Assembly: GCA_026397405.1 (NCBI GenBank)
Contig: JAPLUW010000001.1
Span: forward strand, 239,825 to 303,824
DNA: 64,000 nt
Direction: 5' to 3'
DNA from: Candidatus Adlerbacteria bacterium
GTDB lineage: Bacteria > Patescibacteriota > Minisyncoccia > Phycocordibacterales > SBAW01
Part shown: piece after piece, positions 1 through 64,000 of the stretch
How positions within the stretch are numbered: position 1 is the first letter of the stretch
Layout of the letters: the number at the start of each line of letters is the position of its first letter
The notes under the pieces: model-generated
What the model was told of the DNA's origin: nothing
Database searches by the model: none
Seen by the model: the letters and a program-made list of their open reading frames with translations, nothing else
Program-made: the position numbers and the translations under genes

Positions 1-1
1 A

Positions 2-187
2 CCAAAACCAGAAGGAGGGATTCCTTCAACTGTAGTATTTATTGTAGGACTGTTAGCTGTTCTCGGGGCACTCTGGTGGGTGCAAGGCGGCCCAAACCGG
101 CCACAGCCAGGGGCAGACACTACAAACACACCACCATCCGACTACACTAATGTCGACGCAAACGCACAAGTAGACTCGCAGTACTAG
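2..187 (+). CDS. C-terminal fragment of a membrane protein; the ORF runs off the window start
   Basis: Frame 2 is open from the window edge to TAG at 184-186. It contains one hydrophobic helix (IPSTVVFIVGLLAVLGALWWV). Confidence 0.3.
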   Translation, partial: PKPEGGIPSTVVFIVGLLAVLGALWWVQGGPNRPQPGADTTNTPPSDYTNVDANAQVDSQY

Positions 188-188
188 T

Positions 189-590
189 ATGCTCAACCCT
201 TTCCCTCAACTACTGTTCCTTGGGTTTTTTGTACCTACATTGTTGCGCCTTGCTGTTGCTATTGCACTTGGCTACAGCGCGTACCAGATTTTGAAACATC
301 GGGACGTTATTTCAAACATGTCACTTCCCATACTCGGCAAGCCACATGTGGCACTCGTATGGGTTTCGACATCAGCCACAGCACTTGTCGCGGCTGCATT
401 ACTTTTTGGATACGGTACACAATATGCGGCAGTCCTTGGTGCTGTTATCTCACTCAAATATTCGTTCATCCCAAGTCGCTTGCACGCTTTGTCCCCTCTC
501 TCACGCTCTGCATACCTACTTATGTTTGTAATATCTCTTTCCCTTTTGATAAGTGGGGCTGGTGCGTTTGCGATGGACTTGCCGCTATAG
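189..590 (+). CDS. DoxX-family small integral membrane protein
   Basis: 133 aa with about 4 predicted TM helices. The N-terminal LLRLAVAIALGYSAYQILKH pattern is typical of DoxX. Confidence 0.5.
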   Translation: MLNPFPQLLFLGFFVPTLLRLAVAIALGYSAYQILKHRDVISNMSLPILGKPHVALVWVSTSATALVAAALLFGYGTQYAAVLGAVISLKYSFIPSRLHALSPLSRSAYLLMFVISLSLLISGAGAFAMDLPL

Positions 591-591
591 G

Positions 592-1140
592 ATGGCGGGT
601 ACAAAAAAGCTCCACCTCGAAAAGGTCCTCGGATCTCCTGCCCCCGGCAGGCCAGACCATTTTCTCACTGGCCTTTTTTGTACCCTAGTGCTTCACAACA
701 TCCGGAGCGTGCATAACGTTGGTTCTATATTTCGCACGGCGGATGCCGCCGGCGTTACAAAAATTATCTTGGTCGGATACACCCCTACTCCTCTCGACCG
801 TTTTGGCCGAGCGCGTAAAGACTTTGCAAAAGTGTCGCTTGGAGCAGAAAACACTGTAGTCTGGGAGCAGGTAGAGACATTTGCAGAGGCGGTAACAAAA
901 GTAAAAGAAGCAGGTTGTACAGTTGTTGCCCTAGAGCAAGACGCAGCCTCTGTCCCCCTGTTTGAATATAAAACACCCACAAAAAATATTGCTTTGGTAT
1001 TGGGGAGTGAAGTAGAGGGTATTTTAAAAAGCGAACTGGCTCTGTGCGATGCAGTGGTCGAGATCCCCATGCACGGTACAAAAGAGTCGTTAAATGTCTC
1101 TGTTGCTGCGGGTATTGCGCTGTTTTCACTACTAAAATAA
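592..1140 (+). CDS. SpoU/TrmH-family RNA 2'-O-methyltransferase
   Basis: SPOUT-fold motifs are present (LVLGSEVEGI...VEIPMHG...SLNVSVAAGIALF). The ORF-track start at 553 is probably extended; Met at 592 follows the upstream stop. Confidence 0.75.
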   Translation: MAGTKKLHLEKVLGSPAPGRPDHFLTGLFCTLVLHNIRSVHNVGSIFRTADAAGVTKIILVGYTPTPLDRFGRARKDFAKVSLGAENTVVWEQVETFAEAVTKVKEAGCTVVALEQDAASVPLFEYKTPTKNIALVLGSEVEGILKSELALCDAVVEIPMHGTKESLNVSVAAGIALFSLLK

Positions 1141-1282
1141 AAATACGCCGGAGAGGCCATCTCTAACTTAATAGAAGACGACCTCTCCGGCTTATGACAT
1201 CTTCGACATAGAAGAATTTGTTTATGTGTACACTTTTTGTAACTCTACAAGTATAGAAAAGTCACCGTGAAGAAACGTTGAA

Positions 1283-1313
1283 GGGCGGCGTTGGTTTTCA
1301 CCAAACGCCGCCC
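1283..1313. terminator. Stem-loop, probable terminator of the minus-strand small membrane gene
   Basis: GGGCGGCGTTGG-TTTTCA-CCAAACGCCGCCC forms a perfect 12-bp stem directly 3' of the minus-strand gene that ends at 1321. Confidence 0.45.
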
Positions 1314-1320
1314 TTGTGAA

Positions 1321-1518
1321 CTACTTGTGACTCCTCCTGAGGATAAAGCCCAAGGTCGCGAGAATCACCGCGACACAGAGGAAGGCAGTGCCTCCAACTG
1401 CCCCGAAGACAACCCCCACGAAGATCACGATGATCTTCGCTTGCCAGGGCAACCCGCCGAACCAGCGGATGAAGCCCTTCATCATGCTGAGGCAGAGTAA
1501 CTCAAAAGCCTTTTTCAT
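1321..1518 (-). CDS. small membrane protein (hypothetical)
   Basis: 65 aa with one long hydrophobic helix, followed by a stem-loop. Confidence 0.45.
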   Translation of the reverse strand: MKKAFELLCLSMMKGFIRWFGGLPWQAKIIVIFVGVVFGAVGGTAFLCVAVILATLGFILRRSHK

Positions 1519-1639
1519 CTTTTTTCCCCAAGAAAATATATGGTGTACGTTCTCTTATATTATATACTATTTGGGAGTGTTTGTCAAGGGATTAAAAAGG
1601 TTGAGAAATAAAGAGACTTTATGCTACAGTGCGTGCAAT

Positions 1640-1712
1640 GCGCCCATAGCTCAGTTGGTAGAGCGGCTCCCTTTTAAGGAGATGGTCCTTGGTTCGAATC
1701 CAAGTGGGCGCA
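1640..1712 (+). tRNA. tRNA-Lys (anticodon UUU)
   Basis: Cloverleaf by hand: acceptor GCGCCCA/TGGGCGC, D-arm GCTC..GAGC, anticodon loop CTTTTAA, T-arm CCTTG-GTTCGAATC-CAAGG, discriminator A. No CCA is encoded. Confidence 0.9.
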
Positions 1713-1713
1713 C

Positions 1714-1757
1714 AAAAGACAGAAACACCTCCCCTACGGGAGGTTTTTCTGTCTTTT
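1714..1757. terminator. Bidirectional rho-independent terminator after tRNA-Lys
   Basis: AAAAGACAGAAACACCTCCC-CTAC-GGGAGGTTTTTCTGTCTTTT is a stem of about 16 bp with one mismatch. It is flanked by an A-run and a T-run. Confidence 0.6.
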
Positions 1758-1853
1758 GTGCGAGGCAGAGCGTTGCTGTGCAATTGCACAGCCGCGAGCT
1801 GGGGTCGAGAAAATTCTGAGCGACGGCGAAGAATTATTCGTGACCACAAAAAT

Positions 1854-2417
1854 CTATAGCGTGAGCACAAACTGCTCGAGCAGCAGTTCCAAGTCCCCTG
1901 CTCCGCGGTGCGAGTCGTGGTACAAAGTTACGATTTCGCGAGAAAGCGCCGCATCTTTCATGTTCCGCGCTTTCCATGCCAAGAGGCCGGCAATTGCTTC
2001 GGGTTTTTCTCCGGCGCGGAGCGACTTTGCAACGCCGAGCCATAACTTTTTTTTATCGCGGTTCCCGAGCGCTGCAGCAACTCCAAACTGGTCAAACTTC
2101 CATTCAGCTGCTTTCTTTTTTTCTTGGACTTCGGCTTTCACTCCAGCTTTTGCCAGTGCATCGCTTGGTTTTTTAAGCAGTTTCTCTTCTTCAAAAATAA
2201 ATGTATGTGGCGAAAGGACAAGACCCTTTGCGAGCGAAATAAATTCATCTCCCCGCTCGCCACTAAGCGCGCCGGTTAGTACGAATGTTTGCGTGTCACC
2301 AAGGAGTGACGCAGTCGAGGCAAGCGTGCCAAGCTCCTCTGCAGTTATGTCTTCCCACCGCAGCTCTTCTGCACCCACCCCTACTCCAGCACTTTTCCCT
2401 ACAACAACGCGCATCAT
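1854..2417 (-). CDS. hypothetical protein, operonic with polA; possibly a DNA polymerase III delta-like helical domain
   Basis: 187 aa, stop/start overlap with polA. No diagnostic motif was recognised; the HolA-like call rests on weak resemblance only. Confidence 0.4.
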   Translation of the reverse strand: MMRVVVGKSAGVGVGAEELRWEDITAEELGTLASTASLLGDTQTFVLTGALSGERGDEFISLAKGLVLSPHTFIFEEEKLLKKPSDALAKAGVKAEVQEKKKAAEWKFDQFGVAAALGNRDKKKLWLGVAKSLRAGEKPEAIAGLLAWKARNMKDAALSREIVTLYHDSHRGAGDLELLLEQFVLTL

Positions 2418-4873
2418 ATTTTTAATTCCTTCATCTCGCCCCAGTTAGTTCCCACCTTACCTTCCGCAGTAAACGGGATGCCGTGCGCGTCTTTCGCGTC
2501 TACCACCTGCTCCATTAGTTTCTTTATATGTGCGGCGGCACCTTGTACAGCGTCTTTTTTAATTTCAAACACCAACTCGTCATGCACCTGCAACAACATA
2601 TGTACGCCTTCTGCTGTTTTCCCCTCGGCGAGCCATTGCCCTATATGGACCATTGCAAGCTTGAGCATGTCGGCCGCACTACCCTGGAACGGTGCATTTA
2701 CCGCAGCACGCTCCGCTGCAGCACGCACAAAAGGAATAGACGATTTAATTCCTTCCACGTAGCGTTTGCGACCAAAAAAAGTTTCGGTGTAGCCCACTCG
2801 TGTGGCATCTCCTTTTATTTCATCTAAGTAGGCGGCCAAACGTGGGAACGCTTCAAAGTATTGGTTATAAAATTCCTGCGCTTCGCTACGTGTCGTACCC
2901 AAAGACTCGCGCAGCGCATTTACACCCATACCGTAGAGGATGCCGAAGTTAATAACCTTCGCACGGCGACGCTGCTCGTATGAAACATCTTCCGGCTGCA
3001 CGTGGAACACGCGTGTCGCAACTTCTGTATGGACATCGCGACCATTTTTAAAAATATCTATAAGCGACTCGTCTTTTGAAAGGAGCGCCGCAATGCGCAG
3101 TTCAATTTGCGAATAGTCGAACGACACCAACTCCATCCCCTCGCTTGCAACAAACGCGTGGCGTATTGCCCGGCCAAGTTCTGTTTTAATAGGAATGTTT
3201 TGGAGGTTCGGGTTTTTAGACGCCATGCGCCCGGTTGATGCACCAATTTGTACATACGACGTATGCAAACGGTCGCCACTGTCGAGCAGTTGCGGAATGG
3301 TGTCTATGTAGGTCGAAAGCAGTTTTTGCAATTCGCGATGATGCAAAATGTCGCCGACAATCGGGTGCAGGTCGCGCATTTTCTCCAACTCCGACTCACG
3401 TGTGGAACGCTGTCCCCCTGCTGTCTTTTTTTGGTTTTTTACCGCAAGCCCAAGCGTGTCAAACAATATGTCGCCCAACTGTTTGGGCGAATTGATATTA
3501 AACTCCTGCCCTGCTGCTGCGAAAATGCGCTTTGCAATTAAGTTAAGTTCGGTGTGATATTTCTTTGAAAGATCTTGTAGAAACTTCCTGTCTACCAACA
3601 CGCCGCGCGCTTCCATCGTGCGTAGCACGGGCGAAAGCGGGAGTTCCATTTTTTCGTATATAAACTCTAACTTTTCTTTTTTGATTTCTGCCAAAATATT
3701 GGCTCCGGCTTCAGCAAATTTCTCTGCCCGTCCCACACGATACATGTCGTCTAAAGTTGGCTCTGTAATTGTTGGGTCAAGTACCGACACTGCCAATGCT
3801 ATTTTTGCAAATTCATCTTTTGGCACATCTTCGACAGGAGCCATATCTGCAAACATATCAACCTGCCCAGAAACGGAGAGTAAATTGTCCTGAGAAAAAG
3901 TCTGGCCGTGCGTAGCAAGGAGATCCGAGGACTTTTTCGAAGGAGCTATTTGCTCGGAGCCCCCAGCATTAAATAGCTTATTCACTCGCGGCAACAACGA
4001 GCGGAAATCAAACTCTGCAAACATTGCCAGTACTTTTTCGCGTGAGATACTCTCCTGCCATTCGTGTTCGGGCATTACAAAATTGATAGGCGCATCGAGG
4101 CGAATTTGCGCCAACCCTTTTGAAAATAGCGCGTCTTCCTCCCCTCCCTTCAACTTCTCCATCATGCCATCTTTTATCCCCGCTTCTACCAGTTTCTCTG
4201 GATTCTTTTTTAGCGTCTTATATATGTTCTCGACACTACCAAATTGCGAAATTAAAATGCCTGCAGTTTTTTCGCCAATGCCTTTAACACCTGGAATGTT
4301 GTCCGACGGGTCGCCACGCAAACCTTTGTAGTCAGGGATTAATTCCGGCCCAAATTGGAACCTCTCAAACACTGCTGCTTCGTTATACAAAATTGTATCG
4401 GCTATGCCCTTTTTAAACGTAAACACACGCACGCGGTCGTCATCAACTAATTGCAGCATGTCCATGTCACCCGAGGCAATAACCAGGTCGACCTTGGTCT
4501 TTTTCATCTCTTCTGCAACCGTACCTATAACATCATCGGCTTCGAAGCCTTCACACTCATACAAAGGGATCCCAAAAGCCGCCAACACATCGCGGCTACG
4601 TATTATTTGCGCTACCAGCGCGTCGTCGGTTTCTTTCCGCTGTGCTTTATATTTTTCATACGCCAAGTGGCGGTGTGTGGGGCCCGGCAGGTCGAAGGCT
4701 GCAACGACATAGTCGGGCTTTAAATCTGTAGCAATTTTTAAGAGCATCGACACCAACCCATACAGAGCGCCTGTAGGCTCGCCTTTTTTGGATACAAAGT
4801 CGGGCAGCGCGTGGTACCCGCGATGCAAGATCGCATGGGTGTCGAGTATAACAAGCCGCTTTTTTTCCTTCAT
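2414..4873 (-). CDS. polA: DNA polymerase I
   Basis: 5'-nuclease N-domain and polymerase motifs A (DYSQIELR), B (RRRAKVINFGILYGMG) and C (QVHDELVFE) are present. At 819 aa the 3'-5' exonuclease domain is probably reduced. Confidence 0.95.
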   Translation of the reverse strand: MKEKKRLVILDTHAILHRGYHALPDFVSKKGEPTGALYGLVSMLLKIATDLKPDYVVAAFDLPGPTHRHLAYEKYKAQRKETDDALVAQIIRSRDVLAAFGIPLYECEGFEADDVIGTVAEEMKKTKVDLVIASGDMDMLQLVDDDRVRVFTFKKGIADTILYNEAAVFERFQFGPELIPDYKGLRGDPSDNIPGVKGIGEKTAGILISQFGSVENIYKTLKKNPEKLVEAGIKDGMMEKLKGGEEDALFSKGLAQIRLDAPINFVMPEHEWQESISREKVLAMFAEFDFRSLLPRVNKLFNAGGSEQIAPSKKSSDLLATHGQTFSQDNLLSVSGQVDMFADMAPVEDVPKDEFAKIALAVSVLDPTITEPTLDDMYRVGRAEKFAEAGANILAEIKKEKLEFIYEKMELPLSPVLRTMEARGVLVDRKFLQDLSKKYHTELNLIAKRIFAAAGQEFNINSPKQLGDILFDTLGLAVKNQKKTAGGQRSTRESELEKMRDLHPIVGDILHHRELQKLLSTYIDTIPQLLDSGDRLHTSYVQIGASTGRMASKNPNLQNIPIKTELGRAIRHAFVASEGMELVSFDYSQIELRIAALLSKDESLIDIFKNGRDVHTEVATRVFHVQPEDVSYEQRRRAKVINFGILYGMGVNALRESLGTTRSEAQEFYNQYFEAFPRLAAYLDEIKGDATRVGYTETFFGRKRYVEGIKSSIPFVRAAAERAAVNAPFQGSAADMLKLAMVHIGQWLAEGKTAEGVHMLLQVHDELVFEIKKDAVQGAAAHIKKLMEQVVDAKDAHGIPFTAEGKVGTNWGEMKELKI

Positions 4874-5301
4874 GCTACTTCAATATACCGCTCTTCCTCA
4901 CTTGCGCCATCAGCGGAAAAATTTAACACAATGTCGGGCATGGGGAGCTGCCCTTCGACACGCTCGGGCCATTCAATAACGACCAGTGCTTCTTTGTCGG
5001 AAAGAAACTGCTCGGGCAGGAGTGCACTAAATTGCTCGGGCGCATCCAGCCGGTATGCGTCTATGTGCACTAATTTTTTAAAACGACCGAATGAGATTGG
5101 ATACGACTTCATTAACACATACGTTGGGCTCTGCACTACTTCCACGACGCCTACTGCACAAGCAAGTTCTTGCGTAAATGTTGTCTTGCCTGCACCCAAG
5201 TTCCCGCGCAGTGCAATAACAGCCGCACGCTCCCCCACCACGGGGATGCGTTGCAACACTTCCTGCACAAAGTTGGGCAATTCTTCTTTCTGTACTTTCA
5301 T
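4870..5301 (-). CDS. tsaE: tRNA threonylcarbamoyladenosine biosynthesis ATPase TsaE
   Basis: P-loop GNLGAGKTTFTQ and a size of 143 aa fit the YjeE/TsaE family. Confidence 0.9.
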   Translation of the reverse strand: MKVQKEELPNFVQEVLQRIPVVGERAAVIALRGNLGAGKTTFTQELACAVGVVEVVQSPTYVLMKSYPISFGRFKKLVHIDAYRLDAPEQFSALLPEQFLSDKEALVVIEWPERVEGQLPMPDIVLNFSADGASEEERYIEVA

Positions 5302-5334
5302 ACGGGCAGTCTAGCAAATTTCTAGAGAAATGCG

Positions 5335-7035
5335 TTGTATGATGTATATATGACTGTAGTCTTTGGAGATGATGAACAAGAAAAGCACGTCGACTTCCTC
5401 AAACGCCGCGAGGAAGAAGAGTTGTCGCAAATGTTGTCACACAAATATGGCGTCGACTATATCGACCTTTCACTTGTTGCAGTTAACAGCGATGCACTGC
5501 GCCTAATACCCGACGCTGTAGCGCGCGCTGCAGAAATGGCAGCGTTCGGGCTTGTCGGCAAGCGCATAAGTCTTGCCGTGCGCGCCCCGCTTAACCCAAA
5601 AGTGCAGGAAGAAGTTAAGCGGCTTACAGAAGCTGGTTACACACCAGTACTTTTTATGGCATCGAAGGAAAGTTTAAAGCGTGCTTACGACCACTACTCG
5701 GAACTCTCCTACGCAACCGAGTCAAAAGCTGGTGTGTTTAATCTTTCCAATACTGAACTTGAAGAAATTCTTGTAAAAGTAAAAAGCCTCGCAGACATCG
5801 GTGCACTTATAGACGAAGCAGTTAAGTCCATGAAGCACACATACCGCATTACCCGCATATTGGAAGTTATTTTGGCAGGAGGCCTTTCAACTGGTGCGTC
5901 CGACATCCACTTTGAGCCAGAAGAAGCTGCTGTGCGCTTGCGCTACCGCCTAGACGGTGTGCTTATCGACGTACTGACGTTTGACCACGAAACATATCGC
6001 TTGGTGTTGTCTCGCCTCAAACTCCTTTCGGGTTTGAAATTAAATATTGTTGCCGACGCGCAAGACGGGCGTTTTAGTATCAAAGTAAAAGGCGACGAAA
6101 TAGAATTGCGCACCTCTATTTTGCCTGGCAACTATGCCGAGACGATGGTCTTGCGTATTTTGAACCCAAAGTCTATTGCCGTACCCCTGGAAGAACTCGG
6201 TATCGAACCAAAGCTGCTCGAGAAAATTGCAAAAGAAATTGCAAAACCAAACGGTATGATTTTGACAACCGGCCCCACCGGTAGCGGTAAGACAACAACG
6301 CTCTACGCGTTTATGCGTAAGGTCAACAGCACCGAAACAAAAATAATTACTATTGAAGACCCAGTCGAATATCACCTAAACGGCATCGTGCAAACGCAGG
6401 TCGACAAAAAAAACTACACCTTTGCTGCGGGTTTGCGTTCTGCTTTGCGGCAGGACCCTGACATTATTATGGTCGGCGAAATCCGCGACGCTGAAGTGGC
6501 AGAAGTTGCGATTAACGCAGCGCTCACGGGCCACTTGGTGTTTTCAACTCTGCACACCAACGACGCAGCGGGTTCGTTCCCCCGCCTTATAGACCTCGGC
6601 GTCAGCGAAAAAGTCTTGAGCTCTGCGGTGAGTGTTGCGATGGCACAGCGCTTGTTGCGCAAACTCTGTACTGCGTGCAAAACAACCCGCCCAGCAAATA
6701 CTGAAGAGGCCGCGACGTTAAAAAAATATCTAGATAGTATTGTCGACAAGTCACTGGTGCCCGAAAATACGTCGCAAATATCTGTGGCAAACGAAGCAGG
6801 GTGCGAACAATGTCACGGCCGTGGATACAAAGGCCGCATTGGCATTTATGAAGCTATTTTTATGGACCGCGCTGTTGAAGAAATTTTACGCAGTAAACCG
6901 AGTGAGCGCGAGATAGCAACCACCTCTCGCTCGCAAGGTGTCCCAACAATGCAAGAAGACGGTATTTTAAAATGTTTGCGTGGTATCACTAGTTTGGAAG
7001 AGCTGCGACGCGTCGTTGATTTGGACGCTGTATAA
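5335..7035 (+). CDS. GspE/PilB-family secretion/type IV pilus assembly ATPase
   Basis: Walker A GPTGSGKTTT, Walker B IMVGEIRD, a tetracysteine CTAC...CEQCHG and an N-terminal GspII_E_N-like domain are all present. Confidence 0.9.
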   Translation: MYDVYMTVVFGDDEQEKHVDFLKRREEEELSQMLSHKYGVDYIDLSLVAVNSDALRLIPDAVARAAEMAAFGLVGKRISLAVRAPLNPKVQEEVKRLTEAGYTPVLFMASKESLKRAYDHYSELSYATESKAGVFNLSNTELEEILVKVKSLADIGALIDEAVKSMKHTYRITRILEVILAGGLSTGASDIHFEPEEAAVRLRYRLDGVLIDVLTFDHETYRLVLSRLKLLSGLKLNIVADAQDGRFSIKVKGDEIELRTSILPGNYAETMVLRILNPKSIAVPLEELGIEPKLLEKIAKEIAKPNGMILTTGPTGSGKTTTLYAFMRKVNSTETKIITIEDPVEYHLNGIVQTQVDKKNYTFAAGLRSALRQDPDIIMVGEIRDAEVAEVAINAALTGHLVFSTLHTNDAAGSFPRLIDLGVSEKVLSSAVSVAMAQRLLRKLCTACKTTRPANTEEAATLKKYLDSIVDKSLVPENTSQISVANEAGCEQCHGRGYKGRIGIYEAIFMDRAVEEILRSKPSEREIATTSRSQGVPTMQEDGILKCLRGITSLEELRRVVDLDAV

Positions 7036-7374
7036 AAAGCACAAAAAACCGCACGGTCAACGTTGCGGGAACTCGGGGTAGGAGTACAGTAGAGACAGGC
7101 CCGCCTGCCGGCGGGCAGGTTCTCGAAGTGTGTCGAGAGCGCGTACCTCTAAGCAATAATCTTTTTTGACCAGCAAAAAAGCGGAGGACCAGTTCTGAGG
7201 ATAATCCCCGCATTCCACCGTTAAGTGGGTGCCGAAACGTCCTTGTAATGGCTCCAAAACCCTTGCAGGCTCATTGCTTAGAGATATGCACGCTCGAAAG
7301 TCGTTTTCCGAATGAGGTAATAAAAAACTCGCGCCATGCGAGATCTGAAACAAGGTTAGCATAGTATCGATTTT

Positions 7375-8397
7375 ATGTCAAGTACCTCTGAGGAAGAAAA
7401 ATTTATACCAAGGAACGATACCTTTCTTGACCAAACCTTGCGGCCATCGTCGTTTGACGAATATATTGGGCAAGACACTGTTAAAAGCAATTTACATATT
7501 TTACTTTCTGCAGCAAAAGAGCGCGGCAACCCTCCCGAACACATTCTTTTTTATGGGCCGCCGGGTTTAGGTAAAACAACACTCGCCCACTTAATTGCAA
7601 AAGAACTGGGCGGCAACTTACGCTCTACGTCCGGCCCCGCAATTGAACGTGTCGGCGACTTGGCCGCATTGCTCACTAACCTTGTCCCTGGCGACGTGCT
7701 GTTTATCGACGAAATCCATCGTCTCTCGCGCACTATCGAGGAAGTACTCTACCCTGCTATGGAGTCGGGTGCACTTAATATAATCATCGGCAAAGGCCCC
7801 TCTGCTCGTACGCTTGAGTTGCCGCTACCGCCGTTTACACTTATCGCTGCCACAACCCGCGTTGCCGACCTTTCGGCCCCACTGCGTTCGCGTTTTTCTG
7901 GGGGCGTATTTCGACTCGAATTTTATTCGGAAGACAATATTGCCGACATCGTACGGCGCTCGGCGGGCATTTTAGGTGTTGATATTGAAGAAGGGGGCGT
8001 GCGTGAAATCGCCAAACGCAGCCGCGCGACACCACGCACTGCAAACTACCTGCTTAAACGCGCGCGCGACTTTGCACAACTTAAACGCCTTCCCCTTTCA
8101 GAAACCATAGTTGCCGACGCGCTAGGTCTTTTGGAAGTAGACGCGCTAGGTCTCACACCTATAGACCGCAAACTTCTTATTGCATTAATTGAGCGTTTTA
8201 ACGGCGGCCCTGCAGGCGTTGCAGCACTTGGCGCGGCGCTGTCAGAAGAGCCTACGACAATTTCTGAAGTACACGAACCGTTTCTTTTACAACTTGGGCT
8301 TATTGAACGCACACCACGCGGCCGCGTTGCAACTGCCGCTGCCTATGCACACGTGGGCCGTACACCACCTGCAAACTTGAACGAGAAATTATTGTAA
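7375..8397 (+). CDS. ruvB: Holliday junction branch migration helicase RuvB
   Basis: [11 protein letters not shown] and [15 protein letters not shown] match RuvB. The C-terminal winged-helix region also matches. Confidence 0.95.
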
Positions 8398-8409
8398 TAT
8401 TGTCTGCAT

Positions 8410-8934
8410 ATGTCAGGACACAGCAAGTGGGCGAAATTAAAACACACCAAAGGAAAAACCGATACACAAAAATCGAAGCTTTTTAGTAAGTTGGTTAAAA
8501 TTATTGGAGGCGAACTTAAAAAAGCGAAAGGCGACAAAACAGCTCCAGGTGTACGCCAAGCAGTCGAAAAAGCAAAAGCTGCAAACATGCCTGCGAACAA
8601 CATCGAGCGCGCACTAAGTAAATCGGACGGAAAAGAACTTGAACAGGTTGTATACGAAGCCTATGGTCCAGGCGGCTGTGCACTTATTATCGAAGGCTAC
8701 ACTGACTCGCGTAACCGCACCTCGCAGGAATTGAAACATCTCCTGAGCCTGCATGGCGGAAGTATCGCGACACCCGGTGCCGCACTATGGGCTTTCCAAA
8801 AAAATGCTGCGGGCAACCTTGAACCTCTTTCTGCTATCGAACTTTCGGACGAGGACTCACAAAAAATGGCCGACCTCTCCGACGCACTTGAAGAACACGA
8901 CGACGTGAGTGAGGTTTACTCAAATGCAGCCTAA
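8410..8934 (+). CDS. YebC/PmpR-family transcriptional regulator, shortened form
   Basis: The N-terminus MSGHSKWAKLKH and the C-terminus LEEHDDVSEVYSNAA match YebC. It is only 174 aa against about 245 aa for typical YebC. Confidence 0.75.
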   Translation: MSGHSKWAKLKHTKGKTDTQKSKLFSKLVKIIGGELKKAKGDKTAPGVRQAVEKAKAANMPANNIERALSKSDGKELEQVVYEAYGPGGCALIIEGYTDSRNRTSQELKHLLSLHGGSIATPGAALWAFQKNAAGNLEPLSAIELSDEDSQKMADLSDALEEHDDVSEVYSNAA

Positions 8935-9418
8935 TAAAAATCGAGTGCTTGCGTTTGACCCCGGCTTTGAGAGGCTCGGGGTTGCCGTAGTTGAAAAAGT
9001 CCAAGGTAAAGAACAGCTGATACATTCCGACTGCATACGTACCTCTGCTTCCCTGCCGTTTGCAGAACGTCTATTGATACTAGGCCGCGCAGTAGAAGAA
9101 CTCATCGCACAGTGGGGTCCGAGTTGCGCCGCACTTGAGAATGTTTTTTTTGAAAAGAACGCAAAAACCGCGATGGACGTTGCGGCTGTGCGCGGCATGC
9201 TGCTCTACCTTGCTGCCGAGGCCGGGCTTGTGGTGTACGAATACACGCCACTACAAGTAAAGGTTGCAATTACCGGCTACGGCCAGAGCAACAAGTCGGC
9301 TGTGGGCATGATGGTGCCACGACTTGTATCGATCCCTGCCAAAAAACGTCTTGACGACGAAATAGACGCAATTGCCGTAGGTCTTACGTGTTTGGCGTCT
9401 GTCCGGAGTACCCTGTAG
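8924..9418 (+). CDS. ruvC: crossover junction endodeoxyribonuclease RuvC
   Basis: RVLAFDPGFERLGVAVVE matches the RuvC N-terminal catalytic Asp region. The start was chosen at the internal Met of the ORF-track ORF 8909..9418. Confidence 0.8.
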   Translation: MQPNKNRVLAFDPGFERLGVAVVEKVQGKEQLIHSDCIRTSASLPFAERLLILGRAVEELIAQWGPSCAALENVFFEKNAKTAMDVAAVRGMLLYLAAEAGLVVYEYTPLQVKVAITGYGQSNKSAVGMMVPRLVSIPAKKRLDDEIDAIAVGLTCLASVRSTL

Positions 9419-9520
9419 CTGTTTATCCACAGAGTTTTTTTAGTGGACTTGCAAAGAATACTGGTTTTGGTACAACTCTAGGATATTGCTGTGTAAATTA
9501 TTAAGTTAGCAACGCATATA

Positions 9521-9667
9521 TGCCAGAAGAATTTAAGTTAGATGAGTTTTTGCTCGATGGAGATGAGGAAGAAGTAGATACTGACGACTCCGAACTCGAT
9601 GACGATGGAGAAAAGGAAGATGACGTAGATCCTACTGACCCTAATGGGCTTAGAGACCCCGAATAAT
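9521..9667 (+). CDS. possible 48-aa highly acidic peptide (low confidence)
   Basis: ATG...TAA ORF MPEEFKLDEFLLDGDEEEVDTDDSELDDDGEKEDDVDPTDPNGLRDPE. It ends right at a strong terminator and I see no convincing RBS. Confidence 0.25.
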
Positions 9668-9696
9668 AAAAAAACCGCCACATGGCGGTTTTTTTA
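9668..9696. terminator. Bidirectional rho-independent terminator (tyrS 3' end)
   Basis: AAAAAAACCGCC-ACAT-GGCGGTTTTTTT. Confidence 0.7.
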
Positions 9697-10896
9697 TTTG
9701 ATCTTTATAAACCGGTGCTTGCCGATACGTATCACCTCTTCGCCTTGAGCTTGGTACCCTGAGTCTGTAATTTTTTCGCCACTGGCCACAGAAGAAATTG
9801 CGCCGTTTGCCAGAAGCTGACGGAATTCGTTATTGGACTTTACAACACCCGCAGAAACAACCGACACCATCAACCCTTCAGGCTTTTTTTCTACAACTAA
9901 GACCTCTTCGGGCACCTCACCTTTTGAAAAAGTTTTTTCCCACTCTTGTTCTGCTTTTTCTGCCAACTCCTTACTGTGGTACATCGTCACAATTTCTCGC
10001 GCCAAACACATCTTTGCTTCTTTGGGGTGACCTGCCAAAATTTCTTTTACTTCGAGTAAGGGTACGCTGGTTGTACATTCAAAATAGGTCTCTACCAGCT
10101 CGTCTTTGACCGCCATCAGTTTGCCGTACATATCGCTCGGCGCATCGTCTAAGTAAATGCAATTGTTAAATGACTTGCTCATTTTGCGGCCATCGATGCC
10201 TTCAATAAGCTTAGTTGTGAGCACAAACTTGTCGCGTTTGCCGAGCGCCTGTTGCAGGTGTCGGCCGGCAAGCATGTTAAATTCTTGGTCGCTGCCACCA
10301 AGTTCGCAGTCTACGTCGAGCACAGCCGAATCGTAGCCAACCATAAGCGGATACAAAAATTCGTGAAGTGAAATAGGCTTATCTTCCTCTATACGGCGCT
10401 GGAACATGTCGCGTTTGAGCATCTGCCCTACCGTAAAGTTGCTGGCGAGTTTTACAATGTCGGAAAAATTTAGTGGTGCGAGCCATTCGCCGTTTTTGCG
10501 CACTTCTATCTTCGAGAAGTCGAGTATTTTTTGTGCCTGACGTTTATAGTCTTTAAAGTTTGCTTCTACTTGTTCCTTAGTGAGCGGTGCGCGTGCAGCG
10601 TCACGGCCGGTTGGGTCGCCTATCATGGCAGTAAAACTACCGATCACTAAAATAACTTCGTGCCCCAAGTCACAAAAAGCTTTTAATTTACGGAGCGACA
10701 GTGTGTGTCCAAGGTGGATCTGTGCACCTGTCGGGTCTATACCCCAATACACACGCAAACGTTCGCCCGAACGCAATTTTTTTACTGCCAATTCACGAGG
10801 GATAACAGTAGCGACACCTCGAGTAAGCAACTCGTCTACCGCTTTTTCATCAGTTGAAACTGCCGGAGTGCGTGAAAAAAGTGACATACAAAACAC
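9694..10896 (-). CDS. tyrS: tyrosine--tRNA ligase
   Basis: The class I HIGH-like motif (IHLGHTLSL) and KMSKS are present, together with a C-terminal S4-like domain. Confidence 0.95.
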   Translation of the reverse strand: MFCMSLFSRTPAVSTDEKAVDELLTRGVATVIPRELAVKKLRSGERLRVYWGIDPTGAQIHLGHTLSLRKLKAFCDLGHEVILVIGSFTAMIGDPTGRDAARAPLTKEQVEANFKDYKRQAQKILDFSKIEVRKNGEWLAPLNFSDIVKLASNFTVGQMLKRDMFQRRIEEDKPISLHEFLYPLMVGYDSAVLDVDCELGGSDQEFNMLAGRHLQQALGKRDKFVLTTKLIEGIDGRKMSKSFNNCIYLDDAPSDMYGKLMAVKDELVETYFECTTSVPLLEVKEILAGHPKEAKMCLAREIVTMYHSKELAEKAEQEWEKTFSKGEVPEEVLVVEKKPEGLMVSVVSAGVVKSNNEFRQLLANGAISSVASGEKITDSGYQAQGEEVIRIGKHRFIKIK

Positions 10897-10914
10897 TGTA
10901 ACACGGGCGGTCGC

Positions 10915-13095
10915 GTGTTAGAATGGGGGCTCATGAGGCAACTCCTGAAATGGGTGCGTATACATATTCGGCGACTACGCCGTTTTATACGTCGACATTG
11001 GCGAGCGGTCATTATATGGGGCCTGTGTTTGGGCTTTGTAACAGCAGGGGTACTACTTGTATGGGCTGCGACGCTACGTATCCCCGACTTGGCATCTATC
11101 CAAACACGCAAAGTCCAACAGTCGACAAAAATATATGACCGCACCGGCACCGTATTGTTGTACAACCTCAACAGCGACGCACAACGGACGGTTGTGCCTC
11201 TCACCCAGATCTCTCAAAATATTCAAAACGCAACTATCGCAATAGAAGACCCAGGCTTTTACCAACATGGCGGTATACAGGTCACTGCCATTGCCCGCGC
11301 TATTTTTATCGACATCACTACCCTCTCTGCGTCGCAAGGAGGCTCAACCATTACCCAGCAGGTGGTTAAAAACACACTTCTCACAAGTACTAAAAGTATC
11401 GCCCGTAAGTTTGAAGAATGGATTTTATCACTCAAACTTGAACGCGTACTCACAAAGTCGCAAATTCTTGAACTGTATTTAAACCAGTCACCGTACGGGG
11501 GTAGTATCTACGGGGTCGAGCAAGCGTCCGAAACATTTTTTGGCAAACATGCGTCGGACGTGGACGTTGCAGAAGCGGCGTACCTTGCCGCTGTACTCCC
11601 CGCCCCAAGCCGCTATTCCCCCTACGGTTACCACAAAGCAGAACTTGATGCCCGCAAAAACCTTGTCATTCGGGAAATGCAGCAACACGGCTACCTAACA
11701 GCGGAAGAAGCTACGAAGGCAAAAGCCGAACAGGTGACCTTTGTGCCACAACGCACAAGCTCCATCACCGCGCCGCACTTTGTATTTTATGTCCAGCAAT
11801 ATTTGGAAAATAAATATGGAGAAGATGCACTACAACACGGAGGCTGGACAATAACTTCCTCGCTAGATGCAGACTTGCAAGCAAAAGCCGAAGAAGTTGT
11901 CCAAGGGCACGCCGCAAGCAACGAAAAAAATTTTAATGCATCGAACACCGGGATGATAGCCCTCGACCCCACCAATGGCCAAATTTTGGTAATGGTAGGC
12001 TCCCGGAACTACTTCGACACAAAAATTGGTGGAAATTTCAACGTCACACTAGCAGAACGCCAGCCAGGTTCTGCATTTAAACCGTTCGTCTATGCTGAAG
12101 CGTTTGAAAAAGGCTACACTCCCGACACTGTTGTGTTTGACGTGCGAACGCAATTTTCTACCTCGTGCTCTGCCGGGGACACCACCAACAGCACTTCACC
12201 ATGTTATTCGCCGGTTAACTACGACGGGCTCTTCCGCGGCCCTATGACTCTCCGCGATGCGCTAGCGCAGTCTATAAACGTGCCCGCTATTAAAGCTCTG
12301 TACTTGGCAGGTATCGCCAACTCGCTTGAATTGGCAAAGTCTATGGGTATTTCAACCTTAGGTAAGGCGGGCCAGTACGGCTTAACGTTGGTGCTTGGTG
12401 GTGGCGAAGTAACTCTGCTCGACATGTCGAGCGCGTACGGCGTATTTGCGCAAGACGGCATGAAGTATCAACCTCAGGCAATATTAAAAATTCAAGACGC
12501 GAGCGGAAGTATCATTGAAGACAATACACAAACTGCAGGCACACAGGTGTTGCAGCCAGACATTGCACAAAAAATAAATGACATTCTCTCCGACCCGGTT
12601 GCCCGCGCACCGCTTGGCGAAAACGACCTGCTGCAGTTCCCTGGCCACGACGTAGCGGTTAAAACCGGTACAACAAACGACTATAAAGACGCGTGGACTA
12701 TCGGGTACACCCCTAACCTGGTTGTAGGTATTTGGGCTGGGAACAACGACAACACCCCCATGGTTAAAAAGGTCTCAGGCTTTATTGTGGGCCCTATGTG
12801 GCACGAATTTATGGCCTATGCGTTAGGTAAAATACCGAACCAAGCCTTTACACGCAGCGAGCCAGACTACAGCACTACCAAACCTGCCCTGCGAGGGGCA
12901 TGGCAAGTGCCAGGGAGCGACGGGCAGTATCACGAAATACTGTACTGGGTAGATACCGACAACCCGACCGGCCCCCCACCAAGCAACCCAGGTGCCGACC
13001 CGCAGTTTGCCCGTTGGGATATCCCTGTGCAAAACTGGCTCGCACAAAATAGCGCACCTGCACAACCAACAGCTCATGCTGCTCCCATTCAATAA
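10915..13095 (+). CDS. class A penicillin-binding protein (glycosyltransferase + transpeptidase)
   Basis: GT51 motif IAIEDPGFYQHGG, transpeptidase motifs SAFKP, SIN and KTGTTND, and an N-terminal TM anchor are present. Confidence 0.9.
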   Translation: MLEWGLMRQLLKWVRIHIRRLRRFIRRHWRAVIIWGLCLGFVTAGVLLVWAATLRIPDLASIQTRKVQQSTKIYDRTGTVLLYNLNSDAQRTVVPLTQISQNIQNATIAIEDPGFYQHGGIQVTAIARAIFIDITTLSASQGGSTITQQVVKNTLLTSTKSIARKFEEWILSLKLERVLTKSQILELYLNQSPYGGSIYGVEQASETFFGKHASDVDVAEAAYLAAVLPAPSRYSPYGYHKAELDARKNLVIREMQQHGYLTAEEATKAKAEQVTFVPQRTSSITAPHFVFYVQQYLENKYGEDALQHGGWTITSSLDADLQAKAEEVVQGHAASNEKNFNASNTGMIALDPTNGQILVMVGSRNYFDTKIGGNFNVTLAERQPGSAFKPFVYAEAFEKGYTPDTVVFDVRTQFSTSCSAGDTTNSTSPCYSPVNYDGLFRGPMTLRDALAQSINVPAIKALYLAGIANSLELAKSMGISTLGKAGQYGLTLVLGGGEVTLLDMSSAYGVFAQDGMKYQPQAILKIQDASGSIIEDNTQTAGTQVLQPDIAQKINDILSDPVARAPLGENDLLQFPGHDVAVKTGTTNDYKDAWTIGYTPNLVVGIWAGNNDNTPMVKKVSGFIVGPMWHEFMAYALGKIPNQAFTRSEPDYSTTKPALRGAWQVPGSDGQYHEILYWVDTDNPTGPPPSNPGADPQFARWDIPVQNWLAQNSAPAQPTAHAAPIQ

Positions 13096-13124
13096 AACGT
13101 ATACCTTCTAGAAAACAACAGAGG

Positions 13125-14222
13125 CTACCTGTTCATCGGCATTGCGAGGTAGAAGAATGACTCGTCTCCTGCATCTTTAATAAGCATAGGCTTCCCTGGG
13201 CCGTTGGCGTGCAGGCGCACACTGTCACCCGAAATAGACTGCAGGCTATCTGCTAGGTAGCGGCCATTAAACGACATAGTTAGTTCGTCGCCAGAAATTG
13301 TTGCGCGCACGGTTGATGTTTGCTCGCCCACGTCGGGGTTGCGGGACGAAAGCAGTACTGACTTTTTTGCCGGCTCTATCGCAAGCGACACCTGAGAAAA
13401 TTTGTCCGCAAAAATAGAAAGAGACTTCAAGGCAGTTGAGACATCTTCACGCAGTACAACTGCCTCGGTTGAAAATGTCTTTGGAACAATTTGTCTATAG
13501 TTTGGAAACGCCGCGTCTATGATGCGGCTCGTGTAGTACACATTGCCCACATGGGTCGAGAGCTGGTTTTCATTAAAATATACTTCTGCCTCCCCACCCA
13601 CACTGTCGAGGATGCGCATCAACTCTGCTGCGTTGCGTGCAGGTACAAGCAACTGCGGTGTACTCCCCCCACCCCGCAGTGGTACGGTTTTTTCCGCAAG
13701 GCGGAACGAGTCTGTAGCAACTGCTGTAAGCTTTCCGCCTTCGCCAAACAACAAAACACTCTGTAATTCCGGTTTTACAGCTGAAAGTGACGCGCAGTAC
13801 GCAACACTGCGAATAGCCTTAGAAAGGTCGCTGCTTTTTGCAGTAAACGACTTCTCTGCCGAAACGCGTGGCAGTACAGGAAAGTCGTCATGCGGAATTG
13901 TTTTTATCGCAGCCGACGCACGCTCAGTTTCAACCTTAAACAATTCACCGACCAGAGACCCCGACACTACTTTGCCGCGCGCATTGTTTAAAAAGCCCGC
14001 AAAAATCGTTGCAGGAAGTGCCGCGATACCGTCTGCACTCACTTTTGCAGGCACGGTTATCTCAACTCCACATTCGAGGTTTGTTGCACGTAATGTAAGA
14101 CGGCCGTTTTCTGCAGCGAGTAGTATTGCAGAAAGTGCCGGTAGGTTTGCGCGGCGTTCAACAAAACGTGCAGCTGTTGCAACTGCCTGGGACAACTCGT
14201 CGGTATTAGTTTCAAATTTCAT
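13125..14222 (-). CDS. dnaN: DNA polymerase III beta sliding clamp
   Basis: 365 aa with a three-domain clamp-like sequence. It sits immediately downstream of dnaA. Confidence 0.9.
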   Translation of the reverse strand: MKFETNTDELSQAVATAARFVERRANLPALSAILLAAENGRLTLRATNLECGVEITVPAKVSADGIAALPATIFAGFLNNARGKVVSGSLVGELFKVETERASAAIKTIPHDDFPVLPRVSAEKSFTAKSSDLSKAIRSVAYCASLSAVKPELQSVLLFGEGGKLTAVATDSFRLAEKTVPLRGGGSTPQLLVPARNAAELMRILDSVGGEAEVYFNENQLSTHVGNVYYTSRIIDAAFPNYRQIVPKTFSTEAVVLREDVSTALKSLSIFADKFSQVSLAIEPAKKSVLLSSRNPDVGEQTSTVRATISGDELTMSFNGRYLADSLQSISGDSVRLHANGPGKPMLIKDAGDESFFYLAMPMNR

Positions 14223-14420
14223 ATATTTAAATAAAAGTTTTACCTACTACTAAGGGTGTGTATAGGTCGAACAAGTCTAATACATGTTGTCCTGCAAAGG
14301 TAGAAGTAGAATTTAAAAAACGAAATACGTGTTGGTATGTGGTAACAACTTCTGTTGATAACTTTATTTGTGCGTAGTTGTTCATGGTGTTTTCAGGTGT
14401 TGTTAGGTGTGTTATCCACA
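14223..14420. other. candidate oriC (dnaA-dnaN spacer)
   Basis: An AT-rich tract ATATATTTAAATAAAAG at the dnaN-proximal end and a perfect DnaA box TTATCCACA at 14412-14420. Weaker box-like 9-mers are also present. Confidence 0.55.
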
Positions 14421-15764
14421 TCATTTCAACATAAGGCGAATCTGGTTTAACTCGCTTGTGAGCACGCTGTCGCTACGTAGGTCGTTTTTTATTTTTTCGC
14501 ACGAGTGGATAACTGTTGTATGGTCGCGGCCGCCAAGCTTCTCCCCTATTGTGGGGAATGATATCTTAAAATCTTCGCGTAACAAAAACATAATCATCTG
14601 GCGAGGGCGCACCACTTCTTTACGGCGTGTTTTTTCGTAAATACTGTGTTCTTCGACCCCGTAGAAGGCAGAAATTGTGCGCACTACCTCCTGCACAGAG
14701 ACCGCCTTTTTTGTAGCGTTAGATGCGCCACGCAACAACATTTTTGCGTCGTTTATTGTTAGCGGCTCGCTGCCGCGTAGCTCGAATTGTATAAGGAGTA
14801 GATTTAATGCACCCTCCAGTTCACGGACGTTACCCTCAACCGCAGTTGCTAAGTATTCGAGCACTTCGTCGGGCAAAATAACGTTGTGTGCAGAGGCTTT
14901 TGTGCGGACAATAGCCAGACGTGACTCATGGTCGGGCGGGGTTACGGAAAGTATCATCCCCGCGCTAAAGCGCGACTTTAAGCGGTCTTCCAAGTTTTGT
15001 ATAACGTTTGGATGTTGGTCGGAAGAAAAAATCAGCTGTTTGTTACTGTCATGGAGGAAGTTAAACAAATGGAAAAATTCTTCTTTTGTTTTTTCCATCT
15101 TCGCCAAAAATTGCACGTCGTCCATGATAAGCAAGTCGTACTGGCGGTACTTTTCTTTAAACGACTGCACCTTCCCTGCTTGTAGTGATGACACATAGTC
15201 CATGGAAAACTTTTCCGAGGTTACGTACTGTACTTTTCGCTCAGGTGCGTTAACGCGGAAGTGGTTCCCTATCGCCTGTATAAGGTGTGTTTTACCCAAA
15301 CCGGTGGGGCCGTAGATAAGTAATGGGTTGTACGCGCTACCTGGCTTGCGTATAACGGCTTGTGCGGCTGCGTGCGCAAGTTCGTTAAAGGGCCCTACAA
15401 CAAACGACTGTAGGGTAAAACGCGGGTTCAGGTTTGTTTTTGCATGAACGTTTTCAAGCGGCAACTCCGACGGTGCTGCTGGTACGGTACGTGCATCTTC
15501 TACATTTTTTTTAGGTCCGCGTGAGATTATATATTCGACTGTGCGTACCGTGTCGGAAAGTCCGCGCAGTGAGCGTAAGATATCTTTATGAAATTTAGTC
15601 GAAAGCCAGTCGCGAGCAAATTGTGATGGTACACCAAGGTAGACTGTCCCCTCTTCGACTCGTACTACGTGTGTGTCTTTAAACCAGGTATTAAAATTTG
15701 GCTTGGAGATAGTAAGTTCAAGCTCAACAAGTGCGTTTTCCCAAAGTTCTTTCGTGGTGGTCAT
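14421..15764 (-). CDS. dnaA: chromosomal replication initiator DnaA
   Basis: AAA+ GPTGLGKTHL and the C-terminal DnaA signature (GGRDHTTVIHS) are present. The start was trimmed to MTTTKELWENA; the ORF-track start at 15911 would overlap rpmH. Confidence 0.95.
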   Translation of the reverse strand: MTTTKELWENALVELELTISKPNFNTWFKDTHVVRVEEGTVYLGVPSQFARDWLSTKFHKDILRSLRGLSDTVRTVEYIISRGPKKNVEDARTVPAAPSELPLENVHAKTNLNPRFTLQSFVVGPFNELAHAAAQAVIRKPGSAYNPLLIYGPTGLGKTHLIQAIGNHFRVNAPERKVQYVTSEKFSMDYVSSLQAGKVQSFKEKYRQYDLLIMDDVQFLAKMEKTKEEFFHLFNFLHDSNKQLIFSSDQHPNVIQNLEDRLKSRFSAGMILSVTPPDHESRLAIVRTKASAHNVILPDEVLEYLATAVEGNVRELEGALNLLLIQFELRGSEPLTINDAKMLLRGASNATKKAVSVQEVVRTISAFYGVEEHSIYEKTRRKEVVRPRQMIMFLLREDFKISFPTIGEKLGGRDHTTVIHSCEKIKNDLRSDSVLTSELNQIRLMLK

Positions 15765-15865
15765 GGAGGAGGTGGCCTTAAGGATACGCGGGATAGTCTG
15801 GCCCGTCAAAAAACGCGCTTTGTGCACAAGTTGTGGAGAAACTGGGTATAGAGTATATTTGACAC

Positions 15866-16000
15866 ATGTCGCAAACCTACCAGCCAAAAAAGCGTAAGCG
15901 CGCACGTGCACACGGGTTCCTTAAGCGTGCCCGCACCCCAGGGGGTCAGAAAACCGTTGCCCGCAGACGCCACAAAGGCCGCGCTCGTGTAACAGTCTAA
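15866..16000 (+). CDS. rpmH: 50S ribosomal protein L34
   Basis: A 44-aa [47 protein letters not shown], found by reading the sequence. It is below the ORF-track size cutoff. Confidence 0.85.
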
Positions 16001-16008
16001 TACCAGCC

Positions 16009-16323
16009 ATGCTTCCAAAACGGAGGCGGCTTAGCGCTGCAGAAGTGAGGAATATCATTACGGCAGGCCGCTCTGGCCGGGCCGGATTCCTTTCTGTAAA
16101 ACATATACCTAGCACCCAGCAACTCCGTGCTGCGGTAGTAGTGTCTAAAAAGGTGGCAAGGGGTGCTGTCGAGCGCAACCGCCTGCGCCGGGCAGTGTAC
16201 CGGGCGCTTGTACCCTTTTTGAGTACAGGAGACGTGGTTATATTCGTGCAAAAAGTTCCAACCGCCCCCTTGGCTCCGATCTTTCGAGAAGAATTAATGG
16301 TATTGTTGAAGAAGAACGGCTAA
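16009..16323 (+). CDS. rnpA: RNase P protein component
   Basis: 104 aa and basic. It occupies the rpmH-rnpA-yidC-jag synteny position. Confidence 0.85.
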   Translation: MLPKRRRLSAAEVRNIITAGRSGRAGFLSVKHIPSTQQLRAAVVVSKKVARGAVERNRLRRAVYRALVPFLSTGDVVIFVQKVPTAPLAPIFREELMVLLKKNG

Positions 16324-16325
16324 TT

Positions 16326-17042
16326 ATGTTTCATACTTTTCTTATAAACCCCATATACAACGCGTTTATTTACCTTATTGGTGTTATGCCAGGAGGAGAC
16401 GTGGGTCTGGCAATTATCGCGATGACGCTGCTTATACGTATAGTGTTTTACCCGCTGTTTGCATCCAACATCCGTACCCAGATGGGCATGCAGGCAGCGC
16501 AGGTGGAGTTGAACGAGATAAATAAAAAATACAAAGACAACGCAGACGAACGTGCAAAGCGCACGATGGAGTTATTTAAGCAACATAAAGTGCGGCCACT
16601 CAGCGCTTTTTTCGCACTACTTGTGCAGATACCAGTATTTTTAGCCCTCTACTACGCGTTCTTCCGCGAAGATCTGCCTAAAATAGCTACAGAACTGCTC
16701 TATTCGTTTGTGTCGGTACCCACGGTAGTAAGTACCAACTTTTTTGGTTTAATCGACCTGTTACTCAAACACAATATTTTCCTTGCTGTGGTGGTTGCCT
16801 TGCTGCAGTACGCAGTTATTAAACTTTCTTTGTTTCGCACAACCGCTGTTGCGACTGGCGTAGACCCAGAAAAAGAAATGAGCCAAAAGCTCCAGCAGGG
16901 CATGATGCTGTACTTCCTGCCCGGGCTTATGGGCGTTGTATCTTACACGCTCCCTGCGGCAGTTGGCATATACTTTGCCGCAGGTAGCGTAATTTCATTA
17001 GGGCAAGAATGGATAATCCAGCGCCAGATGCAGAAAAAATAG
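16326..17042 (+). CDS. yidC: membrane protein insertase YidC (short form)
   Basis: 238 aa with 5 TM and the conserved YidC/Oxa1 core. Confidence 0.9.
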   Translation: MFHTFLINPIYNAFIYLIGVMPGGDVGLAIIAMTLLIRIVFYPLFASNIRTQMGMQAAQVELNEINKKYKDNADERAKRTMELFKQHKVRPLSAFFALLVQIPVFLALYYAFFREDLPKIATELLYSFVSVPTVVSTNFFGLIDLLLKHNIFLAVVVALLQYAVIKLSLFRTTAVATGVDPEKEMSQKLQQGMMLYFLPGLMGVVSYTLPAAVGIYFAAGSVISLGQEWIIQRQMQKK

Positions 17043-17105
17043 CAACCTAGCCTGTCCGCCGCCGCCGGGTTGCGCGGCACGGGGCACCTAGAGTATTGTG
17101 GCTCT

Positions 17106-17573
17106 ATGACTCCCGAGCTTCTCCAAAATACAGTTTCTACACTGGTTGGGTTGCTCGGCCTTTCGGTTACAAATGTTGCAGTTTCTTCAGGCCACCGCAC
17201 TGTTGTTGCTGTCACCTCCCCCGATGCAGAGCTGCTTATAGGCCAGGATGGCGAACATCTGCGTGCATTAAATGCAGTTGCGCGGAGGTTAGTTGAAAAA
17301 AAGTATGGTGTAGAGGCTGCGAGCTTTCTTATTGATGTAAACGGCTACCACGAACAGCAGATGGAAACAGTTCGCGCAAACGCACGCTTGTTGGCCCAGA
17401 GGGTGCGACTTTTTAAACACGACGTAGAGATGCCACCGCTCAGTTCGTACGAACGCTTAGTGGTGCACGAGTTATTTGCTAACGATGCAGAAGTCGGAAC
17501 CCGCTCCGAAGGCGAAGGTAAATTCCGCCATATTGTGCTTGCAGCCCGTGGTACCGACAAAGCCTCTTTATAA
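17106..17573 (+). CDS. Jag/KhpB-family RNA-binding protein (KH + R3H)
   Basis: C-terminal R3H-like motif (ERLVVHELF). Start chosen at the internal Met. Confidence 0.8.
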   Translation: MTPELLQNTVSTLVGLLGLSVTNVAVSSGHRTVVAVTSPDAELLIGQDGEHLRALNAVARRLVEKKYGVEAASFLIDVNGYHEQQMETVRANARLLAQRVRLFKHDVEMPPLSSYERLVVHELFANDAEVGTRSEGEGKFRHIVLAARGTDKASL

Positions 17574-17581
17574 TTTTTATA

Positions 17582-18790
17582 CTAGAGTCGCACACCCCAG
17601 AGCGAATGGTCTCCGCGAGTGATAAATAGTAGATACTTTCCGTCTGGCGACACCCCAAGTTGGTCAATGGGCGCGCTTGGTCCCCCATTGCCCGGCAACG
17701 TTACCACAACTCCTCCTCCACTATTTGCATCAAATTCTACAATACTGTCCGCCGTTTGTACGAGCCCTTGGTGCCACAAGTCTATGTAGTTTTGGGGTTG
17801 GGTATCGAGCGGCAGTGCGCAGTACAACGTATCGGCTGCAGTGCTGGCCCAAACACATTTTTCGGGCAGTGGTGTTTTTAAAATGTTAGCGTCTCTGCCT
17901 GCTTCAATGTCGTGTATATAGGTGTGCGGTGCGCTGCCGCTACCTGCGTTTGTTTGGTACACAACTTTTGTAAAGGTATTGTTTGCAATCGCCGACAACC
18001 CCGGGGTGTAGAGCAGTGGTGAAAGCCCGCCAGTTTTTGCGTTTATAGAAAATGCGATACCTGGCACCCCTGCGGCACTCTTTGTTTGTGCAATAAGTGC
18101 ATTTTGTGCAGGCCAGGAGAGTAACATTTGTGAAAGCGGCAGAGAAAATAGTTTTTTGCTACCTGTGCCGTCTATGTTTGCTGTAAATGCATTTGCACCA
18201 GTGGCAGTCGTAACTAGATACGCAAGGCTATGTTTGTCAGGCGACACCGTAAGTGACTCCATGCCGTTTGGCAAAAATTGCATACGGGGAGGTATGGCGG
18301 CGTTGGTTGAGGTTGCGGGCGTAAACGTTACGTACACACTTTTTATTACACCCAGCTCCACATACTGGAGTATCGTAGAAGTGCCGTGGTTACCCCACAA
18401 CACTTCGGTAAGGCCCGGTATGGTTACGTTAGAAATAGGGCGCACTGCGGCACCAGGCACGTCGACTGCGAGGTCGGATATATGCCCCGTATCCTGCATA
18501 ACGTAGCGGGCAATGGTTGTTGTTGGGTTAGATGTTTGTACAAACGTGGCACCAGCAACTGGCCCGTCGGCAATTTTAAACACACGCTGGAGAACCTGGT
18601 TCCCTACTTGTCCCGGAGTCGTCGAGTCCCCGACATTTGTTTGTGTTGTTGATACATTACCCCCAATGCCAAAAAAACCAGTCGACGGCGTTCCTGTGCT
18701 TGTGTTTGAGTGGAAAAAGAAAAACAGTAACAATAAAATTATTGCTAGAAAAACGAGCCCTCCTACTATGTAAATGGTTTTATTTTTCAT
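17582..18790 (-). CDS. membrane-anchored extracytoplasmic protein, last gene of the T4SS-like operon
   Basis: N-terminal TM (IYIVGGLVFLAIILLLLFFFF) and a Thr/Gly-rich ectodomain. A beta-propeller-like fold is only guessed. Confidence 0.45.
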   Translation of the reverse strand: MKNKTIYIVGGLVFLAIILLLLFFFFHSNTSTGTPSTGFFGIGGNVSTTQTNVGDSTTPGQVGNQVLQRVFKIADGPVAGATFVQTSNPTTTIARYVMQDTGHISDLAVDVPGAAVRPISNVTIPGLTEVLWGNHGTSTILQYVELGVIKSVYVTFTPATSTNAAIPPRMQFLPNGMESLTVSPDKHSLAYLVTTATGANAFTANIDGTGSKKLFSLPLSQMLLSWPAQNALIAQTKSAAGVPGIAFSINAKTGGLSPLLYTPGLSAIANNTFTKVVYQTNAGSGSAPHTYIHDIEAGRDANILKTPLPEKCVWASTAADTLYCALPLDTQPQNYIDLWHQGLVQTADSIVEFDANSGGGVVVTLPGNGGPSAPIDQLGVSPDGKYLLFITRGDHSLWGVRL

Positions 18791-19845
18791 TCAGTTTGTC
18801 CTAATACAGGCACTCCCCACACAGGATTATTTATAGGAAGCAAACATAATTCTCCTGGCGCGATATCCTTACAAGTATAGGCCCCTGAGTTTGCAAGATA
18901 ACTGCCTGCACACGTTGCTGGTACATTATCGAGCGGGTTAACACTTGTCAAAATGTCTTTGCCAAGTAGTTTGAGAGTAGCTGCGTACAACGGGCCAATT
19001 GGTGAAACTAGAAGACTAAGGCCCAGAACCCCAGTGCCAACTTGTATGTTGGTGCCAGTTTCGTACACCACTCCGTTTTTTCCATTTGCTGTTTGGCAGG
19101 CATTTCGCAGTGCTGCGGTTTGATCTTGTGCTGGGGCTGTCGCTATTCCTACCGCTGTTGAAGGATTTAATATGTTGCATGCAGTCACCAACTGGGGGTT
19201 GATGGTATTTAAAATAATATATGAACTTAACAACAGCAACAGCCCCCACACAGCCGCTTGTATACGTCGGCGAGCAAAGTCTTTTTTGTTTACCACCTCC
19301 GAAATCATGTAGGTAATACCTCCAAGTACTAAAAACAGCACTGCAACCATACCACCTAGGTAGATAAGTAGCTTAAAAATCAAATTTATCAGCTGGCAAA
19401 AATTTGTTTGCCCGTTGGTATTTTGGCCAGGGAGTGGTTCAAGCGGAACGTACGTTAAGTTTGGAGAAGAAGCTGAGCAAGCTCTTCCGCCTACAACACA
19501 ACTTGAACCCTCTGGGCATTTGCCTGCAGAATCAGGCATCCCAACAGGAGTTGCTTTTTCGTCGCTAACACACGTAGGTGTTGAAGCGGATATTGTTGAC
19601 TGTGTAGGTGCGGCTGGTTGATTTGTTGCTGCGGGCGCAGGGTTCGCTGGCGGTGTTGTATTTATTTTTGAGACACACTTTCCTGCGCAATCTGCAGCCG
19701 AATTAAATAAAGATGATACACCTGAACGACAACTAGTTACACATGCATTGTATGCCCCGATATCCACACCAGATTGTGAGTCAGCGAACGTGACGTAAGG
19801 TGTCAGTAATGCAAAAAATAGGAAAAAAATTATTGTTTTTTTCAT
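18787..19845 (-). CDS. secreted Cys-rich protein with a central two-helix pilin-like hairpin (TrbC/VirB2-like?)
   Basis: Signal peptide, many Cys. The central LINLIFKLLIYLGGMVAVLFLVLGGITYMI-basic loop-AAVWGLLLLLSSYIIL resembles T4SS pilin topology. Confidence 0.45.
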   Translation of the reverse strand: MKKTIIFFLFFALLTPYVTFADSQSGVDIGAYNACVTSCRSGVSSLFNSAADCAGKCVSKINTTPPANPAPAATNQPAAPTQSTISASTPTCVSDEKATPVGMPDSAGKCPEGSSCVVGGRACSASSPNLTYVPLEPLPGQNTNGQTNFCQLINLIFKLLIYLGGMVAVLFLVLGGITYMISEVVNKKDFARRRIQAAVWGLLLLLSSYIILNTINPQLVTACNILNPSTAVGIATAPAQDQTAALRNACQTANGKNGVVYETGTNIQVGTGVLGLSLLVSPIGPLYAATLKLLGKDILTSVNPLDNVPATCAGSYLANSGAYTCKDIAPGELCLLPINNPVWGVPVLGQTE

Positions 19846-20927
19846 AAGCCAAAGAATGATGAAATTGCCGAACCTGCACTTTGTCCAAATACAAGCTGCA
19901 GCCGTGTGTCTGCAGCTTGTATAAGTTGGGTGGTGTTGGTATTTTGCACAGTCACACCAATGTCAGCCGCGCCACTCCCACTCCCCGTCTGGCGCAGTGT
20001 AAGCATACCCTGTGCCGCTGCAGGGCCGGTAGTTTCTTGGTCGTTTAACTGCCATGTATAGACAAGCGTTTTATTTTTTACACTGTTAGTTGCAAAAAAA
20101 TACGGCTCTGCTTGCAGCGTAATTTCTTTTTGTGCAAGTGATGCCTTGTCCCTCAACCCTTCTTCCAACAACTCTCCGCGCAGAGGGTCGCGTGCGTACA
20201 GCACCACCTGTGGCGCACTTGCAGGTATGACAATGTCCCCTCTTCCGACCGCCGAGTTGCCCGAGTATATAGTTACCGAAATATCCTCCTCTGTTTGTAG
20301 TTGGTCACCTTGGAAGGAAAATGCCGTTTTTCCCAACCCCGACGCGCTTGTGTCCGGGGTGTCGTTTCGCTTCCATTGGAAGGAAAGCTTGGCAGGGTCT
20401 ACCAGTTTGCCTCCGAGCATTACTGTAGGGAACGCTACAACGCGTAGGTTGGAACCTGCGCTGTAGAGTGGTTTGCCTACGTACAAAAGGGGTGTGTAGG
20501 TGTCTGCTTCCCATACTAGGTTGACAACCGACGGGTTAAACACAAAGTCGCGTGTCATCACCCCAAGTGTCGGCGAGTTAATGACAAGGTGGATGTACGT
20601 TACAGCACCCACCCCGCCTGTCGTAAACGTAAACGACTGTTGCCCTGCGAATGCCTCAACCACCTTGCCGTTTTCCTGCCAGGTAAGGCTGGAGTTGCCC
20701 AAAAATTGCCCAACGCCGTTTACTTCTATATTTACTAATTGGTTTGGTCCTGGGTTTTCGGGCGAGATAATAAACTGCAACGGGTCAGGCACCGCCGACT
20801 GCGCATGTGCAAGTGACGTAGTTACAAAAAAAAGTGCGAATATGCCAATGAGTAATTTATGCCGCATGTGGAATTGGAGTAGCCTCAGTAGTGTTGAAAG
20901 ATTGTCTAGGATGTCGGATACCATCAA
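19842..20927 (-). CDS. secreted protein, unknown function (T4SS-like operon)
   Basis: The signal peptide begins at the internal Met (MRHKLLIGIFALFFVTTSLAHA), so the true start is probably 20867. Overlapping start/stop with neighbours. Confidence 0.45.
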   Translation of the reverse strand: MMVSDILDNLSTLLRLLQFHMRHKLLIGIFALFFVTTSLAHAQSAVPDPLQFIISPENPGPNQLVNIEVNGVGQFLGNSSLTWQENGKVVEAFAGQQSFTFTTGGVGAVTYIHLVINSPTLGVMTRDFVFNPSVVNLVWEADTYTPLLYVGKPLYSAGSNLRVVAFPTVMLGGKLVDPAKLSFQWKRNDTPDTSASGLGKTAFSFQGDQLQTEEDISVTIYSGNSAVGRGDIVIPASAPQVVLYARDPLRGELLEEGLRDKASLAQKEITLQAEPYFFATNSVKNKTLVYTWQLNDQETTGPAAAQGMLTLRQTGSGSGAADIGVTVQNTNTTQLIQAADTRLQLVFGQSAGSAISSFFGL

Positions 20928-21564
20928 TATTTTTTAATTCGGCAGAGACCGCAGACCCTTGTCTGTCGCTTGCTGCGTTTTGTTGTACTTGCGTAGACGC
21001 ACCCTTGTCTCGCGCCATCTGCGCGGTCGCTTGGTTTATGCCCACAATGCCAAGCGCTGTGGCACCAAACACAGTTCCTGGTGCTAGTATTTTTGTAAAC
21101 GCCCCTTGTGCACCCCCTTCCAATTTTCTTTGTTCGGCTTTTTTGCGGACAACAGACATCACTGTCATCAAAGTCCACCCAGGTGCGTTGTTGAGGCCAG
21201 GTACAAGTTCCATAATTGCGCCAAAACCTGCATACCGCCCGTAAAACATGCCGCACAAACGGAGCAGTGCAACAAGGAGCAACCCTAGCGTAACGTCAAT
21301 GCACAGGTTTACGGCAATCCCAAGCCCTACACCAATAGGAATTGTATAGACTGCAAGTGCGTCAGCTGGGGTCGCCACTAACGCACCAGCAGCACCTCCT
21401 ATAAAACAACCAACCCGGTCTGCAATAGCTGCACCTAATGCGCACCCCGCAGCACCTCCTGCAAATGTCCCCGGGAATGCGCCAAATAGGAAAAAAGCAA
21501 ACGCCATAAATGCCTGTGCGCCGTCTATAAGAAGTGCAAAAGCTATAAGTGCCGCTCCCTTCAT
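20857..21564 (-). CDS. Gly/Ala-rich polytopic membrane protein (T4SS-like operon)
   Basis: Multiple TM segments and GxxxG-rich. Confidence 0.45.
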   Translation of the reverse strand: MKGAALIAFALLIDGAQAFMAFAFFLFGAFPGTFAGGAAGCALGAAIADRVGCFIGGAAGALVATPADALAVYTIPIGVGLGIAVNLCIDVTLGLLLVALLRLCGMFYGRYAGFGAIMELVPGLNNAPGWTLMTVMSVVRKKAEQRKLEGGAQGAFTKILAPGTVFGATALGIVGINQATAQMARDKGASTQVQQNAASDRQGSAVSAELKNIDGIRHPRQSFNTTEATPIPHAA

Positions 21565-21598
21565 ACGTTCTATTGTACCGCGTTTATTTTTCTACTCG

Positions 21599-23419
21599 CT
21601 ATGCTTGTGCAGCAGCATCGGCTTTTTGTTTGCGAATAGCCAGCACTTGCGAAGGGTCGGAGGTAATTATTTGGTCTTCAGTGTATGAGGCTATCACTTT
21701 TATAGCTACGTGTTTTAAGCCCGCAAAAAATATTCCCTCCCCCACGTCCGACTCGAGCAACAAGTATTTTTCTTCGTCCGAGAGGTTAAACGTTTTTTGT
21801 AAATTGTCTATGGTTGTAGGCGACTGCTTAAGAAGCAACTGTATAGACGAGTTGGTTATCATGGGTAGCCCGTAGGGTGACTTTAAAAAGTCGTCCACGT
21901 CTTGAGTAATGGTTGCAAGCCCCAAGTAATATTTGCGGCCGCGCTTTGCCATACTGTACAAAAACGAGGCGGTGTCTTCCGACTTCATCATCCACCAGGC
22001 TTCGTCTATAACCAACAAGCGTTTTTTGAGGTTTTTGCGTACCGTGTTCCATATATAGTGGGTAATAAGGTACATGGCGACGGGCTTTAGGTCGTCTTCC
22101 ATGTCGCGGACAGAAAATACAACAAACTTTTTGTTGATGTCGACGTTGGTTGGCTGGTTTATAAACCCCGACCATGTTCCTTTGGTGTACTTTGACAAGC
22201 GCTGTCCCAAAGACTCGCTGCCGTCCATGCCGGCCAACACTGTTTCAAAGTCGGAAAGCAACGGAGGTTCTATTTCTGCGAAATTTGAGTCTATAGTGAT
22301 GTCTTTAAGTGCATACGTTTCAGTAATTGCCTTGTCGATAATAGCGTCTTCTTCGGGCGAAAGGCCTCCAAGCATAATGCGGAAGAGCCCTACCAAGGCA
22401 ACAATGTTGGAGCGCAAAATGTCTGCAGGGTTTTCGTCTTCGCGGGGTATCGGCAGGTCAAAGGGGTTGATATGGTGCTCGGACGAAAGGGAGATATTAA
22501 AGTACCGCCCGCCCACTGTCTGGCTCAAAAATTCGTACTCGCGTTCGGGGTCTATGACGATAACTTCGGTGTCAAACATGAGTGTGCGTAAAATTTCGAG
22601 CTTGGTGGTGTAGCTCTTGCCCGAACCCGACTTGGCAAAAATAACTGAGTTGTAGTTTTCGAGGCTAAAGCGGTCAAAGAGCACAAGCGATGCGTTGTGG
22701 CGGTTAACGCCATACAAAATACCTTTGTCGGAGGTAAGGTCGAACGAAACAAAGGGGAAAATTGATGAAAGCGGGGACGAATTGAGTTTGGAATGTACCT
22801 GCAACTCGTCGCGACCAATAGGCAGGGTGCTTTTAAAGCCCTGCTCTTGCTGGAAGAGCGCGGGTTTTACATATATAAGGCGCGACTCGAGCATTGACTT
22901 AATCTCCGACTCGGTTTTGTCGAGCTCTTCGACTGTTTTGCCGTAGACCGTAATGTACACACCCACGTCAAATATCTTTTCCTCTGCTTGCTGCAGTTGG
23001 TCGCGCAGGTCTTCTAGGTCTTTATATGCAGTGTCTAAAATAGGGTCACGCACCAAGCCTTTTTCTTCCCGCGACATAATTTGGCTCTGTACCTCGGCCA
23101 CCTTTTTTTGGAATTTTTTCAAAATGTCTGCGGAGTCTATAGGGTGCACAAAAATAGATATGTCTAAAACGCGGTCGAGGTTAATGACCGGCGCAAACCA
23201 CGAGTCTGTTAGTGTGCGCGGGTACGACATGACAAAAAATGTGCGGGCAATTTTGTCGCCTAAGTTAATTTCCCGCGGGGTGATTTTTAAAGCACTCGGT
23301 GCAATGACATCTTGCAGTTCAAGCACGCCCTGCTTGTAAATTTGCTCGGGCATAATAGGTGCCAGAGACGATGTGCGAGGGTCGTCAGTTTTTGTTTTTA
23401 AAAAATCAAGGAGTGCCAT
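21599..23419 (-). CDS. VirB4/TrbE/CagE-family T4SS ATPase (major fragment)
   Basis: Walker A FAKSGSGKS and Walker B LLVIDEAWWMM. N-terminal FFVMSYPRTLTDSWF motif region. Confidence 0.85.
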   Translation of the reverse strand: MALLDFLKTKTDDPRTSSLAPIMPEQIYKQGVLELQDVIAPSALKITPREINLGDKIARTFFVMSYPRTLTDSWFAPVINLDRVLDISIFVHPIDSADILKKFQKKVAEVQSQIMSREEKGLVRDPILDTAYKDLEDLRDQLQQAEEKIFDVGVYITVYGKTVEELDKTESEIKSMLESRLIYVKPALFQQEQGFKSTLPIGRDELQVHSKLNSSPLSSIFPFVSFDLTSDKGILYGVNRHNASLVLFDRFSLENYNSVIFAKSGSGKSYTTKLEILRTLMFDTEVIVIDPEREYEFLSQTVGGRYFNISLSSEHHINPFDLPIPREDENPADILRSNIVALVGLFRIMLGGLSPEEDAIIDKAITETYALKDITIDSNFAEIEPPLLSDFETVLAGMDGSESLGQRLSKYTKGTWSGFINQPTNVDINKKFVVFSVRDMEDDLKPVAMYLITHYIWNTVRKNLKKRLLVIDEAWWMMKSEDTASFLYSMAKRGRKYYLGLATITQDVDDFLKSPYGLPMITNSSIQLLLKQSPTTIDNLQKTFNLSDEEKYLLLESDVGEGIFFAGLKHVAIKVIASYTEDQIITSDPSQVLAIRKQKADAAAQA

Positions 23420-23438
23420 AAGAAGTTTCTCTATACTA

Positions 23439-24107
23439 TCATTTTGCTACTTGTGTTACCTGCAGGGGTTTTTCAAGTTCGCCTGGGTTAAAGAGTTTGT
23501 AGAAGAGTTCAATAATTTCCTCTGTCCCCAACCCCACCACACGCACCCCGGTACGTATCAACCCTTGTTCTATAACCGAGACGCGTTGTTCAAGCTGGAC
23601 ACGATACTCTTCAAACTGCTCGTCTGTCAGTGCCCCACCCCCGCTCGTACCCTTTGATGGCAACAGCGCGTTTACTATGCCGGTAATACCACTGCCGCGT
23701 GCAACAAGTGCTGGGTCGTAGGGCACTACTATAAAAAAGTTTTTGGTCATAATGTTTGACCGTGCCGTAAAGTCTTTAATGAAGGCAATGTATTCTTGTA
23801 TTTGGATCTTCATCAGGTCGTCCAGTTCAGCCTTGTAACGAGCCTCCAATAAACCAATATATGGCCGGATATCGAGGTCTCGTGACTGTATAAAAAATTG
23901 TGCGCTAAATTCGAGTGAGTTAAGGAAGTTTTGGAACTGCCCAATTATCGCCGCCTGCTCATCCTGCGACTTTAAGGCTAGGTTGATAGACGATGCCATA
24001 AGCAACGACCGTAAACTGCCATCTTTTAAAATAATAATGCCGCCACGTACCTCTTGTATGGGTACAAATTCTTGTGTTGCCTGCGCTTTTACTGTGTTGT
24101 CAGCCAT
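23439..24107 (-). CDS. possible N-terminal segment of a Gram-positive-type VirB4 encoded as a separate ORF
   Basis: VPIQEVRGGIIILKDGSLRSLLMASSINLALKSQDEQAAI resembles the extreme N-terminus of PrgJ/TcpF-type VirB4, from my memory of the family. It is 19 nt and one frame away from the 606-aa ORF. Confidence 0.45.
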   Translation of the reverse strand: MADNTVKAQATQEFVPIQEVRGGIIILKDGSLRSLLMASSINLALKSQDEQAAIIGQFQNFLNSLEFSAQFFIQSRDLDIRPYIGLLEARYKAELDDLMKIQIQEYIAFIKDFTARSNIMTKNFFIVVPYDPALVARGSGITGIVNALLPSKGTSGGGALTDEQFEEYRVQLEQRVSVIEQGLIRTGVRVVGLGTEEIIELFYKLFNPGELEKPLQVTQVAK

Positions 24108-24109
24108 AA

Positions 24110-24541
24110 TTATACGTTATTTGTCTCCTTTAGAGCGGCGTGTTCTTTAATATTGAGCGACCAGGCAAGGTCTTTAAGGCGACTATCGGAAAGTTTAGGT
24201 ACGATGATAGCTGCAGGGGTACTACTTGCCGGAGTTACTACCTGCCCTTCCCCAGCAGAAGGGAGGCGTTGTTTCCACAAATACAATTTGCTGCCGACAA
24301 AATACCCAAACGCATGTTCTATGGCGTGCACAAACGGGCGGCCGTTCACTTCATAAAATGCGAGCGCCAAAGAAAAACCAACCACAGGCAATGAGAGCGT
24401 GATAGTTATATACAGTGGCAATAGGCTAAAAAAAACAAGGCAGAGTCCCCCGCCCCCGGCCAAGTAGATAAATTGCTTCAGCGTAAGAGGGCCGAATATT
24501 TTATCTTCAACTTCGATAAATTGAGGAACTTGGTAGCGCAT
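24110..24541 (-). CDS. PrgI/VirB3-like small T4SS membrane protein
   Basis: MRYQVPQFIEVEDKIFGPLTLKQFIYL is followed by two TM helices. It sits between the VirB6-like gene and VirB4, as prgI does. Confidence 0.5.
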   Translation of the reverse strand: MRYQVPQFIEVEDKIFGPLTLKQFIYLAGGGGLCLVFFSLLPLYITITLSLPVVGFSLALAFYEVNGRPFVHAIEHAFGYFVGSKLYLWKQRLPSAGEGQVVTPASSTPAAIIVPKLSDSRLKDLAWSLNIKEHAALKETNNV

Positions 24542-24584
24542 TCCCCATTAGTATATATCAGTTTCCGCATGCAGTGCGGAGTAA

Positions 24585-25157
24585 TTACTCAACCGGTTCG
24601 CGATACGGGTCGGTTTTGTATATAGGACGAGGTGCGGCAGTCGCAACTGTTTTTTCTGTGAGCATTTTTTCTGCTGTAGGCATAGAAATTGCGGGTATGA
24701 CAGGGGTAGGTGTCGGAGCACTAGGTCCATCCAGGGGAGCGGCTGTTGCAGGAATGATAGTAGGAAGTGCTGGAGCTGTGGTGACCATAGGTAAGGAAGT
24801 ACGGGGCTCTTCGGGTATGGCTTGAATTTTTTTTGTATCGGTAAAGTGTTTGAGAGCTTCACGTATAGGGGCAAACACTTCAGCACTTATCTCGCCGGCA
24901 ATTACTGCAGCATCTGCGGCTGGTATGGCAAGCTGCTCGGCAATTTGTTGGTTAAATGTGTCGGGGTCAAAAAAACCAAGCATGACAAGCATTGTTTCGT
25001 CTTCCAATTTTCCTACCTGGTCGATATGCAGGCCATGCTTTTGCCCAATAGCGCGAATATGTGTACCCATGTCAGCCGAAAGCACTGCGTCACGCACCTC
25101 TTGCGGTAATTCCGCGAGCCTTTCCTCTATTTGTGTTTTTGTTGAATTCTCTTCCAT
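24585..25157 (-). CDS. hypothetical protein with a Pro/Thr-rich C-terminus (T4SS-like operon)
   Basis: 190 aa, sits in the operon gap. Confidence 0.4.
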   Translation of the reverse strand: MEENSTKTQIEERLAELPQEVRDAVLSADMGTHIRAIGQKHGLHIDQVGKLEDETMLVMLGFFDPDTFNQQIAEQLAIPAADAAVIAGEISAEVFAPIREALKHFTDTKKIQAIPEEPRTSLPMVTTAPALPTIIPATAAPLDGPSAPTPTPVIPAISMPTAEKMLTEKTVATAAPRPIYKTDPYREPVE

Positions 25158-25180
25158 ACTGTGTCCAGATAATTTAATAA

Positions 25181-27652
25181 TTATGCCTTAGGAATATCTT
25201 TTGGCGTTGGGGGTTTTGTTGGTCCGGTCCGGCGTATTCTCTCAAGAGTGCTTCTCATTGCGGGGACATCAGCTCGATTAATTGTAGGTCTTTCATTTTG
25301 CACAGGTGCTAGGCCATTGGAATTGGTGACGAACCCTGTTCCAGCCCGGCTCTTGTCTACCGGAGTCTGGGGCCTCGTTGGATTTTTTTGTGGTTCTACT
25401 ATGGTTTGTTGCTGGGTAGACTCTCTAGATTTTTGAGTTTGTATTGAAGAGAGAGTCTTTTTCCCTTCTCTTGCCAGCCGGGTCTGTTCCTGTTCTTCAG
25501 TGAGTTGAGCTTTTTCAAGCCTGTTGGTTTCTCGCAACCTCGATGCTATTTCTCTAAAGATTGGGCTGTCTGTTATTTCAGTATTTGCTGCTGTCCCAAG
25601 GCCTCCTGGTCTTTGTGCATCTTGCCGAATAGCAGCTTTGGTTAGAGGGCTGCCTACAATTGGAGGAGTAACTACAGGAGGAGGGGTAGGGATTAATTTT
25701 TTCATGGCATCAATGGCTTCTTCTACGTCACTTTTGCCCTTTGCCATCTTGCGGACCTTTAAGGCTCCTTCAATACTACCCAGTGACGGCCCTACTGCCC
25801 TGCCCAGAATAGGGATATCTCTCGCGAAGCCCAGGTTGCCAAGGCTGTCTTCACCTATTCTCTTCTCATATCGTCCCAATCGCGCATTATCAAGTCGTTC
25901 TATTTTCTTCTTTCCGCCTTCTAAATATGGTCCCAATTGAATTTGTATGGCTTTCAGATCCGCTGCCGCTTTGTTTTTTTCCTCCGGACTAGAGGCTTGT
26001 TTAAAGAGTTCTTTGTTCATAAGTTCTGCAAGCTCCAGAGATTTCTTTTGAGTCTCAAACCCAGCTTCTCCGCCTTTGTGATTTTTCTTTAATTTCGCAA
26101 ATTCTCTCTCCGCTTTTTCTTTTTCAGCCGCAGTACTGTTCATATCCTTTGCGTTAGCCTCAACGGTTTTGGCACGGTCTGCAAATTGTTTTGCAATACC
26201 TCCCTTTCCACCGGCCTTGCCAGCATCAATGCCAACTTTGCCTAGTACTGATTTTAGGCCGGACACTCCTCGCACATCCATGCTTGCACCCGCAACCCCT
26301 TTCAGTGCTGCCATGGTCGGTCGCCCAAACACACTATTTGCCGCAAAGTCGCGCATAGTCTGGCTCCGTGCAAGAGCATTTGCGGCACGTCCCGCGGTGT
26401 TGCGTGCAGCCCAGGCCGACGTGCCCGCGCCCATTTGCGCCGCTTTGCCACCTGCCCAGCTGGCGATATTTTGCCCAGCAAGGCTGGTATGTGAGCTAAA
26501 CGAGTTCGAAAATTTAAGCGCAGCAAACATCATAATAGTAATCAACCCCACGCGCACGCCAACGCCCGCAATTATCAAGATAATAGCCTCAAAACCTTTT
26601 CCTCCTAATGCAGTATAAAAAATAGACGGTATAACCCCACCTGTTCCCGCAAGTTCTTTTAGGAACAAGGTAATTATCAAGAACATAAACAGGAATATTG
26701 CCGGGTAAAATGTTGACTCTATAAGGTGCTTTTGCCAAATCACGTACCCTTCCTTTGCGTACTTAACATGCGGCAATGCTTTTGCTGCAAACGCCAGCGG
26801 TGCAAAAATAATTACAAACCATAGCGTGATAATGCGTATCAAAAACTGTATACCAACAGAGAAAAAGACAAATGCTATCAACGCAAACATAATAGCCACA
26901 GCCGTGTATACAAGTATTTGTATACCTACAGTAGCCAAGAAACCACTAAATCCTGTTTGCTGGTTGGTAAAATTTTGAAACGATTTGTCACTGAGGAGAT
27001 TTTGTACCTGTACTGCGTTCATAATCCCAGCGCTCAAGTCTTTTATAAGTGGGTTGCCGCCCGCAAGTGGCGAGGCTCTGGTTGCGGCAATCTTTGGGTT
27101 GTTTGGGTCGCGTACATCTATAGCGTTATAAAACTGTATGGCTAAAATGTTGCCTGCGTCTATGACAATACGCGTTATAAAAAAGCTAAAGTTAATAAGC
27201 AGCGCCATAGTTACCACCATAGCCAGGGTCTTCATGGTGCCAGAGGTTTCTGCTTCGACAATTATTGTATAGGCAATGTATATAAGGATAAACACAAAGA
27301 CCAAGTTGGCTATGTCACGGACCATTGCCCACCCCTGGGAAAGGAAGTCGAGTGCATACGAGGTGCTGTTGAGCCCCAGCTGCACACCAAAATTAAATAC
27401 ATACGCACCGACATACACGAGGCCGCTTGTCCACGACACCGTAAAGATATACACAATAGATCCGATACATGTATCAACGGAGTTGCAAAAACTAGTACTG
27501 GCAGGAGGTGCACCAGCGCCTTGTGCATGCGCCACTGCCGGTGTCCCAAGCACGGCCAGTGCAGGCGAAAACACAACCACAAGCAACACAAAAGCGGTTG
27601 CAATACGTAATGCAATTTTTAGCTTTGATGAATGTAGAAATTTAGAAAGCAT
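25181..27652 (-). CDS. VirB6/TrbL/PrgH-like polytopic T4SS membrane protein with a long charged C-terminal tail
   Basis: Signal peptide, at least 6 TM in the first 400 aa, then an approx. 420-aa hydrophilic Lys/Ala/Gly-rich region. Confidence 0.55.
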   Translation of the reverse strand: MLSKFLHSSKLKIALRIATAFVLLVVVFSPALAVLGTPAVAHAQGAGAPPASTSFCNSVDTCIGSIVYIFTVSWTSGLVYVGAYVFNFGVQLGLNSTSYALDFLSQGWAMVRDIANLVFVFILIYIAYTIIVEAETSGTMKTLAMVVTMALLINFSFFITRIVIDAGNILAIQFYNAIDVRDPNNPKIAATRASPLAGGNPLIKDLSAGIMNAVQVQNLLSDKSFQNFTNQQTGFSGFLATVGIQILVYTAVAIMFALIAFVFFSVGIQFLIRIITLWFVIIFAPLAFAAKALPHVKYAKEGYVIWQKHLIESTFYPAIFLFMFLIITLFLKELAGTGGVIPSIFYTALGGKGFEAIILIIAGVGVRVGLITIMMFAALKFSNSFSSHTSLAGQNIASWAGGKAAQMGAGTSAWAARNTAGRAANALARSQTMRDFAANSVFGRPTMAALKGVAGASMDVRGVSGLKSVLGKVGIDAGKAGGKGGIAKQFADRAKTVEANAKDMNSTAAEKEKAEREFAKLKKNHKGGEAGFETQKKSLELAELMNKELFKQASSPEEKNKAAADLKAIQIQLGPYLEGGKKKIERLDNARLGRYEKRIGEDSLGNLGFARDIPILGRAVGPSLGSIEGALKVRKMAKGKSDVEEAIDAMKKLIPTPPPVVTPPIVGSPLTKAAIRQDAQRPGGLGTAANTEITDSPIFREIASRLRETNRLEKAQLTEEQEQTRLAREGKKTLSSIQTQKSRESTQQQTIVEPQKNPTRPQTPVDKSRAGTGFVTNSNGLAPVQNERPTINRADVPAMRSTLERIRRTGPTKPPTPKDIPKA

Positions 27653-29747
27653 TACATTGTTGGAGCTTTACGGCAGTTTGCTGGTTTAAGGCGTTCATTT
27701 GGCTCTGGAGTGTTGTGCGGTTTTGCTGTGCGTTGACCACGTCATTTTGTGTCGGGATTTTGCCAGAATTCCGCGTCGTGTTGTAGGTAGCCGTTACTGA
27801 ATTTACGTCTGCTGTAGAGCCTGCCGAAAGCGCCTGGCTCTGGAGTTGTTGCATAACAATAATACTATTGTTTGCTGCGGTTATGCGGTCGTTGTAGGCG
27901 TTAATTGTAACGTTCAGCGCATCAATGGTGCTCGACGCTTGTGCGGCGTTTGACTGTGCCAGGCCATATTTTGGTGATGTGCTTGCAACATTGTTCCAAC
28001 AATCAACAAGGTTGTGGAGCTGCTGTTGTGAATTTTCAATATCGCTAATGCTCCCCTGTTGTATTGATGCGTACTGTTGTATGTATGACACATCGCCTTG
28101 CATTTGTGTTAGGAGTGCCTGCCCCAGGTCTTGGGCTTGCAGTTGGTCGGGGCTGTAGAAGTTGCTGCTGTAGCCGCCTGCGCCGCTCAAGTTTGAAAGG
28201 CCCGACTGCAATGTGCGTGTAAGGAGTTGGGTAATGAGCGCACCAAGGATTTCGTCGAAGCTTTTTGCCAAGTTAAGTCCGTCGAGAGAACCATCTAAAG
28301 TTTTTGACAGAGAACTCTCGATTATCTTGCCCGGGGTTGTAGTTTTAAGGTCACAGACTCTATAGTGAGTACCTGCAGGCACTTCTATTGGTTTAACAGA
28401 TTTACCTGGTGAAGTTGCAGGTGCAGAAGTACCCACGTCTTTACAGTTGCTTTCTTCTTTAAAGTCTAAGAACCCCCCGGCTTGTAATAGGTTTGTTTGT
28501 GTTTGGCCTTTTGCCTGCGAGGTTGCCGCATTGAGGCTGACTGACGCAAACATAAATGCGCCGTAGGGGTTGTTGGTCGGCATGGTGGTAAAAGCAATCA
28601 TCCCCGCCCAGTTGCCTGAAAGGAAGTTCCCGGCCATAAAGTTGTTTATGTTTTTTATAATGCCCGTTAAGGTACAAGAGTTGGCATTACGTTGGGCGTA
28701 ACTGCTGGCTATGGCTATTTTTATCTGCAACTGGAAGGGGCTGCACAAAAACGACAATGCACTGCTTTGTATAAATGTGCCCGCTGCGTTGTCGGCAACG
28801 TTAGTAAGGAATTTGCTTGGGTCCTGTACAAACGATGGCGAGCCCTTGAAACCGGAGTTGATCCAGTTCACCACGCTGTTGGTTATTTGCTGGATAGCTA
28901 TTTTTGCAATAGTGCGGGCAATACAACCAAGAAAAGTGTTAACAGAAAATGCTCCGTTTTCGGCACCTACTCCTGCGCCTGCCGTTCCTGCAAGGGCAGT
29001 TGTTCCAGCTACTTCCGCAATCACTTGGCCAACATTTACTTCCATAACGCTAAAGGGCATAAGCGTCGCCATAGTAACTACTCCTGGAGCTTGTGCGGCA
29101 GCTGCGGTTCCGGCTGCAGTTGTAAGGCCGAGCGCTTGCATTGCAAGACTAATACCAGTCGAGGCACCGCAGACAAGTGCGCCGGCGCCAACTGCTATGG
29201 CTGCAGTGCCCGCAAGCCCAAGCCCCCCGCCACCTCCAGCCCCTTGTTGCCCATTGCCGCTGATGCCAATGTCGGGGATAACGCCCCCACCCGTTGGGTT
29301 TGAGTCGAGAATGTTGTTTATTCCTATAGGGTTAAAGACAGTGCCAGGGAAGCCACTGTTTGTAGGAGTAGCTGTTCCTGGGGCAACACCAGAAAGCCAG
29401 ATAACACCCGGCACACCGTTTACACCACCAACCACCCCACCGCCGCCGGTTGCAGTGCCAACGTTCCCAAGTTGTACGTTGGTTTGAGTTTCGGTACCTC
29501 CGTTTTGAGGAAGCGTAGTGCCTACATTGTTTGCCCCGGTAGCCCTGGTACCATTTGTACTACCTGAGTTTGCTGCCGTACCGAAGGTTCCATTTGTGGG
29601 TATTTGTGTGGGTGCCTGGCGGAAAAACCACCACCACGCAAGTAGTACGAGTGCTAGTACTGCGAGTGCGGTGAGGATGATATAAATTACTTTTCGCATG
29701 TGGTTTCTTCCCGCAGTATTTATTGTGGGGTTCCAAACAAAGCCCAC
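27642..29747 (-). CDS. large secreted Gly/Thr/Ala-rich protein with a C-terminal Gln/Asn-rich coiled region
   Basis: TM/signal at MRKVIYIILTALAVLALVLLAWWWF, so the likely start is 29699. Long low-complexity Gly tracts. Confidence 0.5.
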   Translation of the reverse strand: MGFVWNPTINTAGRNHMRKVIYIILTALAVLALVLLAWWWFFRQAPTQIPTNGTFGTAANSGSTNGTRATGANNVGTTLPQNGGTETQTNVQLGNVGTATGGGGVVGGVNGVPGVIWLSGVAPGTATPTNSGFPGTVFNPIGINNILDSNPTGGGVIPDIGISGNGQQGAGGGGGLGLAGTAAIAVGAGALVCGASTGISLAMQALGLTTAAGTAAAAQAPGVVTMATLMPFSVMEVNVGQVIAEVAGTTALAGTAGAGVGAENGAFSVNTFLGCIARTIAKIAIQQITNSVVNWINSGFKGSPSFVQDPSKFLTNVADNAAGTFIQSSALSFLCSPFQLQIKIAIASSYAQRNANSCTLTGIIKNINNFMAGNFLSGNWAGMIAFTTMPTNNPYGAFMFASVSLNAATSQAKGQTQTNLLQAGGFLDFKEESNCKDVGTSAPATSPGKSVKPIEVPAGTHYRVCDLKTTTPGKIIESSLSKTLDGSLDGLNLAKSFDEILGALITQLLTRTLQSGLSNLSGAGGYSSNFYSPDQLQAQDLGQALLTQMQGDVSYIQQYASIQQGSISDIENSQQQLHNLVDCWNNVASTSPKYGLAQSNAAQASSTIDALNVTINAYNDRITAANNSIIVMQQLQSQALSAGSTADVNSVTATYNTTRNSGKIPTQNDVVNAQQNRTTLQSQMNALNQQTAVKLQQCNAF

Positions 29748-30613
29748 GACGCTCCCGGCTCGTCCTTAGTAAAAAGTATACCGTTTTTCCCAAGTGCTTG
29801 CGCGATATTTATAAACATTTTGCCACCATCTTGGGCGAATGAGTTGTATTGCTGGATACCCGAGAGGCCGCGCAGTGGGTCCGACAGCACAGTTTGCATG
29901 TCTGCATATGTTGCAATCATTTTTGCAAAGTCGTTCAACAGCCCTAAGTGAAAAGGAAGAAGTGTTTTCGGTACGTCTATAGCAAGCATGCCCTTTATAA
30001 ACACAGCATACTTTTTTTGGATGGCCGGGAACTCTTTAAATTGGATTGGGTCGTTGGTTGCGGTAACAGTGTCAATAATCGCCAGCGTTTTAAGGAATTC
30101 TCCGTTTGCATTTTTCTTAAAAACAGTCATCAACGCATTGCCATAGTCGTGCAAACTCGTGGGTGAATTGTCAGTAGCCGTAATATCAGCCTCACTATAT
30201 TGTTTTGTAGGCTGCGTCGTTCCAATTTGGGCAAGTGCGCCATTAATAAGTTCGTTTTGTGTTGGGATGTCGTCTCCGAGGCCTTGGGTTTTTGCATTGC
30301 TTAAGTTAACAAGCAAGGTACGTGAAAGGCGGTCGGTAATATTTGAGCTTTGCGCCGCTTGTAAAAGGTTGTTGACATCATTTTGGTCGGCCGGGGTTGG
30401 GAGGTTGGTTCCCGACTCTGCCTGTACCGTGTCGAGCGTCGTTTGCCAATTTGGGTCGGTAGTACCTGCATGCGGTGTCTGCGCAACTGTAATAGTGGGC
30501 GCCGGAGCATGTGTTGTAAATGCATTCGCTGCAAATACGAGCCCTACTGAAAGTAATATAGAGCCAAAAATAACGGAAAATTGCGTACTGGGGAAATATT
30601 TTGGTACCTTCAT
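29720..30613 (-). CDS. secreted protein, first gene of the T4SS-like operon
   Basis: Signal peptide MKVPKYFPSTQFSVIFGSILLSVGLVFAANA, 297 aa. Confidence 0.5.
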   Translation of the reverse strand: MKVPKYFPSTQFSVIFGSILLSVGLVFAANAFTTHAPAPTITVAQTPHAGTTDPNWQTTLDTVQAESGTNLPTPADQNDVNNLLQAAQSSNITDRLSRTLLVNLSNAKTQGLGDDIPTQNELINGALAQIGTTQPTKQYSEADITATDNSPTSLHDYGNALMTVFKKNANGEFLKTLAIIDTVTATNDPIQFKEFPAIQKKYAVFIKGMLAIDVPKTLLPFHLGLLNDFAKMIATYADMQTVLSDPLRGLSGIQQYNSFAQDGGKMFINIAQALGKNGILFTKDEPGASWALFGTPQ

Positions 30614-30620
30614 TTACCTA

Positions 30621-30651
30621 TAAGTATACCGTTGTTTTTGGAGTATACTTA
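30621..30651. promoter_or_regulatory. Inverted repeat TAAGTATAC-N13-GTATACTTA in the divergent promoter region upstream of the T4SS-like operon
   Basis: Perfect 9-bp arms, read directly from the sequence. Confidence 0.35.
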
Positions 30652-30659
30652 TTTTATAT

Positions 30660-31097
30660 ATGAAAGGCATAGTGCGTTTTACAGCCGGTATTGTCCTCGC
30701 CGCAACATTGCTCGCACCTTTTTCCGCTTCTGCGCAGGCTCAGGCGGGGCTTTCCTTTGGTGGGAGGATTACTTTTGTACTTCCTTGTCTTAGTTTGCTT
30801 GGTCCTTCTGTATGGACTGTTATTGTGCCTGCCCCATTTACTAAATTTCCTGCCTATGTGTGGACTGTGGCAACGCTGCGCGGAGGGCCCCCGTCTTTTA
30901 TAATGCCTGACCTTCCCCCACCTTTTCATCCTGGACAAGAAATTGCAGGCATTGCAGACATCCCTTTCTGGTGCTGTGCTCCCGGGTCAGTTCCAACTCC
31001 AGTACCATTTAGTTGCATCTCCAGTACCTTCCCATTTGTGGTATGGCCTCCACTTCCGGGGCAGCGTATGCAATGGGCAAACCAGAGCGTAATATAA
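30660..31097 (+). CDS. small secreted Pro/Cys-rich protein
   Basis: Signal peptide MKGIVRFTAGIVLAATLLAPFSASAQA. It diverges from the T4SS-like operon. Confidence 0.4.
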   Translation: MKGIVRFTAGIVLAATLLAPFSASAQAQAGLSFGGRITFVLPCLSLLGPSVWTVIVPAPFTKFPAYVWTVATLRGGPPSFIMPDLPPPFHPGQEIAGIADIPFWCCAPGSVPTPVPFSCISSTFPFVVWPPLPGQRMQWANQSVI

Positions 31098-31130
31098 GGT
31101 TAAATCTATCGATAGCGTCTCGGCACTCAT

Positions 31131-31916
31131 TTAGTGTGAAGAGAGTTCTAGCCACTTCTCTAGCGCTATATCTTCTGCGCGACTGTTTTCTGCAATACTC
31201 GCATTCTGCATAGCAGCTTCAGTTCCGTTTCCAAAAATTCCTGTAATATTTTTCTTTAGCATTTTTCGTTTTTGTGCGAAGCCGCTCTTTAGTACAGCAA
31301 AAAACTTTTTTTCATGCGCTGCGTCCTTAAAATTATTCCGCGAGATATTTGTTACTGCTAAAATTGCAGAGTCGACATCTGGCGGCGGGGAAAATGCTCC
31401 GCGTGGAACAGTCTTTATATATTTCACCTCGCCGTATACTTTGATCGAAAGTGAGAGAATACTTTCCTTTGTGCTTTTTGCAACTCGCTCGGCAACTTCT
31501 TTTTGTACTAAAAATACAAGCGTGCTTGGTTGTTTTTTTTCCTCAGACAAAAATTTTCGTAGCAGTGCGCCCGTGATGTAATACGGAATATTTGCAACAA
31601 GTTTAAAATCTTTCTTCCCTACTATTTCTCCGGCATCAATTTCTAGCGCATCACCTTCGTGTATAAAAAGTTTTTTACTTTGTATCTCGTCCGCAAACGT
31701 TTCTTCCAACACTGAAATTAAGCGGTGGTCTTTTTCAACGGCAACTACTGTCGCTCCGCGCACGAGCAGCTCTCTTGTGAGCGCGCCTTCGCCGGGCCCA
31801 ATTTCTAGCACACACTCCCCTTTTTGTATGCCAGCCGCATCCGCCATCGCACGCAAATATACGGGTGCGTTCAAAAAATGTTGCCCGAGTGATTTCTTTT
31901 TTATAATTTTCTCCAT
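31131..31916 (-). CDS. rsmA: 16S rRNA (adenine1518/1519-N6)-dimethyltransferase
   Basis: LGQHFL and EIGPGEGALT motifs match KsgA. Confidence 0.9.
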   Translation of the reverse strand: MEKIIKKKSLGQHFLNAPVYLRAMADAAGIQKGECVLEIGPGEGALTRELLVRGATVVAVEKDHRLISVLEETFADEIQSKKLFIHEGDALEIDAGEIVGKKDFKLVANIPYYITGALLRKFLSEEKKQPSTLVFLVQKEVAERVAKSTKESILSLSIKVYGEVKYIKTVPRGAFSPPPDVDSAILAVTNISRNNFKDAAHEKKFFAVLKSGFAQKRKMLKKNITGIFGNGTEAAMQNASIAENSRAEDIALEKWLELSSH

Positions 31917-31919
31917 ACG

Positions 31920-33869
31920 CTAGTCCAAATATATCGTTCTTCCAATCCGCTCAGGTGTTTCCCAATTCAACAAATGGTCAGAAATGTCAGAGAGAAATTG
32001 CGAAGGAATGGTCGCGTTTTTAGAACCAAAGACTGTCCGGTACGACGCAAAGGTGAGAAATAATTTTTTTTCAGCACGCGTAATTGCTACGTACATCAAA
32101 CGGCGCTCTTCTTCTTTGTCGGAGTTTTCTTCGCCCATACGCTCATATGGGAAGAGTCCTTCTTCAAGCCCGGTGATAAACACAAACGGGAATTCAAGAC
32201 CTTTTGATGCATGTACGGTCATAAGACGCACGGCGTTTGCGTTTTCTTTCAGCTCGTCTTGGTCGCTCTGCAACGCTGCGTTTTCAAGTAGTTGGTCCAG
32301 TCCTTCGCCCGGGCCAAGTGGGTCGTAGCGTACCGCGAGCGAAACAAGTTCGCGCAAGTTCTCTAACCGTTCAGGTCCTTCTATTTTATCTTCGCGGAAC
32401 ATACGTTCGAGCCCTGACTCGACAATGACAAATTTCAAAAATTCAGACGGTATCATCTGTGTTGCTTGCAGATGTATTTTTGAAAGTAGGAGGCGTAAGT
32501 TTTTTACTTTGTCTCCTACGGCGCCGCCGAGCGCATCTTCTTGTCCGCTTAATATTTTAAGCAATGTAACTTTGCCGATGCCGCGCGGTGGCACGTTTGC
32601 AATGCGGGCCAAGTCCCCCGGTGTTCCGTGTATCGCTGCTTTTATAAACGAAAGTACGTCTTTTATTTCTTTGCGTTCATAAAATTTTGTTCCAAGCAGC
32701 TGGTAGTCGAGCCCGGAATTGAGGAGCTGTTCTTCAATAGCGCGCGACTGAAAGTTTGCCCGGTAGAGTACACAAAAATCTCTTGGCTGTTTCCCGTCAC
32801 GCACCTGCTCTTTTATTTTTCGTACGATAAAGCCAGCCTCGTCAGTTTCGTCAAACGCTTGGTACAGGCCAAGCTGCTCGCCGTCATTATTTTTTGTGTA
32901 CAGGTTTTTTTCGCGGCGGTTGGTGTTTTTTGCAATAACTTCGTTGGCCGCTGCCAAAATATTTTTGGTCGAGCGGTAGTTTTCTTCCAACAAAATAATT
33001 TTTGCCCCGGGGTACTTTTTTTCGAACGAAAGTATGTTGGCAATTTCAGCGCCACGCCACCCATAAATTGTTTGGTCGATGTCGCCCACGGCGCAAATAT
33101 TTTTCTCTGGTCCTACGAGCAGCTCGGCCATTTTTGCTTGCACCGAGTTGGTGTCTTGATATTCGTCTATATGTATATAGCGCCAGCGCTTTTGGTAGGA
33201 AAGGCGCACCGCTTCGTTGTTTTGCAGCAGGCGCATCGCTTTAACGAGTAGGTCGTCAAAGTCCACGGCGCCGTCTTTTTTAAGTGCTGCGTCGTAGGCA
33301 AGCCATACTTGTCCGACCACGCGGTCGACGGGCATCTCGGCTTTTTCTACAAACGAAGTTGCCTCGCGCCCCTGCCCTTTTTGTTTGGAAATTATTCCCA
33401 AGGCCGTACGAGGTTCGATTTCTTCGTTACCTAATGCCTTCAACGCCGCTTTTACTTCGCGCATAGAGTCGGCGCGGTCGTATATGGTTGGGGTGCGCTT
33501 GTACCCCAGCAAGACATGATTTTCTTTAATTATCTGCAGGCCAAGCGAATGGAAGGTAGAAACAAAGGGTACGCCAGAGATGTGTGGGCCGGAGCGGGAC
33601 CCGGTTGCGGAGCCGGAGATCGACGCAGAGGGTCCCGCGGAGGCTTTTAGTAATTGGGTAACCCGCTCCCGCATCTCGGCCGCCGCTTTGTTGGTAAACG
33701 TAATAGCCAGAATTTGCTCGGGGGCTACTCCTCCCCGCACAATTTCCAAAATCCGGTGGGCAATAACTCGTGTTTTGCCCGCGCCAGCACCCGCAATAAC
33801 CAAAAGCGGCCCCTCAGTCGAGAGCACCGCTTCCTTCTGCGCGTCGTTCAACCCTGCATCTGCGGTCAT
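31920..33869 (-). CDS. uvrD: UvrD/PcrA-family ATP-dependent DNA helicase
   Basis: Walker A AGAGAGKTRV and the SF1 helicase motifs are present. 649 aa. Confidence 0.9.
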   Translation of the reverse strand: MTADAGLNDAQKEAVLSTEGPLLVIAGAGAGKTRVIAHRILEIVRGGVAPEQILAITFTNKAAAEMRERVTQLLKASAGPSASISGSATGSRSGPHISGVPFVSTFHSLGLQIIKENHVLLGYKRTPTIYDRADSMREVKAALKALGNEEIEPRTALGIISKQKGQGREATSFVEKAEMPVDRVVGQVWLAYDAALKKDGAVDFDDLLVKAMRLLQNNEAVRLSYQKRWRYIHIDEYQDTNSVQAKMAELLVGPEKNICAVGDIDQTIYGWRGAEIANILSFEKKYPGAKIILLEENYRSTKNILAAANEVIAKNTNRREKNLYTKNNDGEQLGLYQAFDETDEAGFIVRKIKEQVRDGKQPRDFCVLYRANFQSRAIEEQLLNSGLDYQLLGTKFYERKEIKDVLSFIKAAIHGTPGDLARIANVPPRGIGKVTLLKILSGQEDALGGAVGDKVKNLRLLLSKIHLQATQMIPSEFLKFVIVESGLERMFREDKIEGPERLENLRELVSLAVRYDPLGPGEGLDQLLENAALQSDQDELKENANAVRLMTVHASKGLEFPFVFITGLEEGLFPYERMGEENSDKEEERRLMYVAITRAEKKLFLTFASYRTVFGSKNATIPSQFLSDISDHLLNWETPERIGRTIYLD

Positions 33870-34143
33870 CTATATAAAGTAGCGCACAATGGTATATTTA
33901 CATAATTAGATATAACTCAATGTGTATTTAATTCCGTCAATATCTCCTCCTTCATCTTATATACACCTAGAAATAAGGCTATTTTGGGGCCAAAATATAG
34001 TTGTCCACAGTTCCCCGCTCGTCAAGTTGACCACCCGGGCTCATTTACTATAGTTAAGGTACGGGGTGAAGAATATATGAAATGGCTCTGTTGAGCCGTT
34101 TTATTGCAGAAATAGCTAAGCGAGCGCTTAAAATAGGCTTATT

Positions 34144-35310
34144 TTGTTTCACAATACAGACCCTGCCCAGACGGAACGTGCGTATTCCTCAGGGCGGGCA
34201 AAAAAATCGCTGGTACTTGCTCTTGTGTTAGGAGGAGCGTCTTTTGTATTTTCTATACCACTGCTTGCATCTGCAAGTATTTTTGCGTCTTTGCTACAAA
34301 CAACCGCTGCACAGACCAGCGCAGCGGGCTCTACTTCGAACTCGCAGACCATGGTGCTTTTGGCACCAGCAGTAAACCTCGACCCCCACCCTGCTGTGGG
34401 TGGCGGCGACATTAGTTTGGTGGACGGCTCTGCACTGTTGGCACAAGAAGGTCCGTCGGGTACCGCTGCCGATATTGAAAGTAAGCCGACCAACCCGCAG
34501 GTAAGTGTCTACACTGTCCACGAAGGTGACACACTGTCGGGTATCGCAAAAATGTTCGATGTGACGGCAGGGACCATCCTTGGTGCAAACGACATCAAGG
34601 GTGGCATAGTGCACCCGGGCCAGACACTTATTATTTTGCCAATCCCTGGTATTCAACACACGGTGCTTAAAGGCGAGACACTCGCGTCGTTGGCAAAGAA
34701 ATATAATTCCGACGCAGGCGACATTGCTAAATACAATGCACTCGCACTAGGTGACTCGCTTGTTATTGGTGACACTATTCTTATCCCAGGAGGAGAAGTT
34801 TCTGCACCGGTACAAACTCCTGCTAAGACTCCTACCAAAACAAAGACGCCGACAAATTCGCACTCAAAACTTATCGCGAATATTAAAAACGGTTCAAAGA
34901 CCGAACCATACTTGGGCGGCTCGGGCCCTTCACTTGGCTCGTACTTTACCTGGCCAGTTGCGGGCGGCATCATCACGCAAGGTCTCCACGGATGGAACGG
35001 TGTCGACATTGGCGCAGCAAAAGGTACTGCAATTTATGCAGCTGCAGGAGGCACGGTGATTGTTGCACAGGCGGGCGGCGGGTGGAACGGTGGCTACGGA
35101 AGTTATGTCGTCGTACAACATGGCAACGGCACACAAACTTTGTATGCGCACATGAGCAAAGTGTTGGTTTCTGCCGGTGACAGTGTTGACCAAGGTGACA
35201 CACTCGGCAAAGTTGGTGCCACTGGCGAAGCTACCGGCCCGCACTTGCACTTCGAAGTTCGCGGTGCCGAAAACCCATTTGCCGACATGCCGCTCGGGAG
35301 CAGTAATTAA
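34144..35310 (+). CDS. LysM-domain M23 family peptidoglycan metalloendopeptidase
   Basis: Two LysM repeats (VHEGDTLSGIA, VLKGETLASLA) and M23 motifs HxxxD and HLHFEV. Confidence 0.85.
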   Translation: MFHNTDPAQTERAYSSGRAKKSLVLALVLGGASFVFSIPLLASASIFASLLQTTAAQTSAAGSTSNSQTMVLLAPAVNLDPHPAVGGGDISLVDGSALLAQEGPSGTAADIESKPTNPQVSVYTVHEGDTLSGIAKMFDVTAGTILGANDIKGGIVHPGQTLIILPIPGIQHTVLKGETLASLAKKYNSDAGDIAKYNALALGDSLVIGDTILIPGGEVSAPVQTPAKTPTKTKTPTNSHSKLIANIKNGSKTEPYLGGSGPSLGSYFTWPVAGGIITQGLHGWNGVDIGAAKGTAIYAAAGGTVIVAQAGGGWNGGYGSYVVVQHGNGTQTLYAHMSKVLVSAGDSVDQGDTLGKVGATGEATGPHLHFEVRGAENPFADMPLGSSN

Positions 35311-36875
35311 TTTTTTCGTTGACGGTATTGGAGCGCTTCCAAAACGTGCGACTCATTGATGTCGGGAGCACCGTCCAGGTCGGCGACGGTGCGTGCAACT
35401 TTTATCACACGATGAAATGCACGTGGAGAAAGCGAAAGTCGCTGCCCTGCTTTTTCGAGTGTGGTGCGAACTTTCTCGCTGAGTGGCACGAGGTCTTCTA
35501 GTTCGCGCGGCGAAAGGTCGCTGTTTGTTTTTGTAAAATTCTTCCCCTCTTTTTCTTTTTTAAAACGTGCAAACCGCGCTTGCTGCATGGCGCGTGCATC
35601 TAAAACTTTTTTGCGTGCAACCGTAGTCTCACTTCCACGGACTGTTTTTTTACCGAGCTCGGGCAGGTCGACCGGCCCCATCACCATCCACAGGTCAATG
35701 CGGTCAGCAATGGGCCCGGAAATTTTTCTGCGGTATCGCTCGAGTGTCACGGGGCTGCAGGTGCACGCGACAGTTGGGTGGCCCCAGTTGCCGCAGGGGC
35801 ACGGGTTCATTGCCGCAACGAGTGTGAAACGCGCGGGGAAAAGTGCCGTACCTTTTGCGCGTGCAACAGCAATAACGCGGTCTTCCAAAGGTTGGCGCAG
35901 TGCTTCTATCACACGACGTTCAAATTCGGGGAACTCATCTAAAAATAAAACACCGCGGTGTGCGAGCGTTGCTTCGCCCGGCCGTGGTGTTGCACCACCT
36001 CCAACTATAGAAACATAGGAAGACGTGTGATGCGGCGCGCGGAACGGCGGCATCGTAATTAGTTCGCTCCGCAATACTCCCGCGACAGAATGTATGCCGT
36101 TTACTTCAAGCACTTCGTCAAACAACAGTGGCGGCAAAATTGACGCAAGTGCGCGTGCCAACATTGTCTTGCCAGTGCCGGGTGGGCCGCTTAAACCTAA
36201 ATTGTGTCCACCCGCGGCTGCAATTATTGCGGCGCGTTTTGCACTTTCTTGCCCGCGAATATCTTCAAATGCAAACTGAGTTTCTGCGAGCGACGGTTCG
36301 AGTTTGGTTTGCGGCGCAGCTACTAACTTCTGTGTTTCTTTTTTGGTCGCGTTTCTCTTTTCATTTAAATGGTCAATAACTTCTCCCAAACTTGTTGCTC
36401 CGTAAATTTCTATACCGCCTACAAGTGCGGCTTCCACTTCGTTTGCTTTGGGGACAAACACAGCACGCTTCCCTTTTCGTTTTGCTTCGGCAACAAGTGG
36501 CAAAATTCCGCGTACTGGTTGCAGCATGCCGTCGAGCGAAAGTTCTCCTACAAACAACAAATGCTCTGGGTCAAAACGAATGTCGTCTGCAGCAAGTAAA
36601 TATGAAAGTGCGATGGGTAGGTCAAACATCGGACCTTCCTTTTTTAAATCGGCCGGTGCGAGCGAGATGACAATTTTTTGGTTCCGACTTTTTGGCGACT
36701 CAAACCCCGAATGTTTTATCGCGGCAGCAACACGGTCGCGACTTTCTTCCACTGCTTTGTCGGGGAGGCCGACAACCGTAAAAGAATGTAACCCTCGCGA
36801 GAGGTCAGTTTCAATAGAAACAATATGTGGAGTTAGAAGAGAAGTTTGCGCACCGTACACACGAGCGTACTGCAT
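35307..36875 (-). CDS. comM: YifB/ComM-family Mg-chelatase-like AAA+ ATPase
   Basis: GPPGTGKTMLARALASILPPL together with Lon-like N-terminal and C-terminal ComM domains. Confidence 0.9.
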   Translation of the reverse strand: MQYARVYGAQTSLLTPHIVSIETDLSRGLHSFTVVGLPDKAVEESRDRVAAAIKHSGFESPKSRNQKIVISLAPADLKKEGPMFDLPIALSYLLAADDIRFDPEHLLFVGELSLDGMLQPVRGILPLVAEAKRKGKRAVFVPKANEVEAALVGGIEIYGATSLGEVIDHLNEKRNATKKETQKLVAAPQTKLEPSLAETQFAFEDIRGQESAKRAAIIAAAGGHNLGLSGPPGTGKTMLARALASILPPLLFDEVLEVNGIHSVAGVLRSELITMPPFRAPHHTSSYVSIVGGGATPRPGEATLAHRGVLFLDEFPEFERRVIEALRQPLEDRVIAVARAKGTALFPARFTLVAAMNPCPCGNWGHPTVACTCSPVTLERYRRKISGPIADRIDLWMVMGPVDLPELGKKTVRGSETTVARKKVLDARAMQQARFARFKKEKEGKNFTKTNSDLSPRELEDLVPLSEKVRTTLEKAGQRLSLSPRAFHRVIKVARTVADLDGAPDINESHVLEALQYRQRKN

Positions 36876-36899
36876 ACATATATTGTATAGCAGAATTTT

Positions 36900-37271
36900 T
36901 TACGACAAGTTTTTTTCTTCGTCGATATGGGTTTTGCAGGTACGTGCTGAAGGGTTTGCTTCGAGACGATCTTCTTCAATTGCTTCTCCACAAATTTCGC
37001 ACAAGCCGTAGGTACCTTCTTCTATTTTTGCTAGTGCGCGTTTGATGTCGTGCCAATGCACTTGTATCTCGGCAATTTCTGTTTGGTTTTCTTCAAACTC
37101 TTCAATGCGGTCGGCAACTTCGTCTGCTTCTGTCGCGCTTTGGTCAATATCTTTTACTGCAGCGTCCCACTCCCCTGCATCGTTCTTCCACCCCAAGTTT
37201 TTCAACTCTTCTTCAACTGTGTGCAACTGCTCGGTCAGTACTTTTTTAAAGTGTGTAGTTTCGTGTATCAT
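36900..37271 (-). CDS. DksA/TraR-family C4-type zinc-finger protein
   Basis: An acidic coiled-coil plus CEICGEAIEE...RTCKTH. Confidence 0.7.
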   Translation of the reverse strand: MIHETTHFKKVLTEQLHTVEEELKNLGWKNDAGEWDAAVKDIDQSATEADEVADRIEEFEENQTEIAEIQVHWHDIKRALAKIEEGTYGLCEICGEAIEEDRLEANPSARTCKTHIDEEKNLS

Positions 37272-37313
37272 GCCTGCATCATACCAGCCTAAAAAATGTA
37301 CGGCAACGCAGGG

Positions 37314-38489
37314 CTACTTGCCCGGCAGCGGCAGTATAGGTGCTTGCAACAAGCGAGAAATAATTTCACGCAATGTGCCAGCGTTGGTTGTTATAACAAT
37401 TGTCTGTCGGTCTAGAAAGGTCCAGAGGAAATTAAGCGACCCGTCCGCGCTTGTAAGTATCCGTGCGTTGTGGTTTTCGACAATTACGTCAAAAAAGTTA
37501 GTCTGCAAAAATTGTGCCGACCCAGCACTTTGCTGCGCGCGCACACCAGGGGCTGGAGTGTACGCAAACAAAGGCGAGAGGTCGGCCTTCATGCTTGTTT
37601 CCCACGCTAACATTCCTGCATACGCTTGTTCGTATGAGTCGACTTTAATAATCAAAAACGGCTGGTTCAGTCCAAACGAATGTACACCAAGCAAGTACAC
37701 CGGCTGCACCGCACGCAATAAATTACCCGGGATGTCGGGTGCAAGCGCCGCAAGTAATGTGGGTGCATCGACATACTGCGTTACAGAGTCGCTGCTTGTG
37801 GCAGGAGTTTGTATATACAATTGCGCAATCAACCCAAGAGAGAGGTTTACAGATTTTTTTGCCTGCACGAGCTGGTTCATCACCGCGCTTGGTGTTGTGT
37901 TTTGAGACATCGACACGAGGGTTGTGCCGTCGACGGCAATAAACGGCGCAGCATTTGGTGACCCTGCCGGGAGCGGTGCGTTAAATACATACACGTAGTG
38001 CACCAGTACCCCTGCGGCAATAACCAGCAACACACTCGCTGCAATAAGTACGACAGTACGGAGTGTGTGTTTTGGCTGGGTGGCCTCTATGAGTTCGTGT
38101 ATTTCGAGGCTCTTCTTGCTGCGCCTCTCTGCCTCTGCTGCGGCGATGGAAACAACTGAAACATGCTTTCCTTGGACGACACGTTCCACATCGCCTTGGT
38201 ATGTCTGTAAATTACGCACATCAGACGACTCCGCTTCTACAAGAGGTTCTGGTGTCAGAGCAGAAGCTAATACAGGGACCACCTCTGGTTTTGGTTCTGC
38301 AAGCGTTGCCCCCAGTTCTTGCGCCAAAAGTGCGCCCGCGTTTATGCGCTGCGCAGAGTCGACGGACGGGCCGTCTTTTTTTGGTAGGAGGATTTTACCT
38401 AGGTCTATCTCCCCCGCCCCCGAGTGTTGGTCCTGTGGTTCTGGTGGCATTGTTTTGTGTAGACGGCGCGAGACCCTTACGTGCAGCAA
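37314..38489 (-). CDS. membrane-anchored hypothetical protein
   Basis: One central TM (LRTVVLIAASVLLVIAAGVLV) with no recognised domain. Confidence 0.45.
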   Translation of the reverse strand: MLHVRVSRRLHKTMPPEPQDQHSGAGEIDLGKILLPKKDGPSVDSAQRINAGALLAQELGATLAEPKPEVVPVLASALTPEPLVEAESSDVRNLQTYQGDVERVVQGKHVSVVSIAAAEAERRSKKSLEIHELIEATQPKHTLRTVVLIAASVLLVIAAGVLVHYVYVFNAPLPAGSPNAAPFIAVDGTTLVSMSQNTTPSAVMNQLVQAKKSVNLSLGLIAQLYIQTPATSSDSVTQYVDAPTLLAALAPDIPGNLLRAVQPVYLLGVHSFGLNQPFLIIKVDSYEQAYAGMLAWETSMKADLSPLFAYTPAPGVRAQQSAGSAQFLQTNFFDVIVENHNARILTSADGSLNFLWTFLDRQTIVITTNAGTLREIISRLLQAPILPLPGK

Positions 38490-40650
38490 ACTCTGGGTCA
38501 GCTCCTTTTATAGAGAGGTTGATGCGGCCTTTTTCGTCTATCTCTTTAATCATAACCCGTACTTTCTCTCCAACAGTTACGACACCTGCAATTTTCTCAA
38601 TTCTGAACGGCGCAATTTCAGACACGTGCACCAACCCTTCGGCATCTTTGCCGGGGCCAATACGCACGAATGCACCGAAGTCCATCAAACGAGTTACTTC
38701 ACCTTCGTATACTTCGCCCGGTTTATATTCTTTGACGAGCGCCTCGATCATGCCTTTTGCTTTTTCGGCGCTTCCGTTTTTGCCGGTGATAAAGATAGAG
38801 CCATCGTCTTCTATAGTAATATCTGAAACAGCAGTGACATCTTTAATGCCGTTGATAGTCTTTCCTCCCCCGCCAATGACCAAACCAATTTGGTCGGGGC
38901 GTACGTGCATCGTAATAATTTCCGGTGCGCGCGGGTTTATGTGTGCACGTGGTGCGGCAATTTCTTTTTCAATGACATCAAGGATATGCATGCGCGCTGC
39001 TTTTGCGCCGGCCAGTGCTTCAACCAAAATAGGTACCGGCACGCCGTCGAGTTTAATGTCCATCTGTATCGCAGTCACACCAGTGCGCGTACCTGCAACT
39101 TTAAAGTCCATGTCGCCGAACTCGTCTTCAGGACCTTGGATGTCGGTCAATACTTTGTAGCGTCCGTCGCCATTCATCGAAAGCATCAACCCCATGGCGA
39201 TACCTGCAACCGGTGCCTTCAGCGGCACGCCGCCGTCCATCAGTGCAAGAGTTGATGCACAGACTGAACCCATCGATGTCGAGCCGTTGCTTGCCAAACA
39301 TTCCGACACTAGGCGAATGGTGTAGGGAAATTCTGCAACAGACGGTATCACTGCTTCGAGCGCTTTTTCTGCAAGTGCACCGTGCCCTGTTGCGCGGCGG
39401 TTAATGCCGCCAACACGACCTGTCTCCCCTGCCGAGTACGGCGGGAAGTTGTAATGATGCATGAAACGTTTTTTAACGTCGTGCTCTTCCATCGAGTCAA
39501 TAACCTGTGAATCACCGGGCCCACCGAGTGTGAGTGCAGAAAAGACGTGTGTACCGCCACGGTAAAAAATACCCGAGCCGTGCAAGATGTCCGACACCCC
39601 ACCTGCTTTTGCAAACAGTGGGCGCACCTCTGTGAAACTGCGGTTGTCTGCACGCATGTCGCGTTCAACTGCGCCGTGGTGGATTTCTTCATCTACTTTG
39701 TCTTCCAAGAAACGTTTTGCTATGGCTAATGGAACCGAATATTCCTGAAGAAAAGTCTGGCCGTGCGAAGCAAGGGAGTCCGAGGACTTTTCGGAAGGAA
39801 CATTCGGTGTAGTGAGACGCTTCATCCATTCATGTTGTACTTCGTGGATAGCGTCTTTGCTTGGGACTCCACAGAAAACTGCATCACTTAATTTTTGTTT
39901 AAATTCTGTTTCAAAAAGTTCTGTGAGCGCTGCAGGAACTTCCGGTTTCGGTGCTTCGCGTTTTACTTTGCCGACTTCTGCAATTATTTTTTTCTGCCAT
40001 TCTAAAATTTTATCGTGCTCGGCTGTTGCGCGTACAAAGCCGGCAGCAACATCGTCTTCACTCGCCTGTTTGGCAGCAACTTCAATCATGTTTATTGTGC
40101 CGTCTTTACCGCACGCCAAAATGTCGAGCACTGTCTCTGCACGCTGTGCGTATGTTGGGTTTACTATAAAATCTCCCGTTGCATTTTTCCCAATGCGCAC
40201 CGCAGCAACTGGCCCACCCCATGGGATGTCCGATGTTGCCAATGCAAGTGACGCTGCGTTTACGGCAATAGAGGCAGGGTCCTCTTCATCAAGCGCAAGC
40301 ATAGTGATGATCACCTGCATCTCGTTCCGCATATGGTGCGAAAACAACGGGCGTATGGTGCGGTCAACAACGCGGCCTGTCAGTATTGCTTGCTCGCTTG
40401 GTCTGCCTTCGCGACGTACAAAACGGCTGCCGCCAATGGTGCCGGCTGCATAAAAACGTTCTTCGTATTCGACAGAGAGCGGAAAGTAGTCGATATCGTC
40501 ACGTGTGCGGTGCGACATCACAGCTGTAGCCAACAGTGCCGTGTTGCCGTAGCGGACAATAACCGACCCGTTTGCCTGCTCGGCTAGGTCGGTAAATTCG
40601 GCCGAAAGTACCTTCCCGCCTATGGTTGTTTCAAATTTTTTCGATTTCAT
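38395..40650 (-). CDS. pnp: polyribonucleotide nucleotidyltransferase (PNPase)
   Basis: Two RNase PH domains followed by KH and S1. Start chosen at MKSKKFETTIGG. Confidence 0.95.
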   Translation of the reverse strand: MKSKKFETTIGGKVLSAEFTDLAEQANGSVIVRYGNTALLATAVMSHRTRDDIDYFPLSVEYEERFYAAGTIGGSRFVRREGRPSEQAILTGRVVDRTIRPLFSHHMRNEMQVIITMLALDEEDPASIAVNAASLALATSDIPWGGPVAAVRIGKNATGDFIVNPTYAQRAETVLDILACGKDGTINMIEVAAKQASEDDVAAGFVRATAEHDKILEWQKKIIAEVGKVKREAPKPEVPAALTELFETEFKQKLSDAVFCGVPSKDAIHEVQHEWMKRLTTPNVPSEKSSDSLASHGQTFLQEYSVPLAIAKRFLEDKVDEEIHHGAVERDMRADNRSFTEVRPLFAKAGGVSDILHGSGIFYRGGTHVFSALTLGGPGDSQVIDSMEEHDVKKRFMHHYNFPPYSAGETGRVGGINRRATGHGALAEKALEAVIPSVAEFPYTIRLVSECLASNGSTSMGSVCASTLALMDGGVPLKAPVAGIAMGLMLSMNGDGRYKVLTDIQGPEDEFGDMDFKVAGTRTGVTAIQMDIKLDGVPVPILVEALAGAKAARMHILDVIEKEIAAPRAHINPRAPEIITMHVRPDQIGLVIGGGGKTINGIKDVTAVSDITIEDDGSIFITGKNGSAEKAKGMIEALVKEYKPGEVYEGEVTRLMDFGAFVRIGPGKDAEGLVHVSEIAPFRIEKIAGVVTVGEKVRVMIKEIDEKGRINLSIKGADPEFAARKGLAPSTQNNATRTTGPTLGGGGDRPR

Positions 40651-40689
40651 GCATACACTGTAAGCCAAAAACACCCTCCCGCCTATTAC

Positions 40690-40718
40690 TTGACAAATAT
40701 GCCGATATGCGGTATAAT
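40690..40718 (+). promoter_or_regulatory. Consensus sigma70-type promoter TTGACA-N17-TATAAT
   Basis: TTGACA at 40690-40695 and TATAAT at 40713-40718 with exactly 17 nt between them. It lies 60 nt upstream of a TTG-start ORF with an AAGGGGA Shine-Dalgarno. Confidence 0.6.
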
Positions 40719-40777
40719 AGAGGGTAGGAGTCAGCTTAGGGGAATTAGCCCCAAAAGCCTTTGAAAAGGGGAAAAAG

Positions 40778-41272
40778 TTGAAGATTAAGCGCCTACCGCT
40801 CTATAAGTACGAGCTAACCAAGCTCGTACTTTACTGGTCTCTCCTGCCGCTGTCCTTCTGGGCATTCAGCATGATGGTCCAGTACTGCCCCCAAGCTGTG
40901 CTGGCGGTGACGAGCGTCGTCAAGCCGGTCTTGGCTTGGCTGAGCCACTACTTCTTGGACTTGCTTTGGAACCTCACCGTTCCCGAGCCTGTCCGACAGC
41001 AGGTGAACCAGCTAGGTGGGTTCCTGGCTCCGCTGGCCAAGCCCCTCGCTAAGGGCATTGCCTGGGGCAGCCAGAAAGTGGCGGAGGTAATGGATGACCG
41101 AGCTAAGGCTGCTCTAAGCCTTGCGTTCGGCGGGTTCATCCTGATCTCGCTGCTCCCCAGGCTGCTGCGCTTGGCAGTAATGCCCTGGGTCTATGCCAGG
41201 CTGGTGAAGGACATTCTCTCCAACACCAGCCAAGAAGAGCTCCTCGCGGAGCTCGAACGCAGGAAGAGCTAA
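40778..41272 (+). CDS. GC-rich small membrane protein, unknown function (TTG start)
   Basis: 164 aa with 3 predicted TM. Codon third positions are visibly GC-rich compared with neighbours. It has its own promoter and terminator. Confidence 0.5.
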   Translation: MKIKRLPLYKYELTKLVLYWSLLPLSFWAFSMMVQYCPQAVLAVTSVVKPVLAWLSHYFLDLLWNLTVPEPVRQQVNQLGGFLAPLAKPLAKGIAWGSQKVAEVMDDRAKAALSLAFGGFILISLLPRLLRLAVMPWVYARLVKDILSNTSQEELLAELERRKS

Positions 41273-41301
41273 CCCCTCTCCTCCGTTCACAACATCGCGA
41301 C

Positions 41302-41337
41302 CGCCGTCCCTTAAACAAGGACGGCGTTTCTATTTCT
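41302..41337 (+). terminator. rho-independent terminator
   Basis: CGCCGTCC-CTTAAACAA-GGACGGCG followed by TTTCTATTTCT. Confidence 0.6.
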
Positions 41338-41347
41338 ACTAATTTCC

Positions 41348-41376
41348 ATTGACGCACATCTATTTCAAATATATGG
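41348..41376 (+). promoter_or_regulatory. promoter-like element TTGACG-N17-TATGGT
   Basis: Good -35 and a weaker -10 upstream of a GTG-start mini-ORF that carries the same leader module. Confidence 0.4.
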
Positions 41377-41433
41377 TTATGGTGAAATTGTTACCCAAGG
41401 GATTTTCCGAGGGTGGTTGAAAAGGGAGGAAAA

Positions 41434-41571
41434 AGTGAAGTTTATTCTCTCGTGGGTTAAGAGCCTCTGGTCCCGTTACCAGATTTTTAGACTCCAAAGA
41501 GAAGCTTCTGGGTTCGGCTCGGCTGCCGAGCCTTGGGCAGATCCGCCGCCTCAAATTCTGAGGCCTGAATA
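41434..41571 (+). CDS. 45-aa peptide ORF (GTG start) with an amphipathic N-terminus and a Pro-rich C-terminus
   Basis: VKFILSWVKSLWSRYQIFRLQREASGFGSAAEPWADPPPQILRPE. It is preceded by the AGGGAGG Shine-Dalgarno and followed by a strong terminator. Confidence 0.35.
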
Positions 41572-41596
41572 GACTTTGCCCCCCCCCAATAGCAAA

Positions 41597-41634
41597 ACCG
41601 CCGACCTTTCGGGGCCGGCGGTTTTTTCTTTTTG
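41597..41634. terminator. strong rho-independent terminator (convergent with the NYN gene 3' end)
   Basis: AACCGCCGACC-TTTC-GGGGCCGGCGGTT followed by TTTTTTCTTTTT. Confidence 0.7.
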
Positions 41635-41637
41635 TAA

Positions 41638-42285
41638 TTAGATATTTTCTGAATCGCTGTCGTCGTAGACTTCTTGGCCGACATCGACTCCTTCGTCTTC
41701 GATGGGAGTGGGGCCTGGTTTTGCTCCGCCGCCAAAGCCAGGGATTGAAAATCCGCGGCCTGCTCCCCCGCCACCTTTGTAGTTAATAAGGTAGTTGCGT
41801 GGGTTGTCGCACATGTCTATAAAGTCGTCGGTCACTTCGCGCAGTTGGCTCGACGACGACTTACCAAAGGAAATAACTTCCACTTGGCAGCCGCGTGCGT
41901 AGCGCAAATATTCAACAAGCGGGACAAAGTCGCCGTCGCCGGTACCAAGGACTATGGTGTCGAGCTTTTCGGCCATTGCAATGGCGTCAATTGCCATGCC
42001 CATGTCCCAGTCGGCTTTTTTAGCGCCGCCGGCAAAGATTTTAATATCCTTTACTTTTGTCTCGATGCCGAGCTTGTTTAATGCATCAAAAAAGCTCTTT
42101 TCTTCTTCGCTTTCGGTGCGGATAACATATGCCACTGCGCGTACAAGTACGCGGCCTGCAAGAGCTTCCTTAACGACGTTACCGAAGTTAACTTTAGCTT
42201 TGTAAAGGTTTTTTGCGCTGTGGTAGAGGTTTTGCGTGTCTATAAAAATGCCGACGCGCTGGCTTTTGTGTTTAATGATTGCCAT
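41638..42285 (-). CDS. NYN/LabA-like PIN-fold domain protein with a Gly-rich acidic tail
   Basis: RVGIFIDTQNLYHSA and GDGDFVPLVEYLR match the NYN domain. Confidence 0.8.
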   Translation of the reverse strand: MAIIKHKSQRVGIFIDTQNLYHSAKNLYKAKVNFGNVVKEALAGRVLVRAVAYVIRTESEEEKSFFDALNKLGIETKVKDIKIFAGGAKKADWDMGMAIDAIAMAEKLDTIVLGTGDGDFVPLVEYLRYARGCQVEVISFGKSSSSQLREVTDDFIDMCDNPRNYLINYKGGGGAGRGFSIPGFGGGAKPGPTPIEDEGVDVGQEVYDDSDSENI

Positions 42286-42413
42286 ATAAATATGAACTGC
42301 TTAAAAAATGAACGGTTATTAAAATACGAACTGACTAAATAAAAGGCCTTACTCTATTGTATACGAACAAAAAAGAAGCACTGGTGCCCTACTGCGTAAA
42401 AAAATGAAGAAGA

Positions 42414-42680
42414 TTATTTCTTCAAACCCAACTTTTTAACAATAGCGGTGTGGCGCTTTTTGTCACTGTTTTCCAAATACTTCAAATGTGTGCGGCGGTC
42501 TGCAACCATCTGCAAAAGGCCACGGCGTGAGTGCTTGTCCTTCAAGTGTTTTTTCAAATGGTTGGCGAGTTCTTCAATGCGTTCGCTCAACACGGCAATT
42601 TGCACCTCGGCAGAGCCGGTGTCGGTGGCATGGATGCCTGTTTCTTTGATTATTTTGGCCTTTTTCTTCGTAGTCAGCAT
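42414..42680 (-). CDS. rpsO: 30S ribosomal protein S15
   Basis: 88 aa; HSRRGLLQMV and a C-terminal LGLKK. Start chosen at the internal Met. Confidence 0.9.
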   Translation of the reverse strand: MLTTKKKAKIIKETGIHATDTGSAEVQIAVLSERIEELANHLKKHLKDKHSRRGLLQMVADRRTHLKYLENSDKKRHTAIVKKLGLKK

Positions 42681-42733
42681 GGCCCATATGGTAGCACAGG
42701 CTCGTGTTTTTTGCAAGAGGGTCTATATAAAGT

Positions 42734-42785
42734 AGAAAACCCGGCAGCTTCCCTTCCCTGGTTGAATAGGGAGAGGAAAGCTACC
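42734..42785. other. long imperfect hairpin upstream of rpsO and downstream of the GC-rich minus-strand ORF
   Basis: CCCGGCAGCTTCCCTTCCC-loop-GGGAGAGGAAAGCTACCGGG. Confidence 0.4.
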
Positions 42786-42815
42786 GGGTCGCCTGCGCTA
42801 ACCACAGACAGGCTG

Positions 42816-43226
42816 CTAGAACCGTACGACGAAAGTGAGGGGTGGATTGCGCCGACGCCGCCACCATCGCCGCCACCCGATCCTTCCTGGAGGAGGGTGA
42901 GAGCCCACTATTTCCGCGTCCTCTCTGTTCAGAAAGGGTCGCAGCACCCAGCTCCAAATCACTTTGTAGGCCACGAAGATCGTGGCAGTGATCGCGGAAC
43001 CGGCGATGGCGGATGTTGCCAGCTCATTGGACCCCATCCAGAGAGGGAGTCCGAGCGTCCTCATGTAGATGTACATAAGCACGTTAACGACAGCCAAGAG
43101 GGCTGTCCAATGGAGTAATTTTCGCACGAGAGGGTACTCCTTATTGGCTTGGCAGCAACGCTTAATGCGCGCCATTTGAGGTGAACAAGCCGGTATAAAT
43201 CTATACATCTTTTGTATTTTTGTCAA
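42816..43226 (-). CDS. GC-rich small membrane protein (hypothetical)
   Basis: Two TM helices and an Arg/Trp-rich C-terminus. Codon usage is atypical. Confidence 0.4.
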   Translation of the reverse strand: MTKIQKMYRFIPACSPQMARIKRCCQANKEYPLVRKLLHWTALLAVVNVLMYIYMRTLGLPLWMGSNELATSAIAGSAITATIFVAYKVIWSWVLRPFLNREDAEIVGSHPPPGRIGWRRWWRRRRNPPLTFVVRF

Positions 43227-43259
43227 GTACGTCTAAGCCCCATAATATAAAGGTACAAT

Positions 43260-44174
43260 GTGTTTATGGCAGCAGACTTAAAAGACCTCAAAACTCAGTT
43301 TTTAGAATATTTGGAAATTGAAAAAGGCCGCTCTATTAAAACGGTCGAAAACTACGACCGCTACCTTTCGCGTTTTTTGGCATATAGCAAAATTACCTCC
43401 CCTGCCAATTTGACCGAAAGCGCCGTGCGCGAGTTCCGCTTGCACTTAAACCGCCAGGCAGGTACTGCGGGTACGATGAAGCACAAAACACAGAACTACT
43501 ACATGATCTCGCTACGGGCGTTTTTAAAGTTTTTGCGCAAACGCGACATAGAGTCGTTAAATCCAGAACGGATTGAACTTGCCAAAGTGGGTGCGCGCGA
43601 CTTGGATCTTATTACCTCCGCCGAACTAGAGCGGTTAATGGCGGGACCCAAAGGTTCGGGGCTTTCAGAATTACGCGACCGGGCAATTTTAGAATTATTT
43701 TTCTCCACCGGGCTGCGCGTGTCGGAACTGTGTTCGCTTAACCGCGACTTGGACTTAACGCGCGACGAATTTTCTATCCGCGGCAAAGGCGAAAAAATTC
43801 GCGTTGTCTTTCTCTCCCCTGCTGCCAAACGCGTTATAAAGGAATATCTAGACAAACGCGGCGATGTAGACGAGGCGTTGTTTATACAAATGGGTAAAGG
43901 TTCAAAAAATGCTAAAGAGCTGCGGCTCACTCCCCGCTCGGTCGAGAGGTTGGTTAAAAAGTACGCTATTAAAGCGGGTATTACGCGCAAAGTAACGCCG
44001 CACGTTATCCGCCACTCCTTTGCGACCGACCTTTTACAAAACGGCGCCGACCTGCGCAGTGTGCAGGCTTTGCTTGGGCACGCAAACATCGCAACCACGC
44101 AGGTCTACACCCACGTCACCGATAAACACCTGCACGAAGTCCACAAAAAATTCCACGGAACGGGCAGGAAATAA
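43260..44174 (+). CDS. tyrosine recombinase XerC/XerD family
   Basis: RHSFAT and LLGH...TTQVYTHV with the catalytic Tyr. The N-terminal core-binding domain and host-like composition fit a chromosomal Xer. Confidence 0.85.
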   Translation: MFMAADLKDLKTQFLEYLEIEKGRSIKTVENYDRYLSRFLAYSKITSPANLTESAVREFRLHLNRQAGTAGTMKHKTQNYYMISLRAFLKFLRKRDIESLNPERIELAKVGARDLDLITSAELERLMAGPKGSGLSELRDRAILELFFSTGLRVSELCSLNRDLDLTRDEFSIRGKGEKIRVVFLSPAAKRVIKEYLDKRGDVDEALFIQMGKGSKNAKELRLTPRSVERLVKKYAIKAGITRKVTPHVIRHSFATDLLQNGADLRSVQALLGHANIATTQVYTHVTDKHLHEVHKKFHGTGRK

Positions 44175-44179
44175 ACCTT

Positions 44180-44862
44180 TTATTTTTTACTGCCAAAAAT
44201 TGCAACAAAAAGCCGTGTATTTGGGTCGCGGGATATTTTCCCTAAGGTTTCTATTTTCTCAACTTCCAAACCTGCGTGTTGCAATGCTTCCACCATTTCT
44301 TTCTGTGAATGTTGATACATGGTGTTTCGAGAAAGAGGATTAACTGGAATTTTTACTTTTCCGATAAGCAGCTTTCCTACCCTTTCAGTATCTGAGTACA
44401 TACTTTCCCATGCATCGTAGGCTTCTGGATTTGTGGTAATAATAAGAAATTTTCCGTCCGATTTAAGCACTCTATATAGTTCTTGAGAAGCGATACCCAA
44501 ATTTCTAAGTGGAACCATACAGTTATCGAAAAACAGCCGGCCATCGAATTACTCTCAATTGGCAGTTGATAAGCATTCCCTGTTAAGAATTTCCTATCAG
44601 AACGTGAGTAACGTTCTATTGCACGTTCAGTAAGCACCACTGAAGGTTCTATTCCAACGTAGTTTGTGTCTTTCTGATATGAAATTTGTTCTGACGCTAC
44701 TCCTTGTCCGGAGCCAATATCAAGAATTGTTCCGTTTATTCCTTCGCTCCATCTTTTTAGTAGTGGATAAATTTCATTATCGCGGATAAGTCCTTTCTCT
44801 CCTTCTACACTTCTAATCCATTCTCGGGCTACCTTTTCATCTTCAAAGGGATTCTCTTCCAT
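44180..44862 (-). pseudogene. class I SAM-dependent methyltransferase disrupted by a frameshift (two overlapping ORFs)
   Basis: ORF 44377..44862 carries motif I ILDIGSGQG and ends in out-of-frame junk. ORF 44180..44518 carries the C-terminal half. The region is AT-rich. Confidence 0.5.
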
Positions 44863-44942
44863 GCGTGAAGTTTACATTATTTAAAAAATTCTTCGACATG
44901 CTCTGGAACATGGCGGAATAACCCAGCAGGCGATTCTGCTGA

Positions 44943-44974
44943 ATTGAAAAGAAAAACGCTCCAGTTACGGAGCG
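44943..44974 (-). terminator. rho-independent terminator of the 191-aa gene
   Basis: CGCTCC-AGTTAC-GGAGCG followed on the minus strand by a TTTTTCTTTT run. Confidence 0.55.
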
Positions 44975-44983
44975 CTTCGGTTT

Positions 44984-45559
44984 CTATTGCCAGACCCCTT
45001 CGGGCGAGGGCAGGTTTACTGCTTCGGCAAGTGCGAGCAGCGCGGCGTTGAACCTACTCTTCCATTCGTTATGCTCGTCTTTGTATCCGTTTCTTCTGTT
45101 GAACGGCAAGGAGAGCGCTGTGGTTCCGCCACCACCGAGAAGTTTTACTAACTCGTTGTTTTTGTGGTCGGCGTAGACCGGCAGAGAAATACCTTCGTTT
45201 GGGTACTCTGTCCGTACAGCCAGCAGTGAATCCCTTTCGCTGTCTATTCCGTGCGTATAGGTGTAGACGATGCCGTCGGCCACCAGACGAATGTCGAAAC
45301 GAAGTAGCTCATGCTTTTTCCGGCGGTCGTTCCACGGGGCCACCTTCCAGACGCCGAGAACTATCCCACTCTTTTGTTTAATTTCGTGCAGTGTCGCCTT
45401 CTCGAAGAGTTCCTGTACCCACGCTGTGGGCAGCGCATCTACCTGGGGTGCCTGGTCAACGAACACAGGTGTGTTTGTCGGAACAAAGTACGTTATAGAA
45501 AGGAATGCTCCAACCAGGGTGGCAATTCCCACAGCAAGACGTTTTCCGTAACGTGACAT
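44984..45559 (-). CDS. GC-rich membrane-anchored hypothetical protein
   Basis: N-terminal TM (LAVGIATLVGAFLSITYFV) with no recognised domain. Confidence 0.45.
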   Translation of the reverse strand: MSRYGKRLAVGIATLVGAFLSITYFVPTNTPVFVDQAPQVDALPTAWVQELFEKATLHEIKQKSGIVLGVWKVAPWNDRRKKHELLRFDIRLVADGIVYTYTHGIDSERDSLLAVRTEYPNEGISLPVYADHKNNELVKLLGGGGTTALSLPFNRRNGYKDEHNEWKSRFNAALLALAEAVNLPSPEGVWQ

Positions 45560-45692
45560 CGATACCTCCTGGGTCTATCCGCTCTTTTTATACTTGGTTT
45601 TGTACATCTCCACAAGGAAGATATTGCCCAGGGTGTCTACATTGACTTGTGGGCAGTAAAAAATTAGTGTTACGCGCAGAAGTCCACCAACA

Positions 45693-46445
45693 TTGGGGAG
45701 TCCCATGCAAAAAGTTTGTCTAGTAACGGGCGGTTCGCGGGGTATTGGCGCAGCGACTGCGCTACTCTTGGCAGGCAAGGGCTACAATATCTGCGTCAAT
45801 TATCGAACCAACAAAACAAAGGCGCAGGTCCTTGTTGAGAAGATTAGAAATAAGGGGGTAAAAGCCATTGCGGCGAAGGCGGATGTTTCCGACCCACGCC
45901 AGGTCGATAGACTTTTCCGTACCATAGACGATAATCTCGGCAGGCTAACGGCTTTGGTCAATAACGCGGGGGTTGCAGGGAGCCGCAAAAAATTTCTCGA
46001 GGTTTCCGACGCTGACTTTGATGCGGTGCTGGACGTGAATTTTAAAGGTACTGTCCACTGCACGCGACATGCATTGCAGAGAATGGCTCTGTCTCGCGGA
46101 GGTTCGGGCGGGGCTATCGTCAACATATCATCTACGGTAACGACGACGGGTGGCATCGATCTCGTTGCCTACGTTGCGAGCAAGGGGGCAGTAGAGGCCT
46201 TCAGCTTGGCTGTTGCAAAAGATTATGCCAAGGAAGGAGTTCGCATAAACGTGGTGCGACCGAGCATCGTTGCAACTGAACAGCAGCCCCTCGAAGACCT
46301 GGCTTGGTTGGAGAGAACAAAGGCTTCCATTCCTGTGCGCCGATTAGGAGAACCTGAAGATATTGCGAAGGTTATAGCGATGCTTCTCTCCGACGAAGCC
46401 GCGTTCATGGTTGGTTCGGTTGTCGATGTAACAGGCGGCCGATAA
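45693..46445 (+). CDS. short-chain dehydrogenase/reductase (SDR), 3-oxoacyl-ACP reductase-like
   Basis: TGGSRGIG, NNAG and YVASKGAV are present. Fairly GC-rich. Confidence 0.85.
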   Translation: MGSPMQKVCLVTGGSRGIGAATALLLAGKGYNICVNYRTNKTKAQVLVEKIRNKGVKAIAAKADVSDPRQVDRLFRTIDDNLGRLTALVNNAGVAGSRKKFLEVSDADFDAVLDVNFKGTVHCTRHALQRMALSRGGSGGAIVNISSTVTTTGGIDLVAYVASKGAVEAFSLAVAKDYAKEGVRINVVRPSIVATEQQPLEDLAWLERTKASIPVRRLGEPEDIAKVIAMLLSDEAAFMVGSVVDVTGGR

Positions 46446-46455
46446 CTACTCTACG

Positions 46456-46489
46456 CAGCCACCTCACACGGGTGGCTGTTTTTCTTTTC
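46456..46489 (+). terminator. rho-independent terminator after the SDR gene
   Basis: CAGCCACC-TCACACG-GGTGGCTG followed by TTTTTCTTTT. Confidence 0.7.
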
Positions 46490-46512
46490 ATTCAGCAGAA
46501 TCGCCTACGGGG

Positions 46513-47025
46513 TTAAAATTCTACTTCTGTATATTCAAACTTCTCAACCGCAAAAGGTTTTTCGATGCCGCTAAAGTAACACGTGCCCTCTATTGTTTTG
46601 CCTTGCTGCAACACCAGCGGCACCCAGTGCGTGTCCGATGGCCACATGTCGTCTATGGGTAAATTTTTTAATTCATGCCACGCCGGCAGCGACATCTCGC
46701 GTGTTTCAATAGGCTCGCCAGAGAATTTGTTTGCAATAAATACGTGCACGTCGTGGTCGTACGCTGGAACATCTTTAAAACGGAAGAGTACATGTGCGAC
46801 TTTTTTCAAATCTTCCTGCCGTACGTCTAAACCGCATTCTTCTTTTGCTTCGCGACACGCACTTGCTTCAACGGTTTCCCCTTCTTCTACTCCTCCGCCA
46901 AACCCGTTCCAATATCCCGCTCCAAATGTTTTGCCGGGCCGTTCCTTCTTTTTTCCAAGCAACACTTTACTTCCTTTGTGGATATATAAGAGATTCACGA
47001 GCCTCATATATAAAGTGTACTCCAA
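46513..47025 (-). CDS. NUDIX hydrolase
   Basis: Nudix box GGGVEEGETVEASACREAKEECGL. Confidence 0.8.
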   Translation of the reverse strand: MEYTLYMRLVNLLYIHKGSKVLLGKKKERPGKTFGAGYWNGFGGGVEEGETVEASACREAKEECGLDVRQEDLKKVAHVLFRFKDVPAYDHDVHVFIANKFSGEPIETREMSLPAWHELKNLPIDDMWPSDTHWVPLVLQQGKTIEGTCYFSGIEKPFAVEKFEYTEVEF

Positions 47026-47048
47026 AAAGAAAAGCCCCTTCCTTTCAG

Positions 47049-47384
47049 TTAGGGCTTCTGCTGCGCGGCGAACCAGGTGTCGAGCACGGTCTGGGCCTGT
47101 TCCAGAGTGTCGTAGTAGCCGGTGGGGCTACCATCGACGACTGCACTTTCGTGCAAGGTGCCGTCCGAGTGGAGATACTGGGACTTCCCCCGCTCGGGTT
47201 TTTCAGGCGCCGCTACTAAGCGGTGGATGAAAAACTTGTCGAAGTATGGGGAATCCCTCCCCGTCCCTTGTGTACCGACCCTGAAAGGGCTTGGAAGTTT
47301 TGATTTCGTCTCGAGCATACTTCCCTCCCGTGAAGACCAAATTGGTATCAAGGGCAATTCTAGACGTCGCGGTCTATTTGTCAA
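47049..47384 (-). CDS. GC-rich hypothetical protein
   Basis: 111 aa with no recognised domain. It overlaps the ORF-track extension of xth only. Confidence 0.35.
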   Translation of the reverse strand: MTNRPRRLELPLIPIWSSREGSMLETKSKLPSPFRVGTQGTGRDSPYFDKFFIHRLVAAPEKPERGKSQYLHSDGTLHESAVVDGSPTGYYDTLEQAQTVLDTWFAAQQKP

Positions 47385-47413
47385 AGCATGTGCTCACGGC
47401 ATACTATTGGGAC

Positions 47414-48241
47414 ATGAAGTTAATTTCTTGGAACGTAAACGGCATCCGCGCAGTACATAATAAAAATTTGTTTGTGCCGTTTATCGAAGAGTACAAACCC
47501 GACATTTTGTGCCTGCAAGAAACAAAGGCGCAGCAAGCACAGAGCGAAGTTGATCTGCCTGACTATGAAGAATATTGGAACTCAGCGGTAAAAAAGGGCT
47601 ACAGCGGCACGGCCATCTTTGTGCGAACAAAGATAAATAAAGAGATTACCAAACACAAACCACTTGCGGTGTTGCTGGGTCTGCCAGAAGATATTGCAAA
47701 AAAATATAAGCTCGACGGTGATGAATATGGCGACCCAAATGCCGAAGGCCGCGTGCTTGCCGCAGAGTTTGAAAAATATTATGTAGTAACTGTATACACG
47801 CCAAATTCCAAAGAAGATCTTTCGCGCCTCTCATTGCGCCACACACAATGGGACCCAGCCTTTTTGGAATATATGAAACGTCTCGAAGAAAAAAAGCCTG
47901 TAATGTTTTGCGGCGACTTAAATGTTGCCCACCAGGAAATCGACTTGGCCAACCCAAAAGCAAATGTTGGCAAGCATGGTTTCACAGCAGAAGAGCGCGA
48001 AGGAATAGACAAAGTAGTTGCGGCCGGGTTTGTAGATACTTTTCGCCATCTGCACCCCACTACTGAGAAGGCCTACAGCTGGTGGAGCCACTTTGCTAAC
48101 TCGCGTGCACGTAACGTTGGCTGGCGTATCGACTACTGGTTTGCCTCAAAGTCCCTCACGAAACACCTGAAAAACGCTGAAGTCCTGCCTGCCGTGATGG
48201 GTTCCGACCACTGTCCTGTCTTATTGGAGGTTGATATATAA
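47414..48241 (+). CDS. xth: exodeoxyribonuclease III (AP endonuclease)
   Basis: MKLISWNVNG, CLQETK and C-terminal SDHCPV match ExoIII. Start trimmed to the internal Met. Confidence 0.9.
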   Translation: MKLISWNVNGIRAVHNKNLFVPFIEEYKPDILCLQETKAQQAQSEVDLPDYEEYWNSAVKKGYSGTAIFVRTKINKEITKHKPLAVLLGLPEDIAKKYKLDGDEYGDPNAEGRVLAAEFEKYYVVTVYTPNSKEDLSRLSLRHTQWDPAFLEYMKRLEEKKPVMFCGDLNVAHQEIDLANPKANVGKHGFTAEEREGIDKVVAAGFVDTFRHLHPTTEKAYSWWSHFANSRARNVGWRIDYWFASKSLTKHLKNAEVLPAVMGSDHCPVLLEVDI

Positions 48242-48253
48242 CTTAAACCTCGC

Positions 48254-48964
48254 CTACTTATTTAGAGCAAAAGGATTGAAGTTGGTTCCGTGGTCGTACG
48301 TATCGAGCCCTTCTTTGTGTTTAATAATACGTATAACTTTTCGTGTTACGGGAAGCGCGAGTATTTCCCACAGAGTACAAAAGACAACGGTTGTTGTGAT
48401 AAGTGGCACAAGTTCGCTAAAGGTAAACCATCCGGCAAAATAAAACGCGATAAAGAATGCCAGCCCATTGTCGACTATCTGTCCAAAGAACGTCGATATA
48501 GTGAGTCGCGCACTAATATATCTGCCTTCGTTCCAGAGTTTCATCTTGGCAACAATATACGAATTTGTAAGTTCTCCACAGAAAAACGCAAAAATAAAAC
48601 CGATGGCGACGACGGGTGCAGACCTGAAGATTAAATTATACGAGTCGTTATATTCGAACGAGGGGTTTGGGATATAGGTATAGATAGATGCAAGCGTGCC
48701 TGCGAGCAACATGCAGCTAAATCCGGTCCACACAATTTTCCGAGTGACTCGGTAGCCATACACTTCAGTGTAAATATCCGCGAAGATGTAGACCAATGGG
48801 TATGCAAGTGCCCCGACCGAAAAGACAAGATGGCCTACGTAGAATGTTTTGAGTGCTGTAAACATGCCCACCACTAAAATGGTGACCCAGACCATGCCGA
48901 ATATTCCCAAGTATTTATGGGGCTGGATTGCCGAAACAACGGGTTCGGTGATTAAATTTTTCAT
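48254..48964 (-). CDS. YhhQ/VUT-family queuosine-precursor transporter
   Basis: 236 aa with 6 TM. AYPLVYIFADIYTEVYGY matches DUF165/YhhQ. Confidence 0.8.
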   Translation of the reverse strand: MKNLITEPVVSAIQPHKYLGIFGMVWVTILVVGMFTALKTFYVGHLVFSVGALAYPLVYIFADIYTEVYGYRVTRKIVWTGFSCMLLAGTLASIYTYIPNPSFEYNDSYNLIFRSAPVVAIGFIFAFFCGELTNSYIVAKMKLWNEGRYISARLTISTFFGQIVDNGLAFFIAFYFAGWFTFSELVPLITTTVVFCTLWEILALPVTRKVIRIIKHKEGLDTYDHGTNFNPFALNK

Positions 48965-49125
48965 GGCCTCAGTAATTTCAAGTGTAGAGGAATTCCAAGA
49001 TTCCGCTGTTTTTATTTAAATTTCTCACCAGTTCTAATTTTGCTTTTATTTCCAATAGTATTTACACGCCCATATGTCCAAAAAATGGACACAAGAGCGG
49101 AAGTTTTGTATTATGTACGGTACGT

Positions 49126-49887
49126 ATGTTGTGGAATGAAGAACAGCGGCAGGCACTTGGGTTGAAGAAAAAAGAGCAGCGGTTGTTGGACGCGCTGCAT
49201 AAAAAAGGAGTACTCAACACTATGGAGTTGGCGTTTGAAGCTAAGCTCCCTCGTGTTACGGCCATGCGGTTGCTCAAAATTTTGCGCGAGCGTGGATTTG
49301 TTGCCCGGCAAACATTGTTAAACGAAGTGCGTTGGTCGCTGGTGCGGCCGGAGCTCCACATAAAACGTTTGCAAAAAATTTTTGCCGACATGCCCGGGAG
49401 TTCTGGAAAGACCACACTCCCCCTCTCTGACGTTGCACAGGTCACTGTGTTTCGTGGAGCAGACGAGATGTACCAAACTAACGTGAAATTTCTTGCGGCT
49501 CACGCAGGCGAGCGTTTGTATGCAATAGAGCCCAGCGGTATGTGGCGACACATAGTGCAGGTGCCTGTCGAAAAGTGGTTGCATGTAAACCATCTTATCG
49601 GGCAAAAGAAAATTGTTGTGGAGGCTATTGTGGAAGAAGATTTTGAAATACAGATATACAAATACGCGAATAAATATCTTTTAGAAAGTCTGACCGGGCT
49701 TACAAGCGAACTCCATAGTATTCCCAAGGGATATTTAAAATCTTCAACCGAAGTGCTTATATTCCGTGACCAAGCACTCTTCCTCGACTGGGAACAATTG
49801 GTTGGTGTTGAAATAAAAAACTCAAGCACCGTGCATTTGCTTAAAGGGATGTTTACACTTTTAAAATCACAGAGTCGACGAATTTAG
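49126..49887 (+). CDS. TrmB-like winged-helix transcriptional regulator
   Basis: N-terminal wHTH (LLDALHKKGVLNTMELAFEAKLPRVTAMRLLKILRERGFV). Confidence 0.5.
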   Translation: MLWNEEQRQALGLKKKEQRLLDALHKKGVLNTMELAFEAKLPRVTAMRLLKILRERGFVARQTLLNEVRWSLVRPELHIKRLQKIFADMPGSSGKTTLPLSDVAQVTVFRGADEMYQTNVKFLAAHAGERLYAIEPSGMWRHIVQVPVEKWLHVNHLIGQKKIVVEAIVEEDFEIQIYKYANKYLLESLTGLTSELHSIPKGYLKSSTEVLIFRDQALFLDWEQLVGVEIKNSSTVHLLKGMFTLLKSQSRRI

Positions 49888-50126
49888 AAATTTTTATAGG
49901 TGTCCTCATTTCGGCGACTTATTTCTATTATCTGAATAGTGTCCGCACGTTTCTGGTAGATAATTCGTATACTCTGCACGCGCACGCGGAAGATATCATC
50001 AAAACCTTTCAATTTTTTAATATCAAGGTCCTGGGTATTTCCTGAAAGTACTATTTGAATCGTTTCCCGGACAGTTCCCCGCTCTTTTGGCGAGAGTCTC
50101 GCTAGAAATTTTTGAATTTTATCCAT
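49884..50126 (-). CDS. type II toxin, RelE/ParE family
   Basis: 80 aa; KKLKGFDDIFRVRVQSIRIIYQ. It overlaps the antitoxin gene by 8 nt. Confidence 0.7.
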   Translation of the reverse strand: MDKIQKFLARLSPKERGTVRETIQIVLSGNTQDLDIKKLKGFDDIFRVRVQSIRIIYQKRADTIQIIEISRRNEDTYKNF

Positions 50127-50370
50127 CCAATTTCTTCAGGGCAGCAAGAACATCCCTTCCAGAGACGCCGTTTTTGTTGATTTCTGTAAAGTCTATGACT
50201 GTTTCCCAGCCCATCTCTTCACTGTCTACAGGCATAAGACGGAAGATTGGTGTCGAGCGGCGAAAGACAGTTATAGAGTCGCCTTTGTCTACAGCATCAA
50301 TATACTTCTCCATATTTTCACGGAGTTCTTTCAAACCAACCGTAGTTTGTTTTGTAGACTTGGTATTCAT
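50119..50370 (-). CDS. type II antitoxin, Phd/YefM-like
   Basis: 83 aa, placed directly upstream of the toxin. Central VFRRSTPIFRLMPVDSEE motif. Confidence 0.65.
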   Translation of the reverse strand: MNTKSTKQTTVGLKELRENMEKYIDAVDKGDSITVFRRSTPIFRLMPVDSEEMGWETVIDFTEINKNGVSGRDVLAALKKLDG

Positions 50371-50376
50371 AGATAT

Positions 50377-50398
50377 AAGTTTATCTTAAGGTAAACTT
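50377..50398. promoter_or_regulatory. Palindrome AAGTTTA-N8-TAAACTT directly upstream of the antitoxin start, a candidate TA operator
   Basis: Perfect 7-bp inverted repeat, 7-28 nt upstream of the start codon. Confidence 0.4.
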
Positions 50399-50418
50399 TG
50401 TGTCAATTAGGTGAATAG

Positions 50419-50454
50419 ATAAAAAGAAAAACGCCGAGACAAGAAGTCCGGCGT
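50419..50454 (-). terminator. rho-independent terminator of the small membrane gene
   Basis: ACGCCG-N12-CGGCGT followed on the minus strand by TTTTCTTTTT. Confidence 0.5.
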
Positions 50455-50479
50455 TTGGAGTGAAAACTGAGAGGTTATT

Positions 50480-50743
50480 TTAATTCCAGTACTTCTCATT
50501 CATATAGCCCCACAGATATAAGTTCAAAAGGGGCACAATAATGGCAAGCACCAGACCAACGAGGAGGAAAATCGACCTTCTCCTTCCACCGTTTGCCGTG
50601 GTGCCTCTCATGACCCATGGAATAAGAGGATTCATAAGAAGGGTACTGATGAACGCTGGTAGAATAATTAGCTTAAGCAGCAACATAGCGCACTCCTCTG
50701 CCTTGCTGGGCGATTGTTTCGACGAACTCGGTACTGCATACAT
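50480..50743 (-). CDS. small membrane protein (hypothetical)
   Basis: Two TM helices. Confidence 0.4.
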   Translation of the reverse strand: MYAVPSSSKQSPSKAEECAMLLLKLIILPAFISTLLMNPLIPWVMRGTTANGGRRRSIFLLVGLVLAIIVPLLNLYLWGYMNEKYWN

Positions 50744-50830
50744 AATAGCACTTTAAAACCTTGATGTCAATAAATACTGATGATAAAAAATTGACACAAA
50801 AGCATTATAAATGCTAGAGTTTTAAGGAAG

Positions 50831-51595
50831 ATGTCAAAAAATATTGATGAAAATACAAATAAGGAGCTTTTAAGCAATTTGGAGGCTCTGGGCCTGTCCG
50901 ACAAGGAAGCTCGGGTGTATTTGGCCTTACTTCCCCGCCAAGATACGGGTACTTCCAACTTAATTAGGGCAACGGGGCTGCACGGGCAGTTTGTATACCA
51001 AGCCTTGGAGCGGCTGGAAGAGTTGGGGCTGGCCAAGCATGTCGTGCAAAGCGGCCGCAAGAAATTTAGCGCTGGCTCGCCCGAGCGAATACTCTCACTT
51101 GTTGAAGAAAAAAAGTTGGCGGCCCAGGCAGTGGTGCGGCAGCTCAAAGAGCAGTTTGCCGGCAAGCACGAACAGAGCTTCGAGGTCTTTCAAGGTGACT
51201 CGGCGTTTGTCGCCCACGAGTTTGCGTTGCTTGAAGCAATGCCTGAGGGGGGCGTTATTGATGTGCTCGGGGGCGGAGGTGACAAATATGTGGGGTTGAT
51301 GGGTCACGAGATGAACGAGTACGAAAAACTGCGTGTAAGCAAAAAAGTAGCTGTGCGGTACATCAGCACAGCTGGGAACCATAATTATTTGAAGATAATG
51401 GCTCAAACACGTGAGTTTTTTGACTACCGTGTTCTGCCCGACGCCGCGTCAGGCGTAGACACTGACATTTTGATGGATAAAATAATCTTCCATCTCTTTG
51501 GAGAGCCGGTTGTCTCTTTTACCTTTACAAACAAAGTGATATCGGACGGATACCGGAGGTTTTTTGAGGTGTTGTGGAACCTTTCGAGTAAGTAA
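50831..51595 (+). CDS. TrmB-family transcriptional regulator
   Basis: LGLSDKEARVYLALL N-terminal TrmB signature. Confidence 0.75.
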   Translation: MSKNIDENTNKELLSNLEALGLSDKEARVYLALLPRQDTGTSNLIRATGLHGQFVYQALERLEELGLAKHVVQSGRKKFSAGSPERILSLVEEKKLAAQAVVRQLKEQFAGKHEQSFEVFQGDSAFVAHEFALLEAMPEGGVIDVLGGGGDKYVGLMGHEMNEYEKLRVSKKVAVRYISTAGNHNYLKIMAQTREFFDYRVLPDAASGVDTDILMDKIIFHLFGEPVVSFTFTNKVISDGYRRFFEVLWNLSSK

Positions 51596-51997
51596 ATTTG
51601 GGCACAATTAAACCCGCAACGCCGGAGTAGGTGGTTGCGGGCTCTGTGCCTGCTTCTGAAGTGACTTCTTCAAAAAGAACTAAAGAACTAACTTATTGGG
51701 TCGAAAAACGTAATACCTCGTAATCCAAAATTATTTAAGAATTTGTGAATATACGTACTCGGCTCAACATCAGCTACGAACACTGCTGAAGTTTCTTCGG
51801 AAACGGGAACACATTTGTGCGCTGCAGCGCAAGATTATGTATCGAAAGAACTTGTGCTCAAAAATTTAATCTAGTACAACCGCAGGGCAGTGGTTGCAAA
51901 ACATTTCCTTAATAAGCTCTGAGACAACTGTATGTTTTATAAAGGACAGTGTAAAGGACATATAAAAGACAAACTGGGGATAACCCAGTTTCTAGCC

Positions 51998-53473
51998 TTA
52001 ATTAACAAAGTATTTCTTCTGAATTTCTTTAATACTCTCTTCCTCTAACTCCTCTTTTTTCTCTTTTCCTGCGTCCCCTATTGCACGTAAATCTTTATCT
52101 GAAAGTTTAACGAGTTCCAGTATTTTTGCTTCTAAATATTCTTTTGTATTTAACTTCGGGTCTTCCAACACCTCTTCAAGCAGTGCATGCAGGAGCCAAC
52201 CAATACGCGGGCCGGCTTTCTCCCCCGTTACCTCCATAATCCTCTTCCCGTCTATAGCGAGCATACCAACAGAAATTGGGTCACGCAGAGCCTCTTCTAT
52301 CATTGCCTGGTATTTGCGCAGACGGAAGGGCTGTTCTTTAGGCCTGCCAGTGCCTATACGGTCGCATATGCGTAGTTCGATGAGCTTTTCGATGTTATCC
52401 CTACCTACGTTGGTTATGATGCGTCTGACGGCAGATAACGTGATTTTATCGGGGTCAGAAAAGAACATGTGCCACCGGACCATCCGTTCGGCATTTTCTA
52501 TAGTTTCACGTGAAAATTTAAGCGCTTCCAAGGCCTTTTTTGTGATGCGCGCACCTACGACGTCGTGGCCGTGGAAGGTCCAGTCGTGCTTTTCGTCTGA
52601 CCAACGACGGCTCGCAGGCTTGCCTATGTCATGAAACAAGGCGGCTAGGCGTACTTCGAAGCTCCAGTTTTTGTCAGCTGCGTGCTGCAGAGCGCGTATG
52701 TTGTGTTCAAACACGTCAAAGCTGTGGGCCTGGTTTTGCTCTACCCCTATCCCCTTTTCCAAGTCTGGAGCGATATATCCTAAAATTCCTATACTTTGAG
52801 CCAAAATAATAGCGTTCATCGGCTTGGCTGAGTTTAAAATACGCACAAATTCGTCGCGGATACGTTCTTTTGAAATTTTGCCCAGCTGGGAGGCACATTT
52901 TTGCATTGCGGCCTTTGTTTCAGCCTCAATTGTAAAGCCTAACTCTGCCGAAATACGTATTGCACGCATAATACGCAACGCATCTTCGGCAAAACGCTCC
53001 TCTGGCTCCCCTACGGCGCGCACCACGCCTGCGGCTGTGTCCTTTATGCCGCCATAAAGGTCAAGAAGCTTTTTTTTAGCTGGGTCGTACGCCATCGCAT
53101 TGATGGTAAAGTCGCGGCGCTTAAGGTCATCTTCGATATGTTTGCTAAAAATAACGTTGTCAGGCCTGCGAGCGTCGCTATACTTCCCTTCTAGGCGGTA
53201 CGGCGTTGCTTCGACAATCTTTACATTTTCGTTTGTAGCGTCGTCATTTACGATACCGACAGTGCCAAATTCGTTGGTATAGAAGGTGTTTTCGAACAAA
53301 CTCTGGATTTCTTCCGGGTTGGCGTTGGTAGTTATGTCCCAGTCTTTAGGCGTGCGGCCAAGCAACAGGTCGCGCACGCACCCTCCTACTATCCAGACCT
53401 CGAAGCCGGCCTTGGTAAACGTTTCGGTTATTCGTGAAACCTCCGCGGGTATTTGGTCTTCGAGGAGTTGCAT
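51998..53473 (-). CDS. cca: CCA tRNA nucleotidyltransferase with HD domain
   Basis: GGCVRDLLLG, DxD and the HD motif FHDIGK. Confidence 0.9.
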   Translation of the reverse strand: MQLLEDQIPAEVSRITETFTKAGFEVWIVGGCVRDLLLGRTPKDWDITTNANPEEIQSLFENTFYTNEFGTVGIVNDDATNENVKIVEATPYRLEGKYSDARRPDNVIFSKHIEDDLKRRDFTINAMAYDPAKKKLLDLYGGIKDTAAGVVRAVGEPEERFAEDALRIMRAIRISAELGFTIEAETKAAMQKCASQLGKISKERIRDEFVRILNSAKPMNAIILAQSIGILGYIAPDLEKGIGVEQNQAHSFDVFEHNIRALQHAADKNWSFEVRLAALFHDIGKPASRRWSDEKHDWTFHGHDVVGARITKKALEALKFSRETIENAERMVRWHMFFSDPDKITLSAVRRIITNVGRDNIEKLIELRICDRIGTGRPKEQPFRLRKYQAMIEEALRDPISVGMLAIDGKRIMEVTGEKAGPRIGWLLHALLEEVLEDPKLNTKEYLEAKILELVKLSDKDLRAIGDAGKEKKEELEEESIKEIQKKYFVN

Positions 53474-53499
53474 GGCAGAATTCTAACACGCCAGTAGGA

Positions 53500-53571
53500 G
53501 CTCCCGTGGTGAAATGGATATCATGTCTGCCTTCGAAGCAGCTGTTCCAGGTTCGAATCCTGGCGGGAGCA
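53500..53571 (+). tRNA. tRNA-Arg (anticodon TCG)
   Basis: Acceptor GCTCCCG/CGGGAGC, T-arm CCAGG-TTCGAAT-CCTGG, anticodon loop CTTCGAA, 4-nt variable loop. Confidence 0.85.
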
Positions 53572-53626
53572 CACGCGACGTGTGCCTAGACAAAAGTTTG
53601 TGATATAGTCTTCAGTGTTTGCGGAT

Positions 53627-53697
53627 GCGGATATGGTTTAGTGGTAGAACACATCCTTGCCAAGGATGAGACGGGAGTTCGATTCTCCCTATCCGCA
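53627..53697 (+). tRNA. tRNA-Gly (anticodon GCC)
   Basis: Acceptor GCGGATA/TATCCGC, anticodon stem CATCC/GGATG, loop TTGCCAA, T-arm GGGAG-TTCGATT-CTCCC. Confidence 0.9.
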
Positions 53698-53974
53698 CTA
53701 GGAACGACCAAAATGAAAGATTTCTTTCATTTTTAAGAGACGACGTGCGAAACAAGCTCTGCTTATCCGCACTAAGTACGATATAAGATAAAAGACGTCT
53801 ATGGTGTGGACAATAGATCTCTTGAAAAATAAAGACATATCCACTTTTCTGGGGATAACTATGGGGACAGGTGTATTAAAGACGTGTCTTTAAGTGGGTT
53901 TTATGGCTTATAATGGCATGTAGTGTTTCTAAGATGACACTTTATAGGTTATTTGGTTCACATGAAACAGTTTC

Positions 53975-54388
53975 ATGGAAAAGACTAAAAAGAGAGAAAT
54001 AGGCGACTTAGGCGAGGATATAGCCTCGAAATATCTTGAAAAGAGGGGATATATTGTCTTGGATAGGAACTACCTCAAACCCTGGGGCGAATTGGACATT
54101 GTTGCTCGTAAGGACAAAAAGCTCCATTTTATTGAGGTTAAGACCGTCCGCCGTGAGTCGGGACAGGTTTCACGTGAAGCAGGTGGGGATGTTACACGTG
54201 GCACAGTTAGGCCGGAAGAGAATATGCACAAAAAGAAAGTTATGAGGTTACACAGGGCCTTGCAGACGTATATGATGGAAAAGAAGGTGGGCGGGGAAGT
54301 AGAGTGGCAAATAGACCTTGCCTGCGTTTACTTGGATTTTTCGTCCAGGCGCGCTACAGTGGAGCTGTTCGAGAATATTATTCTATAA
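53975..54388 (+). CDS. YraN-family (UPF0102) putative endonuclease
   Basis: GDLGEDIASKYLEKRGYIVLDRNY...GELDIVARKD...HFIEVKT. Confidence 0.8.
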   Translation: MEKTKKREIGDLGEDIASKYLEKRGYIVLDRNYLKPWGELDIVARKDKKLHFIEVKTVRRESGQVSREAGGDVTRGTVRPEENMHKKKVMRLHRALQTYMMEKKVGGEVEWQIDLACVYLDFSSRRATVELFENIIL

Positions 54389-54439
54389 GTAGGGAAGCGG
54401 GGTATCGTATATCGGTAGTACGCTTGCTTTGGGAGCAAG

Positions 54440-55348
54440 ATGGCTCAGTTCGATTCTGAGTACCCCGACAAAATTAATCGTATGGAACGGCTAACTCTTG
54501 TAACAAAACCGTCCGACGGGTATGAACTACTCGACTCGGGTGGGGAAGAGAAGCTTGAGCGATTTGGCGATGTTGTGCTTCGCAGACCGGACCCGCAGGC
54601 GTTGTGGCCTAAAAAGTTAGGAGAGAGCGAATGGAATAAAGCCACAGGCACGTATGTGCGTGAGGGTGGGGAAGGTGGCAAATGGGTGGGGAAGCTGCCT
54701 ACAGAGTGGAAAATAAGTTTTGGAGGATTGCAATTTCTGGTCAAACCAACCTCGTTTAAGCACACAGGGTTGTTTCCTGAGCAGGAGTCAAATTGGGTTT
54801 GGACTGCTGAACAAATTTCTAAAGTTGGTAGGGAAGTCTCCGTTCTCAATCTCTTTGGTTACACAGGTGGTGCAACGCTTGCTGCGGCAAAAGCTGGAGC
54901 GCAGGTGACGCATGTAGATGCATCAAAGACAGCAGTTGCGTGGGCACGCGAAAATGCACAAGCGTCGGGGTTGGAAGAAGCACCTATACGGTGGATTACT
55001 GAAGACGTGCTGTTGTTTGTCCGCCGCGAAATTGCACGTGGGAAGAAGTATGACGGCATTATCATGGACCCGCCAGCATTTGGGCACGGGCCAAAAAACG
55101 AAATTTGGAAGATAGAAGAGAATTTGATTGAACTTATAGACCTCTGCGGCCAACTTTTGTCGGACCAACCACTCTTCTTTTTGGTAAACGGCTACGCGGC
55201 AGGATATTCGCCTTTGGCGTTTGCATACAACTTGGAGCAATTTGAAAAAAAGTACGGCGGGGCACTAGAATATGGCGATTTAGGGATTGAGGAGCAGGGA
55301 AGTGGCCGCATACTTCCTGCTGGTATTTTTGCTCGGTGGAAAAAGTAG
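54440..55348 (+). CDS. class I SAM-dependent RNA methyltransferase (RlmI/RlmK-like)
   Basis: LNLFGYTGGATLAAAKAGA and DPPAFG motifs. Confidence 0.75.
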   Translation: MAQFDSEYPDKINRMERLTLVTKPSDGYELLDSGGEEKLERFGDVVLRRPDPQALWPKKLGESEWNKATGTYVREGGEGGKWVGKLPTEWKISFGGLQFLVKPTSFKHTGLFPEQESNWVWTAEQISKVGREVSVLNLFGYTGGATLAAAKAGAQVTHVDASKTAVAWARENAQASGLEEAPIRWITEDVLLFVRREIARGKKYDGIIMDPPAFGHGPKNEIWKIEENLIELIDLCGQLLSDQPLFFLVNGYAAGYSPLAFAYNLEQFEKKYGGALEYGDLGIEEQGSGRILPAGIFARWKK

Positions 55349-55481
55349 CTTGACAGGTTTTACACTCGGCAGTACGGTGGACATATGGAACGTTCGCAAG
55401 CCCTCTTCGTCTGGATGATTTACCTTCTTACACGAGGGGTTTTTGCAACGCGGTAATCCAACTAAGATACCAAAAAAGATG

Positions 55482-55515
55482 CAAGGACCTCCACAAGGGG
55501 TCCTTGTTTCGTTTC
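55482..55515 (+). terminator. rho-independent terminator after the methyltransferase gene
   Basis: CAAGGACC-N9-GGTCCTTG followed by TTTCGTTTC. Confidence 0.5.
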
Positions 55516-55558
55516 GGGAGACTATTTTAGAGTTCGTTCAAACGCGCTAAGGCGCACA

Positions 55559-56932
55559 ATGGGAGAGAAGATAATGGCTGAATTGGAACAGTTGGCAAAA
55601 GGCCAAGAGACATCGTTCGATGTGCTCGATGCCCACCTTGGGCAGCCGACGCCCGTCTCGTTCGGACCGATGGTGGTCAATGACACCATTCGGTCCGATA
55701 TGGGGCCGTTCAAGAGCTTGCCCGAATACCGGGTGGTCTATCCGCAAACGGTCGTTCAAGCTCTGGCTGTGCTGGTTGCGGAATACAACGCGGCATTCGC
55801 GCCACTTGTGGCTGCTAACCAGGAAACGGACGCCGACTACAGGCACTGCTTCGTCAATGGGGCGCCGATCAACTTCGGCGTTCAGATCGACATGCCGGCC
55901 TTGCCCGAGGCGTTTCTCGCGCTTGCCGTTAGTATGTCGGTGGAACAGGTTGTCGAGATCTTACGGAGACGAATCTTCGAGATCGAAAACTCGCTGGCGA
56001 TGTACCAGCTGCTTAGGAGGCAATTTGCCAGGGGAGGAATTTCCTTCTTTGAAAGTCGCTTCGCCGACTTCATGGACACTCTTCGGCGACATACCGGCAA
56101 GCCAGTTGCTCTGCTGGCTGTCACCGACCAGAAGTACGAGGCGATGCGTAGCTCGGAATTCGGGAAGTCTCTACACGACAAGCTTCCCAAGGAAGAGTTG
56201 CTCGATATATCAGGGTTTGACGCGATGTTCAGCCCTGACGGCTTTTCCCGGCATCTTAGGCAAAACGGCGGGGAAAGTGCATACGCGCTGTATGCACGTA
56301 CGTCCGACCCTGTTGCGGTCTTGAGGGATCCCACGGTTCGTGTGGGACATGAACTTCTTGGCAACAATGAGGTTCGGCACAAGGTGCGGCGGGATGCACT
56401 GACCTTCAATGTTGATACGCCGACTGCAGAACCCTGGCATCGGCTGAATGACACCAAGATGTACATGCCCGCTATGGGTATGGGCGTCTTGCTCCCAGGT
56501 CACGTCGACCTTACAACGTTCCTGAAACGCAGCGCGACGAAGGAGTATTTCGAAGCGTGTGGGGTCGACCCTGAGGCCGTAATCGGAGGGCAAGCTGCTC
56601 TGCGAGCAAAGCCCGCACTCGGAACGTATGGCTGCTATGGCCATATCCACGGCCGTATCGGTGTGAACAAATTTGAGGGCAACCTTAATCGCGAACGGCA
56701 GCGCAGGGGCTCCTACATCCTGCAACCCGAACTGCCTCTTCTCAAGTTGGTCAATGAGCTCGACGAAGAGGACTCCTACATTGCTATCGACCGGAACTTC
56801 CTCGGTTGGAACGGCAATGGATACGACTTCCTTGGTGGATTCCGGTCACTTATGCCGGACAAAACCATGGAAGCGCGTAAGGGTCGAAATCACGGCAGCA
56901 AAGAGACCCTCTGGGCCGAAGTGGTGACCTAA
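55559..56932 (+). CDS. GC-rich 457-aa hypothetical protein, possibly a ligase-like enzyme
   Basis: A long ORF with clearly higher GC than its neighbours. I could not assign a family by eye. Confidence 0.55.
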   Translation: MGEKIMAELEQLAKGQETSFDVLDAHLGQPTPVSFGPMVVNDTIRSDMGPFKSLPEYRVVYPQTVVQALAVLVAEYNAAFAPLVAANQETDADYRHCFVNGAPINFGVQIDMPALPEAFLALAVSMSVEQVVEILRRRIFEIENSLAMYQLLRRQFARGGISFFESRFADFMDTLRRHTGKPVALLAVTDQKYEAMRSSEFGKSLHDKLPKEELLDISGFDAMFSPDGFSRHLRQNGGESAYALYARTSDPVAVLRDPTVRVGHELLGNNEVRHKVRRDALTFNVDTPTAEPWHRLNDTKMYMPAMGMGVLLPGHVDLTTFLKRSATKEYFEACGVDPEAVIGGQAALRAKPALGTYGCYGHIHGRIGVNKFEGNLNRERQRRGSYILQPELPLLKLVNELDEEDSYIAIDRNFLGWNGNGYDFLGGFRSLMPDKTMEARKGRNHGSKETLWAEVVT

Positions 56933-57027
56933 AACCCATTTCGATCGTTTGTACCGGACATTGGTTAGAAGAGGAAACTCTTTCTGCCAATGTCCGGTAT
57001 TTTTTTACCCGCATAGGCAAACATGGT

Positions 57028-58137
57028 ATGAATAGAGACATGAAAGAAGATATTTTAAATTTGGCACAAGAATTTGTGTCTATTCCATCTAACCCGGACA
57101 ATACAGAGGCACTCGCTACTATTTTAAATCTTGCCCTTTCAAAACTTTCTAATTTCACTATTGAGCGTTTTGAACGAAACGGTGCTACAAGCGCACTAGT
57201 ATATGTAGGTCCTGTACGGCCAAAAAAGTTTAAAGTATTGCTTAACGGCCATTTGGACATAATCCCGGGTAAGCCGGAGCAGTACACCCCAGTGGTAAAA
57301 GGTAAACGGTTGTACGGCGTTGGAGTTATGGATATGAAGGCAAACCTCGCCAGTATGTTGTATGCCTTTGCGGAAACTGCACATAAAGTCTCGTACCCAC
57401 TAGGGCTTCAACTCGTTACAGACGAGGAGCTCGGTGGTTTTGACGGAACAAAATATCAAGTCGAACAAGGCGTGAGAGCGGATTTTGTTTTAACCAGCGA
57501 ACCAACTAACTTTGATATTGTGTACAAAGCACGTGGAATTATATGGTTAAAAATCTCCTCTCGTGGCAAAACAGCACACGGGGCATACCCATGGCGCGGA
57601 GAAAATGCCATTTGGACGATGCACGAGTTTCTTGCTGCGTTGAAAAAACAATATCCTATTCCTACTAAAGAAAAATGGGTAACGACGGTCAACGTTGCAA
57701 AAATTGAAACGAACAATCAGTCGCTTAATAAAATTCCTGACGATTGTACTGTTTCTTTAGATATTCGATACATCCCGGAAGATACAAACGTACTACAAAA
57801 AATCAAAAAGCTTTTACCAAAAGGTTTTTCTATGGAAGTACTTACGGACGAGCCAGCGCTTGATACTGATTCCAATAATTCCTACATACAAGCGCTTCAA
57901 GGCGTAAGTTCGAAAATTCTTAAGAAAAAAATTACCAAACGAGGTGCGTTCGGGTCGTCAGACGCAAGACATTTTGGACGATACAAATGTCCTGGTATCG
58001 AATTTGGCCCAATAGGGGAGGGTATCGGTAGCGACAATGAGTGGGTAGATATCCCAAGTTTAGAAAAATTTAATACTATACTCACAACGTTCCTTTTGGA
58101 ATTAGATATATCATCTGTTCCAGTAAAAAAGCGCTAA
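57028..58137 (+). CDS. M20-family metallopeptidase (ArgE/DapE-like)
   Basis: LLNGHLDIIPG, GVGVMDMKANLAS, and a stop/start overlap with the downstream gene. AT-rich codon usage. Confidence 0.85.
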   Translation: MNRDMKEDILNLAQEFVSIPSNPDNTEALATILNLALSKLSNFTIERFERNGATSALVYVGPVRPKKFKVLLNGHLDIIPGKPEQYTPVVKGKRLYGVGVMDMKANLASMLYAFAETAHKVSYPLGLQLVTDEELGGFDGTKYQVEQGVRADFVLTSEPTNFDIVYKARGIIWLKISSRGKTAHGAYPWRGENAIWTMHEFLAALKKQYPIPTKEKWVTTVNVAKIETNNQSLNKIPDDCTVSLDIRYIPEDTNVLQKIKKLLPKGFSMEVLTDEPALDTDSNNSYIQALQGVSSKILKKKITKRGAFGSSDARHFGRYKCPGIEFGPIGEGIGSDNEWVDIPSLEKFNTILTTFLLELDISSVPVKKR

Positions 58138-59282
58138 TGTGCCAGGGCGTTAACTAATTTTTGGCGCAAAATGGGGGCGATGGTGCTGGCAAAGTGGTCG
58201 GCTTTTTGTTGCATGTTGCCTGTAAGGAGCGCGACAACTCCTCCCATGCCTGCTGTGGCAAGGCTCTGGTTAATGTGGCTCAGGGTTATGCCACGCAGGT
58301 CGCGTGTGGCAGTAGTGTCGCCAAGTGTTGCCGTCGCCACTATTGCCTGCAGTGCGCCGTCGTGTGTGCGGACAATAGCCCCGCCAGAGGAGCCCGCCTG
58401 TGCAACAACACTGCCGCCGACAGACACAACGTCGGGGAGCCCGCGGCTGTCGAAGGCAAAAATATCTTGCACGGTAGTAAAGGCGCTCGACGCATACAAA
58501 TTCATTTCAATAGTAATGCCTTCCAAAAAACCAGCGGGGTAGGCGGCAAGTAGCACTGGCTCTTGCCTCTGCGGTTCGTCGAGCGTGACAGGGATGGTGG
58601 GGAAGTGTGCGGGGAGTGTGGCAGCCGGGTCGGTGCGCGAGGTTATGAGTAAAAATGCGTAGTCGTTTTCGCCCGTGCCAACAGCTTCGTCTGACGTTAT
58701 TTGCTTTGCGTTTGCATCGACCCACGCAGGCGGTAGGTACAGCAGTGTCGCCTGATATTTACGCGCGGCAGGGCTGCCAGTGCGCACGACGCAGTCGATA
58801 TTGCCCGGTACTATGTAGTCGCGGAGCAAAAAGTATTGGCCCACGTGTGCGTTGGTTACAATAACGCCGCTGTCGCTGACAATAACCCCGCTACCAGAAA
58901 TCGGGTGGAAGTAGCCGCCGCTTTTTGTTGTGCAGAGGATGTTAACAAGCGCAGCACGCGTCCCGTCATTTACAACGCCTGGGGGCACTGTTGGTGCAGG
59001 AGGAGGTGGTGGAGTAGGCAAAGACACTGTCTCTGCGTCGATCTTCGGCTCCGCAACCGACAGTGTCTTTGCCTTAGTAGTTTTTACTGGCAGCAGTTTT
59101 TGAGCAGTGGTGCTTGTCGCAACTGGTTTGCTTTGTGTGGCTACTACTGCCCCTGTAGATGTTGCTACAGGTAGCGGGGAAGCCGTTACGGGCGCGTGTG
59201 CAGTGACAGCCCCAAAAAGTGAGTGGAAGGTGATAAATACACTTGCAATAATGTTAGAGAAAAAGGAAAGAAGCGCAGACAT
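58134..59282 (-). CDS. secreted trypsin-like (S1) serine protease with a Pro/Thr-rich linker
   Basis: Signal peptide, catalytic His in TNAHV and Ser in GSSGGAIV. Confidence 0.75.
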   Translation of the reverse strand: MSALLSFFSNIIASVFITFHSLFGAVTAHAPVTASPLPVATSTGAVVATQSKPVATSTTAQKLLPVKTTKAKTLSVAEPKIDAETVSLPTPPPPPAPTVPPGVVNDGTRAALVNILCTTKSGGYFHPISGSGVIVSDSGVIVTNAHVGQYFLLRDYIVPGNIDCVVRTGSPAARKYQATLLYLPPAWVDANAKQITSDEAVGTGENDYAFLLITSRTDPAATLPAHFPTIPVTLDEPQRQEPVLLAAYPAGFLEGITIEMNLYASSAFTTVQDIFAFDSRGLPDVVSVGGSVVAQAGSSGGAIVRTHDGALQAIVATATLGDTTATRDLRGITLSHINQSLATAGMGGVVALLTGNMQQKADHFASTIAPILRQKLVNALAH

Positions 59283-59311
59283 GTACTAAAGTATACCAAT
59301 TTGGACTTTTG

Positions 59312-59382
59312 TGCGGGATGGGAGAATCGAACTCCCGCCATCAGTTTGGAAAACTGATGTTCTACCATTAAACTAATCCCGC
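59312..59382 (-). tRNA. tRNA-Gly (anticodon TCC)
   Basis: Reverse complement GCGGGAT..TCAGT-TTTCCAA-ACTGA..GGGAG-TTCGATT-CTCCC-ATCCCGC-A. Confidence 0.9.
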
Positions 59383-59467
59383 TTTTCTATATAAATCTTA
59401 TCCTACAACGCCTTTTGCTTTTCAGCTAGCAATTTGTTCGAGCTATGTTTAGCGCATTGATATGGTC

Positions 59468-59531
59468 AAAACCGTGAAAATGTAAGAAAAAAAGACATTT
59501 TTCACGATTATAGTTGATAAAACCGTGAAAA
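59468..59531. repeat. Repeat array: AAAACCGTGAAAA twice in direct orientation, plus an 11-bp palindrome CGTGAAAATGT / ACATTTTTCACG
   Basis: Read directly from the sequence: copies at 59468-59480 and 59519-59531, inverted copy at 59495-59506. Confidence 0.5.
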
Positions 59532-59672
59532 AAGCATCTGCTGGTGTAGCTGGCAATTCTCCCATCCCGCATATGAATGATTTCACTTGACCTTCACTTG
59601 GTTGGGTATATACTATATCTACATTCGGCATTTGGCCGCGACCCCCGCCCGCAAGGGCGGGGGAACATGTTT

Positions 59673-60059
59673 TTATAGGTACAATTTCTGAAATCCTTCT
59701 TTTACTTTTGCAAAATTATCGGTATCGATCTGTCCCAACTTTGAATGTAGGCGCCGGTAGTCGATAGTACGTATCTGATTAAGACAGATGTATTCATCTT
59801 GTTCGCCAAATTGGACATGTACGTACCAGCTCCCGTCTCGTTTTTGAGTAGTAGTTGGAGCGATAAGATAAAATCCGTGTGCTAACTTTTTGATAATTAA
59901 TACAGGTCGTGAAAAACGTTCGCTTTTCCCGTTCATTTCCGAACCCACATTTTCGCCAAGGCTTGCCCACCACAAATCTCTTTCTGAAACAAACGGAGCG
60001 CGATGTTCATTATTGTGGAGTTTTTCTTTGAGCCCTATCCACTCAAAAAACCGTTTCAT
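59673..60059 (-). CDS. MazF/PemK-family endoribonuclease toxin with no adjacent antitoxin
   Basis: RDLWWASLGENVGSEMNGK..RPVLII...APTTT...YICLNQIRTIDYRRL matches the MazF fold motifs. Confidence 0.7.
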   Translation of the reverse strand: MKRFFEWIGLKEKLHNNEHRAPFVSERDLWWASLGENVGSEMNGKSERFSRPVLIIKKLAHGFYLIAPTTTQKRDGSWYVHVQFGEQDEYICLNQIRTIDYRRLHSKLGQIDTDNFAKVKEGFQKLYL

Positions 60060-60099
60060 ATAAAATTATTGTAGCACCCTGCTAATCCGCACCAGAGTT

Positions 60100-61533
60100 T
60101 TAAAATGTTGGATAGAGAACAAACGAAGGCTGGTAGTTAATTGCCTGAATATACGGCTTGCCTGTGTAGACGGCATGAACTTTTGCCATTGCAAATGTTT
60201 CTTTATACAAAAGATTGGAATGTAGCCACCCGTGCGACGCAACGTTGATAAGAATTGTGACACCTGCGTTAGACGCTTCTTTATATCCAAAAGGAGCAAA
60301 AACTTCTGAACACGCAAAAACAGCAAGGTTGGCAGATTTCCACGTAAATGTGCGAGAAGAAAAAGACTCCTCCGAAGGGACATATTCTTTATTCGCGACA
60401 ATGTCACGGATCTCTTTTCCAAATCCAAGAGATTTCAGAATAAAAATAAGTGATTGAGGGAGATATTCGCCAAATGGCATAAGGTAGTGTTTCTCCTGGC
60501 GAGCAACCACAGTGCCACTTGTTCCGTCAAAAAATACTATAGTTCCTTGTCCGCCTGGTGTTGCTTCAGAGTCGACAAGAAGAGTATTAGTTTTTTTCAA
60601 CCCTTCTAACAATGTAGTACGGAGAGCGGGTGGAAGTAACATCTGGTTTCTAAGGAAGTGGAAATATTCTGGGAGGATAATAATATCGGGTTTTTGCTCT
60701 AAAGCTGTATTTATTTTACTTGCGAGAGATTTTTCACTGGCGAGAAGTTGTGCCTGAGTGTAATAAAGACTTGGATCGAGATGTGTAGAAATAGGCACAA
60801 TCCGGAGCCCATCAACCACTACCACCTTCGGATCGATCTCGACTTTTAAGGGGTTTGGGAGCCCAAACCCTACGGCAAATATGCATATGTATATGCCAAC
60901 AAAACTGTACGAGCGGGCTCTAGAAGATATTTTTGTGTGAGTTGCGGCTATATATAGGAAAGTGCCCAAAGTTGCCGCAAGCCAGCTCAAGGCATATACA
61001 CCACCTACCTGTGCAAACCACAAAAGGCCTGGCGACGCTGCAAAGGTGTAGCCAATAAAACCAAAAGAGAAGTCAGTTCCAAATGTAGACCCCGACCCCC
61101 ACATAACAAGAGAAAAGAGTGCGGCTCGCATAAGTTCGCCGGCTATCCACAAAAAAGGGGCGATACACAAAATCCAAAAAGTTTTTATGTAGGTGCGAAC
61201 CTGCAGCGCAAAAAGGCCGACCGTGGCTGCGAGTACGAGTGCGGACAAAAACCATACTCCAAATACAGCACAAACAGAAAATACTTGGTTATATATACCC
61301 ATTCGATCGAGAGGAAGCAGGGTTAGCACCCAACCTAAGGAAGAACCAATTATACAAAACCCAAAAATTGTCCCTAGGGTAAATGACTCACGTGCAGTGG
61401 AACGAGAGAGTATATATAAAAATAACGCAAACGCCGCTGGTACCACTGGCCACCCATAGGGAAAGTAAAAACTTAATCCAATGAAGGAGCCTGCAATTGC
61501 AGCAAGAAGAAGACGAAGTAGAAAAGTTTTCAT
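60100..61533 (-). CDS. lnt: apolipoprotein N-acyltransferase-like (polytopic N-domain + C-N hydrolase domain)
   Basis: C-terminal nitrilase-fold with Glu (IILPE) and Cys (FACSE) triad residues. Start trimmed to MKTFLLRLLLAAIAG; the upstream ORF extension is implausible. Confidence 0.75.
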   Translation of the reverse strand: MKTFLLRLLLAAIAGSFIGLSFYFPYGWPVVPAAFALFLYILSRSTARESFTLGTIFGFCIIGSSLGWVLTLLPLDRMGIYNQVFSVCAVFGVWFLSALVLAATVGLFALQVRTYIKTFWILCIAPFLWIAGELMRAALFSLVMWGSGSTFGTDFSFGFIGYTFAASPGLLWFAQVGGVYALSWLAATLGTFLYIAATHTKISSRARSYSFVGIYICIFAVGFGLPNPLKVEIDPKVVVVDGLRIVPISTHLDPSLYYTQAQLLASEKSLASKINTALEQKPDIIILPEYFHFLRNQMLLPPALRTTLLEGLKKTNTLLVDSEATPGGQGTIVFFDGTSGTVVARQEKHYLMPFGEYLPQSLIFILKSLGFGKEIRDIVANKEYVPSEESFSSRTFTWKSANLAVFACSEVFAPFGYKEASNAGVTILINVASHGWLHSNLLYKETFAMAKVHAVYTGKPYIQAINYQPSFVLYPTF

Positions 61534-61720
61534 CTGATAGTTTGTATGGAATACGATAGCAGATAATTCTAGGGCGAGAGAAAATTCAAAATATTTTTTA
61601 TTTTCGAAGCCTTCGAGGGCTGTCAACAGCAGTATATTGACAAAAATGCTAAAAACTGAATAATGATAGGTACTGTCCGGGATGTCCCTGGGCTTCGGAT
61701 ACTCCGAAAGGGAGAAGATC

Positions 61721-62239
61721 ATGTACCTCAAGAACCGCCTTTGTGTCCTTCTGGCCCTCGTGAGTGCGTTCCTCGTGAGCCCGATCATTGCGCAGGCGCA
61801 GCCCCCCGTGCAACAGGCTGCTGTCCCCGACAGCGCGCCGGCATCGATACTTCCAGCGGCTCCTGGCCTTGCTCTGGCACAGGTCCAGCAGCAGTGCCTG
61901 GCGTTCTTTGGCAAGAAGGTCACCTACACTGGCAGGACCCCCGAAGACGGCAAGGACTATACGCTCGTTCTCAGTTCCGAAGGGGAGATGCTCGTGCGAT
62001 ACGACCGTCCTGTGTGCAAGGTCGCATACGAATGGCGGAACGCTAGGCAAGAAGGTCGAAATGTCACCGTCGTCTTCGACGGGCGGGCTATCCTGGATGT
62101 CTGGCCCAAGGAGCCTGCTCTGGGCATGACGATGGTCATGAGCAACGACGGGAGCAGCCTGGTCTTTCTCAGGCGATTCGCCGACTACTACGGCAACAAG
62201 AAGATAGGCACTCAGTCGGGGACCTTCCTGCGGAAGTAG
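61721..62239 (+). CDS. GC-rich secreted hypothetical protein
   Basis: RBS AAGGGAGAAG, signal peptide MYLKNRLCVLLALVSAFLVSPIIAQA, and a strong terminator downstream. Confidence 0.5.
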   Translation: MYLKNRLCVLLALVSAFLVSPIIAQAQPPVQQAAVPDSAPASILPAAPGLALAQVQQQCLAFFGKKVTYTGRTPEDGKDYTLVLSSEGEMLVRYDRPVCKVAYEWRNARQEGRNVTVVFDGRAILDVWPKEPALGMTMVMSNDGSSLVFLRRFADYYGNKKIGTQSGTFLRK

Positions 62240-62271
62240 TCCTCGAAACGAGAAGTCAGCAACGTTCAGAG

Positions 62272-62303
62272 GGGTCGCATTACGCGACCCTTTTTCTTTT
62301 TTT
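62272..62303 (+). terminator. rho-independent terminator
   Basis: GGGTCGC-ATTAC-GCGACCC followed by TTTTTCTTTTTTT. Confidence 0.7.
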
Positions 62304-63588
62304 ACCAACCGAGGATTGTGAGTAATCCTGAAGCGGATTTACTTTCTTTAGCAGTAAGGTTTTTTAGAGCAGCGACTTCTTGCGCAGAGCGAATATTTTT
62401 ATATGCACGCAGGAAGCTAAAGAATCTATTTTGAGGCTCTTCTGCGTATAGTTTTACTATTGGCGCAAACAAGTCTTTAACAAGAATCGTTGCAGCTGCT
62501 TCAGACACGTGAGGATCTTTTTTACTTACAGCAAACGCAGTTGTCAGGGCAAGAGAAACACGTAAGCCGTTCGCGTTAAAAGACCCTAGTTCAGATGTTG
62601 TACTTGCGTTTGCATATAGCTTTTCAATATAGGTAATGGCATTAAGGGTTGTATTGCGTACAAGGTCGAAAGGGACAGTATCTTGTACTGCAAAGTCTTT
62701 TCCCGCGATATGATTTTGTTGCCAAAAATATATTAAACCGAAGTTCCATGACTTTTTGACCGAATATATACTTGTGAAGTACCTACTTTTTATAAGTAAC
62801 TTATATTCCGGGATTATATCGAGACCGTCGGGTGAGCTTGTGCGGAAGAGCTCGGTTACTTTATTTTTGTATGTCCTAAAAGCAGGATCATTGTTTAAAG
62901 TGCCTGAATTGAGAAATGAGAACAGTGCCATGGTTTGGGTCATGTCTTGCTTAAGTCCGTCAGAATACGATGGGTTACGGGCAATTATTGTGTAGAGCTC
63001 TTCTAGTTGCCTACCAACAAAATACAGTATTACATCTTGTTTTGTTGATGCAGAATTTGTGTCAAGACCATATTCCGCAAGTGTCTTTTGGTATGAAGTT
63101 GCAAGAGCTGCAATTGCAGAATTATTTGGCAGTACATAGGTAGTAAATGCATCTGTTCCAACACCGACGCGGCGTAGTTTTTCGGCCAAGACAACCCACG
63201 CAAGTACATCAGCCACGCTCGGGTTTTTGTTGTCTAGGGTGAGTACCTTAGCGATGTTTACAAGCCCTGCAGCGTCGGAGGCATTAACTTCTTGGAGTGT
63301 GCGTGTGTCTTTGTTTGGATCAATTGAAGGGCTTAAAAATGGCTCGTCTGCAACAAACAAGTTCGCTAACACCCAGTTGTCGCGCCCTACTATTGCTGGG
63401 TCGCTGCTCGCGATTGCATGTAACTGCACACTTTGATTAGTTGCTATGAGTTTTTGTATGTCGGCCGCACCAAGTTTAGATGAAGGGAGTAAAACATGTG
63501 CATAGTAGTATCCTCCTATGGCAGCAACAATAATCAGTAAAGTGCTAATAATGAAGAAAATTTTCTTTTTTGAAGTAGTGTTAGGCAT
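62302..63588 (-). CDS. membrane-anchored extracytoplasmic hypothetical protein
   Basis: N-terminal TM KKIFFIISTLLIIVAAIGGYYYA. 428 aa. Confidence 0.45.
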   Translation of the reverse strand: MPNTTSKKKIFFIISTLLIIVAAIGGYYYAHVLLPSSKLGAADIQKLIATNQSVQLHAIASSDPAIVGRDNWVLANLFVADEPFLSPSIDPNKDTRTLQEVNASDAAGLVNIAKVLTLDNKNPSVADVLAWVVLAEKLRRVGVGTDAFTTYVLPNNSAIAALATSYQKTLAEYGLDTNSASTKQDVILYFVGRQLEELYTIIARNPSYSDGLKQDMTQTMALFSFLNSGTLNNDPAFRTYKNKVTELFRTSSPDGLDIIPEYKLLIKSRYFTSIYSVKKSWNFGLIYFWQQNHIAGKDFAVQDTVPFDLVRNTTLNAITYIEKLYANASTTSELGSFNANGLRVSLALTTAFAVSKKDPHVSEAAATILVKDLFAPIVKLYAEEPQNRFFSFLRAYKNIRSAQEVAALKNLTAKESKSASGLLTILGW

Positions 63589-63596
63589 GATTTATA

Positions 63597-63986
63597 TCAT
63601 GAACCACCAGAGCTGCCACCCCCACCACTTCCAGAGGTACCATCAGAAGAAGCATTGCCAGCGCCAGCACCAACACCCGCATCGGAAGAAGTAGAGGCGG
63701 CAGCAGCACCAGGACCGCCGTCAGTACCTTCACCGTTACCACAAGAACCACATGCCGTACCGCCGCCAGCAGAGCCTGAAGAACCGTTCTGCGCTGGGTC
63801 AGAAGGGCTTCCTCCGCCAGCTCCACCTGCAGGAGCATCTGCACTCGCTATAGGAGTTGAAAAAATTTCAATAAGCGAACCTTGTTTTGTGTGGACCGCG
63901 AAACCTAAGAAGAGAGCAAGTTGTGTAAGAAGCAACATGCTTTTTCCAAAAAGATGTGCTGTTTTTCTGCGAGCTTTTTGTACCAT
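63597..63986 (-). CDS. small secreted Gly/Ser-rich protein
   Basis: Signal-like MLLLTQLALFLGFAV followed by a long Gly/Ser/Ala low-complexity tail. Confidence 0.4.
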   Translation of the reverse strand: MVQKARRKTAHLFGKSMLLLTQLALFLGFAVHTKQGSLIEIFSTPIASADAPAGGAGGGSPSDPAQNGSSGSAGGGTACGSCGNGEGTDGGPGAAAASTSSDAGVGAGAGNASSDGTSGSGGGGSSGGS

Positions 63987-64000
63987 GTATCCATTGTAAC

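Follow-up and report, generated by a model that had tools for sequence, protein, structure and literature searches.

Introduction

Papers of 2023-2025 describe type IV secretion systems (T4SSs) as widespread in Patescibacteria and without conjugation genes, and the system analysed here is already known from Quinonero-Coronel et al. 2025, Wang et al. 2023 and a 2025 T4SS review. In the Patescibacteria-clade T4SS (Quinonero-Coronel et al. 2025, Microb Genom 11:001409, Figs 5-6), genes for a TrsD-like protein, PrgI/VirB3, VirB6 and a VirB2-like pilin adjoin virB4, with no relaxase and no nearby coupling protein (T4CP), on the chromosome beside dnaA/dnaN/ksgA(rsmA); the dataset includes Adlerbacteria assemblies, in which VirB4 is present. 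The location close to dnaA/ksgA, the gene set TrsD/PrgI/VirB6/VirB2 and the lack of a relaxase have been described (PMC12102498), and VirD4 homologues occur in most surveyed Patescibacteria genomes, far from virB4 (PMC12102498).

A second related system is that of the episymbiotic reduced bacterium Southlakia epibionticum (SEML1_0006-0019; Wang et al. 2023, Cell 186:4803), which is monoderm-type, has no recognisable coupling protein or relaxase and is origin-proximal by its locus-tag numbering. Tn-seq found its T4SS genes and pilins essential and comEC dispensable (PMC10633639, PMC12857230); the T4SS is essential for the epibiotic lifestyle in the one species tested, which belongs to class Saccharimonadia and not to Paceibacteria (PMC10633639). 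Additionally, a bioRxiv preprint (10.64898/2026.06.21.733656) reports tubes, possible T4SS pili, that a cultured parasite of the Microgenomatia extends toward its host's envelope and apparently into it. Other related systems are the MPF_FATA systems (pCF10 prgH-prgI-prgJ; pGO1 trsC-trsD-trsE; C. difficile CTn2 CD1110), with a PrgI-family VirB3, a VirB6-like gene upstream of prgI and virB4, and no VirB7/9/10, and the R388/Agrobacterium VirB-type systems (MPF_T), with a VirB2-like pilin, VirB3, VirB4 and VirB6.

Results

Gene set of the locus

We analysed a 64-kb window of a Candidatus Adlerbacteria MAG, an ultrasmall Patescibacteria genome, and found that positions 17582-30613 are filled by 11 minus-strand ORFs, ten of which match the PGAP proteins MCX6819918-928 (NT019_01355-01405) exactly, while for g2 (NT019_01400) PGAP places the start 16 codons later:

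g1, 29720-30613, minus strand: 297 aa; PGAP call NT019_01405
g2, 27642-29747, minus strand: 701 aa; PGAP start at 29699 gives 685 aa
g3, 25181-27652, minus strand: 823 aa; VirB6/TrbL-like
g4, 24585-25157, minus strand: 190 aa; presumably cytoplasmic
g5, 24110-24541, minus strand: 143 aa; PrgI/VirB3 family
g6, 23439-24107, minus strand: 222 aa; TrsD/TraD-like
g7, 21599-23419, minus strand: 606 aa; VirB4-type ATPase, C-terminal motor part
g8, 20857-21564, minus strand: 235 aa; Gly/Ala-rich polytopic membrane protein
g9, 19842-20867, minus strand: 341 aa (PGAP); longest ORF from 20927, true start probably 20867
g10, 18787-19845, minus strand: 352 aa; VirB2-type T4SS pilin core
g11, 17582-18790, minus strand: 402 aa; probable TolB-like beta-propeller

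Given these PGAP matches and a gene order that recurs in about 80 species genomes, the 11-gene minus-strand cluster of the first-pass annotation is real. Its genes had been said to touch or overlap throughout, which holds for about half of the junctions (-4, -4, -11 and -11 nt, plus one of -28 or +20 nt, decided by the start of g2); the others are separated by 2, 19, 23, 34 and 43 nt. Calling the cluster a single operon was an overstatement, because -10-like boxes occur internally within g1-g11. The 517-bp stretch upstream of g1, taken for a gap, contains a divergent ORF for a secreted protein of 145 aa. The order VirB6-like, g4, PrgI, TrsD-like, VirB4 is similar to the proposed prgH-prgI-prgJ arrangement, with two extra genes inserted.

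VirB4 ATPase and its separate N-terminal domain

We found that g7 matches the NCBIfam CD1110-family VirB4 model NF045971 at 391.5 bits (cutoff 325; profile positions 184-733), alongside Pfam P-loop_TraG, AAA_10 and DUF87, and carries a Walker A motif, GSGKS, at residue 265 (22613-22627) as well as a Walker B motif, VIDEAW, at residue 470 (21995-22012), in agreement with the earlier VirB4 call. Its relatives in GTDB species genomes number at least 585, and the 80 best are without exception from Patescibacteria, at 75-92% identity. Across the same 53 genomes, VirB4 identity is 78% and DnaA identity 55%, VirB4 being higher in 53/53, which indicates strong purifying selection.

The 222-aa ORF left undescribed in the earlier gene list, g6, lies 19 nt upstream of g7, and by its alignments we assign it as the separately encoded, TrsD-like N-terminal domain of VirB4. 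It matches NCBIfam TrsD/TraD (E = 1.1e-8) and aligns to positions 100-233 of Mbov_0397 VirB4 and 2-118 of CD1110 VirB4, all scores being under the family cutoffs. The split is not a frameshift, since g6 is a separate ORF of 209-231 aa in 78/80 loci (median identity 60%).

Membrane components and pilin

The small membrane protein g5, named "PrgI family protein" by PGAP, is, as first suggested, PrgI/VirB3, the protein that anchors VirB4 in the membrane or partners with it: g5 passes the gathering score of Pfam PF12666 PrgI (37.2 bits against 27; E = 4.3e-9) and is present in 77/80 loci at a median identity of 51%.

For the 823-aa g3, earlier called VirB6/PrgH-like, moderate evidence from transitive Pfam matches, hhalign and predicted fold points to an "extended" VirB6/TrbL-like protein. 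Its residues 1-400 hold about 6-7 TM helices and precede a charged, coiled-coil, Pro-rich C-terminal extension of about 400 aa. The window's g3 has no direct Pfam match; PF04610 TrbL/VirB6 is found in 3/29 of its locus homologues (best 6e-5) and 13/90 of its database homologues, with PF19590 in 4/90. Its AF2 model (pLDDT 83.8) has the TrwI/VirB6 chains 8rt9_F, 8rtd_L and 7o3v_F as top Foldseek PDB matches (probability 0.99-1.0, TMt 0.40-0.53; E = 0.014 for the VirB6 assignment), with DotA also among the top matches, and hhalign against R388 TrwI gives E = 4e-4 at 35% probability.

The protein described as Cys-rich with a pilin-like hairpin, g10, passes the Pfam PF18895 T4SS_pilin gathering score (27.5 bits against 26.6, a margin of 0.9 bits), with weaker matches to TrbC/VirB2 (E = 0.068) and the NCBIfam Mbov_0395 pilin-like family, and is, as far as its sequence tells, a VirB2-type T4SS pilin. 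The two-helix hairpin spans residues ~148-215, preceded by a LEPLPG motif at 135, with TM segments 159-177 and 195-213 and a basic loop in between. Among 54 locus homologues, which are 134-580 aa long and have 0-15 cysteines, conservation is limited to residues ~130-220, and the Cys-rich N-terminal and the C-terminal ectodomains are hypervariable among species.

Beyond VirB4, HMM searches supported four more components, namely PrgI (g5), T4SS_pilin (g10), the TrsD-like g6 and, transitively, VirB6/TrbL (g3). The cytoplasmic-membrane core comprises the split VirB4 (g6 and g7), PrgI/VirB3 (g5) and the extended VirB6-like protein (g3), together with the pilin g10. These matches support the identity of the locus as a monoderm, MPF_FATA-related T4SS.

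Accessory proteins

For the accessory set g1, g2, g4, g8, g9 and g11, roles are suggested by topology, fold hints and synteny; five of the six (g1, g2, g4, g9, g11) are conserved across species, and these five are the unnamed, unannotated "grey" genes of Quinonero-Coronel et al. 2025. The proteins described as secreted and dominated by low-complexity sequence proved mostly structured, g9 being tandem Ig-like, g11 TolB-like and the low complexity of g2 confined to its N-terminal ~250 aa.

The most widely kept accessory gene is g9 (78/80 loci), whose secreted product starts with a signal peptide and continues as beta-sandwich domains in tandem, of Ig-like/PKD-like type; its homologues match BiPBP_C (8/29), Ig_3 (6/29) and PKD, and its profile matches Ig-like Hoc (E = 1.4e-3). 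It has at least 339 homologues, and those listed are all from Patescibacteria and all hypothetical; in P0312, g9 is fused to a T4SS_pilin domain. With an N-terminal TM segment at residues 8-26, g11 (66/80 loci) is a membrane-anchored extracytoplasmic protein with a probable TolB-like beta-propeller (profile E = 1e-3 against the TolB propeller; PD40 in 1/29 homologues); C312 and C324 are invariant, and the window's g11 has no Pfam or NCBIfam match.

The N-terminal TM anchor of g2 leads into a low-complexity region of Gly, Thr, Ala and Asn; then come a conserved domain that contains Cys, a beta-hairpin and, at the C-terminus, a bundle of long helices. The gene overlaps g3 by 11 nt, and lectin or Ig modules are swapped into its orthologues. 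We infer a surface or adhesin-like accessory protein. A VirB5 identity for g2 was tested and is not supported. The bitopic envelope protein g1 has one TM-like segment, N-terminal at residues 14-32, which a linker rich in Thr, Gln and Pro connects to a conserved C-terminal domain that is mostly helical; it is found in 33-37/80 loci at ~25% identity and lies between rsmA and g2 in every case, its homologues carry DxDxDG Ca-binding-like repeats, and it has no Pfam or NCBIfam match.

Between the VirB6-like gene and prgI, g4 (54-63/80 loci) encodes a soluble, presumably cytoplasmic protein whose conserved N-terminal domain of ~105 aa is separated by a Pro/Ala/Thr-rich spacer from an invariant DPYREP motif at the C-terminus (D183, Y185, R186 and E187 invariant); it has no TM segment and no Pfam, NCBIfam or PDB-profile match. 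Finally, g8 is glycine-zipper-like with 3-4 TM-like segments and weak Pfam Gly-zipper matches only. Its sequence similarity is restricted to 9 close relatives and its slot is lineage-variable, with a small 2-5-TM protein in ~45/75 loci and none in ~30; in L002 and L004, g8 is fused in frame to g9.

Genomic setting

The cluster is flanked by housekeeping genes, uvrD-rsmA on one side and jag-yidC-dnaA-dnaN on the other, and comparison with 80 related loci from other species revealed that the order uvrD-rsmA-g1...g11-jag-yidC-dnaA-dnaN is kept in ~80 Paceibacteria species, a recurrence that places the cluster far beyond chance. No relaxase, T4CP (VirD4) or VirB11 was found among the large ORFs of the 64-kb window in Pfam and NCBIfam profile searches, which extends to the whole window the absence first claimed for the cluster; a T4CP could lie elsewhere in the genome, which would leave conjugation or DNA transfer some likelihood. 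There is no homologue of the VirB7/VirB9/VirB10 outer-membrane core at the locus, and the cluster yielded no protein resembling VirB8 or VirB1.

An ordinary conjugative element (ICE or integrated plasmid), with relaxase, T4CP and oriT outside the cluster, is largely refuted and highly improbable. The VirB4 does belong to a conjugative CD1110/MPF_FATA-related family, VirD4-like genes lie elsewhere in many Patescibacteria genomes, and relaxases occur in 103/3,035 genomes. However, the housekeeping flanks and the identical dnaA-adjacent position in ~80 Paceibacteria species argue that the locus is not an ICE; the flanks within the window hold no complete conjugative element, the GC content of the cluster equals that of its surroundings, and an integrase and an att site, like relaxase and T4CP, are absent within 64 kb, the sole recombinase being XerC/D-type and 12.6 kb distant. 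Furthermore, the conservation of VirB4 above that of DnaA is the reverse of what a mobile accessory gene would show, and the published phylogeny points to vertical inheritance within classes.

Discussion

The locus is very probably a chromosomal, vertically inherited "Patescibacteria-clade" T4SS in the Paceibacteria layout, beside the replication origin, and would act as a host-contact conduit. It shares with that clade its nearest VirB4s, the genes adjoining virB4, the chromosomal position and the missing relaxase and nearby T4CP; nothing essential differs, and the novelty implied for it in the first-pass annotation was overstated. It does differ in having one pilin gene with large variable ectodomains and not a pilin array. 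The Southlakia epibionticum system likewise differs in its array of six divergent pilins, essential there, and its adjacent peptidase and lysozyme genes. With MPF_FATA the locus shares the features given above, CD1110 as the best VirB4 model and, with pGO1, the separate TrsD-like VirB4 N-domain; unlike MPF_FATA, it has no T4CP (PcfC/TraK), relaxase, VirB1-type hydrolase or recognisable VirB8-like protein in the cluster, is chromosomal, non-mobile and vertically inherited, and includes a pilin of the VirB2 type, a component absent from Gram-positive systems. It has the four components listed for R388/Agrobacterium MPF_T, with TrwI/VirB6 as the best PDB fold of the g3 model, but lacks homologues of VirB5, VirB7, VirB9, VirB10 and VirB11, and its envelope is monoderm.

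VirB4 would dock on VirB3 and VirB6 and pull the pilin out of the membrane, powering assembly of a pilus or channel across the monoderm wall. The basic loop of the pilin would lie toward the cytoplasm, so that both hypervariable, Cys-rich termini would face outward, decorating the filament for host-specific contact, and g1, g2, g9 and g11 may form, or hold in place, the portion that spans the wall and touches the host. Predicted signatures of surface exposure are the signal peptides or TM anchors, the pilin termini, the lectin/Ig modules of g2 orthologues and the g9-pilin fusion.

The hypervariable pilin ectodomains, the lectin and Ig modules on g2 orthologues and the Ig-like and propeller folds among the accessory proteins would suit effector export into or onto the host, or a pilus serving alone as a host-specific adhesin, without nucleic-acid transport. 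Protein export has been suggested by Wang et al. (PMC10633639) and effector delivery speculated on in PMC11665869, but neither candidate effectors nor chaperones nor a substrate receptor of the T4CP type are encoded at the locus or close by, and a T4CP is required by most T4SSs that translocate effectors, Ptl and Brucella VirB being exceptions; we regard this reading as tentative.

A specific sub-case of the conduit model, nucleic-acid import, holds that an inward T4SS, likened to H. pylori ComB or archaeal Ced, takes up host DNA or RNA and feeds a cell unable to make nucleotides. It has been proposed (PMC12102498 and PMC11665869), and feeding on host RNA has been shown for a Microgenomatia member in culture that bears possible T4SS pili. 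A locus without relaxase or T4CP is consistent with it, VirB4 and PNPase are each monophyletic in the phylum, and a PNPase gene lies within the window at 38395-40674. The weak NCBIfam matches of g7 to CedB (E = 1.4e-9) and CedD (E = 3e-4), however, are generic P-loop matches far under the cutoffs (37 bits against 700), nothing in the cluster is recognised as binding DNA or RNA, and no experiment ties a Patescibacteria T4SS to uptake, leaving import possible but somewhat doubtful.

Overall, the machine is most likely non-conjugative, because the DNA-processing parts are absent, and reading it as a non-conjugative machine for host interaction or uptake agrees with the published view (PMC12102498, PMC10633639, PMC12857230). 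It most likely serves the episymbiotic lifestyle, for which it would provide a contact-dependent conduit for effector export or for import of host macromolecules.

Locus layout and gene calls

We find that the locus is an unbroken series of eleven minus-strand ORFs at 17582-30613 by ORF calling, where the first-pass annotation had placed it, numbered from g1 at the high-coordinate end to g11 at the low-coordinate end. Ten products match NCBI-called proteins of a Candidatus Adlerbacteria MAG exactly (MCX6819918-928, NT019_01355-01405), and the eleventh, g2, is 100% identical to NT019_01400, whose annotated start lies 16 codons later. The annotated start of g9 is an internal ATG at 20867, which yields a canonical signal peptide. 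With this revised start, four junctions overlap (-4, -4, -11 and -11); between g1 and g2 the value is -28 or +20, according to which g2 start is taken, and the other gaps measure 2, 19, 23, 34 and 43 nt. The genes had been described as touching or overlapping throughout, which holds for the tight spacing and the four overlaps, the remaining junctions being mostly gapped by 2-43 nt. The 517-bp stretch upstream of g1 is not empty, as it contains a divergent 145-aa ORF only 46 bp from the g1 start, and the closest relatives (loci L006-L008, 36-44% identity) keep this ORF in the interval from rsmA to g1.

Features of the locus and its boundaries
29720-30613, minus strand: g1, ORF at the upstream end
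24585-25157, minus strand: g4, soluble protein with an invariant C-terminal DPYREP (residues 183-187)
17582-18790, minus strand: g11, ORF at the downstream end
17070-17573, convergent with the cluster: jag/khpB, the downstream boundary
30660-31097, plus strand: divergent ORF of 145 aa, with a clear signal peptide and a mature part rich in Pro and Cys

Inner-membrane core

The locus encodes a monoderm-type, MPF_FATA-related inner-membrane T4SS core, composed of VirB3, a split VirB4 and an extended VirB6, together with one VirB2-type pilin. The VirB4 ATPase reported earlier is borne out in g7, which matches the NCBIfam model of the CD1110-family VirB4 (NF045971) at 391.5 bits against a cutoff of 325 over profile positions 184-733, carries Walker A (GSGKS, residue 265) and Walker B (VIDEAW, residue 470) and further matches P-loop_TraG, AAA_10 and DUF87 in Pfam. 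The preceding gene g6, left undescribed in the first-pass annotation, matches NCBIfam TrsD/TraD (E = 1.1e-8, below the family cutoff) and, again below the cutoffs, aligns to two VirB4 models at N-terminal positions of their profiles; by these matches g6 is the missing VirB4 N-terminus (TrsD-like). Since g6 is a separate ORF of 209-231 aa in 78 of 80 related genomes, the split is ancestral and a sequencing frameshift in VirB4 is rejected as the origin of the pair. Two genes upstream of virB4, the small membrane protein g5 exceeds the gathering score of Pfam PrgI (PF12666; 37.2 bits against 27), in agreement with its earlier description as PrgI/VirB3-like. Model support beyond VirB4 is therefore present, with both PrgI and T4SS_pilin over their Pfam gathering scores.

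For the 823-aa polytopic protein g3, previously proposed to be VirB6/PrgH-like, there is no direct Pfam match to the window protein, and a profile search of the PDB reaches the R388 VirB6 protein TrwI at E = 2.4 only, which is not significant. Among its homologues, TrbL/VirB6 (PF04610) is found in 3/29 syntenic ones (best E = 6e-5), and the precomputed annotations of database homologues at 40-45% identity include PF04610 in 13/90 and PF19590 in four. When an AF2 model of residues 1-450 (pLDDT 83.8, pTM 0.74) was compared with 350,542 PDB chains in Foldseek, TrwI/VirB6 took ranks 1, 2, 4, 10 and 12 and DotA rank 3, with weak E-values of 0.014-0.8, TM-scores of 0.40-0.53 and a probability of 1.0 for the top TrwI match. 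In hhalign, the g3 family profile aligns to TrwI (E = 4e-4, probability 35%), including an invariant R273...P285...W306...L310 block. Four independent lines, convergent but indirect, thus point to g3 being of VirB6/TrbL type, as had been suggested, and its charged C-terminal extension of ~400 residues fits the "extended VirB6" type mentioned in a 2025 T4SS review (PMC12857230).

Components not found

VirD4 (the coupling protein, T4CP), relaxase and VirB11 had been noted as missing from the operon, and they are found neither in the cluster nor in any large ORF of the 64-kb window. We also obtain no Pfam or NCBIfam match to VirB9 or VirB10 of the diderm outer-membrane core (VirB7/VirB9/VirB10). 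A hydrolase domain, which a peptidoglycan hydrolase of the VirB1 type would carry, is present in none of the 11 products. A LysM + M23 peptidoglycan endopeptidase (DipM/MepM-like; 34144-35310, plus strand) lies 3.5 kb upstream of the cluster, and M23/LysM proteins are said to be among the candidate VirB1 substitutes in Patescibacteria. In sequence searches, g1, g9 and g11 give no Pfam, NCBIfam or PDB-profile match pointing to VirB8, a bitopic protein with an NTF2 fold that is rarely found in this phylum (PMC12102498).

Genomic setting and conservation

The T4SS locus is fixed in the chromosome beside the origin, with no DNA-processing or coupling functions nearby. Upstream lie rsmA/ksgA, at 0.5 kb, and uvrD/pcrA, and downstream lie jag, yidC, dnaA (1.7 kb beyond g11) and dnaN (3.4 kb beyond g11), with PBP1, TyrRS, RuvB, a PilB-type ATPase and PolA farther out. 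The PilB/GspE-type ATPase of type IV pilus assembly (5335-7035, plus strand) is located 10.5 kb beyond the g11 end (17582) on the dnaA/dnaN side, and the type IV pilus is reportedly the other essential surface machine in Saccharibacteria.

A scan with g7 of one genome per GTDB species returned at least 585 relatives, of which the best 80 are all Patescibacteria with 75-92% identity (Adler-, Nomura-, Kaiser-, Campbell-, Taylor- and Zambryskibacteria, and Paceibacterota). Judged by similarity, g7 appears to group with the VirB4 proteins of Patescibacteria. Across these 80 loci, the order uvrD-rsmA-g1-g2-g3-g4-g5-g6-g7-(g8)-g9-g10-g11-(jag)-yidC-dnaA-dnaN is kept wherever the contig is long enough.

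The first-pass annotation had raised the possibility of a complete conjugative element in the flanks, and we observe no relaxase, T4CP or mobile-element context in the 64-kb window. The GC content of the cluster (0.47-0.50) is the same as that of its flanks, and the sole recombinase in the window is of XerC/D type and lies 12.6 kb away. An ICE or plasmid origin is rejected on the window context and synteny, namely this unshifted GC, the housekeeping flanks, the same position in ~80 species and the XerC/D-type recombinase being the only one.

VirB4 (21599-23419) is more conserved than DnaA (14421-15911) in all 53 genomes that have VirB4, DnaA and DnaN, with median identities of 78% for VirB4, 55% for DnaA and 39% for DnaN, a comparison in which VirB4 is somewhat favoured because the loci were picked by VirB4 similarity. 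The envelope components of the same locus reach 25-39% identity.

A conserved pilin core within hypervariable ectodomains

The Cys-rich product with a pilin-like two-helix hairpin is g10, which is narrowly over the gathering score of Pfam T4SS_pilin (PF18895; 27.5 bits against 26.6). A further Pfam match, to TrbC/VirB2, is weak. The earlier reading as pilin-like is supported. Its hydrophobic helices span residues 159-177 and 195-213, with a basic loop between them and a LEPLPG motif ahead. Across species only residues ~130-220 align, whereas the N- and C-terminal parts range from absent to several hundred residues with 0-15 cysteines, and this variation is seen even between genomes with 90% identical VirB4. 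Within one protein, the pilin displays the opposite pattern to VirB4 conservation. In eight related loci (L016, L019, L030, L034, L041, L049, L078 and L079) the pilin gene follows the propeller gene (g9-g11-g10), a local rearrangement in a locus otherwise fixed.

Accessory envelope proteins

The secreted Gly-rich proteins had been described as having no obvious family, and neither Pfam nor NCBIfam provides an assignment for them or for any of g1, g2, g4, g8, g9 and g11. Their supposed dominance by Gly/Thr/Ala low complexity applies to the N-terminal third of g2 and not to the other secreted proteins. At its N-terminus, g2 (701 aa) has a TM anchor and then a low-complexity stretch of ~250 residues rich in Gly/Thr/Ala/Asn. 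Behind this come a Cys-containing domain that is conserved, a beta-hairpin and, at the C-terminus, a long-helix bundle; in the predicted model the helix bundle has pLDDT above 90 and the Cys domain is poorly modelled. The g2 family numbers more than 394 proteins, every one of them annotated as hypothetical. In the variable part of its syntenic orthologues we observe F5/8-type-C or NedA galactose-binding domains (7/29), bacterial Ig-like domains and, in two cases, DUF4141. Membership of g2 in the VirB5/TrbJ pilus-tip family is not supported, as a comparison with VirB5 (TrwJ/TraC) brought out similarity neither in sequence nor in fold.

Of the accessory genes, g9 is retained most widely (78/80 loci); its product is a secreted protein with tandem Ig-like/PKD-like domains by profile and homologue matches, which has at least 339 homologues, all in Patescibacteria. 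A fusion of g9-like Ig domains with a T4SS_pilin domain is seen in at least one genome (database homologue P0312, residues 396-462, 29.9 bits), and the PLEPLPG motif is common to P0312 and g10. Furthermore, g8-like and g9-like parts are joined in a single ORF of 545-566 aa in two related loci (L002:2229-3929 and L004:11812-13449). Such fusions speak for g8, g9 and the pilin being functionally linked. The g8 product is Gly/Ala-rich and polytopic, and its slot is lineage-variable, with a small protein of 2-5 TM segments in ~45/75 loci and none in ~30. As a candidate second pilin g8 was rejected, since BLASTP against the pilin-containing fusion P0312 shows no similarity and Pfam gives only weak Gly-zipper matches.

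The membrane-anchored g11 probably carries a TolB-like beta-propeller, as its family profile matches TolB at E = 1e-3. The bitopic g1 has a helical C-terminal domain, its orthologues contain DxDxDG Ca-binding-type repeats, and a PDB profile search returns Ca-binding repeat motifs only. For g4, the same search gives no match; the protein has no TM segment or signal peptide, and its DPYREP, preceded by a variable Pro-rich spacer, might act as a short motif to which a partner, VirB4 for instance, docks.

Transcription

In 11 of 41 window genes there is no Shine-Dalgarno sequence and a TAnAnT box ends 6-11 nt upstream of the start codon ATG, against a rough expectation of 1-2. This excess of -10-like boxes suggests that the genome makes common use of leaderless mRNAs. 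Boxes of this kind lie ahead of g1 (30614-30640), g5 (24542-24565) and g8 (21565-21590); on the basis of these candidate internal promoters, the cluster may comprise three transcription units, g1-g4, g5-g7 and g8-g11, rather than the single operon first proposed. A scan of the locus for consensus sigma-70 promoters and terminators yielded fewer promoter-like sites than shuffles, and an Rfam scan found only five tRNAs in the whole window, with no match inside the T4SS locus.

Discussion

The T4SS reading of the first-pass annotation is supported and coincides with current opinion, with nothing new at the system level. The locus is a textbook example of a T4SS that was described not long ago. 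In a survey of 3,035 Patescibacteria genomes, VirB4 was present in 2,417, almost all of these forming a monophyletic clade nested in MPF_FATA, with TrsD, PrgI/VirB3, VirB6 and VirB2-like pilins near virB4, relaxases nearly absent and T4CP homologues rarely nearby (Quinonero-Coronel et al. 2025, PMC12102498). In that study the Paceibacteria locus adjoins dnaA, dnaN, ksgA, rnpA and rpmH, and Adlerbacteria assemblies appear in the genome table as Paceibacteria with VirB4 present. The window locus resembles this published layout, with ksgA (rsmA), dnaA and dnaN beside the T4SS cluster. A 2025 review regards the Patescibacteria systems as a new group of T4SS that may have pili (PMC12857230), and in Southlakia epibionticum the T4SS genes and pilins are essential by Tn-seq, whereas comEC is not (Wang et al. 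2023, PMC10633639). In a 2026 preprint, a cultured parasite of the Microgenomatia that feeds on host RNA bears tubular structures, possibly T4SS pili, which reach toward the host envelope and apparently penetrate it (10.64898/2026.06.21.733656). The same preprint connects PNPase with VirB4, both as traits ancestral to Patescibacteria that feed on RNA; a PNPase gene (38395-40674, minus strand) is located 8 kb from our cluster, a proximity that may be coincidental.

Following established T4SS biology, VirB4 would dock on VirB3 and VirB6, pull pilin from the membrane and polymerise it. The basic inter-helix loop would place both g10 termini outside, so that its hypervariable Cys-rich domains would coat the filament. 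The extracytoplasmic topology and adhesion-type folds or modules of g2, g9, g11 and g1 suggest that these proteins may make up, or hold in place, the part that spans the wall and contacts the host. The lack of relaxase and T4CP in the window, the strong purifying selection that the ATPase is under and vertical inheritance speak for a housekeeping role in the episymbiotic lifestyle and against conjugation. Such a role could be effector export, import of host macromolecules or mainly adhesion. A more specific reading, which we regard as unlikely, is that the Paceibacteria T4SS possesses a conserved unannotated extracellular module consisting of g2 with interchangeable lectin/Ig heads, g9, g11, g1 and the pilin with its hypervariable ectodomains; conservation, topology and fold hints would be consistent with a decorated host-specific filament of a new kind, with a non-homologous analogue of the VirB5 tip, that imports host macromolecules (RNA, nucleotides).

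Patescibacteria represent a large part of the diversity of bacteria, and their T4SS, essential in the one species tested genetically, is one of few candidate machines for drawing resources from the host. The system is biologically important, and the window locus is a clean, complete example of its Paceibacteria layout that leaves the current picture unchanged. Overall, the locus displays an ATPase under stronger constraint than DnaA, a pilin core inside hypervariable ectodomains, and five to six unassigned accessory proteins of the envelope that are inherited along with the core. These features offer concrete targets for complex structure prediction and genetics.

Follow-up and report, generated by a model that had tools for sequence, protein, structure and literature searches.

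A TrsD-like protein and a short VirB4 ATPase encoded side by side in a chromosomal type IV secretion locus of a Patescibacterium

Gene neighborhood of the two ORFs

The window considered here, a stretch of 64,000 nucleotides from a Candidatus Adlerbacteria bacterium, carries two adjacent ORFs on its minus strand, whose coordinates, 19-nt separation and change of frame are exactly those reported in the first-pass annotation. The upstream ORF (23439..24107) encodes a TrsD-like protein of 222 aa, a free-standing homolog of the domain at the very N-terminus of VirB4, and the downstream one (21599..23419) a short-form VirB4 ATPase of 606 aa, whose start corresponds to a point ~180-230 residues into full-length VirB4 proteins. 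The intergenic spacer of 19 nt (23420..23438, minus strand) runs from the double stop of the TrsD-like gene to the ATG of the ATPase gene. The two ORFs are in different reading frames, the TGA that terminates the first is directly followed by a TAG, and the ATPase frame, read back from its ATG, meets a stop after 9 codons, such that no coding continuity is left across the junction. The letters of the junction itself contain neither an N run nor a homopolymer. The motifs named in the initial annotation can be read in both translations, namely GGIIILKDGSLRSLLMASSINLALKSQDEQ in the 222-aa protein, and the YPR...W region (SYPRTLTDSWF), Walker A (AKSGSGKSY) and Walker B (LLVIDEAWW) in the 606-aa protein. 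Its estimate that the two products together approach the size of a complete VirB4 also holds, with 828 aa in sum as against 796 aa for PrgJ and 775-807 aa for relatives in which the two parts are fused.

The TrsD-like gene is preceded, at a distance of 2 nt, by a gene for a small membrane protein of the PrgI family (24110..24541, minus strand; Pfam PrgI 37.2 bits, cut-off 27), which is VirB3-like and is found directly upstream in 79 of 80 related loci. Further upstream on the same strand are genes for a conserved protein of 190 aa (24585..25157) and for one of 823 aa marked by several long stretches of hydrophobic residues (25181..27652), both without a Pfam or NCBIfam match and both keeping their position in 69 of the 80 loci; the 823-aa protein, which stands at the position of VirB6, is a putative counterpart of it. 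Downstream, four genes of the same strand (17582..21564), whose synteny is kept in relatives, encode products of 235, 361, 352 and 402 aa, of which the 352-aa protein (18787-19845) contains a T4SS_pilin (VirB2-like) domain (Pfam 27.5 bits, cut-off 26.6). The genes dnaN (13125-14222), dnaA (14421-15911) and yidC (16326-17042) lie on one side of this array and ksgA (31131-31916) on the other. A Pfam scan of the ORFs of ~13-37 kb recovered neither a relaxase nor a VirD4. VirB4, the TrsD-like protein, PrgI/VirB3 and a VirB2-like pilin, all of them components of Patescibacteria-type T4SSs, occur near each other in an order kept among relatives.

Relationship of the two proteins to full-length VirB4

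The 606-aa protein matches the NCBIfam CD1110 VirB4 profile (NF045971) with 391.5 bits (E 7e-117), above the cut-off of 325, but covers only positions 184-733 of its 752. Pfam recognizes P-loop_TraG, AAA_10 and DUF87 in it, and PDB 4ag5, the C-terminal domain of VirB4, matches residues 231-587 (E 1e-42). In alignments with full-length proteins, residues 286-735 of TrwK correspond to its residues 113-553 and residue 228 of PrgJ to its residue 39, which places its start at around residue ~190-228 of PrgJ and ~170 of TrwK. The first-pass identification of this ORF as the ATPase part of VirB4 is borne out by these alignments; the protein is a VirB4 ATPase that lacks exactly the N-terminal domain.

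The 222-aa protein shows relationships complementary to these. It matches the NCBIfam TrsD/TraD profile NF041427 with 35.1 bits (E 1.1e-8; residues 9-128 versus profile positions 13-142 of 201), far below the curated cut-off of 200 bits, and is hence a remote homolog that falls outside the narrow staphylococcal/enterococcal TrsD/TraD subfamily. It further hits the VirB4_plasma profile of NCBIfam at positions 100-233 (E 6e-8) and the CD1110 profile at positions 2-118 (E 2e-3). The full length of the latter profile is therefore not covered by any one polypeptide of the locus, but by two, whose coordinates (2-118 versus 184-733) complement each other without overlap. At 222 aa, and encoded 2 nt after prgI and 19 nt before the ATPase gene, the protein has the layout of a stand-alone TrsD-like protein, and among its 7748 homologs the best 120 are all of 219-235 aa. 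A local Pfam scan assigned it to no family, possibly because that copy of Pfam is without PF26593 ("TraC-like"), a family that is precomputed on homologs 76-95% identical to it and on the N-terminus of the fused proteins.

A phmmer comparison of the 222-aa ORF with PDB sequences gave no match, and a comparison of folds was needed. Its AF2 model (pLDDT 81) retrieved with Foldseek TrwK/VirB4 chains as all of the best 14 hits in the PDB (TMq 0.48-0.58, E 4e-4 to 6e-3), with the next family only at E 0.16. Foldseek gives no residue range in TrwK; the placement of this fold at the N-terminus of VirB4 follows from the profile coordinates, together with a fused homolog that matches TrwK end-to-end (see below). 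The proposal of the first-pass annotation that the protein resembles the N-terminus of PrgJ/TcpF-type VirB4 proteins thus stands at the level of family profiles and fold, but not for the PrgJ sequence itself: neither the ORF nor its profile yielded anything significant against the PrgJ N-terminus (BLASTP E 2.5; hhalign E 0.64). By both sequence profile and predicted fold, the 222-aa protein is homologous to the domain with which VirB4 begins. Some TrsD homologs reach 280-443 aa, and we considered whether these represent partial fusions; however, their extensions are Pro/Gln/Thr-rich, of low complexity and without similarity to the ATPase, and by their composition are presumably disordered.

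Conservation of the split and alternative explanations

For a comparison of orthologous loci we took, out of 421 related species, the 80 that match best. Sufficient sequence follows downstream in 79 of these species-level genomes, and their 79 informative loci together with the window make 80 sequences. The closest relatives of the window locus belong to Ca. Adlerbacteria/Paceibacterota. At all 79 informative loci a stop terminates the small gene, and an ATPase gene with an ATG of its own follows; the ATPase ATG of the window aligns with residue 1 of these orthologs. Across the 80 sequences the spacer between the two genes ranges from 1 to 442 nt (median 4 nt), the relative frames 0, +1 and +2 are seen in 18, 42 and 20 cases, and the stop of the small gene is TAA in 56. 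Likewise, 149 of the 150 best representatives at 50% identity are stand-alone proteins. The dN/dS ratios of 0.042 for the TrsD-like gene and 0.024 for the ATPase gene indicate that both are under strong purifying selection. A Shine-Dalgarno-like motif upstream of the ATPase gene is absent in 77 of the 80 loci (present in 3); given that the genome as a whole displays no Shine-Dalgarno enrichment (7 of 43 ORFs versus 13.7% at random positions), the presence or absence of an independent ribosome-binding site is uninformative here.

Single proteins comprising both parts are nevertheless encountered in Ca. Colwellbacteria, in the form of ~118 clusters of 775-807 aa. In one of these (P0212, 797 aa) residues 5-216 align with the 222-aa ORF and residues 226-795 with the 606-aa ORF. 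The fused forms are 38% and 56% identical to the two window proteins and constitute one clade nested among the split forms (51 of 60 bootstraps), in a neighbor-joining tree rooted weakly on the very distant pSK41 TrsD. The model of another fused protein (P0275) matches full-length TrwK end-to-end (TM 0.62-0.63, E 6e-24); confidence in the fused-protein model is moderate (pLDDT 71, pTM 0.53) and its inter-domain packing tentative. This natural fusion supports the TrsD-like and ATPase parts working as one unit. A 600-aa protein 88% identical to P0212 (P0289) was considered as a recent split within the fused clade and set aside as an assembly artifact, as an N run interrupts the gene in its locus (L083). 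As to VirB6, a match to TrbL_3, itself weak, is seen only in a 509-aa gene two positions further upstream in the fused-form locus L084.

The first-pass annotation had offered a genuine two-polypeptide VirB4, a recent frameshift or nonsense lesion, and a sequencing error as explanations, and of these only the first survives the comparison of orthologous loci, in which related genomes hold two conserved separate genes, i.e. a normal split and not a lesion. A spacing of 19 nt with a change of frame, and the existence of fused versions of ~790 aa in another Patescibacteria lineage, would be in keeping with recent pseudogenization of a single virB4 of ~830 aa, but the split in all 79 informative relatives, with differing gap lengths and all three frames, refutes it. 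The alignment of the ATPase ATG with residue 1 of its orthologs, the double stop and closed upstream frame at the junction, and dN/dS values of 0.02-0.04 all speak against a pseudogene, as do the modest identity of the fused forms and their nested position in the tree; we see practically no chance of such a lesion. An artificial stop or frame change introduced by sequencing or assembly is negligibly probable as well: while such artifacts do occur, as in P0289 with the N run in its scaffold, the junction in the window is free of N runs and homopolymers, and the same two genes, with variable gaps and frames, are recovered from independent assemblies of 79 other species generated by many projects. 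The short spacer might also evoke programmed recoding, with read-through or ribosomal frameshifting producing a single fused VirB4, especially since the first stop is a TGA, a codon that is reassigned in some Patescibacteria classes. However, a TAG directly follows this TGA, and gaps of 1-442 nt, all three frame relationships and the predominance of TAA among relatives (56 of 80) mean that no common recoding signal is possible, making this explanation exceedingly improbable.

An alternative of a different kind is that the ATPase is self-sufficient and the TrsD-like protein an independent accessory factor, for instance a duplicated paralog of the N-terminal domain acting as an adaptor or regulator. 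The 606-aa protein does keep ~230 residues ahead of its RecA-like domain (4ag5 matches from residue 231), TrsD is without any assigned function (PMC12102498), and the long disordered tails predicted in some TrsD homologs suggest additional roles. Set against this, the two ORFs take up complementary, not overlapping, stretches of the VirB4 profile, PrgJ and TrwK carry 170-230 additional N-terminal residues that are missing from the 606-aa protein, natural colinear fusions exist, one of them modeled with an end-to-end match to TrwK, and the adjacency of the two genes is nearly invariant. We hence regard an accessory factor as unlikely. The most satisfactory explanation, which we hold with high confidence, is that the two ORFs are a conserved and functional two-gene VirB4 of the chromosomal T4SS of a Paceibacteria (Ca. 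Adlerbacteria-like) Patescibacterium.

Known systems and implications

The pairing of TrsD with VirB4 in Patescibacteria, and the location of the locus beside dnaA, are already known, having been published in 2025. In that survey (Quiñonero-Coronel et al. 2025, Microb Genom, PMC12102498) TrsD was described as a remote homolog of the VirB4 N-terminus, was counted in 2,221 Patescibacteria assemblies, with virB4 as its neighbor in 1,664 cases, and was reported as essential in the genetically tractable Saccharibacterium Southlakia epibionticum, a Tn-seq result; in Paceibacteria, dnaA, dnaN and ksgA were noted close to virB4. The window locus agrees with these systems in its VirB4, TrsD, PrgI/VirB3 and VirB2-like pilin components, dnaA/dnaN/ksgA context and host lineage, without substantive difference. 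Their framing in the survey does not explicitly invoke a split VirB4 and makes no mention of TrsD-VirB4 fusions, such that the fusion in Colwellbacteria is absent from it. The word TrsD is absent from the main text of Guglielmini et al. 2014 (PMC4027160).

The same gene order, from a VirB3-like gene via TrsD to a short VirB4, is seen in the staphylococcal plasmids pSK41/pGO1 (MPF_FATA, pGO1 subclass), which encode TrsD/TraD and TrsE/TraE. In pSK41 TrsD is of 227 aa, the short VirB4 of 672 aa and the spacer of 14 nt, and the split point is the same, with residue 37 of the 606-aa protein aligning with residue 36 of TraE. However, the ATPases share 24% identity, and the likeness between the TrsD proteins is seen at the profile level only: hhalign of pSK41 TrsD against the profile of the 222-aa protein gives a full-length match (E 5.5e-5, TrsD residues 33-217), whereas pairwise BLAST is not significant. 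Also unlike the window locus, which is chromosomal and lies beside replication origin genes, pSK41 is conjugative and encodes a relaxase as well as a coupling protein. Megaplasmids of Pontibacillus and B. thuringiensis display the order VirB3-like/PrgI, TrsD and short VirB4 as well. PrgJ (pCF10), TrwK (R388) and the fused Ca. Colwellbacteria proteins possess the domain content of both window proteins summed, but in one polypeptide instead of two.

In the window the two genes follow one another closely, in the same orientation, behind the VirB3-like prgI, and all three, prgI, the TrsD-like gene and the ATPase gene, are probably co-transcribed. Given the median spacing of 4 nt and the lack of Shine-Dalgarno use, the ATPase would probably be translated by termination-reinitiation or a leaderless-like coupling. 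In the R388 structures the N-terminal domain of VirB4 forms the link between protomers, is membrane-associated and is in contact with VirB3 and VirB8 (roles summarized in PMC12857230). The TrsD-like protein may do the job of this domain by docking, without a covalent bond, to the N-terminal region of the ATPase; in this way the ATPase hexamer would be anchored to PrgI/VirB3 and to the VirB6-like channel.

To a T4SS specialist the feature should come as no surprise, being real but ordinary. For annotation, we suggest the name TrsD-like protein, or VirB4 N-terminal-domain protein, for the 222-aa product and VirB4 ATPase for the 606-aa product, with neither flagged as a pseudogene or frameshift. 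Viewing TrsD as a detached N-terminal domain of VirB4 yields a concrete, testable hypothesis on what this protein does, for which the Colwellbacteria fusions serve as a natural control. More speculatively, and with rather low confidence, the covalent link between this domain and the ATPase might be evolutionarily labile, having been lost once in an ancestor common to pGO1-type plasmids, Bacillota megaplasmids and Patescibacteria, which are split at the same point, and then restored in Ca. Colwellbacteria, with a free TrsD perhaps offering what a fused VirB4 cannot. In the only Patescibacterium studied by genetic means, the T4SS is indispensable for epibiotic life (cited in both PMC12102498 and PMC12857230). 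On this view, a free TrsD could have a separate stoichiometry or let the ATPase be docked in a regulated manner on the PrgI/VirB6 platform at the membrane, and this might bear on the non-conjugative, host-dependence function of the T4SS in Patescibacteria.

The small and large ORFs as parts of one VirB4

Two minus-strand ORFs, one of 222 aa (23439..24107) and one of 606 aa (21599..23419), lie where the first-pass annotation had placed them, in different frames and 19 nt apart. The motifs it had named are likewise present in the translations: the small protein has IIILKDGSLRSLL…INLALKSQDEQ, the large one SYPRTLTDSW, GSGKS (Walker A) and VIDEAW (Walker B). The small ORF ends in a TGA directly followed by TAG, and a stop 9 codons upstream of the ATPase ATG closes the ATPase frame; hence, the junction hides no continuous reading frame.

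The 606-aa ORF matches the NCBIfam model for CD1110-type VirB4 with 391.5 bits (E 7e-117; curated cut-off 325 bits), covering only profile positions 184-733 of 752, and aligns with 4AG5, the crystallised VirB4 C-terminal domain (1e-42). In the alignment with TrwK (R388) residue 286 of the latter falls at query residue 113, indicating that the ORF lacks roughly the first 170 TrwK residues; residue 228 of PrgJ (pCF10, 796 aa) pairs with its residue 39. For the 222-aa ORF the NCBIfam models matched are TrsD/TraD (1e-8), mycoplasma VirB4 at positions 100-233 (6e-8) and CD1110 VirB4 at positions 2-118 (2e-3), the last being exactly the part of the CD1110 profile that the 606-aa ORF leaves uncovered. 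With an AlphaFold2 model of the 222-aa protein (pLDDT 81, pTM 0.69) the top 14 PDB matches are exclusively TrwK/VirB4 chains (E 4e-4 to 6e-3, TM 0.48-0.58), the first other family appearing at E 0.16. On these results the small and the large ORF are complementary pieces of a single VirB4, as had been proposed from the sequence alone. A Pfam-A scan of the 222-aa ORF returned no family, probably because the library used did not contain the PF26593 model; PF26593.2 ('TraC-like') is precomputed for homologues 76-95% identical to this ORF.

Conservation of the split among relatives

Homologues of the 222-aa protein number more than 7,700; the top 120, from Ca. Adlerbacteria, Paceibacterota and other Patescibacteria, share 76-95% identity with it and are all 219-235 aa long. 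A relative is encoded in 421 species of the species-representative genome collection, and the comparison below covers 80 loci. In all 79 loci with sufficient downstream DNA the small gene stops and is followed by a separate ATPase gene, whose ATG aligns to residue 1 of the window ATPase. Over these loci and the window the spacer measures 1-442 nt (median 4); 18 of the 80 sequences have relative frame 0, 42 have +1 and 20 have +2, and the small-gene stop is mostly TAA. In the comparison with the closest relative, locus L001, the small gene has a dN/dS of 0.042 and the ATPase one of 0.024. The gene order VirB6-like, orf190, PrgI, TrsD-like, VirB4, orf235, orf361, pilin-like, orf402 is kept over related loci.

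The first-pass annotation had weighed a genuine two-polypeptide VirB4 against a frameshift or nonsense lesion and a sequencing error. Neither a recent frameshift nor a sequencing error nor a recoding signal common to the loci could produce such variation of spacer, frame and stop over the relatives, all 79 of them split. The lesion and error readings are refuted, and the split VirB4 is a real feature of the window. Independent ribosome-binding sites had been suggested as the mark of a normal split. Of the 80 loci, just 3 have a Shine-Dalgarno-like motif ahead of the ATPase gene, but such motifs are found upstream of 7 of 43 long window ORFs versus 13.7% of random positions; in the absence of enrichment this criterion is inapplicable, and the Adlerbacteria host apparently does not rely on SD-led initiation.

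Fused forms and plasmid counterparts

Cluster representatives at 50% identity, searched exhaustively, gave 2,074 matches. The best 150 (33-79% identity) include 149 stand-alone proteins, and those of greater length gain only Pro/Gln/Thr-rich low-complexity tails, presumably disordered. These tails, C- or N-terminal and about 90-220 residues long, occur in a minority of stand-alone proteins (P0155, P0170, P0188, P0244, P0254 and others). The sole fusion among the 150 is P0212 (797 aa), whose residues 5-216 align with the small ORF (38% identity) and residues 226-795 with the ATPase (56% identity). Used as a query, it recovered about 118 clusters (90% identity) of fused proteins of 775-807 aa (P0212 and P0271-P0389) with PF26593 ('TraC-like') and P-loop domains; the source-named matches are mostly labelled Ca. 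Colwellbacteria, one such gene lying at 3453-5852 of L084 (Ca. Colwellbacteria, JAUYKE010000021.1). The AF2 model of the fused P0275 (pLDDT 71, pTM 0.53) superposes end-to-end on full-length TrwK (TM 0.62-0.63, E 6e-24). A neighbour-joining tree built on the TrsD-like domain, and weakly rooted with the far-removed TrsD of pSK41, places the fused sequences within the split ones, as a single clade in 51 of 60 bootstraps, which suggests that the fusion may be secondary. An apparently split member of this clade, P0289 (600 aa), is an artefact of an N run that breaks its N-terminal domain (about 1282-1700 of L083, CAYJCP010000001.1). TrsD-VirB4 fusions are not mentioned in the 2025 survey of Patescibacteria T4SS (PMC12102498).

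The Staphylococcus aureus plasmid pSK41 has the order VirB3-like gene, trsD (227 aa) and the VirB4 gene TraE (672 aa), with a trsD-TraE spacer of 14 nt. The alignment of the ATPases starts at window residue 37 and TraE residue 36 (2e-33), and pSK41 TrsD aligns with the small-protein profile over nearly its whole length (E 5.5e-5); hence, the split point is the same in both. By tblastn, stand-alone relatives were found in 49 plasmid records, the organisms listed being mostly Bacillota, with a few Actinomycetota, Embleya among them, and one haloarchaeal genus, Haladaptatus. As in the window, a PrgI-position gene, a TrsD-like gene and a short VirB4 follow one another in Pontibacillus (L085 4541-7563, plasmid NZ_CP062975.1) and B. 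thuringiensis Bt407 (L086 4558-7824, BTB_502p), the upstream small gene being annotated as PrgI in Bt407 only. Both megaplasmids are typed 'non-mobilizable', and their TrsD-like genes are annotated 'hypothetical protein'.

Genomic setting and proposed role

T4SS with TrsD have been described in Patescibacteria by Quiñonero-Coronel et al. 2025, Microb Genom (PMC12102498), who treat TrsD as remotely homologous to the VirB4 N-terminus and found it to be the commonest T4SS component (2,272 homologues spread over 2,221 assemblies, 1,664 being virB4-associated), and essential in Ca. Southlakia epibionticum. They report PrgI/VirB3, VirB6 and VirB2-like pilins near virB4, and the window locus shares PrgI and a T4SS_pilin-domain protein. 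In the latter (352 aa, 18787-19845, minus strand), which is far longer than a canonical VirB2 pilin, a long N-terminal region rich in Cys and Pro precedes the T4SS_pilin (VirB2-like) domain, located C-terminally at residues 148-215. Between it and virB4, also on the minus strand, lie a 361-aa ORF with a TTG start (19842-20927) and a glycine-rich, hydrophobic 235-aa ORF (20857-21564) with a weak glycine-zipper match; the former overlaps the latter, upstream ORF by 71 nt, and its true start is probably a later codon. Paceibacteria virB4 lies close to dnaA, dnaN and ksgA (PMC12102498), and the window likewise has dnaN (13125-14222), dnaA (14421-15911), yidC (16326-17042) and ksgA (31131-31916) flanking the T4SS locus, so that the cluster adjoins the presumed replication origin. 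VirB1-like or cell-wall hydrolases with LysM/Peptidase_M23 domains are virB4-associated in Paceibacteria (PMC12102498); a plus-strand LysM and Peptidase_M23 gene (34144-35310) lies about 7 kb past the VirB6-like end of the locus and about 10.7 kb from virB4.

Complementary homology, fold, adjacency, conservation, purifying selection and natural fusions are all demonstrated for the TrsD-like/VirB4 pair. With spacers of 2 nt between prgI and the TrsD-like gene and 19 nt between the latter and virB4, the three genes would be co-transcribed and translationally coupled. Protomers within each dimer are linked by the VirB4 N-terminal domains, which are also membrane-embedded and make contact with VirB3 and VirB8 (2025 review PMC12857230). 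The TrsD-like protein may attach non-covalently to the N-terminal part of the 606-aa ATPase and take on the N-terminal-domain functions known from TrwK, which would anchor that enzyme to PrgI/VirB3 and to the membrane channel. The two-gene arrangement is the norm in this lineage and already published; modestly new are the finding of a large Colwellbacteria clade in which TrsD and VirB4 are fused, and the fact that the window, pSK41 and the Bacillota megaplasmids share one and the same split point.

Follow-up and report, generated by a model that had tools for sequence, protein, structure and literature searches.

A conserved gene pair at the head of the origin-proximal type IV secretion operon of Paceibacteria encodes candidate extracytoplasmic structural subunits

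The window analyzed here, a 64,000-nucleotide stretch of a Candidatus Adlerbacteria genome, contains a type IV secretion system (T4SS) operon of 11 genes that lies on the minus strand and adjoins oriC (Table 1). Its first two genes, g297 and g685, had been described in an earlier note as encoding secreted proteins of 297 and 701 aa that lead a T4SS-like operon, and our analysis recovered both open reading frames as well as the VirB6-, PrgI/VirB3- and TrsD-like, VirB4 and VirB2-like genes that follow them on the same strand. The 701-aa figure corresponds to the longest reading frame (27642-29747, minus strand), which starts with a GTG at 29747. The most likely start is the ATG at 29699, preceded by GGGAAG, which yields 685 aa, a length supported by the identical NCBI protein MCX6819927.1. 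The end of g685 runs 11 nt into the VirB6-like gene g823, and g297 and g685 are probably translationally coupled. A promoter scan found no sigma-70 consensus upstream of g297, and no paralog of the g685 core was present in the window.

Table 1. Features of the T4SS operon and of its first two products.
Feature	Position	Strand	Remarks
g297	29720..30613	(-)	297 aa; bitopic or exported, predicted all-helical; operon gene 1
g297, predicted N-terminal TM anchor or signal-anchor, residues 10-33	30515..30586	(-)	AlphaFold2 helix; conserved hydrophobic block with GL..AA motif
g297, invariant loop motif QGLGDDIPTQ, residues 110-119	30257..30286	(-)	
g297, predicted C-terminal four-helix bundle, residues 150-297	29723..30166	(-)	
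g685	27642..29699	(-)	685 aa, exported, modular; ATG start; operon gene 2
g685, N-terminal TM anchor, residues 3-27	29619..29693	(-)	Conserved LWWWFF end
g685, low-complexity linker, residues 31-258	28926..29609	(-)	Gly/Thr/Asn- then Ala/Gly-rich; length-variable between species
g685, conserved central domain, residues 259-515	28155..28925	(-)	WINxGFxGxPxF motif
g685, central-domain beta-hairpin, residues 413-454			
g685, C-terminal Gln/Asn-rich bundle of four long helices, residues 516-685	27645..28154	(-)	
g823	25181..27652	(-)	Extended VirB6-like polytopic membrane protein; directly downstream of g685
Remaining operon genes, from g190 on	17582..25157	(-)	Collinear in related loci
g190	Between g823 and PrgI/VirB3-like gene	(-)	
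PrgI/VirB3-like gene	24110-24541	(-)	Pfam PrgI 4.3e-9
TrsD-like gene	23439-24107	(-)	NCBIfam TrsD 1e-8
VirB4	21599-23419	(-)	Pfam TraG P-loop 3e-26; NCBIfam conju_CD1110 7e-117
g235, then g361	Between VirB4 and VirB2-like pilin	(-)	
VirB2-like pilin	18787-19845	(-)	Pfam T4SS_pilin 3.4e-6
g402	End of operon, after VirB2-like pilin	(-)	

The protein encoded by g823 is polytopic, and six of its 37 homologs match Pfam TrbL/VirB6 (PF04610; best E-value 7.6e-8), which places the family with VirB6/TrbL even if the copy in this window falls below the PF04610 threshold. An hhalign comparison with R388 TrwI gave P = 1.9e-4 at the conserved PL...W segment. We also considered whether g685 might itself be VirB6-like and rejected the idea, the similarity being TM-helix noise only. 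Neither a relaxase nor a T4CP was found in the window, and the T4SS is thus apparently not used for conjugation. It is of the same type as the Patescibacteria systems surveyed by Quinonero-Coronel et al. 2025 (PMC12102498) and Wang et al. 2023 (PMC10633639), which, in the parts of these surveys drawn on here, are described as MPF-FATA-related, comprising TrsD, PrgI/VirB3, VirB4, VirB6 and VirB2-like pilins, adjoining dnaA, dnaN, rnpA and ksgA, and devoid of a relaxase. Those same parts are limited to components that existing T4SS profiles can detect, and name neither the g297 nor the g685 family.

The gene order g297, g685, VirB6, g190, PrgI, TrsD, VirB4 and onward is kept in 80 species-level Paceibacteria genomes. 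In 73 of 79 loci the gene immediately before the g685 homolog is a g297 homolog. Of the remaining six loci, four sit at the end of a contig, and in two (L021 and L024) the g685 start had been called too long and g297 was found there as well by tblastn. The spacing between the two homologs runs from -26 to +20 nt in nearly all complete loci, the exceptions being L003 (+74 nt) and L078 (+944 nt). The g685 core family is large, with 3,011 representatives at E ≤ 1e-10, or about 3,000 clusters at 50% identity, and 159 homologs of g297 (37-86% identity) keep its length tightly at about 293-305 aa. Comparison of the window genome with its closest genome gave dN/dS values of 0.15 for the whole of g297 and 0.10 for g685, and both are real genes under purifying selection. 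Within g685 the linker has the highest value (0.20), and the central domain is under the strongest purifying selection (0.03 for residues 259-410). No diversifying selection was seen on the helical bundle: at a dN/dS of 0.055 between the two closest genomes, this part is conserved and not hypervariable. The earlier note had proposed a lineage-specific module, to be abandoned if conservation were absent from related T4SS loci. Conservation there is very strong, but the term lineage-specific calls for a qualification: the pair forms an invariant operon core across a class-level radiation and is not a strain-level add-on.

AlphaFold2 predicted g297 (mean pLDDT 82.5) to be all-helical and TM-anchored, with a helix at residues 10-33 and a confidently predicted four-helix bundle at its end. 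In the loop motif, Q110, G111, G113, D115, P117, T118 and Q119 are invariant among 65 sequences. Low-entropy windows cover 10% of its residues (a linker at 25-55) against 53% of those of g685, and the initial description of both products as low-complexity therefore holds for g685 only.

The larger protein has the three-part layout described in the earlier note, a disordered Gly/Thr/Asn/Ala stretch followed by a conserved core and a Gln/Asn-rich helical C-terminus, and a signal peptide or TM anchor is found in both proteins, as had been claimed. Residues 3-27 of g685 reach a Kyte-Doolittle 19-residue mean of 2.8, and AlphaFold2 places a helix at residues 2-26 (pLDDT 89-95). The linker changes composition along its length, from 27% G, 15% T and 12% N in residues 31-160 to 26% A and 17% G in residues 161-258; its pLDDT is below 50 and only 3% of its residues are charged. 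Over the whole of g685, 8.3% of the residues are charged; for cytoplasmic proteins encoded in this window the figure is 21-28%. Column conservation in the central domain is 0.7-0.83; its model is of low to moderate confidence (pLDDT 37-90) and gave no fold match. The C-terminal bundle is 16% Q and 11% N, and its four long helices are predicted with pLDDT above 93. Across 79 homologs the eight cysteines of g685 form four pairs, each conserved or lost jointly, and 74 of these homologs have an even number of cysteines. Two pairs lie in the central domain (Cys319-Cys342 and Cys419-Cys449), and Cys567-Cys682 is a predicted staple of the helical bundle.

Relatives of g685 vary in a modular fashion. 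The stretch before the core ranges from 64 to 545 residues across the 79 homologs; the linker contains PG_binding_1 repeats in some homologs, and short homologs carry ordinary, cleavable-looking signal peptides in place of the TM anchor. In some proteins that occupy the same operon slot, discoidin, PKD or Ig-like domains stand in for the helical bundle or accompany it. These include a C-terminal F5/8-type-C domain with a surface Ig-like domain (P0467, locus L082), F5/8-type-C at the C-terminus (P0450, L084), PKD domains inserted into and appended to the bundle (P0466, L083) and C-terminal Big_2 repeats (P0375, L033). The central domain is the only part common to variants with other C-termini. 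The adhesin-type domains (F5/8C, PKD, Big_2, Ig-like) occur in relatives and are absent from the g685 of this window.

Neither protein matched Pfam, NCBIfam, PHROGs or PDB sequences, in agreement with the initial view that neither fits the canonical VirB set. Family alignments run against Pfam, NCBIfam, PHROGs and all PDB chains returned nothing except coiled-coil noise and PG_binding_1 in 3 homologs. Foldseek searches with the AlphaFold2 models gave no match at E ≤ 1e-3, the structural matches of the g685 C-terminal bundle being generic helical bundles only, and an LPx[TSA]G motif is absent from both proteins. Clear homology to VirB5, VirB1 or CHAP-domain proteins was looked for and not found. 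In the 79 g685 homologs, conservation at ≥95% is limited to W, F, G, P, N, C, L, I, T and A, with no acidic, His, Ser or Lys residue among them. The pairing of the cysteines and the lack of any conserved catalytic residue suggest that g685 is a structural or adhesive subunit with disulfide bonds, and the adhesin-type domains of relatives also agree with the earlier preference for a surface protein over an enzyme. The suggestion that g297 could be an adhesin as well was not supported.

Taken together, these results favor, at a probability of about 0.55, a model where both g297 and g685 serve, outside the cytoplasm, as structural subunits of the origin-proximal chromosomal Paceibacteria T4SS, with g685 as a surface or host-contact protein and g297 as its bitopic companion. 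In this model the N-terminus of g685 would anchor or export the protein, and the flexible, nearly uncharged linker of variable length would cross the cell-wall zone. Docking to the machine would fall to the disulfide-bonded central domain, its most plausible partners being the VirB6-like platform, product of the next, overlapping gene, along with g297 and the VirB2-like pilin. At the far end, exposed on the surface, the C-terminal module, in this genome a predicted disulfide-stapled bundle of four long helices, would make contact with the host cell, and g297 might act as a membrane-tethered, all-helical partner or assembly factor of g685. The docking partners, surface exposure, host binding and possible pilus-tip location of g685 are inferred; an interaction between the two proteins is suggested by their invariant adjacency. 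Its build, that of a wall-spanning tether with a swappable surface module, makes g685 a good candidate for the host-contacting part. An N-terminal TM anchor would be unexpected for a pilus-tip protein, however, unless it is cleaved.

The functional counterpart would be VirB5, at the tip or stalk of diderm T4SSs, or the PrgB- or TraN-type adhesins in conjugation. Like PrgB (pCF10), TraO (pIP501) and TraN (F-like plasmids), g685 is T4SS-encoded and combines a spacer or wall-spanning region with a putative distal binding module; its predicted Cys-rich, disulfide-stabilized character recalls TraN, and the Ig-like and lectin-type domains of its relatives recall PrgB. No homology to these three was detected, however, and g685 differs from them in having no LPxTG sorting signal, in being anchored, if at all, at the N-terminus, and in being an operon-head gene coupled to a VirB6 gene in a chromosomal, apparently non-conjugative system. 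For g297, the likeness is to VirB8, PrgL and ConB, which are likewise small and bitopic (~230-300 aa), have their TM segment at the N-terminus and a domain outside the cytoplasm, and are universal in their own T4SS lineage. The helical hairpins and four-helix bundle predicted for g297 are all-alpha and not NTF2-like, and there is no sequence similarity.

Could g685 instead be an extremely diverged true VirB5, a minor pilin or stalk oligomer that sits on the VirB6-like platform, nucleates the VirB2-like pilus and reaches the tip after anchor cleavage? The gene lies directly upstream of, and overlaps, the VirB6-like gene, as in virB5-virB6 and in trwJ-trwI of R388 (where one small lipoprotein gene intervenes), and the same operon contains a VirB2-like pilin, an arrangement kept in 80 loci. 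When the g685 family was compared by hhalign with an alignment of 41 TrwJ relatives (R388 sequence NC_028464), the scores of 22.3-26.5 exceeded all 65 controls (60 column-shuffled, maximum 21; five reversed-alignment, at most 19.4), and residues 601-640 were paired with the most conserved VirB5 helix-turn-helix. This signal is nevertheless weak and non-significant, lying far below all accepted thresholds, with a probability of 2.6-4% and P of 0.010-0.018. None of 68 g685-family members matches Pfam VirB5 (PF07996) at E ≤ 0.01, no window protein does so at E ≤ 0.1, and no significant sequence or profile similarity links g685 to the VirB5 proteins (Agrobacterium VirB5, pKM101 TraC, R388 TrwJ, H. 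pylori CagL). Furthermore, VirB5 is a third as large as g685 and lacks its TM anchor, ~230-residue low-complexity linker and ~260-residue conserved disulfide-bonded domain. This most conserved part has no VirB5 counterpart (hhalign P = 0.33 for residues 259-515), and the bundle is dispensable in some relatives, which carry lectin or Ig-like domains instead. We consider true VirB5 ancestry unlikely. The g297 family (65 sequences) gave no match to PF07996 at E ≤ 0.01 either, and its hhalign alignment with VirB5 was noise.

Somewhat less probable still is a scaffold role, in which g685, perhaps joined by g297, would not be an adhesin but would span the envelope as a monoderm counterpart of VirB10 or VirB8 that stabilizes the passage of the channel or pilus through peptidoglycan. 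The layout of g685, with a TM anchor followed by a long flexible linker and then a conserved distal domain, is VirB10-like, PG_binding_1 repeats occur in the linkers of some homologs, g297 matches VirB8 in size and bitopic topology, and no VirB8 or VirB10 equivalent was recognized in the operon. On the other hand, many g685 homologs have a signal peptide only and a linker of ~40-60 residues (for example L054, L079, L082 and L084), discoidin, PKD and Ig-like modules at the C-terminus typify surface ligand binding and not a buried scaffold, and the fold predicted for g297 is all-helical, unlike the NTF2-like VirB8.

We would give very little credence to g685 as a novel cell-wall remodeling enzyme, a VirB1 surrogate opening peptidoglycan for the T4SS. 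No VirB1, SLT or CHAP protein was recognized within the operon, a few g685 homologs carry PG_binding_1, and VirB1 is described as often missing near virB4 in Patescibacteria (PMC12102498). The idea was rejected because the residues conserved at ≥95% include no Glu, Asp, His, Cys-nucleophile, Ser or Lys, the cysteines behaving as disulfide pairs, and because a LysM + Peptidase_M23 gene a few kb upstream, kept in 65 of 80 loci, could fill the VirB1 role; nor did any of 68 family members match a hydrolase family, or any model a hydrolase fold. Equally improbable is that the pair is unrelated to the T4SS, being general envelope proteins near oriC or T4SS substrates: the whole stretch that reaches from uvrD and ksgA to jag, yidC and dnaA is syntenic as well, and the conserved adjacency could partly reflect a frozen origin-proximal region, but the pair shares strand and spacing with the T4SS genes, has an internal gap of 0-20 nt in nearly all of the 73 loci, overlaps the VirB6-like gene and accompanies T4SS genes also in divergent loci with different surroundings, and effectors are usually variable and not universal single copies.

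Returning to the host-contact model, surveys of Patescibacteria T4SSs indicate that these systems may make a pilus (PMC12102498, PMC12857230), and the portions of them drawn on here report neither an adhesin nor, inside the Patescibacteria clade, a VirB5 (PMC12102498, PMC12857230, PMC10633639). One may tentatively go further and regard the g685 family as the missing host-recognition subunit of an essential, non-conjugative Patescibacteria T4SS, a possible but doubtful extension. It would be a new fold and family forming a monoderm tip or stalk complex, with a conserved, disulfide-bonded dock that replaces VirB5 on the VirB6 platform or the pilus, an exchangeable host-determining module and g297 as dedicated partner.

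In the only Patescibacteria species amenable to genetics, epibiotic growth requires the T4SS, and Paceibacteria are the largest class of the phylum. A pair that is invariant across this class, coupled to VirB6 and adhesin-like in its modularity offers a concrete candidate for the host-contact element. If this is true, the exchangeable distal module would decide which host cell Paceibacteria attach to and tap, and the type of C-terminal module could predict host range from metagenomes.

The sequence studied comes from a metagenome-assembled genome of Candidatus Adlerbacteria (Patescibacteria/CPR, class Paceibacteria), in which the 297-aa product g297 and the larger product g685 are encoded by genes 1 and 2 of a co-directional T4SS block. 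The block continues with genes for an 823-aa polytopic protein, a 190-aa protein, PrgI/VirB3-like, TrsD-like and VirB4 proteins, proteins of 235 and 361 aa, a VirB2-like T4SS pilin and a 402-aa protein. The two products are 100% identical to NCBI NT019_01405 (297 aa) and NT019_01400 (685 aa), respectively. The 701-aa frame of the second gene begins at a GTG; direct reading of the DNA located an ATG preceded by GGGAAG at 29699, which gives the 685-aa product annotated by NCBI, and this start is used throughout. The block is flanked by uvrD/ksgA on one side and by jag/yidC/rnpA/dnaA on the other, an origin-proximal location as described in the available text on Patescibacteria T4SSs (PMC12102498). 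The window's large ORFs include neither a coupling protein nor a relaxase.

Features of the T4SS block and other genes of the window
Feature	Coordinates	Strand	Length (aa)	Remarks
PilB-like type II/IV secretion ATPase	5335-7035	+		
402-aa protein	17582-18790	-	402	no family match
VirB2-like T4SS pilin	18787-19845	-	352	Pfam, 3.4e-6
361-aa protein	19842-20927	-	361	no family match
235-aa protein	20857-21564	-	235	no family match
VirB4 (ATPase)	21599-23419	-	606	NCBIfam conju_CD1110, 7e-117
TrsD-like	23439-24107	-	222	resembles VirB4 N-terminus
PrgI/VirB3-like				in operon; Pfam, 4.3e-9
190-aa protein	24585-25157	-	190	no family match
VirB6-like protein	25181-27652	-	823	overlaps g685 end by 11 nt
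g685, long form	27642-29747	-	701	from GTG
g297	29720-30613	-	297	
Intergenic region	30614-30659			GTATACT twice, 20 nt apart
145-aa ORF	30660-31097	+	145	divergent from g297
LysM + Peptidase_M23 protein	34144-35310	+	388	
PNPase	38395-40674	-		

The layout that the earlier note had drawn for the large protein, from signal peptide or TM anchor through Gly/Thr/Ala tracts and a more ordered central region to a Gln/Asn-rich coiled C-terminus, proved accurate. Residues 3-27 of g685 form a strongly hydrophobic helix, followed by a linker (residues 31-258) predicted to be disordered (pLDDT below 50) and rich first in Gly (27%), Thr (15%) and Asn (12%) at 31-160, then in Ala (26%) and Gly (17%) at 161-258. 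The best-conserved part is the central domain (residues 259-515), which AlphaFold2 predicts with moderate confidence only, and the C-terminal bundle (residues 516-685; Gln 16%, Asn 11%) is modeled as four long helices at pLDDT 93-98. Charged residues make up 8.3% of g685 versus 21-28% of the cytoplasmic proteins of the window, a low charge common to g685 and the other predicted exported members of the operon. Its eight cysteines make up four pairs, each retained or lost as a unit: 50 sequences keep them all, 20 lack both C177 and C259, 3 lack both C419 and C449, and 1 lacks both C567 and C682, with an even cysteine count in 74 of the 79 homologs. Such joint retention and loss is characteristic of disulfide bonding in a protein that is exported.

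Comparison of relatives pointed to a modular protein. Homologs have anywhere between 64 and 545 residues ahead of the core. In the short forms there is a normal signal peptide with nearly no linker, and PG_binding_1 repeats inside the linker of some long forms place it in the wall zone. Several relatives keep the central domain but have a different C-terminus: it carries an F5/8-type-C and a bacterial surface Ig-like domain in P0467, F5/8-type-C in P0450, PKD domains within and appended to the bundle in P0466, and Big_2 repeats in P0375 and L033. The three domain-swap relatives checked for context all had a g297 homolog before (HMM E-values 1e-24 to 1e-60) and a VirB6-like gene after; where the contig was long enough (loci L082 and L083), PrgI, TrsD-like and VirB4-like genes came next. 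Adhesins and receptor-binding proteins are built in this way, with an inner domain that is conserved and an outer module of lectin or Ig type that can be exchanged. For the earlier idea of the pair as a candidate host-contact module, these swappable C-terminal modules are the strongest evidence, and they bear on g685 alone.

The g685 gene sits where virB5 does, with the VirB6 gene following directly in a T4SS that also encodes a pilin. When compared by profile-profile alignment with a 41-sequence VirB5 alignment built from R388 TrwJ, g685 scored 22.8-26.5 at a probability of only 2.6-4% (P about 0.01-0.02); none of 60 column-shuffled controls scored above 21, and the reversed alignment did not exceed 19.4. 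The aligned segment places g685 601-640 onto the most conserved VirB5 helix-turn-helix. We take this resemblance as a hint at the profile level and do not file g685 in the VirB5 family; that it is a true, diverged VirB5 seems improbable, if still the best of the alternatives. Somewhat less probable is a wall-spanning scaffold.

A hydrolase (VirB1) role for g685 is very unlikely. In the alignment of 79 species-level homologs, conservation of at least 95% is confined to W, I, N, G, F, P, L, C, T and A, among them the motif WINxGFxGxPxF at 279-290; acidic, His, Ser and Lys residues are absent from this set, as would not be expected of an enzyme. Besides this lack of catalytic residues, 65 of 80 related loci retain a LysM + Peptidase_M23 gene within a few kb upstream of the operon, and its product is a plausible substitute for the VirB1 cell-wall hydrolase that is missing.

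Purifying selection acts on both genes, with dN/dS values against the closest genome of 0.15 for g297 and 0.10 for g685 (core 0.03, bundle 0.055, linker 0.20), compared with 0.024 for VirB4. Homologs of each, none with a protein name, number well above one hundred in Patescibacteria metagenomes at 37-88% identity, and neither the proteins nor their profiles matched anything in Pfam, NCBIfam, PHROGs or PDB sequences. In a scan that took one genome per species, the full 11-gene order was collinear in the best 80 of 147 confirmed loci wherever the contig allows; these loci came from Adler-, Nomura-, Kaiser- and Taylorbacteria and unclassified Paceibacterota/Parcubacteria MAGs, some labeled "Saccharibacteria" by the submitter. 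With the g297 profile, a homolog was found directly upstream of g685 in 73 of 79 loci, separated by -26 to +20 nt in 71 of the 73 (outliers L003, +74 nt, and L078, +944 nt). Four of the other six lie at contig ends, and in L021 and L024 tblastn locates g297, the profile having missed it through an ORF-calling artefact. When 1.84 billion cluster representatives were scanned in full by HMMER with the core (residues 259-685), 4,167 matched at E <= 1e-3, of which 3,011 reached E <= 1e-10 and 814 reached E <= 1e-30. On the synteny and these counts, the pair is a class-wide core part of this T4SS and not a strain-level accessory. An unrelated protein or effector is very unlikely.

For g297, the description as low-complexity did not hold, as only the linker at 25-55 is of low entropy. 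The protein has an N-terminal hydrophobic helix (residues 10-33); AlphaFold2 confidently models it as all-helical (mean pLDDT 82.5), with residues 150-297 as a terminal four-helix bundle, and length is constant within a few residues among the roughly 120 homologs listed. Structure matches were generic four-helix bundles only. The modeled fold is not VirB8-like. Locus L084 encodes a second, shorter g297-like paralog (282 aa, 2000-2848) directly upstream of the regular equivalent, matching the four-helix-bundle part only.

The start codons of g297 and the divergent 145-aa ORF are only 46 nt apart. The ORF product has a signal peptide, is Pro- and Cys-rich, and has no match in Pfam or PHROG; tblastn recovers it, placed and oriented alike, in 27 of 80 related loci. 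It may be a further exported component or a locus regulator. The intergenic region lacks a sigma-70-type promoter consensus, and its GTATACT repeats may mark a non-canonical promoter or operator.

Among the other operon members, the 823-aa protein is VirB6-like: 6 of its 37 homologs match Pfam TrbL/VirB6 (best E-value 7.6e-8) and its family profile aligns with R388 TrwI at P = 1.9e-4. It is an "extended VirB6": beyond the membrane domain, its last ~400 residues form a hydrophilic tail of low complexity in which Lys, Ala, Glu and Gln abound, and its total length ranges between species from 614 to 1,074 aa. VirB4 function is split between the TrsD-like protein and the ATPase, both highly conserved, at 54-95% and 72-99% identity across loci, except at one cut by a contig end. 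The pilin has 14 cysteines and confines its VirB2-like domain to residues 148-215, the large N- and C-terminal extensions setting it apart from the canonical VirB2 of about 100 aa. The four genes without a family match are collinear in most related loci; three of their products have an N-terminal hydrophobic segment and low charge, and the acidic 190-aa protein is apparently cytoplasmic. A 2026 preprint linked PNPase, also encoded in this window, and VirB4 to RNA-based parasitism in the phylum (10.64898/2026.06.21.733656).

The available text of published surveys of Patescibacteria T4SSs covers only components detectable with existing profiles, and names no adhesin and no VirB5 inside the clade (PMC12102498, PMC12857230, PMC10633639). 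We favor a model in which g685 is exported and, in this genome, would be tethered by its N-terminal helix, its uncharged flexible linker threading the wall. The disulfide-bonded central domain would dock to the machine, with the VirB6-like platform, g297 and the pilin as candidate partners suggested by gene coupling only, and g297 may be a membrane-anchored helical partner or assembly factor. The distal C-terminal module would then engage the host surface. With a probability of about 0.55, and with localisation and binding deduced, a VirB5-/adhesin-like function would here be fulfilled by a family without demonstrable homology to either.
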